Shown: positions 1-64,000 of the stretch, in pieces
How positions within the stretch are numbered: position 1 is the stretch's first letter
Layout: each line of letters begins with the position of its first letter
Source: Iphione sp. A-MEVVRFRX5
Lineage: Eukaryota
Assembly: GCA_976226885.1 (NCBI GenBank)
Contig: OZ320319.1
Span: 43,834,001-43,898,000, forward strand
Length of the DNA: 64,000 nucleotides
Reading direction: 5' to 3'
Translations under genes and position numbers: made by a program
Notes under the pieces: model-generated
Told to the model about the DNA's origin: nothing
The model's database searches: none
What the model saw: the letters and a program-made list of their open reading frames with translations, nothing else

Positions 1-92
1 GTTATATGTAAATATATGTCTGCAATAACCACTAACAAGGGAATAGGATATCACAGTCCCTTTATTAACAATATAATATATGAATAAAAAAA

Positions 93-190
93 TTCAAGCA
101 CATGTCATTATGGAACTAATTGTTGCATAGCAACACAATAACAGACAACAATCATTCACTTTTGTGACATATACTAATATAATATTATAT
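93..190. repeat. Split direct repeat A2 (copy of 2907-3013)
   Basis: Shares ATGTCATTATGGAACTAATTG...GCATAGCAACACAATAACAGA...GTGACATATACTAATATAATATT with 2907-3013, with one indel of about 7 nt. Confidence 0.9.
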
Positions 191-193
191 ATC

Positions 194-240
194 ATATATG
201 TTTGCAATAACCTCTAACAAGGGAATGGGATATCACAGTC
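194..240. repeat. Split direct repeat B1 (copy of 12-58)
   Basis: ATATATGT[T/C]TGCAATAACC[T/A]CTAACAAGGGAAT[G/A]GGATATCACAGTC, 44/47 identical to 12-58. Confidence 0.9.
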
Positions 241-249
241 ACCAACCCC

Positions 250-2055
250 AATCAAAGAGAGAAAGAAATGGACTTTGTAGAGTCGAATAACCAGCAATAA
301 CTCAAATCAACATACTTCAATACACACCAGGAATGCCAATTACCCCAATTTTAATAACAGAAACATCAATCCCTTAGCTAGAAAGGAATGTAGTACCCCT
401 CTCTGTAAGGAGTGAGATGAAATTCTACAACAATTTGGTAAGAAATTACGAACTTCTTTTAGTTTAGACATGGAAACACCATACATTAATGGAATAACTT
501 TACCCCTTAAGACATATGAAAAAACCAGCTGGTTAGGTGAGACAAAATGTCTTGCTTTCCAAATTTGTAACCATGTCACTGCACATAACTGAAACAATTT
601 ACAGTAGAAAACTGGAATACAAAAACCATCTACTTCAGACTTAATGCATTTACCTCTACTGATGTTATCTTTAACACCGAAATTGCAAAATTCTAAATCC
701 TTCCATCTCAAGCCTTCCTCAGAAGTGAACATTTGCTTCCTGAATAGGCAGCGAAAACCAACAATACAGGCCATCAAAAAAGCTGGTCAATCATTACTGA
801 ACGGTAAGTGCTTTTTATGTCACAAGTTGCCATCCAATCCTCACACTCCAGAACATTACTCACATTATCAGCTGAATGGTGTTTGAATTCTTTGTGGGTA
901 GTTTTCATGAAGTTATTAATTTGATACATCAGGAGGCATGGAGCAGTCTGTAATGGGGCATAAACTGCCATCTCCGTTATGTACACCTCCTAATGCATTT
1001 ACACATTTTGGTCTGACTTCACATTCTGAAATAAACCCTTCAACCAACTCAGATTCAATTTTGATTCTCATTTGGGTAATAAATTCTGGTTCAAGAATTG
1101 AATTGACACATCACTGTACTGTCACATAGCCACTCCCATCCATCACAATGTGACAATCATACTTTGACTACGGTCACATACAATGCTCAAAATTTTTTTT
1201 TAAAAGTTTTCTAGTCATAATATCAGTGTACTGTACTTTCTGATATACTTTGAAAATAAATATTGATGCCTCAGCATGTTCGCAATGGATATAATGTCTA
1301 TACATTAACATAACCACATCATGACATGTGACAGTCATAATTATAATATGGTTTTGTGGAGCGACAGTGTCATTTGAATGTCATCTTCACAGATTGATTA
1401 CACAAGTCACATGACAAAATAGCATAATATCATTGGCTATGGAATACTTTGATTGACAGATATCGTGACCGTAAATCATGTCATCCTGTCACACAGCAAT
1501 GTGTCAATTATAATTCTTACAGCAATATGCAGTATTACAATCAATGTCAACAATATCAAATCCATCTGAAAAACCTTTCCACAAATTAAGGATTCTATCA
1601 CTACTCATGCCCGACTGACACAAGTATTCAAAGCATCTGCACACTTTGATAGGGGTGACGATACCACGGATTTCATAACAACACTCACAATCACCACTGA
1701 CACAGGCTTCATAAATGTGTATTCTTTGCTCACCAGTGAAACTGCTAACACAAATACATTTTAAGTCATGCATATCCCTGGGTAAAACAAATTGATTCAA
1801 ACAATCACACACTCTCAACTTCAAGGTGTTGTCATTGATGTACCCCGGGCCGTCATTACTACCCGAGTTACCAACGTCACTAAAAATTTCACATGGAGCA
1901 TTCCCTTGGTTAGAACAGCCATGAATGGTGTCACTTTGCTTGAGGAACCCCCAATAGTTCATCATAGGGAATAAGTCAATGGTATCAGACTCACAAATAT
2001 CGTTGATGTCTTGTTCCTTCTGCAAGTCAACAGCTATCAAGTCTTTTTTTGACAA
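250..2055 (-). pseudogene. DIRS-type reverse transcriptase ORF2, disrupted (MITE insertion, frameshifts, 3' truncation)
   Basis: Segments LWKGFSDGFDIVD..CKNYN / SILEPEF..RPKCVNALGGV..PITDCSMP / INNFMKTTHKEFKHHSADNV..DWMATCDIKSTYRSV / GLRW match the RT architecture of tyrosine-recombinase retroelements. Confidence 0.8.
1105..1505. mobile_element. About 400-bp MITE with AATT target-site duplication inserted in the RT gene
   Basis: Termini GACACATCACTGT / ACAGCAATGTGTC (11/13 inverted match), with AATT on both sides (1101-1104 and 1506-1509). Removing the element and one AATT restores ...NYN-SIL... in frame. Confidence 0.8.
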
Positions 2056-2091
2056 TGCCCTTGACTTAGACTGACTGTTGTCACCACCTAT

Positions 2092-2883
2092 TCATTTACC
2101 CGAACAACAGTCAATTGATCGGTGCCCCATCTGATGACAGGACAAACAAGCATGCTTGAATCTGCACCCGGCATCATCACAACTTCCATTGTTGTAACAG
2201 TAACAGTAACCTTTCCCCTTTTTAGATTTCTTCCTCATCTCTTTGGCCCTTGCCATGTCTAAGGTCACATCCAGACTGAGACAATGGTGAACCATCTCTG
2301 TGTCCCCATAGGAGAAGGCCTTTAATCCGTCATCAGCAGCGTTTTTCCTCACCTGGCAATAGTAATCCACCAAGGATTTGGTTGTGTAAATTTTGGTCGA
2401 TGCCCTGTCAGCCAAAAACGAGATATGATCAATGTACCCATCGACATCTTCACCATCTGAGATAAGTTTTTTCAAGAGACTGAATAATCCCACCATCAAG
2501 TCTTCAAAACTTTTGATCTCACTTTTCACAAATTTCTTGATCGAAAAACTCTTGGTCTTCTTAACTCCCTTACTCTTTTTCCCTCTTCTCGACTTCTTTT
2601 CCTCCTCATTATCATCAGAGCTCGAAGAGTCATCATCACTTGAGGAAACTTTGGGGGATGTAGAGGTGGGTTTCTTGCCCGATGGCTCTTCTGGTTCCTT
2701 TATCGTCATCAAGGCTTCCAGCATGCACTTGATTTTCTCAAAAACAGGAGAAATTTCAGCTTCCGATTTCTCAAAATCATCATTGGGTGCCCTAAGTGGT
2801 CTTCTGCACTTTTTCCCAACTGGTGAGACATGCTTCTTTTTGCATTTACTACAAAACTTCTCCATCTCAGGCCTCACGGACAA
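2092..2883 (-). CDS. Gag-like ORF1 of the DIRS/Ngaro element (263 aa, open)
   Basis: N-terminal CSKCKKKHVSPVGKKC motif, an S/D/K-rich linker, and C-terminal zinc-finger motifs YCYCYNNGSCDDAGCRFKHACLSCHQMGHRSIDC. It lies directly upstream of a DIRS-type RT. Confidence 0.75.
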   Translation of the reverse strand: MSVRPEMEKFCSKCKKKHVSPVGKKCRRPLRAPNDDFEKSEAEISPVFEKIKCMLEALMTIKEPEEPSGKKPTSTSPKVSSSDDDSSSSDDNEEEKKSRRGKKSKGVKKTKSFSIKKFVKSEIKSFEDLMVGLFSLLKKLISDGEDVDGYIDHISFLADRASTKIYTTKSLVDYYCQVRKNAADDGLKAFSYGDTEMVHHCLSLDVTLDMARAKEMRKKSKKGKGYCYCYNNGSCDDAGCRFKHACLSCHQMGHRSIDCCSGK

Positions 2884-3073
2884 TGTACATTTTGTCGCTA
2901 CAAATTTTCAAGTGTATGTCATTATGGAACTAATTGAGCCGAGTCGCATAGCAACACAATAACAGATAACAATCGTTCACTTTTTGTGACATATACTAAT
3001 ATAATATTTATATAGCATAAGTATCTTCCTCCTCTCTTTGTAGAGCTTCCGACACCCCCCATAAAAAAGAGTA

Positions 3074-3250
3074 CAGTGGAGTCTCTATTTACGACCATAT
3101 CATTTTGCGACCACTCTCTATTTAAGACCACTTTAGTTGTGAACAAAAATCTTAATTTCTATACATTTGATATTCTATTTAAGACCAAATTTGCCATTAA
3201 GACCATTTGAGCTTGGTCTGAAATGGTGGTCGTAAATAGAGACTCCCCTG
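3074..3250. mobile_element. Tc1/mariner (pogo/Tigger-like) MITE, 177 bp
   Basis: TIR CAGTGGAGTCTCTATTTACGACCA versus the reverse complement of TGGTCGTAAATAGAGACTCCCCTG (23/24), flanked by TA on both sides. Confidence 0.9.
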
Positions 3251-6014
3251 TACCTGTGAATCAAACAGAACTATCTGTCTGAAAAGCATAATTAAATAAC
3301 CTCATAGCCTCGAAGGGGAGGATCACACTCTTCTGGGCAGGTTACATAGGTTATCAAACCTGTATCACATCTGTATGCCAATTACATTGTATTTATTTCT
3401 TCAGTATCGTGACATTTTTTATTGATGGTGTAATTTATCACAATCATCTGGGAAGATTAAGTATGTTATGACAGAAAGCAAATGGTTGTCATCTACTGCT
3501 TGTGCTATAGGGCCGTGTCCTAAGTGGAGCTATCACTGAGTGCTAAAATAGTGCTAGAATCTCTTTTCCCTCTTTTCATCTCATAATTTTATCTTTCTGA
3601 ACGACATGTACCTATTATAGGGTATAAATTCAGCAATAAATCTATTGAAATCCAAAAAGGAAATGTGTGTAGACGTTAAGAACCCGGTGAAGTGGCCACG
3701 TGGTGACGCATAAAGCTCCTGAAGCCGCCACCAGGGTCCCTATGTGCCCCCACGTGCCGCCTCTAGTCGCCCCATCTGTCGGCCGCGTCTGAAGGGGCCC
3801 TGCCTCACACAATCTCGTTACGACGGAAATCAACGAGAAACGTGATCGGGGACAGCGTCTGTCAACCTGGCGAGGAAACGCTGAGGACAGAAATAATAAT
3901 AGAGGCTAGTGGCAAAGTTTATAGAGGAAGATTGGGTACAGATGAAGTAGGGGACAGGGAGGAGATGGTGATAGGAAGGGAACCGAGTGTCAGGGACAAG
4001 TTCGCCCTGAAAGGAAGCAGTCTGGCCGAAGGGAACCGGAGAGAGATGCGACACAGATGGAGAATGAAACACGGAGGGGCAATAATAAAGTGTCGTGAAG
4101 AATCCTTACGGAAAGGAAACATGAATGGAGGGAATAGGATTATGCTCTAATGTGTCAGATTGGCACACACAGGTTCTAATGCACCAGAGTTATATTTACC
4201 AGGGTGTCAGATTGCCAGGTAACTGAGTGTCAGGGACAGCAATAGGGTACCGGACAGGCTCAGATTATCTCGACAGCGAACCCTGAGGTCAGTCTAGGGA
4301 ACATCAATCCTGAAGCGGAAGGATAAAGAAAAGAGGAAAGGCTTACAGTTGTGGTTCTCCGTGATTTCTTTTAAAGAGTCCTTTATCAATGCGCAGAATC
4401 CGTCCGTTTTCAGCTTGTTAACTTCAAAGGCGACGGTAGGCGGTCCCTGCCTGCCCCCCCCCCGGGCAAGCTCCCAACCCCGCCTCTTAAATCAATACTG
4501 GAGGTACGGGCCACATCTGCTGCCATCTCTTGGGGGTCGGCGTTAGTAGAGAGCATACAGAACCCCACATAAGGTTGAGTTTGCAAAGAAATAAGAGCTG
4601 ATGGTCTACAATCCGGGATAGACATACAAATGCATAGATAGTACATGTGCATAATGCTGGTACGACTTCACATGGTGGTACATTTCTTAATAAAACACAA
4701 TACATGTTGTCACAGCAGAGTCTGTTTGTGCAATGCACATGGTGCCTTTATTACATGTTCGTTGTAACATTAAATGTGGTGCAATGTTGCCATGGTTACA
4801 AGTCAGAGTTATAGGTTGGTACGCGCATATAGATATCTTATGTGTGGGCTACATGTTACCAAAAGAACTCATGTTCCTGCTCACTTAGCTATTAGTAGAC
4901 ATAATATCATTCTGACATAATATCAGGCTTAACTAATGGTTAGACATGGTACATGCCAGTGGATGTAGTGGACCACATGTACATGAATTTACTTCCTACC
5001 TGGTAGATGTTACTTGCCTTTCCTTCCGCCTAAAAGCAGCATCCGCTTCTGCATGCGAGGCTAGTGTTGTTGGTCGCCCCTCGACACCATCGGATCTTAA
5101 CAAGACCTTAAGAGGGTTCACCATTTCGTTTCCTGGCAGGCTCAGTAACTCGTGACAAACAAGTGGTACAAACCAGTCACTGTGCAACTGCAGTGGACTT
5201 CGTGTTGTGAAAGTGTAGGTGGGAAAATGGCGAGCAGAGATGTGAAATGCTGTAACTGGTTAGGATGTATACATGATCAGACATTGAGTAAATGTGCATG
5301 GTTGTAGAATAATTATTGTGACCGATAATTGGTAGGTGGATTGATGTGGATGTGGATGGGTATGTTAGGACATGGACAGTGTCAATGCATGCAGCTGTAT
5401 GAGTGTGCGCAAAAGTGAGATGGGTGTCAACACCTTATGACTGGGTGAAATATTTTGACTTGTTATGGACTGCTGTGACTTAAAGTTGGTTGATCAATAA
5501 TTTGTCAGCATATGTGTTTGGTTATAGAGATGAGTGTATATACTAGTGTAGTGTGCATTTGGGAGGGCGAAGTGCCTCAGGCGGTCTAGAGTTACATGTA
5601 TAAATGGTGACTGACCCGGGGGCTTGGAGCACTTAGTGGTTAGTTCTTAAATAATAAACATCTCATTTATGGTTTTATAAAGTGTGTCCTGCAGACAGGT
5701 ATCAGCGGGTTCAGGTGAATGAGGATGGGCATGATCTGATGTAAAGGAGCATGGGCAGTTATGTAGATTCAATATACAGCATATGTTAATGCCGAACAGT
5801 GATGTAGATTCAAAAGGTAAAGGCTGGTGTGCACAAATGTCAATACATTTTGCTTTGCTAGAGATGTTGTGAAAAGACGTGCACAGTCAGTGATGTTCAT
5901 ATGCGTTGTGATTAGTGCGCACAAATGTACAGGGTCAGTGTCCCAGGGAATGGTGTTGTGGGTGCATCAGGGTGGGCATGTACAGAAGAACCCCGTTAAC
6001 CAGAGACCCTGCAG

Positions 6015-6570
6015 ATGGCAAATTTTTGTCTGGATGACGAAATATCCAGTTGCCGAAATCTCTACCCATTCATCTCCTGGTGGAAAAAATGGCATTTCAT
6101 GGAGATTGAGGCAAATATAATGGAGAACTTGCAAAAAAACATCAAATTTCAGGGAGAAAGTGCCACAAAATTGGAAAATTTCAGTGAGAGAGTGTGGTTA
6201 AATGTTTTACTTAAGGAGGTAGTGGCCTGCATCTTGCTCTTATATAATCATTTCTTTGTTCTCTGTGCTGTGTTGTCTCATACTTTAGGAGGTCACAGTC
6301 TGCATGTCACTTTTATGTACTCTTATGTTACTTCTAACCTATGTTAGTTGCTCTGCACTGGTGCTTCCTTTGTTCTCCTGCATCTGGTTGACTGTGTCTA
6401 TTTCCTATAGTAAACAATATAAGAATGTGGTCAAATCCGGTCCAGTTACGGATAGCGAAATCCGGTTAAATAGCACATTTTAAAGAGAAAAACACTTGGT
6501 AATTCAATATAGTTATGGCTAGGGAGGAAATCTGGATGTTGTGTCTCCGATTGGCAAGGTTTGTCTGTAC
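6015..6570. repeat. Dispersed repeat family X, copy 1
   Basis: Collinear with 40505-41130 and 48165-48545: CATCTCCTGGTGG, GCAAATTTC-type subrepeats, TGTTAGTYGCTCTGYRCTG, TGTGTCTATTT..TATAGTAAA. Confidence 0.75.
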
Positions 6571-7727
6571 AGGCATGCAATGAGCATGGATGGGTGTGTA
6601 CATGGATACAGATGAGTCTGGACAGGAGTCAGAGAATGTAGATGGGTTGGGTGTGAGTGAACAGGTGTGCGAAGGTATAGACAGGTATGAACACGCGTCA
6701 GTTGGTGTGGATGAATTGTAGTGATGTGAAATTATTTGCATAAATTATATAGACAGGTATTAGCAGGTGTCAGTTTGGATGGATTAGGTGAATACGCACA
6801 GGTATGTTAGTTGGTAGGGATTAATAACATTGGGAGTGAAATGATGTGCTCTGGTTATGGCAGACATCATCAGGTGTCAGTACGGCCAGGTTGGGGTGAG
6901 TGTGTACAGATAGAAGCAAGTATAAACAGGTGTCAGTCAGTGTGCCTGGGTAAGAGTAGGTGTATATAGGTGTGTACGTTTGTCGATGGACAGGTCATTG
7001 TTATTCCAGCAATTTCCTGCTGTATCAACTACCCAGTCCTTCCTGTCCCTGGCCATGATTTATGCTTGGCACATTGCCAATGATACCTTTCGCATTCACC
7101 ATTAATAACTGACGTGACGCCATAGCCGTTTATTCGATGAATTTGGAGGTAGATTGGGAAATGAAAAATCAGAACGATAGATCAAGAATTGCGTATAATT
7201 TTAAACATTTACCTGGAGATAAAACATATTATTGTAGTGTATCATATAAAACATCAATTAAGAAGAAGTAGGATAACGTAATCCTATTGGTCCAGAATTG
7301 GAAATAATAATGGAAGACTAGAACTCAAACACAAAGCTGAAACACTGCAGCGAAACGTGCGGAGTCGGTAGTCTCCAATGGTCTGTATCTTGACTATGGT
7401 GATTCATCACAACAATCTGACCCATCATACGATATGTTTTAGACCCCCACCCTTTCCTTCCAGGCCTCTCCTAACCGGTTCCTCTCTACCACAGGCCAAT
7501 GTGTATTTAGAATGGCGCCCCCACCCTTATCCCACAACTTGGGCGCTGACAATGGGAACAGGCGCGGAAGGGTCAGACACCCTGGAGGGGGAGAATGGAG
7601 AGCGCGAGGGAACAAGACTCTCGATCGAGGGAGTTCGTTGGTTCTCTCAAATCGGTAAACATCTCAGCGTTCAATTATTATCAGCGAGTATAGGGATGGA
7701 AATGGTAAGTTAGGACGGCGAGCATTG

Positions 7728-7729
<2 letters not shown>

Positions 7730-7795
<66 letters not shown>

Positions 7796-7803
7796 GACAG
7801 AGA
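7730..7803. repeat. Compound microsatellite (AG)n(AGAC)n
   Basis: Directly visible simple repeat. Confidence 0.95.
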
Positions 7804-10779
7804 TGTGAGAGTACATATACATGTAGTTTGGGAAGGAGTTTAGCGGTAGACGAGAAGGTTGGAGATATAGAGGGATGGCAAACTGTGAGAGAGGGAAGAG
7901 GAGAGTGAGATTTGCTAGAAAATAGTACCCCATGCTAGATGATTTCCCGATCAAATCAGAGCAGGAGGTTGACGACATTTCAATGTTGGCCGTAATGTCG
8001 CATGGAAAGTGAAGAGGAAGCGCCCATTCGCTATGTTGGGTTCGCCCTAGAGGAGGGTCCTCTAGAGAAGACTTAAAAGTAAAGGTTTCTGAAAAGAATT
8101 TACATAAATTTCCAGTATCCTCTCATTGTCTCCTCAGCCATATCACACACGTCAAAGGCCGCCATGTTATCCACGTCCAATGAAGATTGCCTTCGCCGAG
8201 AAGCTCGCGCAGTAATATGAAGTGTGTACACTGTGTGCCGTGAATTAGCAGGTAAGAGAGCGGCCAGGTGGGCCAGGTAAGAGCCAGGTGGACCCCTCTC
8301 ACACCACTCGGCCTTGCCTACACACACACTCCACGTGTCAAGCACCAATAAAGCCCGAAACCGCCAAGTGAGGTGCCTCTCAGGGAGGGTAATACGGAGG
8401 GCGGAGTGGGATGAGGCGAGTCTGCATGTGTGAGGGATGTGTGCAGGAGCTGTGAAATGTGTGCGTGTGAGGGAGGGGGGGCGGAGAGCTGGGATGTGTT
8501 AAGGGAATTCTTGAAGTATGGGGAGATTTGAGGGAGACTGGGTAAAATGGAGAAATGACAGATTTGATGGAGTTTCATGGTATAAGTAGAAGTGGTGCAT
8601 ATATGTTAGATATATGCCACATTAGAAGCTGTAGAGAAAGTATTTAAACAGGATTACCCGAAAGTGGCAGTAAATCCATCGGCATGACTTTTTGTAGACC
8701 ACACAAAGCTGCAAGTAGAGTGCAGTCTGCAAAAACGAATGCTAATCAATCGACTACCACTGAAGTGAGGTCATATTTTTATTCGCCGCTTGTTTATAGG
8801 TATATTTGATGGAAACATACCTATTAGGACGAGTATTAGGGTGAAATTCATCGTTAGTTTGACTCAGAGATGGTATGTTTGCACATAGCATCATCTTAAA
8901 TGATTATTCTGCACATGATTGGCCCAGTAAATAACCTACTGAGCATGCGCTCTGGATGATTTCTCTGTTTACTTCGACTTTGGGGCGAGCATCACACCGC
9001 AAACAAAAACTTCAAATAAACCACAATATACATCAAATCCCTTCTATATATGGCAAAAAGGTATGTCTATATTAAATTTAGGTAATTATTGTCTTGGTTT
9101 GCCATAAGCGGTTTATTCTATCAACACCTGCCCACCATCCTTTCATTAAAATGGAATGCAATTTAACGCTTGACCTCATACCACAGGCTCATGCAGTGTG
9201 CACTCACAGAAATGCATGCTATGAGGCTGTGGTATTATGAGGATACTGCATGAGCGGGGGATAATAGGGAGAACTGCATGATTGACGTGGCACAGCAGGT
9301 GAGAGGAGTAAGCATATACAGAGGGTGACAACAGCACAGGACAGGTAACAGGAAAACTGAAAGTTGCAGGAGGCACCACGCAGTTAACGGAGACCTAGAC
9401 TAAAGGTTACAGGAGGTGTACTAGCACAGCTAATAGAAACCTAGACTAAAGGTTACAACAGGTAAATAGAAGACAATGCAGCTCTTTTAGGACAGCCTTC
9501 AGTTAATATAAAGATGTATTTGGTTTGTTGACATTTGCAAGCTGGATGATCAAAGAGATATATGCCAAATTTCAAAACACAACAGCTTGTCAGGGCAACA
9601 AGCTCTCCAGTGATGTCATAGTCATGTACTAACATGTCTCCAGGACAACCTCTGTGTCATTTATAAGGCCCCGATTGGAAGCCCTCAATCGGTTCACGGT
9701 CGCATATTATTTCACCGTATTTGAAAACCAGCACTAACCAGAAGAAGGTGTGTTCATCCAGGGATAAAATATCTGAGTTTTGGTGTGTTGGGGCCAGGAA
9801 TTGCGGACGTACCCAACTCGAATTGTGACAAAAATCACCAAAGGATTTTACTTCTTCCAGTATTTCTTGTGGCTTTGATATTATTCCAATTCAAATATCT
9901 TTATTATCAATCTGTGGTGTAAAAAACGGAGTTATGCGTGATAATGCAGATGACAATAGAACATATATACAGTATAAGTTTTGATAAATAAGTTATAATG
10001 CAAAGTAGAAGCAGTGAACGGAAGTATACGGAATATTGTTGCAATTACGTACGACACATGCATTAGTAATCACCAGAGGAGGATCTGGCTGAAAATATAT
10101 AATATGATTATGATATCAAGCAGGAACGTCTCAAGCGGTCTTGGCAAGTACGATTAATCAGTCTTCTACATCAGCGTGAGAATCAATTTTCGTTATGCGT
10201 ATACAGCACTAATGAAATTCCAGCCCACGTTGCTGCTGCAGTATGCAAGTTACAAATATATGTAGAGGAATGGATCAGGTTCCCACCAGATCGTTGAGGG
10301 TGTAGGGATTAGAGAATACTTGTCTATACTCGCTATAGTAAGCCTTATCACTGACTAAATCCTACTAACTCGTGGATATAGCTTCAAAATTCCCCCTCCA
10401 ATAACCCACAATAAGATAGTCATCGTGTGTCTTCCACTACCTTATTGACTACCTGTGGTAACCCCAACGTCTGCTCCGCAGGCAGAACTACCGAAGGTGC
10501 AGGAGCTCGGTCGGAAGTAGTTAGTAACTATGATACAAGACCCAGATTAACCAAATGCGTCGGACACTGAACTACTTAGGCAGCTCTATGTATAAGGTGC
10601 CCTTATGTGTTAGAGCTAAGTATGGGCTTTGTGCTATTTGGCTAGTGCCCAGCCTCCTTATGATACTTCATTGGACATTTTCGCGAAATGAGTGATACCC
10701 GCATCACACTCTATCCCTGGTATTTTGGTCAGGTTTGAAGTCAGGTTCCAAGCATACCAAGGCCCAGCCATCCCATATG

Positions 10780-11790
10780 GCTGTGCAAGATGGCCCTGCA
10801 ACACATGGCCGCGCAAGATTGCACTATCACTGCATAGCCACTCTATGTAGGACAGAGTTAATTCTGCCGCGTGTAATGTCAGACATGTACGTGCTTCTAC
10901 AGGTAGTCCATTCCAGAGTACCGTTCCCCTGAAGCGGAGACCACGCCGACACCGTGCACTCCTCGGAGTTGAAGTCTCGATCCTACAAGAAGGGCCTCTG
11001 CGAGTTCTGGTCATTTTTGCTTCCAGCAGTAATTGTAGGAGGAACAGTTTAAGGATTGCCCATACCCCCACATCCTGAATTTGTTTAGATACCCGCAGAA
11101 CGCCCAGCTTCTCGTTGAATCTCCTGGCAGGTAGGAAGTCTCCGGTTTGAATGCTCATGTGTGCACACCTATTCAAGGTGACTTGGAGTTTCACCATTTC
11201 AGCCGAACTGAGTCCAAAGAAGGTTACCAGCGAGTAGGTCAGATGGGAAGCACCATAGCTCGGAATAGAGTAAGACGTGCCTCCAGCGGTAACAAGGTCT
11301 TGACTCTACATAAGCGTATTGAAGCTGTCCATATCTTCCGCTGTACATTGTGAAGCTTTTCTTGAACTTCAGGCCATCATCTAAGATTAGGCCAAGGAAG
11401 CTTCAGTCCCCCATCAGTGCAAGCCGCTCACCCTGTAACTCAAGGTCCAGAGGGATGCCAGCAGCTTTCCCAACCTGCATTTACAAATACTCAGCACAAA
11501 CCCCCCTTCTTGGGTCCACTTGTCAATGCTGGCAATATTTTCTCTGTTTCACTGCAAAGCCTCAGTAGGTCCTGGACATGAGTGATAATTGCATGTTGTC
11601 AGCATATAACACTGGGATGACAGAGCTGGGCAATTTATCAACAAGCGCATTCATCACTTAGAATAAGGCTGTAGGTCCGAAAACAGATCCATAGGGTACA
11701 ATGTGTTCTAATGGCCTTATCTCTGAGTCTGCACTCCCACACCTCACTCAACTTTTGTCTATTACAAACTTCACTTTGTATATTATTGTT
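10780..11790 (-). mobile_element. Decayed LINE (CR1/L2-like) RT 3' half
   Basis: LYADNM (YADD variant, about 11593-11607), RVKTLLPLEARLTLFRAMVLP, and the C-terminal RFRGTVLWNGLP motif. Many stops and frameshifts. Confidence 0.8.
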
Positions 11791-12285
11791 TTGAATGGTA
11801 CAATTGGGTCAATAAATACTGTCTGCATGGAATCATGAAAGGGAAAGTGTGAACATGTGCATATTGGCTGTTTTTAAGAAATTACGTCAAGCATTGTCAC
11901 AAGGCAGACTAGAGATCCACTGCCCTAATTTTTTACAATTGGTACGTTCAAGTAAATTAAAAAATAAATGATTATATGCTATGCATTTTTAGACACAGAG
12001 AAATGTGCAGGATACTTTTTACACGTCTACAAATCAGCCATATCTGTATGCCAGTTAACTGCAGCCTTCATTGGTTTATCATGACCTACCCAACGCGGGC
12101 CTCTCTTCCAAAGTCAATAGAAAAGCCTAGCTACTCTGAGAGTTCTTACAGGATTCCACTTGAAACTGCAACAGATATTAAGGCAATGATGTTTGAACTA
12201 TGCAAAAATCATCAGGGAATTTAGGATAGATGAATTTATGCAATTCGTGGCAAAAATATCCTATACCACTGAAGTATTTCATTAA

Positions 12286-12381
12286 GGCTTGGTTTCTATA
12301 TGTCTGGATTTTTTTTTAATAAACTCCAGAAATGTTTTAAGTCAATTACTCTGGAAACACTGGACACATAGAAATCCAGTC
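12286..12381. mobile_element. PIF/Harbinger-like MITE, 96 bp
   Basis: GGCTTGGTTTCTATATGTC and GACACATAGAAATCCAGTC are imperfect TIRs (15/19), with TAA directly on both sides. Confidence 0.65.
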
Positions 12382-13389
12382 TAATGCAAGGATGCTTGAG
12401 GTATACGCAAAGTTCAGAACAACGTTCACCACTGTATCAAAAAAGCTTAGTACACAGTAGGTCTCAGCAGTTCCTACGATAGATTAACCCAATGATGGTG
12501 CGTAGTGTTTGCATGCATTCCCACGCTCTGGGTTGGTAGTGCCTCAATGCATTCCTGGACTATGGACTTGTATTGCATATAAGCATTATAAGTAATCAAT
12601 TTGGTTGTTAGTGTATTTATAAGTAAACTTTATTTTTTAAGATTATAAGCTACTAAAAATAGAAAAACAACATTAATTCATAGTGGAGAGAGTGTGTGTT
12701 CTATGGGCATATAAATAAATTATTCCAAATGATGCTTTACATGTGTTGCATGTTGACATGCAGCTGTCTGTCTTGGAAAACAGAGAGAAGAAGTACCATG
12801 CAAGCATGGAGGACAATTTCAGTTCGGGTTCTGAATTCAAATTCAAATTCAAATTCTTTATTGGTTTTATCACATTGGTGAGTTTTCCAAGATCAATACT
12901 GAACAATAGTATCATGATACATGTGAACGAGACTTGAATGAAAGTGTGTGCAGGATGTCAAACAATGAAACAGCATCAGCAGAATCATGGCTACTTTGTT
13001 GTTTATCACAGTGACTATGCAGCATATTATACAAATTAGCAAAAATAGTATGTCCTGAATATGAAATGTATTTGTCCACTATAGCACAAGAACTCCTCTG
13101 GCGTATATCACAGCTTAGTGTATCCCCTAATCCTTATCATCATCACAGCCAGTTTGCGATACATACTTGAGTACATAGAAAAAAGAAATATACATGAGCA
13201 AGAAAAACAAGTATTACCTGGGGACGATATGTCCTTCGTTAAATAAAAAATTAATACAATGATGTAACATAGATGATCACCCCTTTGCACCCCTCATCGC
13301 AAAGTATCAGTGTCAGACAACATGTGCATTCACTCATCCTTTCCAATCACACCACATCCGATATTACCATTCGCTTGAAGATAACCTAC

Positions 13390-15170
13390 CTATTGCTCTA
13401 CCCAAACCGTTGGACCAAGTTATAGGTGACAGAGATGATACATAAAATGACTCAGATAACAAGAACACTTATTAAGACAGTGGTGATGATCTTCCTGATG
13501 ACAGTGATGTACACTCTAATGAGAATACATGGGAGGATATGGAAAGTGGTATCAAGACTGACGATTACTCCTTTGATGGGAATAAACCAGGCTTGCAAGA
13601 ACATGTAAACCTTGACTGTACTAACAAACCTGTAAATAAATGAAATAAATTCTAAGTATGACAGAGCTGATAAAGAGTGGTATACTATAAATAGATTTCA
13701 CTATGATATAACCATTTCCAAGGTCTTCCTCCCAAACAAAATGAAAGTAATAAATAATCATAAAACAAAACAACTTGTTACAGATTCCGCCAGACTCCAG
13801 CACTTCTTGGGCATATAATGCTTGAAGGATATTTTGCCCTTGAAAGCAAACATTGATTCATCTATGGAAATTTGTCTCTGGGGTCTGTAGATGGAAGATG
13901 CAATATCATTGAAAGCTTCACCACCCGGTCCGCTCTCCAAGTAGGGCAATATGCCTTGTCTGTCTTGTGTGGAGTCTGAGCATAATCATAAAAGCAAACG
14001 TAGCCGCAAGATGATTCAGTATATATAAGAATACAAAACTTGACCAATAGTCCCACCTGTTGTTTTTTAGTGTGACCTAGACATAAAAGTTAGCTTCTCT
14101 GGGTGGAGAGAACGGCCATCCTTTCAATTGTCAACGAGTAGTGTTTCAACTTTGGGTTTTGGACCAGTACCACAAGGAAGACCAGGCCAAAAAAAGACTG
14201 AATCTCTTCAACTGTAACTGCCCTGTCATGTCAACTACCATGTTCAGAAATGAGAGTGGCAAAAACAGACAGAGATAATCAATGGGTCATGTGATGCAAC
14301 TACTACCTTACTATGGCAAAGAAGATCGGGGACGTCTCTCCCTGAGGGATTGTGTTGTCGAAAGGCTTGTGTGCTGCTGATTCATATGGTCAACGGTACC
14401 ATCTCTATTAAGATAATTATAATACTTCCGTGCAAGTTTTCAATTCTGTCATGCTAAAACGTGTATTTTGATGTGGAACGATTAGGAGAAATCCTCATGG
14501 CCTTCCTAAAGATTTATTTGCTAAAAAGCAAACAAAACTTGGAGAAGACAGAGGCTCTTATGTCTTAAGGAAATGGTGTAATGTTACACTAACAATATGG
14601 AGAGATCGCAGAGAGGTCCATGGCATATCCACTATAGATAATACAATGTTGTCCAATGTTTCTAGGTCTATGAAAAATGAGAAGACACGTTATTTTGACA
14701 AGTCAAATGTTGTATACCCTGAGAGTATTGTAGACTACACTAGATACATGGGGGAAGGAGGAGTGGAGGTTGATCTCAGTGATCACTTGAGGCATTACTA
14801 CGTGTTCAGTAAGTGGAAAATGAAATTTATTTGGAATATATAGAGGTAATGAAATTGAATGCATGTATCCTCTACAATTCCCAACAGGAAAATCGGAAAC
14901 CATTATTTGACTTCCACAGCTGTGCAGAATCTCTGAACTCCTCCTTCCTTGCAAGTAAATCTGTCCCTGGGCCAGCAAAAGTAAACCCACCACAAGATAG
15001 GAGATTGACAACAAGATGCATGCCCTCTGAAATTGGCACGAGATCTTACTGCATGGTGTGCTATGCACAAAGGAGAACTGATTCATCCAAATCACTTAGT
15101 CAAAACAAAAAGGGGTGTTCCCAATGTGGCATATAGCTCTGCCTGCCCAGGTGTTCGCAGTCTACCACAC
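13390..15170 (+). mobile_element. Decayed piggyBac (PGBD4-like) transposase with an internal inversion
   Basis: Plus strand: acidic N-terminus, YHLY*DNYNTS, CGTIRRNPHGLPK, WRDRREVHGIST, VDYTRYMG..VDLSDH, and a Cys-rich tail CMVC..CSQC..LC. Minus strand about 13720-14320: TVEEIQSFFGL and ISIDESMFAFKGKISFKHYMPKK. A further weak PGBD-like piece (KDE*MHMLS) is on the minus strand near 13270-13400. Confidence 0.85.
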
Positions 15171-15639
15171 TGGCCGCAACTGTCAATCCCATCGAAAAAT
15201 AAGATTGTATGAGCACGACTTCTATCTATGTACAAATCTCACAAATATGAATGATAGTCTCTTGTGACAAGACTATTAGGGAGTTACAATGAAATGATTC
15301 TACCTTAACCAAAATCAAAAGATTCCATCTAAACCCTATCCTGGTGGCTGTTGCCCAGAGGCACTCCCGGGTCAACATCGGCGAATGCCTCCAAGCATTC
15401 CCATGTAAATGTTGGGTGATGCCTAAAGGCATTAAATTTACTATCATATATTTATTCCATCAAGTATGGAAATTATAATTAGAATTTAATGATATTTGGG
15501 AAAATATAGTCAAATTGTTACTTTTTTAGATGGAAGAGGAGGGGAGAATCAATTTGACAGAGATAGAATGTTAATGACATGTTTTTGAATGGAAAGCCTG
15601 TTCCATGTTGGCTCATCGGCCGCTACTCACCCAGCATAC

Positions 15640-17820
15640 TGGGCAACAACCCAGTGCCTATGAATTTCATTCAATTATTACTGCTGGAGATGGAATCAGA
15701 TGAAGATTTTTCTCCAATTGACAGCGACTGGGCAGATGGGCTCAACCTGGCTGCAAATATGCGTATAAATCATCAACAGTGAAAATTTGCATGAAAATGA
15801 GAGTACCGATGAGAACGGCACTGAAGAGTGCGAACATCTGGAAGCGAGCACTGACGATGAATGAGCTGACGCAGACTGGTTACCACCCATGGGTCAAATA
15901 GTTATTCCCCCTACTTCATCAATATTGAAAGGTAAGTGTATGTACCTCGACAGCAGGTATCTGTCAATTCAATGAGACAATGATCAAACAAAGTGAGACT
16001 CTCTTTCAAACAATATGTACCCAGCAAACTGACAAAATGCTGGGTTTTAGCAGAGAAAGCTTCACAGCATGTATGTCACCATGTGCCTTATTATTTTGTA
16101 ACTTTATTTAGACTAGAACCTTATACATCGTAGTATTTACATCCAGTGTGACCACTTACAATATACCCATATACTGTATATAAGATATGAGATTAAATGT
16201 GATGAGATATTTACAATGAGCGTTGGCTCACACACCCGTCATATTTGTCATCAAGTTCACTAATGACCTTAAAAATTCCTTCACAATCAAAGTCTAGTAC
16301 CTTATCTTTGACCGTTGTCTGCAGCGTTGCACACAGATCACGTCTGCATCGATGTTAATACCCTTTGCATAGCCTGGACCACATTCCCCTTGTCTAATTT
16401 ATCATGCATTCGTTATCTCATGGCCAGACGACATCTGCCATGTTATAGGAGAGAATTTTTGGTTAAAGGGCATCGATCCTTAGTTTGTATTGCACTTTTG
16501 TTAGCTGTTCACTCTTTGCTGGTAGTTTATCCATCGACAGACTGCCTATAAATTCAGGGGATGCTTTGTATCCTTCCCTCTGTGGGTTTTGTCTGACAAA
16601 ACGATATTTTCTTGTACCTCTCGTATTGCCCTGGGGATCGTGACTACCCTCACTATTGCATGCCCTCTCATACATATGCAGCAACAACTGCCTATTTCTT
16701 CTTTTTTCTAGTGACAAACACTTAGCTTTCTCCAGGCTTTCTTGCATATTTCTACCCCCATCTACGATCACTCTTATAGCTCTATTGTATAGGGCATTCA
16801 TCCTTCTAAAGTCTTCACTATTTGTTTTCGTTAAGGCTATTAAGCCATATTCAATTACCGGTAAAATTGTAGCCTTCAATAGCATAATTATATCCTTCCT
16901 ACCTAGAATACAGGTCTTTTTTCTTGCATATCTAATCTTCCCAGAGACTCGCCTAAAGACATCATTAACATGTTGTGAGGAGAATAATGTGTCATCAAGC
17001 AAGATGCCTAGGTATCTATAGCATGAAACTCTCTCGATATCATCATCTTTGCCCTCATTTAAATTTCTGTGTATGTATGATCGCACCTTCATCAACGCTG
17101 CCATTGTGCAGTTCCCCCTCCGAGATCCATACTGGCAACTACTCAGTAGATCGTAATTCTCCAAATATCTGCATAACTGATCAAATACCAATGACTACAT
17201 AATTTTTGCAAAGGTTTTTTGGTAGAGTAGATTTGGGTAAATTCTCTCTGTCTGAGCATGTTGTATTCAATTTATTGAAAAAGGCCAAAATGCTTGGAAA
17301 GGGCTACCAGATTTTTATGTATGGCTATATCAGCAGTGTCCCCTTGATCAAACGTCTATTGCAATATTCTCATGGAAAAAACAAGAGAATTTCCACAAAG
17401 GTTCAATGTATTTTATGAGAAATGATGATTTATTGTTGTCATTGTGGAGGGATAAGCATCTCATCTATGTACTGTTATTGAAGCAATAAAAATAAGTGCA
17501 ATGATTTTTATCATGAGACTGTTGAAAAGAAAATGACTCTCCTGTAGTTCAATATGGAAATGATTCACAAAATGTTTTCAACCTGTGTAACCATCGTTAG
17601 GCCAACTGTCCCACCTGATGAGAAAAGCCTATCTTATTTCTGTCAACCTGGGCAACAAGAGTTTTTGTCATGTTTATTATGAAAGATTTGTTGATAGTCT
17701 CCAGGCTCGAAAAAGCCAAATGAAATATGGATGCAAGGAGTGTGGTGTACATCTATGTACACTGAAATGCTTCACTGTATATGATACAGTAAGAGAATAA
17801 GTGTATCGGTGAGGAATGAA
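15640..17820 (+). mobile_element. Second decayed piggyBac transposase, split by a LINE insertion
   Basis: DEDFSPIDSD acidic N-terminus, a degenerate YVPRQQVS / SFKQYVPSK / CWVLAE segment (15940-16070), then after 17195 LSEHVVFNLL..LGKGYQIF and the C-terminal YGCKECGVHLCTLKCF. Confidence 0.8.
16080..17195 (-). mobile_element. LINE (CR1/L2 group) 3' fragment nested in piggyBac, with a 242-aa open RT remnant at 16463-17191
   Basis: LLSSCQYGSR..TMAAL, then directly IERVSCYRYLGILLD, ILPVIEYG, YNRAIRVI, LSLEKRR. The RT core including YADD is deleted in frame. Confidence 0.85.
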
Positions 17821-18180
17821 CCCACTCACCTGATTGTAAAATGGCCACGTGTGCATCACCAAAAAAACTTCAATAACCTACCTTATTCTTGACTTATATT
17901 TATAAATTATCCAATTCATGTTACATCCATATGTAAAATAATAACCCCATGGCATATCCTCATGTATATATCCAGCAGATGATTATCCAAGTAAATAATC
18001 CATCTGATATTAAATTCCAAGCCTCACTCTCAACTAAATTCACAATAATGTCCGAAGAGTCCTTATATATATTTTCTAGTAACCCATTTTCTCAAGACAG
18101 TTGAATTATCCATATGTAAAATAGTACTCTCCATTGCATATCTTCGTGTGTACACTGAACATATGACGTTGCAGGATGTG

Positions 18181-18888
18181 GTTTTGGATCATGAATGGGG
18201 GCCTTAAACAAAGCTGCAGGGGCCTGAAGCCCCCTAAGATGTAAGGCAGAGGAATACTTCCACTTCAATATATAGTTCCCTAAGATGGCCTGAGGCCTCC
18301 CCAAACAAACTGAGTCTATGTTGATATGATGACTCAATGATGTTACACCTACGGGGGTCTAAGGACTCCCTTCTGATATGGAGAGGGGGCCGAAGGAAAT
18401 GTTTATTTCTTTAATGGAGAGCGGGCCTAAGGACACGTTAGTTTTATGTATTGGGGCCTAAGGACACCTTTTACTGAAGTATAGCGGGCCTAAGGACACC
18501 TTTCTGGTATAGACCTAAAGGACAATTTTTCGATATGAAGGAGGCCTAAGGACATCTTTCTGTTATCGAGAGGGGGTCCAAGGACACCTTTTATGAAGAG
18601 GGGGCCTAGGGACACCTTTACCTCATGTAGAAGGGGGGCCTAAGGATACCTTCCTCTCACATAGAGAGGGCCTAAGGACACCTCACATGTATAAAGGGCC
18701 TAAGGACACCTTTCTGTTATGGAGAGGGGGCCTAAGGCATCATTCTTATGGTTATGGGGGGGCCTAAGGACACCTTTCTCATGTAAATGGGGGGCCTAAG
18801 GACACCTTTCTTTCACACACCATAAGTCTTGCAGATTCCTGTGCAAGTTTGGTGAGGGAGCCTGAGGCCCCCATTCATGATACAAAAC
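18181..18888. mobile_element. About 700-bp non-autonomous DNA element with about 25-bp TIRs enclosing a GGGCCTAAGGACACC minisatellite
   Basis: GTTTTGGATCATGAATGGGGGCCT at left and the inverted copy AGGCCCCCATTCATGATACAAAAC at right (one mismatch). About 15 internal units with a period of about 30-33 bp at 18354-18810. Confidence 0.75.
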
Positions 18889-19249
18889 TGTGCCATGACG
18901 TTACAAGTAGATAATCCATCTGATATCAAAATGCAAATGTCACTCAGTAATAAGTCCACAATAATAATATTGTTTATTGTCCAACATCCATCTTCCTCAT
19001 GGAAGCTCTTCAGATACAGACAGATAATTCTCGATTGTATACACACTGATTTCAACTATATGTTTTGCATATGACAGACTTGGCTAAACTATTTAATTAC
19101 ACATTGATAGCTTGTACAGTCTTTATGCGTTTTTTTAAAGTCAACAACTACAGCAATAATTTATCAAGTGTTATAGATAGAATCACTTAAATGTCATATT
19201 ACATTAAATGACATTATTCCAGATTTCAACGTTGTACATGCATTTATGT

Positions 19250-19720
19250 TACACTGTTTTAAGGTATTTATGCAATGCACTATTCATAGAACTTGCCCTT
19301 ACATCTAATGGCAGTTCATTCCACCATATAACGCCTTGATGGAAAATTGACCTTCTTACAATTTTCTGTTTAGCATTCGGTACCTGTAGTCTTACTGATT
19401 TGCCTACATGCGTGTTGGTTTTCTTTCTTCTTTGTACTTTCCCTGATCTATACAGGTGATCAACTAGTTTTATGCTTGCTTATTGAATGCATTTGTCTAC
19501 TGTGTCAATATTATACTTTAAGTGCAAATGTTTAGCTGATGTCCTGGTTGAGTTACACAGTAGACACTTTAGGCATTTGTTGTACACTTGCCTTAATTTC
19601 AACATTGTTTTCTTGCTCTAAAATTCTAAAATGTTCTAAAATTCTAAAATGTTCTAAAATTCTTATATTTCCGGTGACTAATTCCCTCGAGATAATTGAA
19701 TTATTAATGGAAAAATGCCT
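19250..19720 (-). mobile_element. LINE RT 3'-end fragment
   Basis: GKSVRLQVPNAKQKIVRRSIFHQGVIWWNELPLDVR is a typical post-RT motif. An 18-bp tandem duplication lies at 19617-19662. Confidence 0.6.
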
Positions 19721-20480
19721 TGTACATGATCGCATTGGTAGCACATATAACGTGTTTCGACGCTCCGTGCACTGACCCTCCACTTCTTGGATTGTGTCAT
19801 AATGACATGCTGCCTTGTGGTACATGATCACTCTTGTTCCGATCCACCCATCACATAACGAAGTGCTCACAGTACACCAAAATAGAAGGAACATCCATAT
19901 GGTGCGTGAGAGTAATGCCTGACGTTTCCCCATCAACAGTGCGAAACGAGCAGACCACACCCCCATGCTGACACACATTTTCTGGAGGCTCCACGCAACG
20001 TATGCATCTTTTAAATATCTTTAAGGCAACAGTGCAGTAGAGACTTGTTAGTTTTTACTAGCACATAAATATAATCTATGGGTCTACTTTCTAACTTTTT
20101 TTGGAAAAAAAACTGTAGAACAGATTACAGTCCGTCAGCATCTACTAGCCCTGCGCCTTCTGGCGTACCTCATGTGATACAGTGATTTTATTTTGACACT
20201 CATGCTGTTGAAATAGTCCACTATGATCTGGGGTATTTCTTTGCTACTTCCAAATCGTCAGCATGGAGTCATCTTTTGCGTGCACGTAAGTATGGAAATA
20301 GTCATCTAATCCTTACTTGAGCGATCCTTTACTGCTTTTTTCATATACTTCTATGACAAAAATGAACGTGGGACCTGTAGAACATGGAAGCTAGTCTAAA
20401 ATATGGTCTATGTTTAGTCCAAAGTACAAATGCATGGCAGCAGTCCCGTTGATAAAAATAACAATGCCGATAAACCTGGA
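19700..20480 (-). pseudogene. Unidentified decayed, apparently intron-containing coding sequence
   Basis: About 230 codons of protein-like sequence across a few stops and frameshifts (PTFIFVIEVYEK..LDDYFHTYVHAKDD..IIVDYFN..LYHMRY..GLVDADGL..TVDGETSGITLTHHMDVPSILVYCEHF..GGSVHGASKHVICAT..YKAFF). Acceptor-like sites TTCTACAG and TTCTTCCAG lie at about 20370 and 20475. Confidence 0.4.
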
Positions 20481-20749
20481 AGAATAGGAACATGAACCAT
20501 ACCAGAAATATGCACACATGACAGATGGGCCTTGACTAGTTCAGGTTGCTAAAACATTTGATAAATACTTCTGTTAATCTGACAGATGTATCCAACCATG
20601 GTTTCAGCAAGAAAAATTACATTTTATGGATATTAGTTTTCATACGATTTTACTGTCCATAATCACCTGTACATAACAATATTATAAAGCTGCCCATGGC
20701 CTATACAAAAGTAGGACGGAAATGAGTAGAGACAGCTTGACTACTCAGA

Positions 20750-21300
20750 TGCCATGTTGCTTGGATGGTTGACTCTGTGGCCCATGGTATCTTTCTTCTG
20801 GCCCTGCAAGGACAGCATTACAGGCGATATGCCCATGACTGTTTGGTCAGCATTTCGTATTTTTGCATGCCCTGTCCTAGCGGAGTGCCGAAATAACTAG
20901 AGTTTGGTGCCATCGATGACTACTGACAATACCCACTGCCTGCCTAGATAATTCGGACTTCTGGCATGTCATATTGTCAGAGTCAGCTGTGGGTGTCAGG
21001 TAAAGTCTTACGTTCCCAAGCAGGAACTTGTGATAGTGGGTAGAGATGCTGGGCTAACAGACGAAAGCATCTGAACGAGGAATAGTGGGGACTAATTGAA
21101 ACCTCGTCTACACATGATGCTTCAACTTATGATAGAAGACTCGCTGAATGTAACAGGTTAGATTGTGGCAGAACTGGAAGTAGTAGGTTGCGATGCTATG
21201 TTGACAGAGGGTAATGTTAAATAGTTGTCAATGATGCTGGATTCAGGCTCATAGGCAGGAACGTTCGTAGGGGGTATCTGAAAGTAGAGAGTTGGAACTC
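20750..21300 (-). mobile_element. Heavily decayed LINE RT N-terminal fragment
   Basis: Pre-RT region pattern only (SPASLPTITSSCLGT-like segment resembling I-S-P-x-L-x-x-I-x-N-x-S-L). Very degenerate. Confidence 0.3.
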
Positions 21301-22109
21301 TGGTAAGCATTCAGGATGAGAGTATTTTACTACATTTCTACCACTATTAGTACACATTTACTCCATTTTCAGTTTACTTTACTACATTTCTACCACTATA
21401 GGTAGGTCTCTGGATGGGAATCATGGGCCTTTGTAGGGGAGTATTGGGCGATACCCCCGATACTCCCTTGACTAGGATCCTGGGATTGACGGAGGAAGGT
21501 GTTGGATAGCGGATAATTGGGTAAGGGTGAAGACAAAATCTATGAAAAACACAGTTAAAAATGTGTGTACATGTACATCTACTGTACACCGGTCATTTTG
21601 CCTTTGTCACGCACATACTGCACACACGTGAAGATGTACGTATGCAGATGATAGTACGCAAGAGGGGCATTGATATTTGTGCGTCTGGACTCCCACGGAA
21701 AATTATCAGGTTTGAAGATGTTCTATGAAAACCATTTTTAGCAAATGTTGTTCTACGGCCATCAAACAGACAGTAACCTATGGTGTCACACAATGAACTT
21801 TATAAACACTGTCACAAATACACACAGTCACAGACTTAAGCCAACCACTCGATACAGCCTGCCACGTGAAGTCAAACATTCAGGGATTAGTAGGAGAGAT
21901 TGTATTGTTGTGGTATAGTAGGAACTACGATGTTTTAGAATGAAGCACAAATGACTGGTATCATTTACTGTACCGGTTCTCTGATAAGAACATTTTCTTC
22001 TGGATTTGTTCATCAGTACGGAAATGGCAAGTGCTGCAAATGGCACCCAGTAGTAATTTGGACACATCAAATATGGGCAATCTGATGCATAACACAGGTA
22101 AATACTTAT

Positions 22110-23060
22110 ACATTTTCATCTTCATTGTGTCTTTAACCAGGAACTTGATATTCATCTATCATTCAAGTTGTTCTTCTATGATTATCTTCATGGGGTAGCA
22201 TACTACCATCTATTATTGCGAATTGAGAGACCAGAATACTCAGGTTTGGCCCTTACTGTTATTTGAACTAGGTTTCTGGGGTCTTTTTATGCATAAATCA
22301 CTATCTCCATGTATGCAAGTTGTCCATCTATCACCAGTGGTGTGGTGTGGACTGCCCGGACCTCCCTGTCACCTGATGCGAGGCTTATCTCCATGTACAT
22401 GGGTTATATGTACTGTCTGTATTGGCATATTTCAGGCAAATTTGCATGAGTCGTGCTGTTTTTCGGCCAAATTAGCATGAGTTTTGCCGTTTTTCAACAA
22501 AATCTGGATGAGTTTCAGCCAAATCTGCATGAGTTTTGCTGTTTTTCAGGCAAGTTTGCCTGAGTTTTGTCATTTGTTGGCCAATTTGCCTGAGTTTTGC
22601 TGTTTTTCAACCAAATTTGCATGAGTTTTGCCATTTTCAGCCCAATTTTCCTGAGTTACACCATTTTCCACCATTTTGCAGCTGAATTTGCCTGATATTT
22701 GCCTTCTTTCATGTCCATTTGCCTGGTTTGGGGCTTATTCCTGGCCTACATGGAGTGGCGGGGTCTGGGTGTCCTGCTCGTTCCCTGATCGGCTTGCACA
22801 GACGAGGTCCTTGTCGAGTCCTCCCAGTCTCCACGCATCAGGTGGTGAGTCCAGAAGGTTCATGTACATGAAGATATCGCTAAAGAGACAGAATCTTATA
22901 TACCAATAGCCTTTGTTATCAGTTGTGGACTACTCTGGATTGGGGCTACAGTAAATCTGTCTGGTCATGATCAAGAGTCCCAAGCCCAGGATTGAACCTT
23001 TTGACCTGTCAATCAGTGGACCAATGATAGTCAACACTCTTACCAACTCAGCTAACTCCC
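22110..23060 (-). mobile_element. tRNA-derived SINE, interrupted by a roughly 580-bp insert (about 22305-22890)
   Basis: Head GGGAGTTAGCTGAGTTGG with B box GGTTCAATCC (22998-22989). The body matches 59819-60060 and the tail (22110-22305) matches 58450-58630. Confidence 0.8.
22430..22690. repeat. About 30-bp tandem repeat (GCAAATTTGCATGAGTTTTGCYGTTTTTCA-like, about 8 units)
   Basis: Visible periodic AATTTGC(A/C)TGAGTTTTG motif. Confidence 0.85.
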
Positions 23061-24099
23061 TTCCCTATGTATCTCGGATACTACATTTAAAATATACAGA
23101 TCCATTTATCATTTATCAAACAACCTTTCATACTATTCTACATTAGTGTGGAAAATTGTTTTGCCTTTTTATATAAAAAAAAATCTGATTTAAGGAGTGC
23201 CAGACCTCAGCGAAGCGTAACTGTGATTCAATGGAATATATATTTATTGTCTTACATTTGATTTTATGAATGTAGCGGGCTTGAATCACAATAGAATACC
23301 ATCACCTGCCGGGTTCCCAGGTTCCTGTCCTCGTTTCATATAGCTGATGAGCTTTCTTGGAAAAATATTGAAACTTGACAGGAGAATCATCAGATACAAT
23401 AGCCTACACATACATGTCATCTGTTCACCGATTCAACATCATCTCGGATTACCTCATTCGTGGAGAAACTGCCATCAAGTGAACGCAAGCCTAATATTAT
23501 TAATGAATTACACATCGGCTCTCATGCAGCGACACAGATAATAAACCACATTTAAAGCATGGCGGCTATCTGTTTTTTCTCTATTGGCCTATATGGCGAA
23601 GTGTGCGTAATGTCATTGTTTGGATTAGCATTTGGAGGTGTGGCAGATTGTCAGACCAGAACGGGCTCTACTCGGTATGTAACTATAACATAGCCAACAC
23701 CTGAGAGCATGACTACCTGCTCATGGCTTACCACATTCCATACTCGACAAGGACATGAAGGATCACATGTAAACAATAAATTGTAGCGTATTCCAGCAAG
23801 CAGAAATGGTCGTAAATATGTAAACATCCACTATCAATTTTAATTACGTTTCATCCTGTGGAATATTTTAATGTCATGAGGGTTATTGACATAAAAGATT
23901 TTAACTAGTTATATTTGACTATACTACCAGCACTAAACTGTAAAAATTGAATTTTAATTCTAACCAATGATACGTGGCTTTACAGTAGTAAACATTGTGG
24001 AAATCCAAGAAGACAACCAAAAGATAAATTTCTTGGAAAGGCGAACAAGATGCTGTATATTTGGTTCAGTTCCCATATGTTTTCATTATTAGAACACCC

Positions 24100-24246
24100 C
24101 TTAACTATGGATTTTGTATGTTTTAAGTGTCTGACCAACTACTCAGACCATCGATATTTGGGCTATATCGCTTCGTGATACTTGCCCAAATGTCGCGGGT
24201 CGTAGTCGTTGGTTAGACACATCAATCACCAAAATCCATACTTAAG
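24100..24246. mobile_element. Foldback MITE with TTAA at both ends
   Basis: CTTAACTATGGATTTTG...GTGTCTGACCAAC...ATTTGGGC pairs with GCCCAAAT...GTTGGTTAGACAC...CAAAATCCATACTTAAG. Confidence 0.7.
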
Positions 24247-24680
24247 TGGTTAGCCTAAATTCCTTGTGCTAACCGAGTAACTTAACATATTTGAGAACTC
24301 ATCTGTGAAGAACTTTCTGGCACCACATTCACACACGGGCTATAAGTAATATTCGGACAACATGATCCGATCCTCGCCATTACTAAACTGTTTACATCTG
24401 GCTCTGAGCAAGAGGCCACGCTTACAGTTACACCATATACATGTATCATGCATAACCAATGGAAGCACATCAATGCCCTACATTGTACTGATGGTGAGCA
24501 AGAGATAGATGCTTGGATTAACACGCTGTGCACGATATCTTATTCGTGGACGAACCGTTGCTATCTGACCACGATCGGCTTCCGACGATAGCCACCATAC
24601 ATACTTAGGTCAGATTTATATAGTAACCATTACCAACTGGCCATAAGCAGCTTTCGCCTTACAATAAGTTACTCGATGAC

Positions 24681-24856
24681 CAGGCCCGTAGCCAAGGGGG
24701 TATCTGGGATATCGTCCAATACCCCCCCCCCCACACACACACACAAAACCAAATACCTGAAGGCCAGCATACACATGGTCTCCAGGAGTTCCACCTCTGG
24801 GGTATTGTGGGGGGGGGGGGGGTATCGTCCCACAACAACTCTTGGCTACGGGCCGA
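24681..24856. mobile_element. hAT-like MITE, about 175 bp
   Basis: Perfect 14-bp TIR GGCCCGTAGCCAAG / CTTGGCTACGGGCC. ATGACC occurs on both flanks (an imperfect TSD). Confidence 0.75.
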
Positions 24857-25396
24857 ATGACCATTATCATTTGAATTCATACGCTGTCGATAAGCAGACT
24901 AACCGCTCTGTATAACCAGGACTAACATTTTATTCATAAAATAACTATTAATTGCAAACTAACCAAGGCCACATTTTACCTACGCACCAACTGGGTTTGT
25001 GAACTACCTATGAGTAGCAGGCTCCAACCTAAATTATTTATTGTCCATAAAGGAAATCCGGCTCTAGGTCTATCGACTCATGATTATTACTATTAGATCC
25101 AGTACACAACATACAGACGCCATGACCTATGGCAGCTGAAAGTGCAAGCACAAGCAGTACAAGGTCGGCCATGCACGAACTAAGCCACCCACGCCTACCA
25201 CAGGCCACCATGCCGCTCCCATAAAAAAAAACACTCCCGGCCTTTTATCGGCAACGACCGCCGTAAACACGCTGTTTGTCAGCCATTTTCTTCGACGACT
25301 TTTCAAAGTTATCAAGAAATGATTGAGTTTGTATTGCGCTGACGAGAGAGAAGGCCGTACCATTCCATATTCAAATGTGCGTCTCTTAGCGCTAAC

Positions 25397-25680
25397 GGGA
25401 GGGCGTGGCTGGGGTGGGATGAGGGTGGGTGGGTCAGGAGGTGGTTGCTGATTGGTGTCTGCAGGAGGAGGCGTATGACGTCATGTGACGTCAGATGCTT
25501 CAGTGCTGCAGCCTCCATGTGGAAATCTGTTGTCTCACGTAAGAGACCCTCCTCCCCCTCCCTCCTTTCTCTTCCCTCCCTATCTTCTCCCTCTTCTCTT
25601 CCCTCCCTGCTCCCTCCCTCTCTTCCTCCTATCGCCAGTAATATTGGTATAAAGCGCCGACGGCACGGTCGCCACGACCA
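25397..25680 (+). promoter_or_regulatory. Probable promoter of the CCK/sulfakinin gene
   Basis: GC box GGGCGTGGC (25401), inverted CCAAT CTGATTGG (25448), two perfect CREs TGACGTCA (25476 and 25486), a CT-rich tract (about 25546-25630), and TATAAA (25648-25653). CpG-rich compared with its flanks. Confidence 0.7.
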
Positions 25681-25787
25681 CTACGACGACGACGAAGAGG
25701 ATCCAAGCGTAACGCCATCTGTGAGCAACCCGATCAACTGCAACTGCCCCCAAGACGAGGGAACGCCGCAACCGCCAACACACACTG
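25680..25787 (+). other. Probable non-coding first exon (5' UTR) of the CCK/sulfakinin gene
   Basis: Starts about 30 nt after TATA, has no ATG, and ends at the donor CTG|GTAGGT (25788). The next coding acceptor on this strand is at 43927, giving an intron of 18,140 bp. Confidence 0.6.
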
Positions 25788-27199
25788 GTAGGTGGTGCTC
25801 AGATCAAGTCAGACCAACCTACAAGTAGCCACATCTGACCCATAATTAGGCCTGTTATTATTAACAACTACCTACACCAACTACTGACCGCATTGTATTT
25901 ACCAACAGCTACACACAACTAGTACAATCCACAGCTTCTAATGTCTATACACACACATCTGGCAAATCTAACCGTGCTTACTCATAACTTCACTTACATA
26001 CCCACCTCAGCTAACAAATAATCACATCTTCATTTATCGTCCCACAGCACAAACGCACACCGACTTACTTTAAATTACATTAATACCCTTGCAGCAACCC
26101 CTATCCACCTAAAATAAACCTCCCTTCCCTCACGTGATGAGCGACTACCTTCGCCGTACCTAACGGTGAAACAACTACAGATATGCTACTGCGACTATTT
26201 ATACTCAGTCAAAATTAACCCAATCTACCAGAACTTCTTCTCACCGGCAGGAAGTACAGGGTTCCACAGAATGTAGTTGTTTCACGCGGATGCTGCAGTA
26301 GGCACCTTCAAAGGATTGAGGGTGATGAGAAAGGAAAAGGAAAGTGAGAGTTCTGGAAAATAGTGGAAAGTAAGAGATAGGAAGAGAAAATGGGGGAGAG
26401 AATGAAGAATGACAAAGAGTTCGACATTTTTTTTTTAAAAAAGGGACACCACGCACACAAATACACATAAGCCTAACTATTTGCCTGTTCATATTAGACC
26501 TGCTCACATGTGAACAACTTCTCGATCCTACTCTAATTTTTCCAGAGCTGCATATTCACCGATGGCTAGTAATCACTACGCAGTTACCATTGCTTCCTTA
26601 AATTATGTACAGCCATTAATGAAGACATACTGATATCTACTGAAAAATTACACACATTCCTGAACAAGTACCAAAGGACTCAACATATGCCAATATTAAC
26701 TTACCCTTACTCATAATTATCAAACATCACCCATACATACGATCATTATTTATAATTGCACGTCAGTACTTCTATTAACCAATGCCTACTGACAACTCTG
26801 ACGATTCAGGAAGTTATTTATGACAACAAGAAGACAATTTCACCAACAAATCACAACCAACTACACCTCTGCTCAGCTTGAAGTTCCCACAGCCAGTTAC
26901 ACATCATACCACACGAAACTCACTACTCAGTATCCGTCACACATACTCAGTGCCACTCATATTTACACATAACTACAACCATCTACGCATGTGTCACTGC
27001 GCACAACTGAGCTACTCAGTACTACCTGCATCAACATTAATACCTACCAATACCCACAACCAGTAAAATGTATTCGCCCAAAGTTTCTGAACACCTAAGT
27101 ATATACTAATTGTAATTTCGTAGTATACAATGTCAAAGAATACAGATCACAACCAAAGTCTGATTGAAAGTAGACTAGGTCTATTCGCTCTCCCCATTT

Positions 27200-28420
27200 G
27201 GAACGTAGTAGTATTTATGTCTTGGTGGAGAATTAAAATACATCGTTTTTTTTACCTCACACAAATCCTGCTTGTTAGTGTACAATGAATAGTTGTGTCT
27301 GTAGCCTATCCATGTATTGGTTACACTTTCTATAGGTTCCTTTGTTATTTTCATTTTATATGTTATTTAATCAATCATTTTCAAGTTAACCATAGGTTGT
27401 AATACGTTTAAAGCCATCAATGTATCGCCCAGCATACAGTTTCCATTCAGTCTCAAGTTTTGGTAGATATCCTCTAATTCCCGGATAAGCTCGGATTAGT
27501 CTATGCAATATTATTTTTTTCTTTTACCAGTAGTAGTTTGTGTTCTTTATGTAATTTCCTTATGGGGGTAAGTGTTGGAATATTTGTTAATCTTTTCAGT
27601 CTTATTTTGCATTACATCTAATTGTGTTCTATTTATATTTTTCTTACTTGTCTCCCTCAAATAATGTCAATATATTGGTAATGTAGTTGCCTTGTACACT
27701 TTAATTACCAGTTTGTTTGTTTCACATGTTCCCCCTAAAGAAGGGCTAATTGTAACCCATCAGAAATAAAAGGCAGCATAATGCCCCAAAGCAATGGAAT
27801 TTGCCTGGATTTGCTACCTACTGCTGGACCTTTGTCTTTGTTTTTTCAATAGTCAGACTCAGTTTGTTACTTTGTAAGCATTTGTCGACAGTATGAAGGT
27901 AGTGATTTATTTGATACTCCCTTTTGGGCCGTACCACTTAATAGTTTGGCTGTATCAGCAGCATTACATGGTAAGAAAGATCGTTTGTATAAATGTGAAA
28001 GAGAATAGGGCCTAGTACTGGTCCTTGTGGTACTTCATATTCATTTATTTACTGGCTTGAGACTTGATCATGTTTTCTTATTTGGTGTTGTCTGCAATGT
28101 AAATATCTTTTAACTAGAATTGATGCCGGTGATGAGAGACCATACATATGCAATTTTTAGATCAAGTTGCTATGGGGAATTGTCACAAAAGCTTTCTAAA
28201 AGTTCAGGGATGTTACGTTCAGAGTTTCCTTGTTAGCTAATCTTGGTTGAGAAACCTTGCCTGTATCCTCCTTATTTTCATAAAAAAAATATCCTTTTAT
28301 TCATAAGAGTGACCAGTTCTTTGTCTACTATTTTGCATAGCACTTTGTAATATACATCTAACATTGAAATTGGCCTGTGATTTATACTTGTTTAATCATT
28401 TCCGCGTGACAGTCAGATAG
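27200..28420 (-). mobile_element. Decayed LINE RT (I/Jockey/CR1 group)
   Basis: RPISMLDVYYKVLCKIV, a KAF.. segment, VPQGPVLGPILFHIYTNDL (about 27978-28035), and an AT-rich 3' tail. Confidence 0.8.
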
Positions 28421-28936
28421 ATATAATTATAATCATTGGATGTTGCAAATACATGTACTTGAAAGTCAGAAGTTGATAGACATCTAGCCATGGAACCGAT
28501 AAGATGCAGTTTTACATATGATCCTACGGAACACAAATCACAAATACCAATATCTATTGCTAGCGGGACAGTTTCCCAAAACTACTTCAAAGTACCACTT
28601 TGAACTGTCTGTTCTAACAATTAACCTGGATCATCAATAGTGTCACTTATCCTCTTCAGGTAGCATTAGGCACTACTAGGTATAAAACAGCCAAATATTA
28701 TTCCACCATTCATACCACTTCCCAGAAATAAATTCCAAACACTGGTCTACATATTAGGTTATCTTATAAATGTTATCGCACTTGTCAAGTGAGTAGGACA
28801 CATTAAATATTTAAAGCATGTTGGCCATCTTTAATGCTATGTGTGCCTATTTGAAGGAAGCGCTCAATATAACACATGCAATGAATGGGGAATGGGTTAA
28901 TTGTTTTGTATGCTACTGTCCTTTTCTCTATCGCAG

Positions 28937-29251
28937 ACCGTGGTGAGGAAGTGAGCCTGGGTCTTGGTCTGAGTCACCTACTATCGCCTGTCATTGTTAC
29001 AACACACACTGCAGATATTCTGTACAGATTTCTGTTATTTGGTCCTTGCCTTCTGTTTCCCGCAGGATGTGTTAGATATAACGTGAGTCCGAAAAATAAC
29101 AAGGTTGGGATTAGTAAGCGCAACCGAACTAATATCTAACCGAGCTCTTTCCATTACAGACTCATGGGGTGATGTATCTCACTTAAAGATGGTCTCATTG
29201 GGATGCTATAAAGGGCAAATCGACTGTCCTGAAGGTTTTTACCAGACGCAG
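28937..29251 (+). other. Cluster of three putative small exons (28937-28950, 29066-29082, 29160-29251)
   Basis: Each is preceded by a pyrimidine tract plus CAG (one with a CTAAC branch point) and followed by GTGAGC, GTGAGT or GTAGTA. An extra GTGAGT donor lies at 28789. Confidence 0.4.
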
Positions 29252-29689
29252 GTAGTAAAAACCTATACCGTTCACGTATATGGATAATACTGTTCATTTG
29301 TGCATGGTATGTGTGTTTAATTGTCTCTTCGGTATCCCATCATCACATACATTGTATATATTTGACATGTCAAGCATTTGCTGCTAGGTGCATTCCATAT
29401 TTACAGTGCTTACTTATATACATAATATAAACTATACATTAATAGTTACAAAATTAATTGTTAGAATTCGCATTTATACAAATCAACGATTTTTCGGTAT
29501 ATATTGCACAAAAACCTAGCAACTACATTCGAACGCCTATTTGAATTAGTCCCTCCGGTCCAAGCTCAAATGGGTCTGAAATTGATTTTTCGGGAGGTCA
29601 AGCCTGAAAATAACTCCCTTTCTCCCTCTCTCTCTCTCCCTACTAAGTAAATATATCTTTAATGTGCTGACCCTAATGAGTATAAATCC

Positions 29690-29830
29690 ATAAAGTGCGG
29701 AATTTAAGAAACAAAAGTCCAAAAAGTGCTAAATTTGATGAGTAAAAGTCTAAAAAGTGCTGAATTTGATCAGTAATCACCATGCAATTGCTGAATTTGA
29801 AGAGTATATGTCCAAAATTGCTGAATTTGA
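29690..29830. repeat. About 31-bp tandem repeat (AAAAGTGCTGAATTTGA core, about 5 units)
   Basis: Visible periodic motif. Confidence 0.8.
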
Positions 29831-31559
29831 CAAGTAGGCACCCTTAAAGTGCTTACTAAACATCTGGTGACACCTTCGACAATAAATATCCCTTAGCGTT
29901 TGAGCATGTCCGTAAATTCTTGAAGTCGGCATGACGTCACAGTGACTGATAAGCCTTGTAGCTTCAGTCACATATAGGTCAGGCTGCATGGGGTGGAGGT
30001 GAAAACAAGTGGAGTTCTCTCTTTGAACTATTATAATGTTTATGTCTATAATAATCAGTTGGCAATGATTTCAAAGGTAACAATGATATCATGATGAAGA
30101 TGCATGTAGAACTACCTTTAGATTAAGTACATATGCCAAAATTATTATTAGTTTGTTTTCACCAGGCCTTAGAGTTTATATTAGAATATGTAGGAACTCC
30201 CTGATTATCACCCACTCTTCACCTCTGCAGTATCTTTGCTAAATTAAAACTTTTAGAAGAGTATTTTAATCTATACACTAATGTGATCAGTTACATTAAG
30301 GGTTAACTTATACACTGTTCACAATGAAACCATATGATGTTTTTTAAATTTGTAAGAAATCAGCTCTGACAACTGATTGTTTACATGTTACTAGCTGAAA
30401 GTGCCCGGATTGCCGACTTCAAGAATGGTTGCATGGACATCTTAGTGGTTGCAGTGACACCTCTGGTTGCAAATAGACATTAAAATACAATAAAAACGAC
30501 CCTGGTATGTGTGATCGGATGGTGATTTTGGTCCGAAATTGATTTGGTCCGAAATTGATCTATTGTCATATTGATTACCTATAGGAAATCACTTGGTTCC
30601 TGGCTCAAACAGTAGGAATGGTTGATTTGATGGGAAATCAATGCGGTCAGAAACAGGTGTCTGACTGTATTACCTTACACAAGTTCCCGTTTGCATTAAG
30701 GTGTTTTTCACGTGTATCCATATTCTGCTATGCAAATGGATCGATTTGCATGTTTTAAGCCTCTCCTGTATGTTCCAATTAGCTTTTCACAATGCATGCA
30801 CACATAGGCTACACAAATGGATACGACAGTGTATCTCTCAACTCGTCAAAGACAGAATTTCTACAGATATGGATGCGTAGCTCATAGACCCCAACAGTAA
30901 AGGGCATGTGGTAGCCATATGAAAGTCAATAACATACGCAATCCACTAGGGGTAGCTACGCAAATAGATGTAACAGCGTAACTTTGGTACAGATATGTGA
31001 AAAGCCCTTTAGCACGGGTTTTAGGCTGCTTAGGTGCGCCGAGCCTTCGTTCATTAAAAAAATTCTTTAATGGTTGACGTCACCAGTTTTAGATGAGGTA
31101 TAAACCACGACCAGATTGATACAAAAACTCCCTCTCACCTTACAATTTTGCCTGTCCCCATCCCGCCAACACCCCCAACCTACGAATGTGGGGATGGGGG
31201 TAGGATAGTGTCCCTCCTGTCTGCCTCCTCAACAAGGTTAAGGTCATCCTCATCCTCCCTCATCGCCACGCCTACACTGAGATGTGCGGGGGTCAGAGTG
31301 AGGGGGTTGTGAGGATTAATGAGGCATGTTGGAATGCCTTATTAAACAGCCTGGAATGAACCCAGCATCCGCGGCCTTTCAACCCTGTCCCTCCGCCACC
31401 CATGCGCGTCACATCATTTCACCCTGTCGCCAAAACAGAATTCCGACAGAAAATTTCAAAGTTCTCCACAGTTGCCACGCCGATCTTTGTCCCTCTGACC
31501 AAAGGAATCCCACGTTGATCCGCATTCGGCCATGGACTAAGCAACTCCAATCGATAATT

Positions 31560-32560
31560 TAATGTCTTATTTATTAGATATATAAAACCTTTCTCAAATA
31601 GAAATCCTGTTAATTCTCTTATACATTTAATTCAATCCTTTCTAGTCCACAATCTGATTTTTATAACTATTAATTCAGGTTTTAGGGATAGTATTTATTT
31701 CTATGTTGGCTTGTTATACAGTTTTGAATTGGTTTATGCGACAGAGTAGATGTTTCTTATTTTATATATTTGTGACAAGGTCTATATATGTTATTTTCCA
31801 TTTCAAAATCAGGTAGTAGTTCTCATTTCTCTATAACCTCTTATTAGTATGTGCAATAGTGTGCTTTGGATTGGTGACATTAGATTGCAATGTTTGCCTA
31901 GTTCTTTAGTGAGTATTAATTTGTCTTTGTTTGACAGTTTCATAAATAATGTTTTTAGACTTACTTGGATTTTCCCAATACTTGCTTTATTAAGATACAC
32001 TCGAGAATATATCCATTTAGTTAGTTGTGGGAACAATTATCGCTTTGAATAGACAGTTACCTGTGTTGCCTATTCCTGTTATTAGGGTCCGTCCAAATAT
32101 TCCTTCAAGCCCCGCCTCGCCTCTTGTTCCCCCGTAACCTTATAATGTAGTTGTAAGTCATTGAAGGCTTGTGAGGAATGCTTGGGGTTGTATGGGCCCA
32201 TAACTGGTGGAAACGGTTGGCGCAGACTGAATATAGGTTGGTGGAGGCCAGTAAAATTTAGTCAAGAATTGATGTAGTCAGTGGAGACATTAGGTGTCTA
32301 ATGGAAGGAGATGGAGGTTTGTAAGGGATTGTGAGAATGCAGAAGGATAGGTCAGGTTGATCAGGCCTGATGAAGGTTGGCGGAGGCGGTACTGGTGCAA
32401 GTTAGTTAGTCTGGCGGCACCTTATAATGGAGATGAACAGAGTTGGTGCGAAAAGCCAGCGGACTGCAGGGAAGGATGTTGGAAGCTGGTGAAGATGTGT
32501 GTAAGTCGAAAAAGAGTAGTTAAGTCTGTCAAGGTAGGTGGATGTTGATGAATACTGCTG
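31560..32560 (-). mobile_element. Decayed LINE remnant (endonuclease-like part joined to a 3' RT tail)
   Basis: C/A-rich minus strand with an endonuclease-like pattern at 32150-32560, and a 3' region resembling the 27200-27700 tail. Confidence 0.45.
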
Positions 32561-35500
32561 GCTACTGGGTTGAGTTTGGCAGAAGTTGGTGAGGGTTAGT
32601 GTGACAATTTACGCCTTGCACCGGTTGACGGAGATTAACGGAAGCCGACAGGGTCCCGTAGACCTAAACAACATATCAAGCTACCACACCCTGCTCCTGT
32701 TCCTTCCCCTGCTCTTTCTCCTCCCACCGTGACTCCCCCATTAAAAGAGGCTCATCGGTGAACGTCTGAGGCATGGACGACATGGCGCCTCGTAACCCGC
32801 CACCACGTGATCTACACCGCCATCTGGGGGTTGACTTTACGACCTGCCCCCTGACATCATGGCCAACATGTATAATATATGAAGGGTCATTGCCTTGTCA
32901 CCGACAAGGACCTACACAGATACCAGTTGTGGTGACAGAAATAGGGGCAGCGTCCGGTAAGGCCAAGGCGTAGAAAATGAGGTGAGATTGTGGTTAACTT
33001 ACAGACATGGACAACGTGTGGGGATGGGAAGGTATAAGGTGTGTCAAAATTGTGGTAACCTATGAAGAGATGTGATGTTAAAGAGAAAGGAGGTAAGACG
33101 CAAGACTGTAAGTTGCTAATTCCAAATTCTATGTTCGTTTCTGTATTAGTAAAGTTATCATTCTTTACAGCCAGAATATATTCAGCAACTTCCCAACCAA
33201 TGTAAGGTCTTTGCTTACTTATAAACTGTCCATGCCTACAGTGTCTTGTACACGTAATGTATGTCCACATCTTTATGCGTATACACGTATCTTCATATGT
33301 GAGCCCCTACATGTGGGCACGTCCTCCCTTTGCATGTGCGATCGTCCTCTTAATAAATGCTATATCCATATATATATTTGTTTCCCTGTCTTCATCGACG
33401 TCTTAGTAGCACTCTTAAACCTACATCACTTTGGACCTATCAGTTAAATAGAAAGGTATTGGATGATAACATGAAAAAATCACTGCGTACAACATTGTGT
33501 GCACATCAGTGGGGGTATGAGTCTGTTACTTATGTTTGTGTATATTTGTCTTGTATTTCTGTTGGGTATTGTCCATCCTGTCTTTATGAACCAAGGCGTG
33601 AATATACGTGGCTCACTGTTCTGCCTCTCTGGCCCAATTCATACTGATGTGTGCCAGTCTGTATGCATGTATACTTACGTGAGGACCTCTTTGTAATCCC
33701 CATGTCATCATGCCTACGTCAATTACATGCACACCTTTGTCTGCGTGTAATTATATGCATGGCCGTCTGTGCTTGTGTCTCTTTAAGCCATCCGTCTGTG
33801 GCTATCCACACTTTTGTGTGTATTTCACTGTGGTTATGCCTCTGTCTATCGCACTACGTTTGTAGGTGTCTGGGTTCCTTTGTGCCGTCTGTGTGTGGCC
33901 ACCCTTGGACCTCTTTCTTTACGACTAGAATGAAACCACTTGACTCCCTCTACTTCCAGAGGGCACTAACTGCCCTGCCCGTCGCAAGGGCGCCGCCTCA
34001 TTAACTGCCCACTCTCAAGGGGGCAGTAGTGGTCACATAGCGTCCGTGATGAAGGGATGGTTGCGCCTGGACGGGATCATAGGTGGCTCTGTCTGTGTCT
34101 ATGTGGAAGCGGTTGTCTATTTGTGTTAGGAGATGAAAGCTAACCCACACCCCATATTTAACACATCCCTTACCCAACAATAAATCATCACAGCACACAC
34201 ACACGCCACCACCACCACCATCACCATCACCACCAACATACACACCACATTCACCATATCCCACACTGGATATACCCGATACTTGACATCCCCCAGTTTA
34301 TTTCTTTTGAAACTTTACTTCCCGAATATCCAACACACTCAAACTCAAACTCCCATACCGAGAACAATAGCTCACTCACCAGACGCCACTCCTTCCCGAT
34401 ATAGGGCTTTCACCTTCCTATAACCCACATTTAGCATAGCACTCACCAAAGTGAAGCACACCGCCCACACTCCATGATCGCCACCTTCCTTCCTTGACTC
34501 TCCGCATCCAATATTTTTCATGCAACATCATCCCCCACACAATCCTCCTTCCTCTCAGTCCATTAATACTTTCCCCGCACCTTATTGCATCTCTATTCGT
34601 CGGAATCGTAGAGTGGTTTTGGCGAGAAGGACCCTGGACCGTTTTCCTCTACCCATCTCGAGGGCCTACTCTCAGGAAACAACACCTCCTCCCCCACCCC
34701 CGAATATATATGGGGGCTGAGAGAGGGGCCACTCATCACAGCGAAGGCAATATCACCTGGGGGAGGGAGTTAATTTCATATTTCTGGAATCTACACCACA
34801 GTGTCCACGATATTTGTATTACTTTTGATCTATACCTAACTGTCTCTGTCCCGCATACCTGCCAGCCGCAATTATGTAGATGTATATGTACTCCCTCTAC
34901 CGGTCCTACGCCAATCTTCGCGTACACACATGCACCTGTCTCTGTCTCACACCCCTGCATTTCCCTTTCTTCAGTTTCTCCCAGTATAGACCTCCGCCAT
35001 CCCTTCCTTCTTGAGTGTCTCTACTCAGACCGCTCCTTGACCGTCCGAAAGCCACGCACTCGGTCCTAGTCGGCCCCTCTTGGACTCTCTGCAACACTCA
35101 CTCCCTCATTATGACGTCAGTAAAGCTCGTGTAAACCTTGACGGTCACGAGAATACACGAGAGACTTGCAAACACAGGCGTCGTCCTCCGCTCTTGGTGG
35201 ATGGGAGGGGGAGATGACCACGTAGTAGAGTGGAGAAGGAGCGGGAGGAGGAAGGGGAGTTGGAATTGGCTGTGTTATGGAACAAAGACTGAGGTATGAG
35301 GATCGGCCACTGAAGGGGGTAGAACGTTGAGAACTAGGGCCTGAAGATGGAGAACTACGGTCTGAAACTGGAGGAATGACAACTTAGATTTTAGCACTGG
35401 GGTCTGCACTGATGCCTAACAAACTGTATGCGTCTGAGCATTGAAATCTGAGGTGAAACCAAGTCCGTGTGTCTGTTCATATACTGGTATGTTGTACATT

Positions 35501-36208
35501 AAAACGTCAACAAAAAGAAGACGGGTAGTCCATCCAGTACCCTACATGTTGTACATTGATGTTAATAAAACATTACTTGTCCATCCCTGTCTATTTTCTT
35601 TTTAGGAAAAAACCTATTTCTGCTCATTTCGTATGTGGTGAAGACATTTGGTTAGCAGGCATATGTGAAGATAACGGTTTACCACGCATTACCCTCTCAG
35701 AAAGAGATACACGTGCACATATTTCAATTGCACGCTTTGAATTGTCGACGTCGACACATGCATGCACCATGTATTCAAGGGTGCGTTTTCAGCAAAATAC
35801 ATGTAAATATGCAAAATACATGCAAATTATGGCCAAAAACGGAAATTGATGCAATTTAGCTGAAAATGGTGAAATTCAAAAATTCTGACATTCATGCAAA
35901 TTTAGCCGTTCTAACACTCGCGCCGTGACGTTTCCTATAGAGCGCAGTGGACACAAGCAGGGCATGAGTCTCAGGACCCAAAAATGTTCCAACATATCAG
36001 AATTGTAAAAATAGAGTTTTGATGCATATTTTTCATTAATTTTAAGCATAAAGTGGTTACATTTTCTTAGATTGTTGTTTTGATTACAGATGAGATCCTT
36101 AACTGATACCTGCTGTATTTAGTTGGTATTTTCATATTTATCAGGATATTCATCTTTCATGCCTAAAACAATAAAATCATCCAGATTATTATTCTCGTCG
36201 TTAGAACT

Positions 36209-36313
36209 GCGGTTAAGTGCATTTTCTGAATGTTGTTCCCAGGACTAAACCTATCGGCCCTCAACATCGGGGTTTAGTCCTGGGAACAACATTCAGAAAA
36301 CGCACTTAACCGC
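36209..36313. repeat. Near-perfect 43-bp inverted repeat (foldback element) with a 19-nt loop
   Basis: GCGGTTAAGTGCATTTTCTGAATGTTGTTCCCAGGACTAAACC versus the reverse complement of 36271-36313: 42/43 identical. Confidence 0.95.
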
Positions 36314-38829
36314 TATGACAAATGCCACAACCAGTAAACAGATGTATGGAAATGTGCAGAATTGTGCAGAATTATGTGGAATTATTTAGTTCTTTTTACA
36401 GAAAACATGGATAACAAGACTTATTCACTCTCACTGTTCATATACTTCTCACGAAAACAGGGCTGTGAGGCCATGAAAATAACACGCCCATGTTGCTGTG
36501 TTTCCACAGCCATGCTTATATGCCCCTAAGGTACACTGTGTTGGTGGGAAGTATAGTCCTAAAATATTAGCCGGAAACACACCAGCATGTCCATTAAAAC
36601 ATGTGTATAATGAAATTCAGCCTAATCCCCCATCAAAGTGCATAAAACAACAACTGAATGCTAGACATGCATAGGAAGTTCATTGTGAAAGCAAATAATA
36701 GATGTGATGAGAGATATTGCAGTTATATCGGACTCCAACATATTGTCATTGATGAGAGGAAAGGAGTAAAGGGTTTGTACGTGATATGGATAAAAGTAGA
36801 TTCTGAGTCCTTCGTGAATTTTGTCCTAACTATATCGGAATACAGGTAAAATCTCTGTATTGTGTGACTTTTGCATCACTATCTGTGCACTGTCAACCCA
36901 CTTTTTCTATGCATATACCATACATTTATTTCACAGCCATATGATAAGGCCCCTTTCTTATACTTCTTTGCCTGTGCAGTATACACGGCCCTAAAGCTCT
37001 CAACATGCACGGTGACATCGCAGTCACATGCCAGTCTATATTTCTGTCTCATCTAACCTATTATTATTTCTCTAGTCATGGTTAGGTCCATCACTGACTG
37101 TGGGTCTGAGTATGTAATGTTACAGCCTTCCCCCTTCCAGAAGAGACACGATTTGCAGCAGATAGTGACATGTGCATAAAGAAACCCCTTGTTTCAATCT
37201 GTTGCATGACACACCGTAATATATACATGTATACATGTATATATGTACCGGAGGTGATCCACTTTTATATACTTACTTGGTCGTGATGCTACATCTGCTA
37301 GCATTTGTCACTTCGCAAAATGGGTTGCTGTTTAATGAGAAAAATGAGATGTTTAATAAGACAGAATTCCCATCTCTGCCTCACCGTCTTATTGGAGTAC
37401 CAATCTGTAACGTCTACGTGCACCTATATGCCCCTCTCTCAGATAGGTACTGCCAGCGACATTGTGGTTCTCGACCCTGTCTTAAATTGTACTTTGCATC
37501 CCCTAATCCAGGTAGCCCTGCCTTGCTTGCACTCATCCGGTGTATGTATGTCTGTGTGTGTGTGTTGTGGGGAGGGGTATGTGTGTTTGTGCGTGTGTTG
37601 CATGGATATGAGCGAGATTAAAGGGGGGCAGGCTATCGCTGACTGGGGGTAGTTGAGGAGTTGGTTCCTGTGATGCCAGTGCCCGATGAATATTCGCCGT
37701 TTGTTGCCGGAAGAGAACAATTAACCGCGTGTAAATAAAAGCGAAGGCTGCGTCAATTCCAACAGCCGGCGGCCGGGAGATTGGACTGTGTGTTTGTGTG
37801 TGTATGTGTGTTTGTGTGTGTGTCGGGAAAGGCGAGGAGCGTTATCGAAGGAGTGCGGAAGGCCTGGGGCATGGGGAGGGGAGGAGGTTTGCCACGGGGG
37901 AAGGGGTTGGGGGAAGGTCTTTGAGACGGAGCGGGAAAGCATCTGCTTGAGCTGTCCTCCGTCCCATCGACCGCCTACCTGGCGGCACTCCGCCCAGAGA
38001 CCCGCCTTTTATCAGTGTCTTGCCGGCGTCTTAGCGGCGTCTGTCCGGACCATGACATTGATCCGACCCGCTTTGATATGAAAGGTAAATGGCAGAGACT
38101 CCCAGCCGCCGCCCCAAGACGTACCCCTCCCTCGCCCTCCCTCCCCCAGCCACTGTCTTTTCCCTGTACTACACCCTCCTATCTTTCCTACAGGTCCCTT
38201 AGTTCTGTCCATTACCGGGTATTTCTTTCTTTGCCTCTCTCTCTCTCCCTTCTATCTGTCTGTCCGTCTGTCTCTCACTCTGTCTCTCTTTCCCCTGTAG
38301 AATATATGTCCAGATTTTCCTTCGCATATCCAGTGTCTTGCTGCAGCTCCCCTCATGAATGTCCTCTTCCGTGTTTGCTGTCTTCTCCCGTCTCATTGTT
38401 GGTGTTTTGTGTGTCATTCGGTCTTCAATCCTTTTGTTTCGCTTTTACCCTTCAGTGTCGTGTCTGTGCCTTCTGTTCACCCTTCAGCTGTTGCCCTCCG
38501 TCTCTCGATTAGTGATTCCTGTCCTCCCCATTCTGTCCTCTATTGAAGAATACTGCCGGCTCTCACTTTCTCTTCGGGATAAGTTTACTAATACGTTAGG
38601 GATAGGTTCAGAAATAAGCCAAAAATACGGTTGTGGAGATGGTTAGGTAAAGGACGAAGCCTACGATTAGCAAGACAGCTCGGGGTGAGCATAAGAACGG
38701 GATTAGGATTCAAGTTTTGGTCAGGGATTGGAGGGAGTTAAGATTGGCAAAAGCATACATGACAGCTGAAGACAGAGTTACCCAAGATTTCTTACTTTAT
38801 TTGTATTACAAGCGCTTTTATTAAATGTC

Positions 38830-39420
38830 ATGAACTGGCTTGAGTATGGATGGTCTAGTTTACCATCAATGCAAGTGAGGTGTATAGAAATTACCATACA
38901 AGTGAGGTGTATTAAAAAGTCGAATAAAACTAAGGAGGATACTAGGTCTGCAGCATTGAATATTGCTGGCCAGGACGATGATTATGCCACAAATCGAATA
39001 TGGAATTATTGCAGTACTAAAGACTAATGGAGAAGCTTTCATGCGTTCATGACTTTATAAGAAAGTAGCGAGAATTACAGTATAGCCCGAGGGCTAGGAT
39101 CACAGGAAAGCCTATCATTATGCAAGTGCCAAGATCTGAAGAAAAGACGTGATTATGCGATTCTCGTTTACATGTGTGATATTAAGAGGAAAGGGAAGAG
39201 ATTGATTAACCCAGAAGGGACAACGAGAAGGAAACAGAAATATCACTTTCCTAGGCCAAGAATAAACCGTGAAAACTTTAGGTTTTCACCAGAGTACATC
39301 GATGGCAGGTTATGGGATCGTCTTCTTCCAGGCGTGGAGAAGATGACAAAACAACGATTCAAAGCATTAAAACAAATCATACATTCTCTTAGAATGTGAA
39401 ATAGATACAATTTTCAATAT
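38830..39420 (+). mobile_element. LINE 3' fragment related to the 16463-17191 element
   Basis: QESLSLCKCQDLKKRR and NPEGTTRRKQKYHF..FRFSPEYIDGRLWDRL align with QESLEKAKCLSLEKRR and DPQGNTRGTRKYRF..YKASPEFIGSLSMDKL. Confidence 0.7.
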
Positions 39421-40504
39421 GATTTAAACAGCAAATGCTTCCATTCAGCCATCGTCTGAGTACAGGACATAGTTTATCTAAATTGTCCGAATGAAAAATG
39501 GGAATGTCGGATGCTCCAGCAGGCGTCGTCATGATGGAGTGGGTGCTATTTAGAATAAGACCAAATATCAAAAGTGATCCACAAAAAGTGGTTTCATGTG
39601 TGTATACTATCATAACCTAGCATAACTGTCCATAATCGTTTGTCATTGTATCATTGTAATGGTTTTCATGTGAAAGCATTGTCTTGTATAAACCTGAAGA
39701 GAAGTACTATAATGTATAAGAATTCAGGCTAAATAACGATATTAAACAAATTGGTATGTTACGGATTGGATGGTATGAAATTCCTAAGGAAGAAATCGTC
39801 AATGATTCTTTACAGTCCCTTTAAAGTCCCCTCCCTATCGCCGTCTTCAGACCAGCAATCTACCCATCTCTTCCATTATCGCCATCTCTCGTCCTCCCCT
39901 CCCAATGGCTTTTCCCTCTCCCCGCTATTTCACTGATAATTGCCCTCCTCAGTCGTCAGGTTGACCTCTGGTGAATGGTCAGGAGCCTACACCGGAAGCG
40001 GAAATTGCCGTTCAGTGGCATTAAGTGGCACACAACCCGACATTTCCGGCGCTTGCTTCACATTTCCGGAGTCCGTTTCTCATTTGTCGGCCTGCTTCAC
40101 ATTTTAGTAAGGCTTCACATTTTTGGTGAGGCATAACGACTGATAGGAGAGCTAAGTCGTGTCCGCGAATTGACGTGTGCACTAGTAGGGAAAGTGGGGA
40201 GAGACCCCGTCAAATACATGCACTCAGGTCAAGGTGTCCACCTACAGGTTGCAGTCCTTAGTCACCCAGCCTGCTGTACACACGATATACCTCAACAGAA
40301 GACTAAATAAAGCCGATGACATTTTCATTCTTCCCTTCTTCTGGCTTTGTCCTGTTCCCAGACTTCAGTGCAACATTCAACTCTTCCCCTTCCACACTGT
40401 AACCTGAATGTCCCTGCCCAATACAAAGGAACCTCGTTAACCAGAGGGCCTGTGGATATCGTTTTTTGTACGGATGACAGAAAAGCTGGAATGCGAATAT
40501 GCGA

Positions 40505-41130
40505 CTCATGCATCTCCTGGTGGAGAAAAATGGCAAACTTTATGGAGATCAAGGCAAATTCCATGGCGAAAGTGCTGAAAAATGGTTATTTCATGGAGAC
40601 TGAGGCAAATTTCAGGAAGAAAGTGCTAAAAAACGGCTATTTCATGGAGGCAAACTCCATGGAGAAAGTGCCGGAAAATGGCAAATTTCAAGGAGAAAGT
40701 GATCAAAAATCACAAATTGCAGGGAGAAAGTGTGGATAAACCCTTGTTAGTCTCTCTTTGTTCTCTTACTATAGAAGGGTCTGGCCAGCATGTAGTTCTT
40801 ATTTCGCACATCTGTATTCTACTTTGAATCTATGTTAGTCGCTCTGCGCTGTGTTTTCTCCTCCTTTAAGAGGGTCTGGCCTGCTTGTCGCTCTTATGCA
40901 ATTGTTTCGGACGTCTCTGATGCTTCCTTTGTTCTCCTACTCCAGTTAAGTGTGTCTATTTCTATAGTAAATGATCTAAGAATGTTGTTAAATACACTCC
41001 GGGTATGGTAAGCAAAAATCCGTTTAAATAGTACATTTTATACAGAGAAACACTTGGTTATTTAAAATCGATATGGTTAGTGAAAAATTCCAGATGTTGC
41101 AGCTCCGTTAGGTGAGGTTCATCTGTACCT
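40505..41130. repeat. Dispersed repeat family X, copy 2
   Basis: Collinear with 6015-6570. Confidence 0.75.
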
Positions 41131-43929
41131 GCATCCCTCTACTCTGCTTCACCTTTCACCTGCCACTTTTTTACATCCTATCCTCCTGTAGACTACCTTC
41201 TTCCATGGGCGTCAACCCATTGTACTAATGTTGCCTCTACATTCCTGCTTTACCACCTTTACCCTCCGCACTTTCCCTATTTGATATACATGTACATGCA
41301 CACACCACTGTATATCAACTGCATGTATTGTTTTGCTTTATACAATACTGATCATCTGATGTTGTCCACCTAACTGTGTAAGGAGTCTTATGGAAAGTAA
41401 TGGACATCAAAGACAGTTATGTATGTACCTGTTCAGTTTAATAAATGTCTTTTTTTTAAAGCGTGTCTGTGTATACTTGTTCGAAGTACAAAGCTGCATC
41501 TAGCAGCAGCAACCAACCAAGCACACCCCTCCTCCCTTTTATCCTAAAGCATATCGCCTCCAGCGGCCTGCTCCTGCTTTTCCACAACAGAAAAGTTGCC
41601 TCTGGCAGGTTCCCCCAACCCATGCACCCTGTCCTACCCGGCCCCCTCTCTGTGTGGGCTTTTTTGTTCCTTCACCACAGACAAAGCGGCTTCTAGCGGT
41701 TCCTGAACACACCACACCCACAGCGTCACCACGTGCAAGCGGTAGGAACTAAAACCCCTCTCTCGCACCGGAAGGCGCCAAGTCACGTCCGTGTGGGACG
41801 CCCGGCCGACGCCGGACAGACGCACGACAGAAACCCGCTGTGAGGACGTGCAGCGTTCTGTGAGCGAAGAGTGCCAGTTGGTGTAAGGAGGAAGAAGGGA
41901 GGGGAAGGGGACAGGCGGTTGATAATGGGAAATGAACAGAAAACACGTTATTTCATAATACAAGGAGGACTTGAGAGTAAAGGACCGTGAAGACTATATA
42001 ATATATTAAATGCGGTTCTAACAGGGAGAAGATATTTAATATTTTAGCTCGGGGAGACGTACACTAGTTGGGAGTAGTTAAGCACGTGTACAATAAAAAG
42101 ATGTATAATTATTGTAACAATAGTAAGAAACGCACTCATATGAAGTCAAAGTAATTATGTACACAAAATTACATCCGCAAATTACGAAACAAGGGTCGAC
42201 ACCGAAACCATGGTCACTCTCACTCTAGTGACGAAATTAAAATTTCGAGCACGGGGATGTTTATCCTTATAGTGAGTTATGTGCGTGCATTCAGAACAAA
42301 TAAACTCTGACAAAGAAATCGTCAGGTAAGAATAACCACGGGCGTTGAAGTTCTAGGCATAAATGACGAACGGCATTGGAATTAAAAAAAAACTTTAGAT
42401 AACGACTGCACTTAACTTTGGAGGCCAATTATGTTTGGCATAGAATCAAAACAGCTAGCTGTCGGTGCTTCGCTTACATGGGGGCGAAGGGGCGGGGGCG
42501 GCTATAGTTGAACGTTCAATGTCCTGGACTTCCGGCCGCCGCCAGAAACATGCGTTAACTGATCGATCACATGTCGATCTCCTTATCTGCTTCGGCAGAC
42601 TGTCTCAGGCCCCGCACTGAGGACCCTGGGGAGTTATATATATATGGGGGGGGGAATACGGCTTGGGGGAGGTGAATGGTATGTGGATGTAGAGGGCAAA
42701 AGTGAGGAGGAGGGGTCCAGATACTCAGCAGATGCAGGTAGTAGACGTAGCTTGAGTGATATCGAAATGGGGGCAGGAGATGTGGAGGACAGGTAGGTTC
42801 GGGGTGGAGTGGAAAGCTGGAGGCACGTCAATGTAGATGGTAGATTGTGGTATGGTGTTGGGGGTACAGGCCTGTATACGTGCTTGTTGTAATGAGTGCC
42901 TTAGGGGATGGAGACAAAGGGAGATGATATTGGCAAATACAGCATATGGATAGGAGATAGAAGTGGTGATGGGTATTGGTTACGATATGCATATTTAAAG
43001 CCAGTAAAAGGCCGTCAGAGATTCATTGGGACCCATGAATTCTTTTCCCAACATCGACGGCACATTGAACAGACTGGTGTCAAGATCTATTGCAGACGCG
43101 GAAACAAATATGCCTCTCCCTACCATCTTTAACCGCCGCTATCACCTATCGTGCCTGAGGTGAGTTCGTGTCACCCTGTGGTGTAGCAGCACGCTGGTCG
43201 GTTCGTCATCAGTATGATGGAGTATAGTTTCTGCTCAACACTAGCTCCTTCCTCCCGTCCTGTGTGGAGTTAGTTCGGGTGGGTGGGGTGGGAGCATATA
43301 CTGGCATCTGCAGTTTTATGCACGCACCTAGCGCCTCTTTTATCTCGCTACATGTTTTAGGTCTCCTGTATTTCCAATCGCCTGTCACACACGGCCTCTT
43401 AATTTAAGCAACGCTCCTTTATTAGGAAGACTGCCATTGTTACGTGCAAGGCATGATGGGAGAGATGCAGAAATCTACTTAGTGAATTTCTATAGCCTGC
43501 CACACCCGTCGTGCACATATCCGCCTCTTTAATCAGAATATACACAAATAGATATATAATTACATTGAGCATTTCACCGCCTTGAAGGGCCAGAGCTTTG
43601 TTCTTAGACAGTAGGAGGTCGGTACGTCCTTGGTGGTAGCCGAATGGAAGGCCACCGCCCCTGATATCGATGCCATTGCTTAACGTACAAATCAGTGTAA
43701 ACAGAAGGGCGTGTCTGTGTGGTGTTTTGGGTCAAAATGTAGTAAGTTGTGTATATTATGTTTCACATGTCACATTTGCACAAATTTTAACTTTTCTCAC
43801 TTCATCACACCGTTCCTTTCCTTATTCCAGAGACACTAGAACTTCTACGGACCCCCCTCCTTTGTGTTAGATAGATGAGTGCAGCGTCCTAGTTTTCTAA
43901 CCTTGCCCTCCTCTCTGTGTGTTCCAGAC

Positions 43930-44328
43930 ATGAGGACCCAGCTCCTTTACACGGCCCTCTCCGTTCTCGCTGTGGCCGCCTACTGGGCCGCCGCTGCCGC
44001 CGCTGCCTCCCCGCCGGTCGTCGACGACGACTCGCCGCCGTCCAAGGACGACGCGCTTTTGGTGCGGCGCCTGCTGCGGCCAGTGTCGGAGCTAGCTGCA
44101 CAGGCCAACCACCTTGAGGCGCTTCTTGCTGATGTTTTGGCTGCCGCAAGGGGCGCAGGTGGCGCGCGAGGCAAGCGGCAGGGCGCAGGCTGGGACATGG
44201 ACTATGGCTGGGGCGGCGGTCGCTTCGGCAAGAGGGCTGAGGTAAAGAAGAGATACGACATGTACGGTATGGGCGGCAGGTTTGGGCGCGACGTTGACCA
44301 CGTTGACCCTGAGGAGGGCGGACACTGA
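43930..44328 (+). CDS. SK: Cholecystokinin/sulfakinin-type neuropeptide precursor (132 aa, single coding exon)
   Basis: Acceptor with CTAAC branch point and pyrimidine tract (..TTCCAG|acATG). Hydrophobic signal peptide, then GKR-QGAGWDMDYGWGGGRF-GKR, KKR-YDMYGMGGRF-GR, and the tail DVDHVD. This matches lophotrochozoan CCK/SK peptides of the type pQGAWxxDYGxGGGRFamide. Confidence 0.95.
   Translation: MRTQLLYTALSVLAVAAYWAAAAAAASPPVVDDDSPPSKDDALLVRRLLRPVSELAAQANHLEALLADVLAAARGAGGARGKRQGAGWDMDYGWGGGRFGKRAEVKKRYDMYGMGGRFGRDVDHVDPEEGGH
44179..44229 (+). other. Mature peptide 1: pQGAGWDMDY(SO3?)GWGGGRF-amide (plus Gly amide donor)
   Basis: Flanked by KR and GKR. N-terminal Gln allows pyroglutamate formation, and D-Y in an acidic context is a predicted sulfation site. 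Confidence 0.9.
44254..44286 (+). other. Mature peptide 2: YDMYGMGGRF-amide (plus Gly amide donor)
   Basis: Preceded by KKR and followed by G-R. Confidence 0.85.
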
Positions 44329-44337
44329 GCCCCGACG

Positions 44338-44386
44338 GCACTAGGGGGCGCACCGGACAGTCATGAGGTCGCAACCCCCCTGGTGG
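44338..44386. promoter_or_regulatory. Two CTCF-like motifs in opposite orientation just after the stop codon
   Basis: GCACTAGGGGGCGC (+, 44338-44351) and CCACCAGGGGGG (-, 44386-44375), compared with the CCACYAGRGGGCGC consensus. Confidence 0.4.
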
Positions 44387-44449
44387 GTGACGCGGGAACT
44401 AAGCTAGAGAGATGGTGCTGGACGTTTTTCTTCACCACCACCAGAAGGC

Positions 44450-44950
44450 ATGTTGGTGTCCCGTGTCACGTGGTCGAAGGGCAGGAGCCCAGTGTATACC
44501 GAGTGTAAATAAAGGTGGTCCTGTACCAGGGTCGTTCTGACAAGATTACAGACTATTTTGTCTTTTAGTAGAGTAACACAACTGAAGATACTCAAGCAAG
44601 AGGGTCTCTTTTGGGATTACTGAAGACACGTGGGAACAGTCGAATATTCGGTTGAGAAGAGGGAGCTTAACGGGACTGATGGTGATCGAAAGGAAGATGT
44701 GGAGATGAACTAGAAGTAGCCTTTAAGAGAGTCTAAATAAGTGGTGGCCGTAAAGTGTGATTGAGATTAGGTAGATGAGAGTGAGTGAGGTCAGCGCATT
44801 CGTGAGACAGCTGAGGTTCACACGTAGGTAGAGAATTGTTAGGTTAGCAGGTGATGTTGGTGTAGCCGGTGTGGAAATCATGTACTTAGGAGGTGTGGAA
44901 GTGAGGAACTTATCAGCTGGACTTTTGTGTGTTTAAGAGGGAGTGGACCA
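44450..44950 (-). mobile_element. Decayed LINE RT N-terminal fragment, antisense to and just downstream of the CCK/SK CDS
   Basis: Degenerate pre-RT pattern (SLKGYF..SSF..SVPL..KRPLLLEYLQL) on a C/A-rich minus strand. Confidence 0.4.
44508..44513 (+). terminator. Candidate polyadenylation signal of the CCK/SK mRNA
   Basis: First AATAAA after the stop codon (180 nt downstream), followed by GT-containing sequence. Confidence 0.4.
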
Positions 44951-45167
44951 AGAGGTGAGGGTAATATGAAAATGATATGTGAGGCAAGTTATCATGTGGA
45001 GGCGAGGTGACTAACACGACAGGGAGGAAGGGTTTTAGACTGGTACATGTATTACTAACACGAACAGCGCCCAGTCATGGTGGTGGCCGGGAGGGGGAGG
45101 GGGCAACAGCGGTAGGAAGGATGATTTATTGGTCGAACCTGGAGGACCTGAGTTGTAACGAGCGGCT

Positions 45168-45181
45168 CCACTAGAGGGCGT
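45168..45181 (+). promoter_or_regulatory. CTCF-like motif
   Basis: CCACTAGAGGGCGT, with a weaker CCCTGGAGGGCAAC at 45200-45213. Confidence 0.45.
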
Positions 45182-45588
45182 CATAATGTAATGAGAGCTC
45201 CCTGGAGGGCAACACACACACTAACTGGTCTGCTAACGAGCGGCCAGCGCGAGGCTGTGAGTACTCAGCGGTGTACTCTGTGTGTACCGACAGCTGTACT
45301 AAGGATGGTCGGTCACCAAGCTTCTTGCTAGGCCAAGCACACACGCACACAGAGATATACACACATGCACACACAACATAAAGACATGACATTGTAATAT
45401 AAAAAGGCACTCTACAAGGTGAAGACTGCAAGGAAGGACTGGGCATTAATGCCAGCACAGCAAATTTAGGTATTGGGGGCATATAGTTGCCCGAAAAGCC
45501 GTTTTCAAAAAATTAGGGTCAAATATTTACTCTCAATATGCAGTGCCAATCATTATCAAAAGACCTTTGAATTCAGGGCGAATCATTA

Positions 45589-46042
45589 CAGTCAAACCTC
45601 TATTTGCGAGCATTTCTAGCACAAAAACTTGGTGTTTGCCCGCTTTGTTGGTGACCCTGGAGCGTTCAGCCCAGTTCCCCCCTGTTGTTTGAGCATTTCT
45701 AGTGCTAAAAGTCGCCGCTCGTCCACTTTGTTGGTGACCCTGGAGCCTCCAGCTCAGATCCCACCTGTTGTTTGAGCGTTTCTAGCAAGAAAAGTTGTCA
45801 GTCAAGTGACCCTAACAAAGAGCACTTTTAGAACTTTTTTTGACCTACTCCACAATATTCAGTACTTTAAGAGCTTTTCCCCATAATATTCAGTACTTTT
45901 AGAGAGACAGAGACAGACAAAGGCAGTGTGATCACTTAGATGCAGTGGTTTGAAACCCTAACCAATGGCTTAGGCGACCATTCGCATTAGGCGACCACTT
46001 TTGTTCAGTCCCTCTGGTGGTCACTTCAGGCAGAGGCGACTG
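45589..46042. mobile_element. Tc1/pogo-like MITE or a chimera of two
   Basis: TA|CAGTCAAACCTCT ... AGAGGCGACTG|TA, but the two termini match poorly. An internal duplication CTTTGTTGGTGACCCTGGAGC is present. Confidence 0.45.
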
Positions 46043-48164
46043 TATTTAAACCTTGGAAGTCAGCGCCAAACGCTATTTCACCTCCTCCCATTCTTGGTTA
46101 ATTATCATTTAGAGGTTCCTGATCCCACTGTACATACAAGATGGACACCTTCGGGAAGGGCCAGGCACCGATACACATAACGAAACGAAACATAACGAGA
46201 TATGGGAACACCAACATCAATTATATACATGTGCCCACATTTTACTATAGATAACAAAGAGCATTGAGACCAGCGCGGCAATTTTAAACAACATAAAGAT
46301 ACTACGCAAAATGTCAACGTCGGCAGGTAGTAACAGACGCTGACATCTCCATATCAGCAGTGTACAGATGTGAAGATGGAGGCATCTCTACCAATGCAGT
46401 AGCCTCGGTCCCCACTGACCCGATCGTGACATGAGGTCAACCCCTAAACTATCTCCATTTTACTACCCTAGTTTACCGTACATGACCTTTAGCTGACCGG
46501 AACCTAACCTATTCAAACAATGGCCTTTGTATGTTTACATTCCCCTGCATAAATTGGCTCTGGGGGACAAGTGCCACATGGTAAACCACTAGCCAGGCCC
46601 TGCCTGCCTATGGACCTCACAGCTACTTATATTTGTCAATTCATAAAATTTATACCTGGAAAGTTTGATGTAAAAACTAAGACAATTTTAACTCAATGTT
46701 TGTAAAGAAAGATCCCAAGTAAAATACATTTACAATGGTATCCGGTCCTTAATTTGATTTCAGTGAAGCAAGTTAAAGATGCCTGCATGTTTATTGAAGT
46801 GCTAAGAACATCAGAAATACTCTACTTTTATACTCTACCTTTATCTCCACATTATGATTTTGTCCAGAGTATATCTATGTCCCGAGAGAATGACAACAGA
46901 GGATGGAAAGGATGAGAGGGGGAAAAGCACGGAGACGAGGGAAACACATAGTGAACTGCACCTACGGTTACGACGTCTGAACGGATATGTAAATACATCT
47001 AGTCCCCACAACTCGGAGCACATTTTGTTTATCGCATAGCTCGGGAACTCTTGCAGCAAATGAGTCCTATCACCTAGTGTCTAATATCAGCGCATAATAC
47101 AGATTTCGTCAGATTTCAGCTTTTTTCATTGTGTGATGATATGAACCTAATATGCTTATGTACGGTATTGCCTCGACTTTGAGCCAAAGTATAGTTTTTT
47201 TACATGTAAACTTCTTCCTTTACGGTATTAATGATTTAACCTTTAGTAATTTGTCGTATGGCCTCTGGGTAAGGCCCATTTTAATACAACATTGATAGTA
47301 AGTTAAGGCCCCGAGATCACTTCAATAACCATTTAATATTGTACATTATTACAATCAGTTTTTGCTTCAATATGACAGAAGCACCCTTACCGAGGAATGG
47401 CGCAGGCCTTCGCCGCCGAGGCTCCAAGTCTCCTTCATATTTGGCGGAAGTTTTTCGTAGAATTTCTGGCATTTCCCAATCTCCTGGTCTTTGATTTTTG
47501 GATGGAATTCCTGATTTGTAAACATCCATGTTGGAAAATCTCCCGTTGATTTGATGATTTCACCTTGGAGGGTCTTAGAGACTAAGGTTTTATTGATATC
47601 CCTGAGAAGTCTAGAAAGTCCAAGGACAACAATTTGAGTCAAAAGTGCTCCTTGATTCTGTACGATGCAATCTTCTCAAAATTGAAGAAATTGGACATTG
47701 GAGACCACAGTCTGATCACTAAATATATATTTACGCTGTCCAAACTCAAGGGGTAGGCCACAATCTGCAGCTATTTCTAAGCTTAGTCATGGTGGGACAT
47801 TGTTATAAACCTAAACAGTAGAGTTACACATGCCACACTGTATACGGCATTTTTACAGGCTTATTAATATATAAAGACCTGTTCTCAGCGTGTTAATAAA
47901 ACGCAAATGAAACCAAACTCTCATTGGAGAGCAGTGCATTCGGACGTACAGTGTTAATATGCCTATATAAGAAAAAGAAAAGATATCTTCGGAATGTTAA
48001 ATACTCTGTGTACAGTGAAGCAGAAGTGACATATCTTTAAAAAAAAGAACTCTGTAGTACGGAGTATGCACTTGGAATGTCTATACATCAAACCTCGTTA
48101 TCCAGAGTACCTCCATTATTTGAAATGTTGTACAGATGCTGAAATATCTGGTTGTCAAAATTGG

Positions 48165-48545
48165 TACTCATGCATCTCCTGGCAGGGAGAATTCGCATAA
48201 TAATAAATTTACATTCTTTTCATGTCAAGAATAAAGTAATTAATGTTGTTTTCTCCTGTGTTAGTCACTCTCATTGTGTTATCGTGTTGTCCCTTCCTTG
48301 TAGGAGGTCGCAGCCTGTCGCAGCCCATATATTGTACTTGTGTATGTTACTTTTAACCATCGTTAGTCGCTCTGTGCTGTGTTCTCTTTTCCTTTAGGAG
48401 GTTCTGGCCCGTATTTTGCTCTTATGTAATCATTTCTTTATGCTGTCTATACATGCTCTAATGCCTAACATTTCCTATGTTCTCCCTCGTCTGGTTAATT
48501 GTGTCTATTTTCTGTATAAATTAATTAAAAATGGCTTGAAATCAA
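48165..48545. repeat. Dispersed repeat family X, copy 3
   Basis: ACTCATGCATCTCCTGG and GTTAGTCGCTCTGTGCTGTGTT are shared with 40505-41130. Confidence 0.7.
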
Positions 48546-51524
48546 CTTTAGTAACAGATATTGATTTCTGGATATGTAGTACAATTTATAGTGTAAAATA
48601 ATTGGAAATTTCAAATGAGAATATCGGGTTATTGTGACTCTGGTAGACAAGGTTCAACTGTACCTCAAAGTGCCTCCAGTTTAGCACGTCTAACTCTGAA
48701 GGATGATGGTATACATGTATATCAAGTGCACCTGTGGTGGAAATACGTAGTCGGACAGGAAAGTGAGCGGTCCGGACTCTCTGCTATGGAAAATAATCTC
48801 ACTGAAGATCTCAAACGGAAGAAAGAAAACACGTTTGCACCTGTGGATGGACGAAAGACGGCTGCCATGGTGAATGCGACGTTTACGTTTATAAAAATAG
48901 GTCCATGTGTATTTATTTTCACTGGTTTAAACATACCGGAAGAGGGCCGGTATACTATGTCCTAACTAGCTTATGCAGAACCTTATTTTGTCATCGAAAG
49001 ACAAACATTCTGAAATCATGTCTGTCGGTCAAATAATCTAAAGTTTTTAAGCTCCATCAAACCAGTTAAAACTTGCAGGGACGAATGACCTCACGCACTA
49101 CAAAACCATAACACATTCGCATGGTAGGCCATTGACATTAAAGGCAGTTAAACTTATTGCAGGACTCTGACGTTAATAATTTATATGACACATTATAATG
49201 GAAAACCCCAGAGCTATTTTCACTTTGCTGAGAATTTTTTACGACTCTGCTGTGCTGTATTAACATGCAGTATGGTAACCTCACACCAAAATCAGACTCT
49301 CTCTCACACAGCTTTACCACGGGCGGATGTGAAGTCATTCATTTCTGACCGCCTGCTGAGCACGCGCCTTTTCCTGCCTAAAGTTGTCTGCATTCCTTTC
49401 CAAATTCACCGAATCATTAACTTTTGAGTGCCAAAAACTAGTTTAATTGCGATAATTAGGTGAGCGGTAGGTGTCAGTTTCATTATGAGAGAAATACCGC
49501 CTCGCCACTGGCCTCTTTTTCTTTGCATTCCAAAGGGCAGAATGGAGCTTTTCATGCGGAAGGAAACTCCAAATAACAGTGAGGCATTTGTGATGTTTTT
49601 TCTTCCATTCTTGCTTGCAGGCTGACCTGTAGCCTAGATCGGCGTGCGCCGACACCAGCAGAATCTTTTTGCAATTGTCCTCCAAATGTTCTGAAATGCT
49701 TTAAGTAAGCAGCTTAAGAAAAATTAACGTTCCTAAAGGGCACAATCATCGTCAGTTAAACGGATATTATTGGGGGCCCTGGAAAGAGGGGATGGGATGG
49801 GACAGATAGAGTAAAGGGATAAAACAGAAAAACGAACAGACATGTAATGTAACAGCATCTTAATGTAGCAACAAGAGACTAGGAAAGAGGGCTACAACAG
49901 AAAGGGGTAATAAAGGGATAAGGAGAAAAGAAAGAGGAAAAGGTGGGGGAATAATAGAGAAGAGACATGAAGGGAAAAGATAGATGGCCGAAGAAATGGG
50001 GTAAATAGAAGTTCTGTTACAAGTAACGGCTATCATGCAAAAGGTCACTATAGATGATATAGCACGTTTATCTAACTGAAGTCACAGCAGGAAAATGCTA
50101 CGAGACAGGTCGTCTGAGATGTAAATGATGAACCAGCCAAATTTACTTCGCTCAAACATCAGAACGGAGTATTCAGACTTGTCAAGGGGAATCATAGTAT
50201 CCGTGGCAAGTTCCGCGTGCCCACCTCGCAACCTGCATGATCTGCATACGTTAAACGTAGAGGCGCTATGATCAGGAGATGTCGTGTCGACCGTCGCTAC
50301 ACAGGCGTGTTCTGCAAACTAAAATTCCACTAGTGAGACGTTAGCTTAGGACTAGCCATTTCGGTTTCTCCTAAGGGCTGGTCTCCTAAACGTTTGGAAG
50401 AACCACACCATGGTCAGTTATGTATAGTTATGCATTATCATAGATATGTATATTCACTGATTGTTTTTTTTTTGCTGTCGTAGTTTATGTTTACGTATGT
50501 TATTATGTGTAACATTAATTAATGGAAAGATTAATGATTAAAGGAAAGCAGGGGAAGAAATTCAAACTTTCAAGTAATTTGTGGCATGAAGAAACCAAGC
50601 AATCACATTAGCCAATTATTGTTAGTACACACCATTCATACTTTAGCTCTTTGATAAATGAGTCCCCGAGACTAACACAGGTAATCATGTTGCAAGAAGA
50701 ACAGATTTATGATCATGTAGATCACCATATATGTACACAAAAAGAAGTTGTATTTAATGGTGTCCCCTGGCCTTGCCACAACTTGTGTAGTATGTATGTT
50801 CATTAAATTACCACATATGGTCCTATGTGTTCTACTCTTCGTCTATCATAAATTGTGGTGTTGAAACAGATACTCAGACTATCAACATGACATTTCACAC
50901 TTTGGGCAAAAAATAATAGTAAATTGTTTCATAAAACGTTAAAATTTAACAGTATTCATCTCAAAAGATAACCAAGCACTCCAACATATTTGTTACCCAT
51001 CTAAGTTACGGGGGATCAACTATTCTGGTGAAGCATTATTGGGTATGTGAATTCAGCGCGAATCATTATCGGCCTTCTGAATTGTATCCAAGCAAAAAAT
51101 GTTGGTGAAGCGTTATTTGGTAACTTTAAGTGCTAGGAGTGCTCTGAATTCCTGGCGAATCATTATTGGGTATACCCTGACCCCCCCTGTTAAATGTAGA
51201 GGAGGGGGATTTCCCACTTCTATACGTTTCTATGCCATTTCAAAAGGTTTCTCCGAGTTGATAAATAGTGAATACATTTTACTTTTGTTCCTCACTACCT
51301 ATGTAATATCCCCCAATGTCTAAAGTACTTACGTGTACTTAGCTCAACTGTTACGTTTTGCTATTTGTTCAACTATCTTATATAAAACGGCAAGGCCTAC
51401 AAAATGAACGCAAGAGCATGGGGGCCGCTATTTTAACTTTGCATTCTGGGAGATAATGTTTTTCTTTTAATTTCAGTTTTAGTGATGATATAAAGTTCAT
51501 GTAAAAGGTGATGGGTGTACTTCG

Positions 51525-51753
51525 GTTTACCGGTACGTCGATGTCATCTTGACATAGGTACCAGTATAACTTACCCTAACCCTAACCCTTTTTTGATACA
51601 AATGCCCACACTAACCCTAATTTCAATATTCTTCCCCTAAATTTTTTGGGAGTCCCCCCCCCAACCCCCCTTTTGTTGCTTTTTTGTAAGATTGTTTTGG
51701 TACCGGTATGTCATAACCGAAAATTCCAAGATGGCATCAACGTACTGGTAAAC
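51525..51753. mobile_element. MITE with 27-bp TIRs and internal CCCTAA repeats
   Basis: GTTTACCGGTACGTCGATGTCATCTTG versus the reverse complement of CAAGATGGCATCAACGTACTGGTAAAC (24/27). Internal ACCCTAACCCTAACCC. Confidence 0.8.
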
Positions 51754-54700
51754 TGCAATCTAGCCAAGGTGACAATCTAAGGAGGAGAATGAACTACTGC
51801 ATGACATTATATGTCCATTATATTTGAAGATATAACTGTCTAAACTTTTGAATCGAATATCTGCTTTACTCACTAGATGGCAGTACTGCACATGTACAGC
51901 CTTGGCAACACTAGGGCTATCTAGTGTCAAAGCATGAAACATCGAAAATACTACGAAGCACACTGGTACTAAACAGAGATTATTTAAGGAGACTGAAGAA
52001 CGTAAGTACATCAATAAATACCAGATGGCAGCACTGAGTCAATACTTGCAAGTGTCTCTGGTTACACTCTCTGACGCTAGACAATGGTTTAGATCACAGA
52101 ACTTTAATATTAGCGGAAATAACAAGCAAGTGTGACACATATTATCATTCAGGCCTGTCGTTAATCTATTGACAGGAAGGATTTCTCTTAAGTTAAACAG
52201 AATGTAAGATGTGCTGAAGTTTAACACTGGAAAGAAATATCTTAAAATTACATGTACGGTACTAGAATGCAGGGGGAAGGCTTTAACTAGGTAAATCTGC
52301 GCCAAGTCAACTTTATCAGGGATGTTATTTGCTACTTGCTTCATGTGTTTCGTTTGAATGATTATGCTAATTGTTAAGCCACAGAATTATTACGTTCTGA
52401 CCGCTTTAAAGTATAGACACAGTGTACATGTACATGTATCCGTGCCATATGCATGTGCATAAAAGCTGTTGAAAATACATTGTAAATATCTAACAAAGAA
52501 TGCAAAATTACATACCCGACATGTAAAGTATGCATTCTGTAGTAGATAATCAAATGAGGGATGGCTGATTACCTCCTTTAAGTAGACAATAGAATGAATT
52601 CCTACCATATCGAATGCTGCGAATCATGCGCAGCTGTCCTGTTTGAGGAATCTCATTGGTTCCGTACGTACTAAACGCTTAACATATACATTGGCAGGTG
52701 AAATATTTATACTCGACGTAGATTTCAGATAAGACGAATCAGCTGCATGATTGTGTTACTGAGAAGGTGAAAAAAATAAAATGACTCTACAGCCTTGTTT
52801 AAGTCTACTTCTGTTGACTGCTGCCTTCTCCCTGGCAAATAAGGACAGTCGAGGCGTCTGTTGCCTTAGGTAAAAAGTGGTTAAAAAACATCATCCCATA
52901 ATTATATGGTTTTCAACCTATTGGGTCAAGTTGCCTGATGACAAGGGAGGTGTATTGGACAGAAAGCTAAACAAATGTGACCTAGGAGCATCTCTGAGCA
53001 TTAGCTCTGAAAATGACCTACGACAATAAATGGGTTAACTTCAAAATCAATACCTGACTCAAAGTAAAAGATGATACCTACTCGACTCATAACAGGTTTC
53101 TATTGGTCTACCCTCTGTGGCTAAGCTTTGAAATAATAATGAAATCCCTTGTGGTATAATTATACAACTACTGTATTCTAGCTTTCAATCAGGCCTAAGA
53201 AATATCTGCGTTTCCAGTAACCTGTCTGACGCTACATTTTGGCCAGTTTTACTTGATTATTTTGAATTGTCCAGCACGAGATGATCTAGCAAGATCGCTA
53301 TTCTCTGATCCAGTACTCCAGCATGCGCCACAGCAGTCCAGTGTCTGGCTTTAGGGGTCTCCCAGATCAACCTTGTGCAATACTGGATTCGGGAATGATT
53401 CCAAAAAAATGTCTTCATTGTCAAAGCCATAAGGACATTGACTATAAACAGGATCAAAGGTTCAATAAACAGATACTCATATACCTTTACACTGGAGTGA
53501 ACCAATTATTTTTGTGTAAACATTCTTTATTCATATAAACAAGACATACCTTTGACATACCCTGTACTAGATGTCTGTTGCAATATCTAAGCCGTAAAAG
53601 TGATATTGCCATATAGATCTGTTACTTTCATTATCAATTAAGATTGAAAAAAAATAAAAATAAAAAATACATGATCGTTTATGCGGCTACCCCATGTTTT
53701 CTTTACAATCGTGTATTGCACACTGATGGTGTACAAGGTGCATATTCACAATGGTTCAAGAGATCAAATAAGGTTCCATTAATAGTGAAACAAAATGGCT
53801 GACACAGATTGATTCGAGTTTTTAGATTGAATGTTAAGTATGAACGCATTACTTATTACCTTGTAAATCGGTCCATAAAATGTAATTTGACACTTACAGA
53901 ATTAGACCAGTGATGTGCAAGTGAAAAAACATTAACAGTTCTTTTGTTCCAAATGTCATGAAGTGTCATAGAAATTAAAAGTTGAATTTGTAGTTGTTTA
54001 TTATCACCTCTGCACGCCAAACTACAAAGTATTTCATGATAATATGAGAAAATAATGTGAAATGTAAAAATGTAAGATTGTACACTTAATTTAAAGATAA
54101 TTGGTATGAAATCAAGCATTTGTATATCTGAGTAGTATTGTTTTAAATATCTTGAAGAAAACAATATTGAATGCTGCGTAGCCACTGACCACAGTACTGG
54201 CTAAATAAACATCAGTAACTGTACAGATTTCTCTGAGAATACACTATTGTCAGCAGTCAGGATTCGTAGGCATTGCTGAGTATCAAGTTGAGGTGCATAA
54301 TGTAAGTAAAGAGTAATATGAGCTTTAGGCACACTTAAAAAGTATTGACTCTTTTAAATATGTTACTTCAGGCTGTTGTCATGTAGATGCTTCTGCATAA
54401 CCCACTAGTAAACTACAAGAAGCCCATCTGTCAGAGAAGGCAATAAAACACAATTAAGCAATTGCATTATATTGCCAGGCTTGTTCTAATATATCTTGCA
54501 TCAGACCCCATAACTTGGTTTTGAATAGATAGAATGATAGACCAAGCATCTGTGACTACTAACTTATTTTGTCAAACCAAACCAATAGGTAACAATATTC
54601 ACTGACCGGATAGCTACATTTAAGTACAGTAGATAGAAGCCTAATACAAACCACAAATAACATCTATGCACAATGTATCTTGTACATGCTATGCAGCTTT

Positions 54701-55089
54701 AGTCATCATATGTACTGTCCATTAGTTATGTCCAAAATCAGCTGAATATCTAGTTCCTGGATAAAGATACAATCAAAAATGAAAACAAAATTAATTAAAA
54801 CTAGACCAGAACCTCTAAAGAAATACAGCTGGGACAAGATTGGCTAATGCACTAAGTTTTGTTATACATGCTAAGCATATTGAAGAGGTATCCCTGCATT
54901 TATAATTTTGGGAAAATGGTAGTAAACATAAATAATAAACTAGAAATAATGTATTTTAAGCATAAGTTATCGAAATACTGGTACAGATGCTATAAAAATA
55001 ATTTAGAAGTGACTTTAATAACATATTGAACGTTTGTAAATTTCGCCTGCTCAGGTCTCTCACCTTGGCAGCCAACTTCAATATCAAGT

Positions 55090-55900
55090 TACGTGATGAG
55101 ATTTCCAATGTAGGTGATGGAAACACAGAGGAAAATGCCTTTGTTGATGAGACACTTCAGGCAAGCACTTCAGGCAAACATAAATCAGAAATTGAACAAA
55201 GAGACCCAAATGAAAACACCCTGAGATATGAACAATTTCCAGAAGTGGCTCACAGAGATGAACCAACCAAGGAATGTATACGACATATCACCGAGCAGAC
55301 TTATTGTAATGTTAGGAGAATACTTCATAACCTTAAAGAGAAAAGATGGCCCCCAGTATGAGGGAATACTTGGAATCACGGAATTATGTTGTGGGCCTTG
55401 CCACCTCTGATCACTTTAATACTAGCAGGAAAATCATAGCAATAGAAAAAGAGGATACACACAGTCATGATTATGGGAACCTTGCCAATAAGGTAAATTT
55501 TGAAGAACTTAAACCCCCAATATTTTTTTTAACAATTTTCATTTATACGTAGTATGTTATTCTTTATTAAAAATTAAACTGTAATTATCTATTACCCGGC
55601 CGGGTAATGTATCAGCACCATGCCCATTTGCACAGAAAATGTGGCGTAATGTTGAAAATGTCTCTCATTATCCAAGGTTAATATTGTGTGAATTCCTAAG
55701 TCACAAACCAGCAGAAACTTTGGTACGAGATCATCCCTTACTCCTCTGCATTAACCACAAAAAACAGAATCCAATGTCTGGTACACAAAAACTTCTATGC
55801 GAATCAGCACAATCGAACCAGCAGTGTCGAGTGAAGAAGGTACATTGGTACCAATTACAGAGACTGGGTAAGAAGTGACAATTGCAATTACGAGCAGGAT
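55090..55900 (+). mobile_element. Decayed Crypton / DUF3504 tyrosine-recombinase fragment (KCTD1/KIAA1958-like type)
   Basis: NENTL..FQKWL..RNVYDISPSRL..LGEYFITLKRKDGPQYE, REYLESRNY..FNTSRKII..GNLANK, FLSHKPAE..DHP, and VWYTKTSM. Confidence 0.75.
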
Positions 55901-56593
55901 TCAAACAGTATGTTAAAAGAAAAGAAAACAGTAGATAATAATAAATGTGGCAATGTCCTGGTAAATGATAATTCATTTTTCAAGTTAGTAAAGAAATCTT
56001 AACTATTAACTTCAGTTTGATATGGACATCCAAAACCATACGGTCCACACTTTTAACGAAAACAATGTCAGTGGAAGCCAAGAGAAAGCCGATTGAAGGA
56101 GTTGTGCATGTTTTCAACATGACTGGAGGGAATCTGAGGCTAAATATTAACTCTTAAAGCATAGCTGCCATCTTTTTTCTTCTTTAGCCCTATATGAGGA
56201 ACCGTGGCTGTATTTTATATACAGCCACAGCTATGTAGGTGTGAATATAGGTGTGAAGGGTGTGAAAACTTACTTGGGTGTGATTATGTAATGCAGCGAG
56301 CTGCCTGAAAGAAGGACTCTTGACACGCATGGAGTGCATTGAATATAAATCGATTTTTGCTGTAAATAGTGAGTTGATTGAAACATAATGAATTATTCAA
56401 GTTTGATATAGGGAAATATTTCAATATAACATAATCAAAATGCACACAGTAAATCATGACATCGGTAAATATAGGATATGTAGAACCAGTGAATACAAAT
56501 CAATACATGGTGCAAAGGCAAAATTACTGATAAGAATTAAATGACTACATGCAGAAGGGGTTGTTGTTGGGAAGTAGAACTCATATACCGTTA

Positions 56594-58120
56594 TCACAGT
56601 TCCATAATGACTTTCTTCCCATTCCTTACCAGAATAATTCTGTTGACCACAGGAGGTACGACAACCGTGAGGGTAGTATCGTCACTGACTGAAGGGTCTG
56701 GTTCTGTTAGTGGGGAAGTGAGGACTTCTCATGTTGGGGTGGGGGACTTTGTGGGTGTGTGGGTGGGAGCTTTGGTTACAATGGGTGGTGAGGGAGACAG
56801 GGCAGCCAACGAACATCTTGTTTTTGGTGGGGGTGGCTGCAATGAACCACTGATACAATGTTCAAGTTCGAGAGAGGGCCTCTTGTACAATTGAACAGCT
56901 ATTGACCTGTGGCTACTTCTGGACGTAATGGCTTGTTCATCGAACTGTTTATCATTTAATGTGGTGCAACAGGTGACTTTTGCGGAGTATGCTGTGATGT
57001 TCTTTCCCTCAGTAGGTATCCCAGCAGCCTGGAACATTGCCTGCATATAACCTGATAATTTGTTGACACCGACATGTTGGACACTAAATACAACTGTCCC
57101 ATTGACATTGGCCATTGGACGTCTGTAGAATCTGCCTGTGTTGGGAATAGCATTCAAATAGGCACGAAAGAGCTTAACAACACACCTTTCATTGGTTGGT
57201 TGTTCATAATGTTTGACTTGTCTGGAAGTACACTTGGAATTGAATCTCCCAGTGACTGTCTTTGCAAGTTGGCCATTGAACTGTAAATAGACAGAAACAT
57301 CCCCTCTTTCCCAAATGTATATTGATCAGCCATGAGATGTGTGTGCTCATCTTTGGCATGAAATCTGCAAACTTTCCGATTATAGAAGTACATACCATAT
57401 GACAAAGCCTGAGCTGTGTCAAACCCAATGACATAACTCTCCCATAATTGTTCTTCTTCATCGATCGATATGGGATCAGCACGATTTATGTGAGTGCCTA
57501 TGCCTTTAGCTATAAGTACCTTTCTCCTAGCATCAAGAGCATCTCGAAATAATTTAAAATTAGGGTCTTCTTTTTCTAGGAGCCAGATGTCCGAATGATG
57601 AAGGACGTCCCACATGTATCTCTGCACTGACGCCGCAATTTGGGTGAGAGTCCCTGTGAAATACAATAATATTACATTAAGAATCTATACTGAAGGGGGC
57701 GCCTTAGGTCCTAAAAATATGTGAAATATCAATTACCTGGGGGGTAGTTGGTGTGATCTTTCTTCCTAATTTCTGTTATAAACCTTGCTAGCCAGTAATC
57801 TAGCTTTGGCAAATCGTCAGTGTCAAGGGCAGGGACAGGCCACCTAGGATCCTTTTGTGATGCATGTCTGCAGTTTCTCCATATCCACCATTCTTTGAAC
57901 ACTCCATGTGCCCAGTTAGATGCATGTTAAGTATTTTTTGGTATGCGCTGGGCAAAAGCATTTTGGAACTCAGCATCAGACTGAATAGGGCAAAATCCGT
58001 CTGAATCTGAAGTGTTCTCATGTTCCTCCTGGATGATTGTTTGGTAATTTTGTTGATAGACTTGAGAGGCCTGAGACACTTGAGAGGCCTCATATTGGGT
58101 GTATGCGAAACAACCCACGG
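56594..58120 (-). mobile_element. Decayed Crypton (DUF3504 tyrosine recombinase) with an 83-nt spliceosomal intron at 57654-57736
   Basis: AQRIPKNT*HASNWAHGVFKEW, LDYWLA, EIRKKDHTNYPP|GTLTQIAASVQRY, FRDALDARRK..GIG..ADPISIDEEEQLW, RCVVKLFRAYL..FYRRP, VGVNKLS, YSAKVTCCTTL, and SSHRSIAVQLYKRPS. Confidence 0.9.
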
Positions 58121-58399
58121 GTTGGTCATAGTCCCCTCAGCTTCACCTTGGCAATTCTGCCCAATCTGTGGGTTATTTTGCATACACCCATACACTCGTT
58201 ATGTATCTATCACTTAATTACTTGTTACCTTCAACAAAAAGAAAAAACATAGATTTATGAGTTTTAGATTCTGTTATGCATGTTATTGTACTTTTCAACA
58301 TCCAAGATAGTCGGATGTTGGTGTGGCATGAAAATCAAATCTTACATAAATGTTATTATTTAATTGCATGGAGAAAAATAAAGTTACTATGTTCAACCG

Positions 58400-58635
58400 A
58401 GAGTTGTCCACAACTCGTAAAAAGGCCGTGGGTGTATAGGATACTGCCCCCTATGCACAAACAGACCCCAGAAACCTATTCACAATAAGAGTAGGGGGTA
58501 ACCTCAGGTATTCTGGTCTCTCAATTCTCAACAATAGATGGTAGTATGCTACCCCAGGAAGGTATGGAAGAGCTCTATCATGTGATAGAGAACATCTAGT
58601 TCCTGGTTAAATATACAATGAAGTGAAATTAAATT
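58400..58635 (+). mobile_element. 5'-truncated copy of the tRNA-derived SINE
   Basis: GTCCACAACT..AAAAAG.C.GTGGGTGTATAG..TATGCAC..GACCCCAGAAACCTA..GAGTAGGGG..TATTCTGGTCTCTCAATTC..GATGGTAGTATGCTACCCCA is shared with the other two copies. Confidence 0.8.
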
Positions 58636-59818
58636 AGTTTAGTTCTGTTTTTAAAAAATAAGATGGCAGCAAGGAACATATACACCCATGCACTGATCAT
58701 AAAGAGGGTTGGAATTTGTTTCGCTGTACTGCAGTAGTTCTATAGCCTCATGCAGTATAGCTCTTATTCTCTTAATGTGTTATTGGAAACAGATTTTTTA
58801 TGCCATATTTCCTTTGAGAAAGCATACTTATCTAATGTGACTTTCAACGGACTATGTTGTAGTTGCATGTGTTTCATATCCTGAAGAGTATTTTACTTGT
58901 TGCCGTGTTTTGAATAGTGATTAACAGCTGGTCGGTTAAGCAGGTGCAATGAGATGCTGGGTGCATAAAAGCACCTCGAAATTGAGGGTCCCATCAACAT
59001 GGTGTTCAGCTAAGTATCAGATGAATACATGCTTAAACACTGTACTGTAACCTGTTTCATTTTGGTACTACCATCACTGCTCCCTTACTGCAAATAAATA
59101 GTACAAGCATGATAGGATGTTCTTAGGTTGGCTTCCATATGTGTCTTATCGTGGTTGCATTCCATTTGTCGCACATCCATTTTACATTCCATCTTTACGA
59201 ACAGGTGATAATCAGTGTATATGTTTCCAAACTTGTGTTGCATCAGTATATTTGCATTTTTGTTGCATTTGCGTTGTTCGTCATTGGGACATGCTTGTAA
59301 TTTCAATGAAAATGCATGAGTAGGATATGGCGGCTATTGTTGGTAGATAACAAGAACGTGTTGACATATATTAAATCATGTAAAAATATACGTAATCTAC
59401 ATGGTGTTCATGCAGCTAATAGTGTTTTTACTCATCGAATTCACCGCTAGTCGTGTTTTACTCGTTACATTTGTTGCTAGTCAGATGTTATCTTCGCAGA
59501 TGCAACACTAATAGTGCTTTCCTCTTCAAATGTGGTCCTAGTTCGCCAGAATCAGCAGGAAACTGCAAGAAATGGTAGGTAACTGCTAGAAATACAGGGA
59601 AATATAATTATTCTGGGTGTGTGGGTGCCACTCCAGTGGATGAACATGCATCACGCACACAATGCATACACATGTATGGACACTGACCCTAAGTAGAAAT
59701 CTTGGGCCCTTAAGATGCACTCCCTTGAAAAATAGGACATATTGCATGTTTCCTGCATTGAAAATACACTGTTTTTACTGATTTTTTTCACAAATCCCAC
59801 CCTTCTTCAGTCAAGGAT

Positions 59819-60060
59819 GGGGAGTTAGCTCAACTGTTAGAGCACTGGTCCAATGATTGAGAGGTCGCCGGTTCAATCCCCAGCCTGGGTCTCTTGTTCA
59901 TGACCAGACAGATTTACTGTAGCCCCATCCCAGAGTGGTCCACAACTTATAAAAAGACTGTGGGTGTATAGCATTCTGTCCCCTATACACAAAAAAACAG
60001 AAAAATATTCAAAATAATAGTAGGGAACAACCCCTGGTCTCTCAATTCTCATGGTAGTGG
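59819..60060 (+). mobile_element. tRNA-derived SINE
   Basis: A box TAGCTCAACTG (59826), intact D stem GCTC/GAGC, and B box GGTTCAATCC (59870). Acceptor and anticodon stems do not pair, and the body is shared with 22890-23060. Confidence 0.85.
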
Positions 60061-63000
60061 TGTAAGGTTCAAGTTTTCCTATCTAAGGTTCAAGTTTTCC
60101 TATCTAAGACACTGTCAAGTGAATCACAATGTAAGGGAAACAATTTTACACTCTGGTGCACACTCATGATCTTCCTAGGTCTTCCTAGTCATTCACTAAC
60201 TATGAAGAGTGAGACTTGCAACTGTAACCGTGCTTGATCAAAATGATTATGCCTGCAATACTGAGGGTACTGGAATAGCCATGGGTTTGATATTAGGTTC
60301 AAATTCCAATTCAAATTGTTTATTTAATCATCTGTTTACTTGCAATACACATTTTTTAATGATCAAGTATTGAAGATAGTAGGTAAATACAGAGCAATCT
60401 AAAAAAATGAATATAAAGTGTAAGATATAGGAAAAATTAAGAAAATTAATTTAGAAGTCAAATGCCATGCAAATATCACTGTACAGGCACACTGCCATAG
60501 GCAGCATTGCACAATGTAGACTAGTACCAGGATGATGGCAAAAACAAGCGTTTACTCTCACTGAGGCTCACAGTTAACCATGGTTGTAACACCACTTGAT
60601 TACCAACACTGCTGTACACATGAAATGAGTCATACACCTTGTTTGACAGTAATGGCCTCCAGGTAGCATTATCAGATGCATAAAGCAGATACAATAATTG
60701 ATTATTCATCACTTTGTGAACTAAACTGAATTATAGCTGTAGCTGTGATGCATAATCACCAACTTAAATGCATGTCAAGAATCACTGGTGTCTAAAGCAT
60801 TCAGTCCCCTTGCATGGTATAACGTTACAGGATGCTATATGGTCACAATACTTCAGCTATCTTGGACACACCTTCCAAAAAAACTTTGGGTTGCCAGTCC
60901 CATCAGAAGACAATGATATCTACTCCTCTACCCCCCTTATCTTCCCTTCCCCTAAGCTCATGGTCACTGTACAATTTCTTGTATGATACATGGTACTTGC
61001 AATTCATGAACTCACTGACTTACTCGAATAGTGACCAGAGTTGCCCATCTGCAAACCATCACTAGACAGTCTACCTCATCAAATGGTACATGATAATCAT
61101 ACACTCTATCAACTGATTAAGAAAATCGATTACTCTAGCACAAAGAACACAATTAGTTGTCCCTTACTCCAGATATCCTGTCATGCATCTGAAGCTTCTC
61201 AAAGGGTTGTCCTAGCCTGTCCCTCACTGCATCCAATTAGGAACTGGGATCATAAGAAAACAGTAGGAGTCTATCCATGTACAAATGTAGTATGTAACAT
61301 GTTGCATGTTTCGAGGTAGCGTGTTTCCAGAGTGGTACAAGTCTCATTGCATGTTTGCATGGATATGTATACCTGTTTGGTGTGGAAACTCTGCTTATCT
61401 ACATGGATGATACAAGGGCCCACACTAGATCCATTATCTGTTTACAGTGAACAATCTATAAACTTTGCACAGTGCTTCACGGCCATCAAAACATGCTACA
61501 CAGATACATGGAAATTTAGCCTCAATTTGCTTGGAACAATGAGGTTGTTGGAATGCCGAGAGGTTGCAATGAATAGGATTTATTGTACTTGACCGCCACT
61601 AAGACGAGCATTCTGCACATGTACATGTTCCTAATCACTTTGATGTCAGTAAATGCAGGGATCAAAACCCGACTTATTTGGATGTTGACAATCTAGGTCC
61701 AATGTGTCAACATTTTTCTGAACCACGTGATTTTTAGTCATCCAGGAATTTCCATCTTCTTTTTTTTAATATATAAACAAGTGCCTTCGACACAAGCACT
61801 AGTTCTACTCTCTCCAAGAGTTGTAAAATGGTATCCCCGACCGGCTGACTGGAGGAATACATCTAGCCAAAGTCCTACAAGTTTACAACCCTCGGTTCTG
61901 CATGACTGACCACAGGGTGGGTTCTAGTGTTTGTTTACAAAGAAGTGCAGTGATACATCTCTAAACTAAAAAAAGTAGTGCCCAATTTTTTTCTGCTTTC
62001 TTTATTATTTGGTTCTTTACATTTGAACATGTCACAGACTCCATTATTCCAAAAAAAAGGTTCCTATTACATATCATAAATGAACAAAACATGAGCTTAG
62101 GAAAATGTCTCATATATATCTCATATACAACTTCTCCCATGGCCAGATTACTTTCAGGCAACGTTTTATATAGGTGGTGTAAATAGTGACAGAGAACTGT
62201 GTATTTCTTAACTTCTGATAAAAATGATCACCGAGATCAAGGTCAGTATGACTGAAACTAAAAAGGTTAAGTGTTAAGTGGTTAAGAGTGTTAAGTTTGA
62301 ACCGTGGATAATAATTATTAGCTTATAATCTTACTTCACTCAAGTACATTTATTACCTCATTAAATATGTTCATCAATAAAGAATAATGCTTGACAAGCA
62401 TAATTCGTTTATCTTTAGGGTAATTTTTGACAAGGCTGGGTAATCAAACAAATATTGTGCAACTCGAGTGTACAAAGCGGAGGTCAGCAGCTGCACTCCC
62501 CCGCCCACCCAGGAGGATGCCCCAGCAAAACACACGCACTCACTCACACTCAAACATACACACACAGACACACACAGACATTCTATTTCTCTTGCCTCTT
62601 GTCCTACCATCATGGTGCCTGCCCCACCAATCTGGTGAGGAGACTTTTCTCTTCTCCCGCCCAGTCCTCCAACCACGCTACACACCTGCGCCTAGTAAGC
62701 TGACCACGCTGCATCCTTCTGCCAATGCACCCTTCTAACCACCTTGCCCTTTGTAGTGTTTTCCACCCCTCCCGCTCCCAATGATTTCTGCTACCTACCC
62801 CTTCTCGGTGGCTCGGCATGACTTCTTTCCCTTCCTGGTCCCTCATGGTAAATCTCCAACGCCATATGGCCGACCTCTGTTGGCTCCTACCCAACCATGG
62901 TGTCTTCATCCACCCTGCTGGTCATCTTACCGTATGCCACAGTTGTCCCTAGTCACAGAAGGTACGCAAGCTGTGTCCAGTGCTATTCAGATGAAGAATG

Positions 63001-64000
63001 ATATTTAATACTCGACTAAATTTGTATATATTTTATATGCAAGAACCTTTTCGTCAAGCTGCTATCACCTCCAGTATTCCAAGGTTTTTGTAAATTATGA
63101 ATCATATCTTTTAATAGCTCCAAACTTAAGATTTTTGAGAAGCTATAAACAAAGAACTGTGTTACACTAGTGAAATCTTGAGTGAAACATTATGTTTAGT
63201 ATATCATTATCATCAAATATAATGTTTGGTCTCCTGGGACCAAGTCTAATGTTATGCCAGCTTTAGTACCGTAGCACCAATATATTGGTACTGATAATGA
63301 GCATCAACATTTCATTGAGAAATCAGAAGTTATTCAAACTTTTGCATATAAAAATACAACTCCATTAGAGATTCTTTAAGTTTATACTTAAGTATATTGA
63401 GTATACTTTTTAAACAGAATTAGTTAAGATGGACAATACGGGATAATAAATAACATATATATAAAGAGCAACATTACAGACAAGCATCATAAAATGTAAA
63501 TATTTAGACAAAGCTAGATTTGGAAGAAATGACAATGTCCTTTGGAAAGAAATGAACTGTAACACAACAACTCAGGATGACGTTTCCTCATTAGGCAATG
63601 GTTTATTGTGCCAGAGTAGACATGTGTAGGTAGCAGGATGGAGCCCTGTGAAAAGTCTGGGGAAATCACAGACATTATATACCAATAGTTCACAACCCTT
63701 ATGTTGGAGTTTGCAACCTTCTGGTCATAGTTTGTAACCCTAGGTACAACCTTAGGCACATAGTTAATGACATGTCATAACCTTAAATCATAGTTCACAT
63801 GACCTCTGACCTGGGTGCATGCCCTGAGTCATGACAGGTCAATTTTCAAATTAAGCCCTGGTCTCACCCTAGCACCCTTTGTGACATATGGTGTGAGCTG
63901 TCAACCCCTATCCTGGAAGTACCTTAAAATCCCCATTCCAATGTAGCATTTGTTCTATGTCTATGAGTGTCTGCCGGTGTCCAGTCTTTCAGTGGTGCCA

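What the first reader, a model, noticed from the sequence alone, without database searches (positions are those of the whole stretch)
25397..25793. Hidden promoter and non-coding first exon of the CCK/sulfakinin gene 18 kb upstream of its CDS
Seen: within 400 bp there are seven G-tracts (25397-25433, a potential G-quadruplex), a GC box, an inverted CCAAT, two perfect CREs exactly 10 bp apart (one helical turn), an ~80-nt pyrimidine tract, TATAAA, an ATG-free ~108-nt exon and a GTAGGT donor. The CDS begins 2 nt after a strong acceptor, so it needs an upstream exon. Established: vertebrate CCK, somatostatin and proenkephalin promoters are cAMP/CREB-responsive, and neuropeptide genes often have a non-coding exon 1. 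Inference: this is the SK promoter, implying CREB-type control of CCK/SK in this lineage.
Basis: partly seen in the sequence, partly recalled or inferred. Interest (0 to 1): 0.7.

Follow-up and report, generated by a model that had tools for sequence, protein, structure and literature searches.

The report
Likely distal promoter of worm sulfakinin gene
A single-copy cluster of classic promoter signals lies 18 kb upstream of an annelid cholecystokinin/sulfakinin gene and is the best candidate for its start site and non-coding first exon, but no RNA data could be obtained, so the link is still an inference.

Summary
The sulfakinin (SK) coding sequence (43930-44328) is one exon. It starts 2 nt after the best-formed 3' splice site on its strand in the window.

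Other annelid SK loci also carry an acceptor-like signal a few nt before the ATG, so an upstream non-coding exon is expected.

Points favouring the 25.4-25.8 kb element as that exon and its promoter:
- TATAAA sits 32 nt before an initiator-like A.
- Two full CREs lie 162-172 bp upstream of the TATA (the "CRE/TATA" class).
- The donor ranks in the top 1.2% of GT sites on the strand.
- There is no usable donor on the opposite strand.
- I found no other recognisable host gene in about 164 kb.

Points that weaken it:
- The ATG-free exon is explained by its T-poor composition.
- CRE pairs are common in this genome, and some sit in transposons.
- The strongest donor in the window is at 43160, only 768 nt from the acceptor.

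Verdict: a plausible promoter prediction of a known kind, probability about 0.5. The claim of conserved CREB control is speculative.

The parts
25397..25433 (+). Seven G3-4 tracts (G-quadruplex-type motif), including the GT/Sp-KLF-type box GGGCGTGG at 25401-25408
25451..25455 (-). CCAAT box; it reads ACCAATCAGC on the minus strand, an NF-Y-type consensus
25476..25493 (.). Two full palindromic CREs (TGACGTCA) 10 bp centre to centre; the E-box CAGATG (25492-25497) overlaps the second
   Evidence: 23 such 2-nt-spaced pairs genome-wide against 1 in the control
25547..25632 (+). CT-rich polypyrimidine tract (3 purines in 86 nt). It is a simple-repeat type found at many loci and is the only multi-copy part of the element
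25643..25653 (+). Second inverted CCAAT (ATTGG) directly followed by TATAAA (25648-25653)
25680..25787 (+). Predicted non-coding exon 1 (108 nt, A/C-rich, 9% T, no ATG). The start is inferred from TATA + 32 nt and an initiator-like CCACT
   Evidence: start and use not measured
25788..25793 (+). Candidate 5' splice site ctg|GTAGGT, ranked 46th or better of 3937 GT sites on the strand
25788..43927 (+). Predicted 18.1-kb 5'UTR intron. It holds no protein-like or neuropeptide-like ORF, a young 510-bp high-copy repeat at 29916-30426, and several CpG-rich patches
43897..43927 (+). Branch-site consensus CTAAC (43897-43901), pyrimidine tract and CAG acceptor. It is unique among 1887 YAG sites of the strand in combining these
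   Evidence: comparable acceptors before the ATG in other annelid SK loci
43928..44513 (+). SK coding exon: CDS 43930-44328 (132 aa, two CCK/SK-type peptides ending GRFG), with AATAAA at 44508-44513
43160..43165 (+). Rival 5' splice site gag|GTGAGT, the highest-scoring donor in the window, 768 nt upstream of the acceptor. ATGs lie at 43035 and 43110 in front of it

Best explanation
The element at 25397-25793 is an RNA polymerase II promoter of the CRE/TATA type.

Upstream activator sites (G-rich Sp/KLF-type box, NF-Y CCAAT box, two full CREs with an overlapping E-box) sit about 190-280 bp before a TATA box and initiator. Transcription is predicted to start near 25680 on the + strand. It would produce a 108-nt non-coding exon that is spliced from 25787 across an 18.1-kb intron to 43928, 2 nt before the start codon of the single coding exon of the annelid cholecystokinin/sulfakinin precursor.

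Shown:
- the motifs, their spacing and their single-copy status;
- the quality of the acceptor and its recurrence in other annelids;
- the lack of any other recognisable gene nearby.

Inferred:
- that transcription starts here;
- that this donor joins that acceptor;
- that a CREB-family factor acts on the CREs.
For: - Motifs and spacing are verified.
- The element is unique in the 1.18-Gb genome except for the CT tract, and unique DNA runs from about 24.86 to at least 27.3 kb, so it is not a transposon promoter.
- CpG observed/expected is 0.77 in 25-26 kb, against 0.48 for the 25 kb upstream.
- TATAAA is 32 nt before an initiator-like A. Two full CREs lie 162-172 bp upstream of the TATA, which meets the published sequence definition of activity-inducible CRE/TATA promoters (PMC5740062).
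- The donor is in the top 1.2% of GT sites.
- No donor scoring at least 4 bits lies on the minus strand within 1.6 kb of the element, which argues for + strand output.
- The acceptor at 43927/43928 is the best formed on the strand.
- A pyrimidine tract plus CAG lies 2-3 nt before the ATG in L036 (twice) and L039. A conserved block ...TTGTCATAG|AGACGGTCGTC-ATG occurs in about ten oligochaete contigs, with conservation lost more than 60 nt upstream. The control rate is 4% of ATGs.
- No protein-like or peptide-precursor ORF lies between the element and the CDS.
- Only transposon-type ORFs are seen in the rest of the window and in 60 kb to the left and 40 kb to the right.
- No Rfam family or tRNA is found.
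- A pKID (CREB-type) domain is encoded in the genome.
- Mammalian CCK also has a small non-coding first exon and a CREB-bound CRE next to an E-box and a GC-rich region (PMC5389988).
Against: - There is no transcript evidence of any kind.
- The ATG-free exon is expected from its base composition.
- The TATA/ATG-free/donor composite occurs once on the control strand too.
- CRE pairs are frequent in this genome: 1537 with 0-24 nt spacers against 49 in the control. At least four of the 23 pairs with a 2-nt spacer lie in LINE or piggyBac-like elements.
- The CREs are about 200 bp from the predicted start and are separated from the TATA by a simple repeat.
- The 2.6 kb directly upstream of the CDS is also mostly unique and CpG-rich, and holds the strongest donor of the window at 43160.
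- No orthologous promoter could be compared.
Confidence: 0.5

Rival explanations
1. The SK first exon is proximal, within about 1-2.5 kb of the coding exon (for example ending at the 43160 donor, or at 42793 or 42326). On this reading the 25.4-kb element is a distal enhancer, an alternative promoter, or unrelated to SK.
For: - The donor at 43160 (gag|GTGAGT) is the best of 3937 GT sites on the strand and lies only 768 nt from the acceptor. Only 2 sites reach that score in 64 kb, so about 3% by chance.
- The 2.6 kb upstream of the CDS is mostly single copy, with CpG observed/expected of 0.7-0.9.
- A TATA-like TATTTAAA lies at 42992.
Against: - Only 47 nt before the 43160 donor are free of ATG. 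An exon starting further upstream carries ATGs at 43035 and 43110. Read by eye, their frame runs across the junction past the SK start codon; no joined sequence was given to any tool.
- There is no CRE, CCAAT or canonical TATAAA cluster there.
- A TATA-like site followed by an ATG-free path to a donor is found nowhere else on the + strand.
Confidence: 0.27
2. The element is a real promoter, but for a separate transcript: a long non-coding RNA, or a gene whose short exons escaped ORF inspection. SK merely lies downstream.
For: - The promoter signals are generic (NF-Y, Sp/KLF and ATF/CREB sites are common in many promoters).
- Short exons cannot be excluded by ORF listing.
- 18 kb is a long first intron.
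Against: - No protein-like ORF, Pfam domain, Rfam family or peptide-precursor ORF lies between 25.8 and 43.9 kb.
- No host gene is recognisable within about 164 kb.
- There is no minus-strand donor nearby.
- The next well-formed acceptor in front of a coding exon on this strand is that of SK.
Confidence: 0.13
3. The cluster is a non-functional chance assembly of short motifs in a locally GC-rich, CpG-rich patch.
For: - Each motif is short.
- G4 motifs occur 7 times per window and CRE pairs 1537 times per genome, so neither is rare.
- The motifs were chosen after reading the sequence.
Against: - Five CREs against 0.74 expected, with two of them adjacent.
- TATA and initiator are at the optimal spacing.
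- The DNA is single copy and CpG-preserved inside a transposon-rich, CpG-depleted region.
Confidence: 0.1

Closest known systems
Mammalian cholecystokinin (CCK) gene promoter and gene structure (Rehfeld 2017, PMC5389988, citing Nielsen 1996 and Hansen 2001)
   Same: - The first exon is small and non-coding, and the coding sequence begins just after an intron.
- A CREB-type site sits next to an E-box and a G/C-rich region.
- The peptide family is homologous.
   Different: - In mammals the E-box, the single hybrid CRE/TRE and the GC-rich region lie within the first 100 bp of the promoter. Here two perfect palindromic CREs lie about 195-205 bp from the predicted start, behind an 86-nt CT repeat.
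- The whole mammalian transcription unit is about 7 kb with two introns. Here the predicted first intron alone is 18 kb and the coding sequence is one exon.
- Nothing has been tested functionally here.
CRE/TATA class of CREB/CRTC-inducible promoters (c-fos, Nr4a1, Nr4a2; PMC5740062)
   Same: [quoted passage not shown]
   Different: The class was defined in mouse and human with measured start sites and CREB/CRTC1 binding. Here only the sequence criteria are met, in an annelid.
Lophotrochozoan CCK/SK precursor genes (oyster, Aplysia, Capitella; review PMC8921109)
   Same: Precursor with two peptides of the DYGxGGGRF-amide type. The coding sequence is uninterrupted in this window, as the review draws for invertebrates.
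   Different: [quoted passage not shown]

Membership tests
RNA polymerase II TATA/initiator core promoter | TATA box about 25-35 nt upstream of an initiator | tested here: met
   TATAAA at 25648 and an initiator-like CCACT with its A at 25680, 32 nt downstream. This is at sequence level only.
RNA polymerase II TATA/initiator core promoter | Transcription actually initiates there | not testable with these tools
CRE/TATA CREB-responsive promoters (PMC5740062) | Full palindromic CRE TGACGTCA | tested here: met
   Two copies, at 25476 and 25486.
CRE/TATA CREB-responsive promoters (PMC5740062) | [quoted passage not shown] | tested here: met
   The TATA at 25648 is 162-172 bp downstream.
CRE/TATA CREB-responsive promoters (PMC5740062) | A CREB-family factor exists in the organism | tested here: met
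   A pKID domain match of 31.8 bits (cut-off 25) at C11:54998555.
CRE/TATA CREB-responsive promoters (PMC5740062) | Induction by cAMP or activity, with CREB/CRTC occupancy | not testable with these tools
   This needs a reporter assay or ChIP.
CCK-type gene architecture (non-coding exon 1) | Encodes a CCK/SK-type precursor | tested here: met
   151 homologues, including named cholecystokinin/sulfakinin precursors. 24 columns are invariant across 17 annelid sequences.
CCK-type gene architecture (non-coding exon 1) | Intron in the 5'UTR ending just before the start codon | tested here: met
   The acceptor with CTAAC branch site is unique on the strand. Comparable acceptors occur in L036 and L039, with a conserved block in oligochaetes. 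This rests on sequence and comparison, not on RNA.
CCK-type gene architecture (non-coding exon 1) | Exon 1 at 25680-25787 is joined to exon 2 at 43928 | not testable with these tools
   No RNA data were available.
Mammalian-type CCK proximal promoter | E-box, CRE/TRE and GC-rich region within the first 100 bp upstream of the start | tested here: not met
   The corresponding motifs lie about 185-285 bp upstream of the predicted start.

The most novel reading that the evidence does not exclude
The gene architecture of a non-coding first exon, together with CREB-site control next to an E-box and a G/C-rich region, is an ancestral bilaterian feature of CCK/SK genes. On this reading it is shared by annelids and vertebrates, and worm sulfakinin expression is tuned by cAMP or neuronal activity through this distal promoter.
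Probability: 0.1. Interest if true: 0.6.

Novelty: new member of a known kind. Interest (0 to 1): 0.3.

Why it matters
If confirmed, this would give the transcription start and cis-regulatory region of an annelid satiety-peptide gene. It would show that annotating this gene needs an exon 18 kb away, and it would offer a testable case of CREB-type control of CCK/SK outside vertebrates.

The comparative result is independent of the promoter. A 5'UTR intron ending just before the start codon appears to be general in annelid SK genes, which adds to a literature that records introns in these genes only for mammals and C. elegans. As it stands, the element is an ordinary-looking promoter prediction without expression data.

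Tried and rejected
- **Transposon or LTR promoter.** Rejected: the element is single copy.
- **Divergent promoter for a minus-strand gene.** No donor, ORF or domain lies on that side.
- **Hidden gene in the 18-kb interval.** No protein-like or peptide-precursor ORF, Rfam family or tRNA was found.
- **SK paralogue with a comparable upstream exon.** None exists in the genome.
- **Conservation of the CRE pair in relatives.**
  - The 53 annelid SK loci from JGI metagenome contigs are too short and too distant to include an orthologous promoter.
  - Most TGACGTCA sites in them are coding, at Ser-Asp-Val or Met-Thr-Ser codons in the signal-peptide region.
  - One oligochaete contig (L051, the same as L052) has a CRE pair about 310 bp before the ATG. 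It is not shared by the other species.
- **'Exactly one helical turn' as a special spacing.** Not supported.
- **The other 2-nt-spaced CRE pairs as promoter markers.** The picture is mixed. CpG observed/expected is raised at most of them, but several lie in LINE or piggyBac-like elements.
- **Literature search for the peptides.** No hit.
- **Joined model.** Frames across junctions were only read by eye.

Full report
**What is there**

The window is G000:C15:43834001-43898000 of a 1.18-Gb chromosome-scale genome. The open frame 43930-44328 encodes a 132-residue precursor with a signal peptide and two dibasic-flanked peptides ending in GRFG.

A word-indexed protein search found 151 relatives. 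The closest named ones are from the annelids Capitella and Paralvinella, followed by molluscan proteins named cholecystokinin/sulfakinin. In an alignment of 17 annelid sequences the peptide region is invariant. The organism is therefore an annelid and the gene is its CCK/SK-type gene. It has no paralogue in the genome.

**Check of the observation**

- seven G tracts at 25397-25433;
- GGGCGTGG at 25401, a GT box rather than a canonical GC box;
- ATTGG at 25451, which reads ACCAATCAGC on the other strand;
- TGACGTCA at 25476 and 25486;
- a CT tract at 25547-25632;
- TATAAA at 25648;
- no ATG from 25520 onward;
- donor GT at 25788.

I add three features: an E-box (CAGATG) overlapping the second CRE, a second ATTGG abutting the TATA box, and an initiator-like CCACT whose A at 25680 lies 32 nt after the TATA.

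The 601 bp around the element are single copy. Only the CT tract matches elsewhere. Unique DNA extends from about 24.86 kb to at least 27.3 kb.

**How much is beyond chance**

- TGACGTCA occurs five times in the window against 0.74 expected. The copy at 29932 belongs to a 510-bp repeat with thousands of copies.
- The donor ranks within the best 46 of 3937 GT sites on the strand.
- The ATG-free exon is weak evidence. The exon has 9% T, and 45% of composition-matched shuffles lack ATG.
- The composite of TATAAA, an ATG-free path and a donor of this strength is found once on each strand.
Pairs with any spacer from 0 to 24 nt number 1537 against 49, and many of these come from a repeat family.
- At least four of the 2-nt-spaced pairs lie in LINE or piggyBac-like elements.

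The CRE pair is therefore a real local enrichment. It is neither a rare signature nor a specially phased one.

**Does the SK gene need an upstream exon?**

The site at 43927/43928 has a CTAAC branch consensus at 43897-43901, 82% pyrimidines and CAG. It is the only one of 1887 YAG sites on the strand with this combination.

A scan of JGI metagenome contigs with the annelid alignment returned 53 SK loci, many from gutless-oligochaete samples.
- In L036 (two copies) and L039, a pyrimidine tract plus CAG ends 2-3 nt before the ATG.
- In about ten oligochaete species, a block TTGTCATAG|AGACGGTCGTC-ATG is conserved, while sequence more than 60 nt upstream is not alignable.
- By a strict pyrimidine criterion, 4% of control ATGs look like this. 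The T/G-rich oligochaete tracts fail that strict criterion, so for them the argument rests on the conservation pattern.
- Two database gene calls (P0002, P0033) extend upstream of the ATG into residues that read like a translated pyrimidine tract plus CAG.

I conclude that a 5'UTR intron ending just before the start codon is a general feature of annelid SK genes, as in mammalian CCK, whose first exon is small and non-coding (PMC5389988).

**Is the exon the one at 25680-25787?**

In favour:
- It is the only place on the + strand where a TATA-type box is followed by an ATG-free path to a good donor.
- It carries the richest set of upstream activator sites.
- It fits the published sequence definition of CRE/TATA promoters.
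- Its CpG content is preserved in a CpG-depleted, transposon-rich neighbourhood.
- The minus strand offers no donor within 1.6 kb.
- The 18 kb in between hold no protein-like or peptide-precursor ORF.
- There is no known RNA family in the window.
- The rest of the window, plus 60 kb to the left and 40 kb to the right, show only transposon-type ORFs.
- The genome encodes a pKID domain, so a CREB-type factor is present.

Against:
- No transcript data could be obtained. An earlier agent working on this genome reported the same.
- The strongest donor of the whole window lies at 43160, 768 nt from the acceptor, in unique CpG-rich DNA. Exons ending there would carry upstream ATGs unless they start within its last 47 nt. 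That makes it a less attractive SK leader but does not exclude it.
- Other CpG-rich patches at 34.8-35.3, 37.6-38.3 and 41.5-42.6 kb could be enhancers or alternative starts.

Frames across junctions were judged by eye only.

**Comparison with known systems**

The element works like a CRE/TATA promoter and resembles the mammalian CCK promoter in its ingredients: a CREB site, an adjacent E-box, a G/C-rich region and a non-coding first exon. The layout differs. The sites are 185-285 bp from the predicted start rather than within 100 bp. There are two perfect CREs rather than one hybrid CRE/TRE, and the intron is 18 kb.

Orthology of the regulatory logic is not shown. In the only relative with a CRE pair near SK (L051, the same as L052), the pair is not shared by sister species.

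**Verdict**

It is a new member of a known kind and of modest interest until RNA data exist.

Noticed in passing
window 29916-30426: A 510-bp interspersed repeat with thousands of candidate copies, many 93-99% identical, so it has been active recently. Its 5' end carries a full CRE (TGACGTCA at 29932).
   Followed up: partly
window 43160: gag|GTGAGT is the highest-scoring 5' splice site in the window. It lies 768 nt upstream of the SK acceptor and is preceded by a 41-codon open frame starting at the ATG at 43035. Its use is unknown.
   Followed up: partly
L039:569-1147: An annelid SK gene on a metagenome contig has an intron inside the coding sequence, between ...QQQWE and AMDYGWGGGRF (acceptor ...tcttgcag|GCG ATG GAC). 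A 2022 review (PMC8921109) states that introns in CCK/SK genes are known only in mammals and C. elegans.
   Followed up: partly
L042-L070 (about ten gutless-oligochaete contigs), 60 nt before the SK ATG: A conserved block CGCTGCAG ... TTTTGTTGTCATAG AGACGGTCGTC ATGG is shared across species, while everything further upstream is unalignable. It is probably an acceptor plus a short conserved leader.
   Followed up: partly
L051:3009-3029 (same as L052:2896-2916): A pair of full CREs with a 4-nt spacer lies about 310 bp upstream of the SK start codon in one oligochaete. It is not seen in the other species.
   Followed up: partly
L063, L069, L071, L075-L087 (oligochaete SK paralogues): TGACGTCA recurs inside the coding sequence because the signal-peptide end encodes Ser-Asp-Val-Thr or Met-Thr-Ser. 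CRE counts near these genes are therefore misleading.
   Followed up: yes
G000 genome-wide; L020 (C10:44592794) and L021 (C10:90510678): Pairs of full CREs are common: 1537 with 0-24 nt spacers against 49 in the control. They include a repeat family with the spacer AAATTAGA recurring about 120 bp apart, and a LINE family with a CRE pair between its two ORFs.
   Followed up: partly
window 340-2883 (-), 16463-17191 (-), 57154-57666 (-): Transposon remnants: a gag-like ORF with a zinc knuckle, a LINE reverse-transcriptase tail, and a DUF3504 (Crypton-type) ORF. The SK gene sits in a transposon-rich gene desert of at least 164 kb.
   Followed up: partly
window 43701-44500: The SK coding exon has CpG observed/expected of about 0.8-1.0, against 0.54 for the whole window, as expected for DNA that is unmethylated in the germ line.
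   Followed up: no
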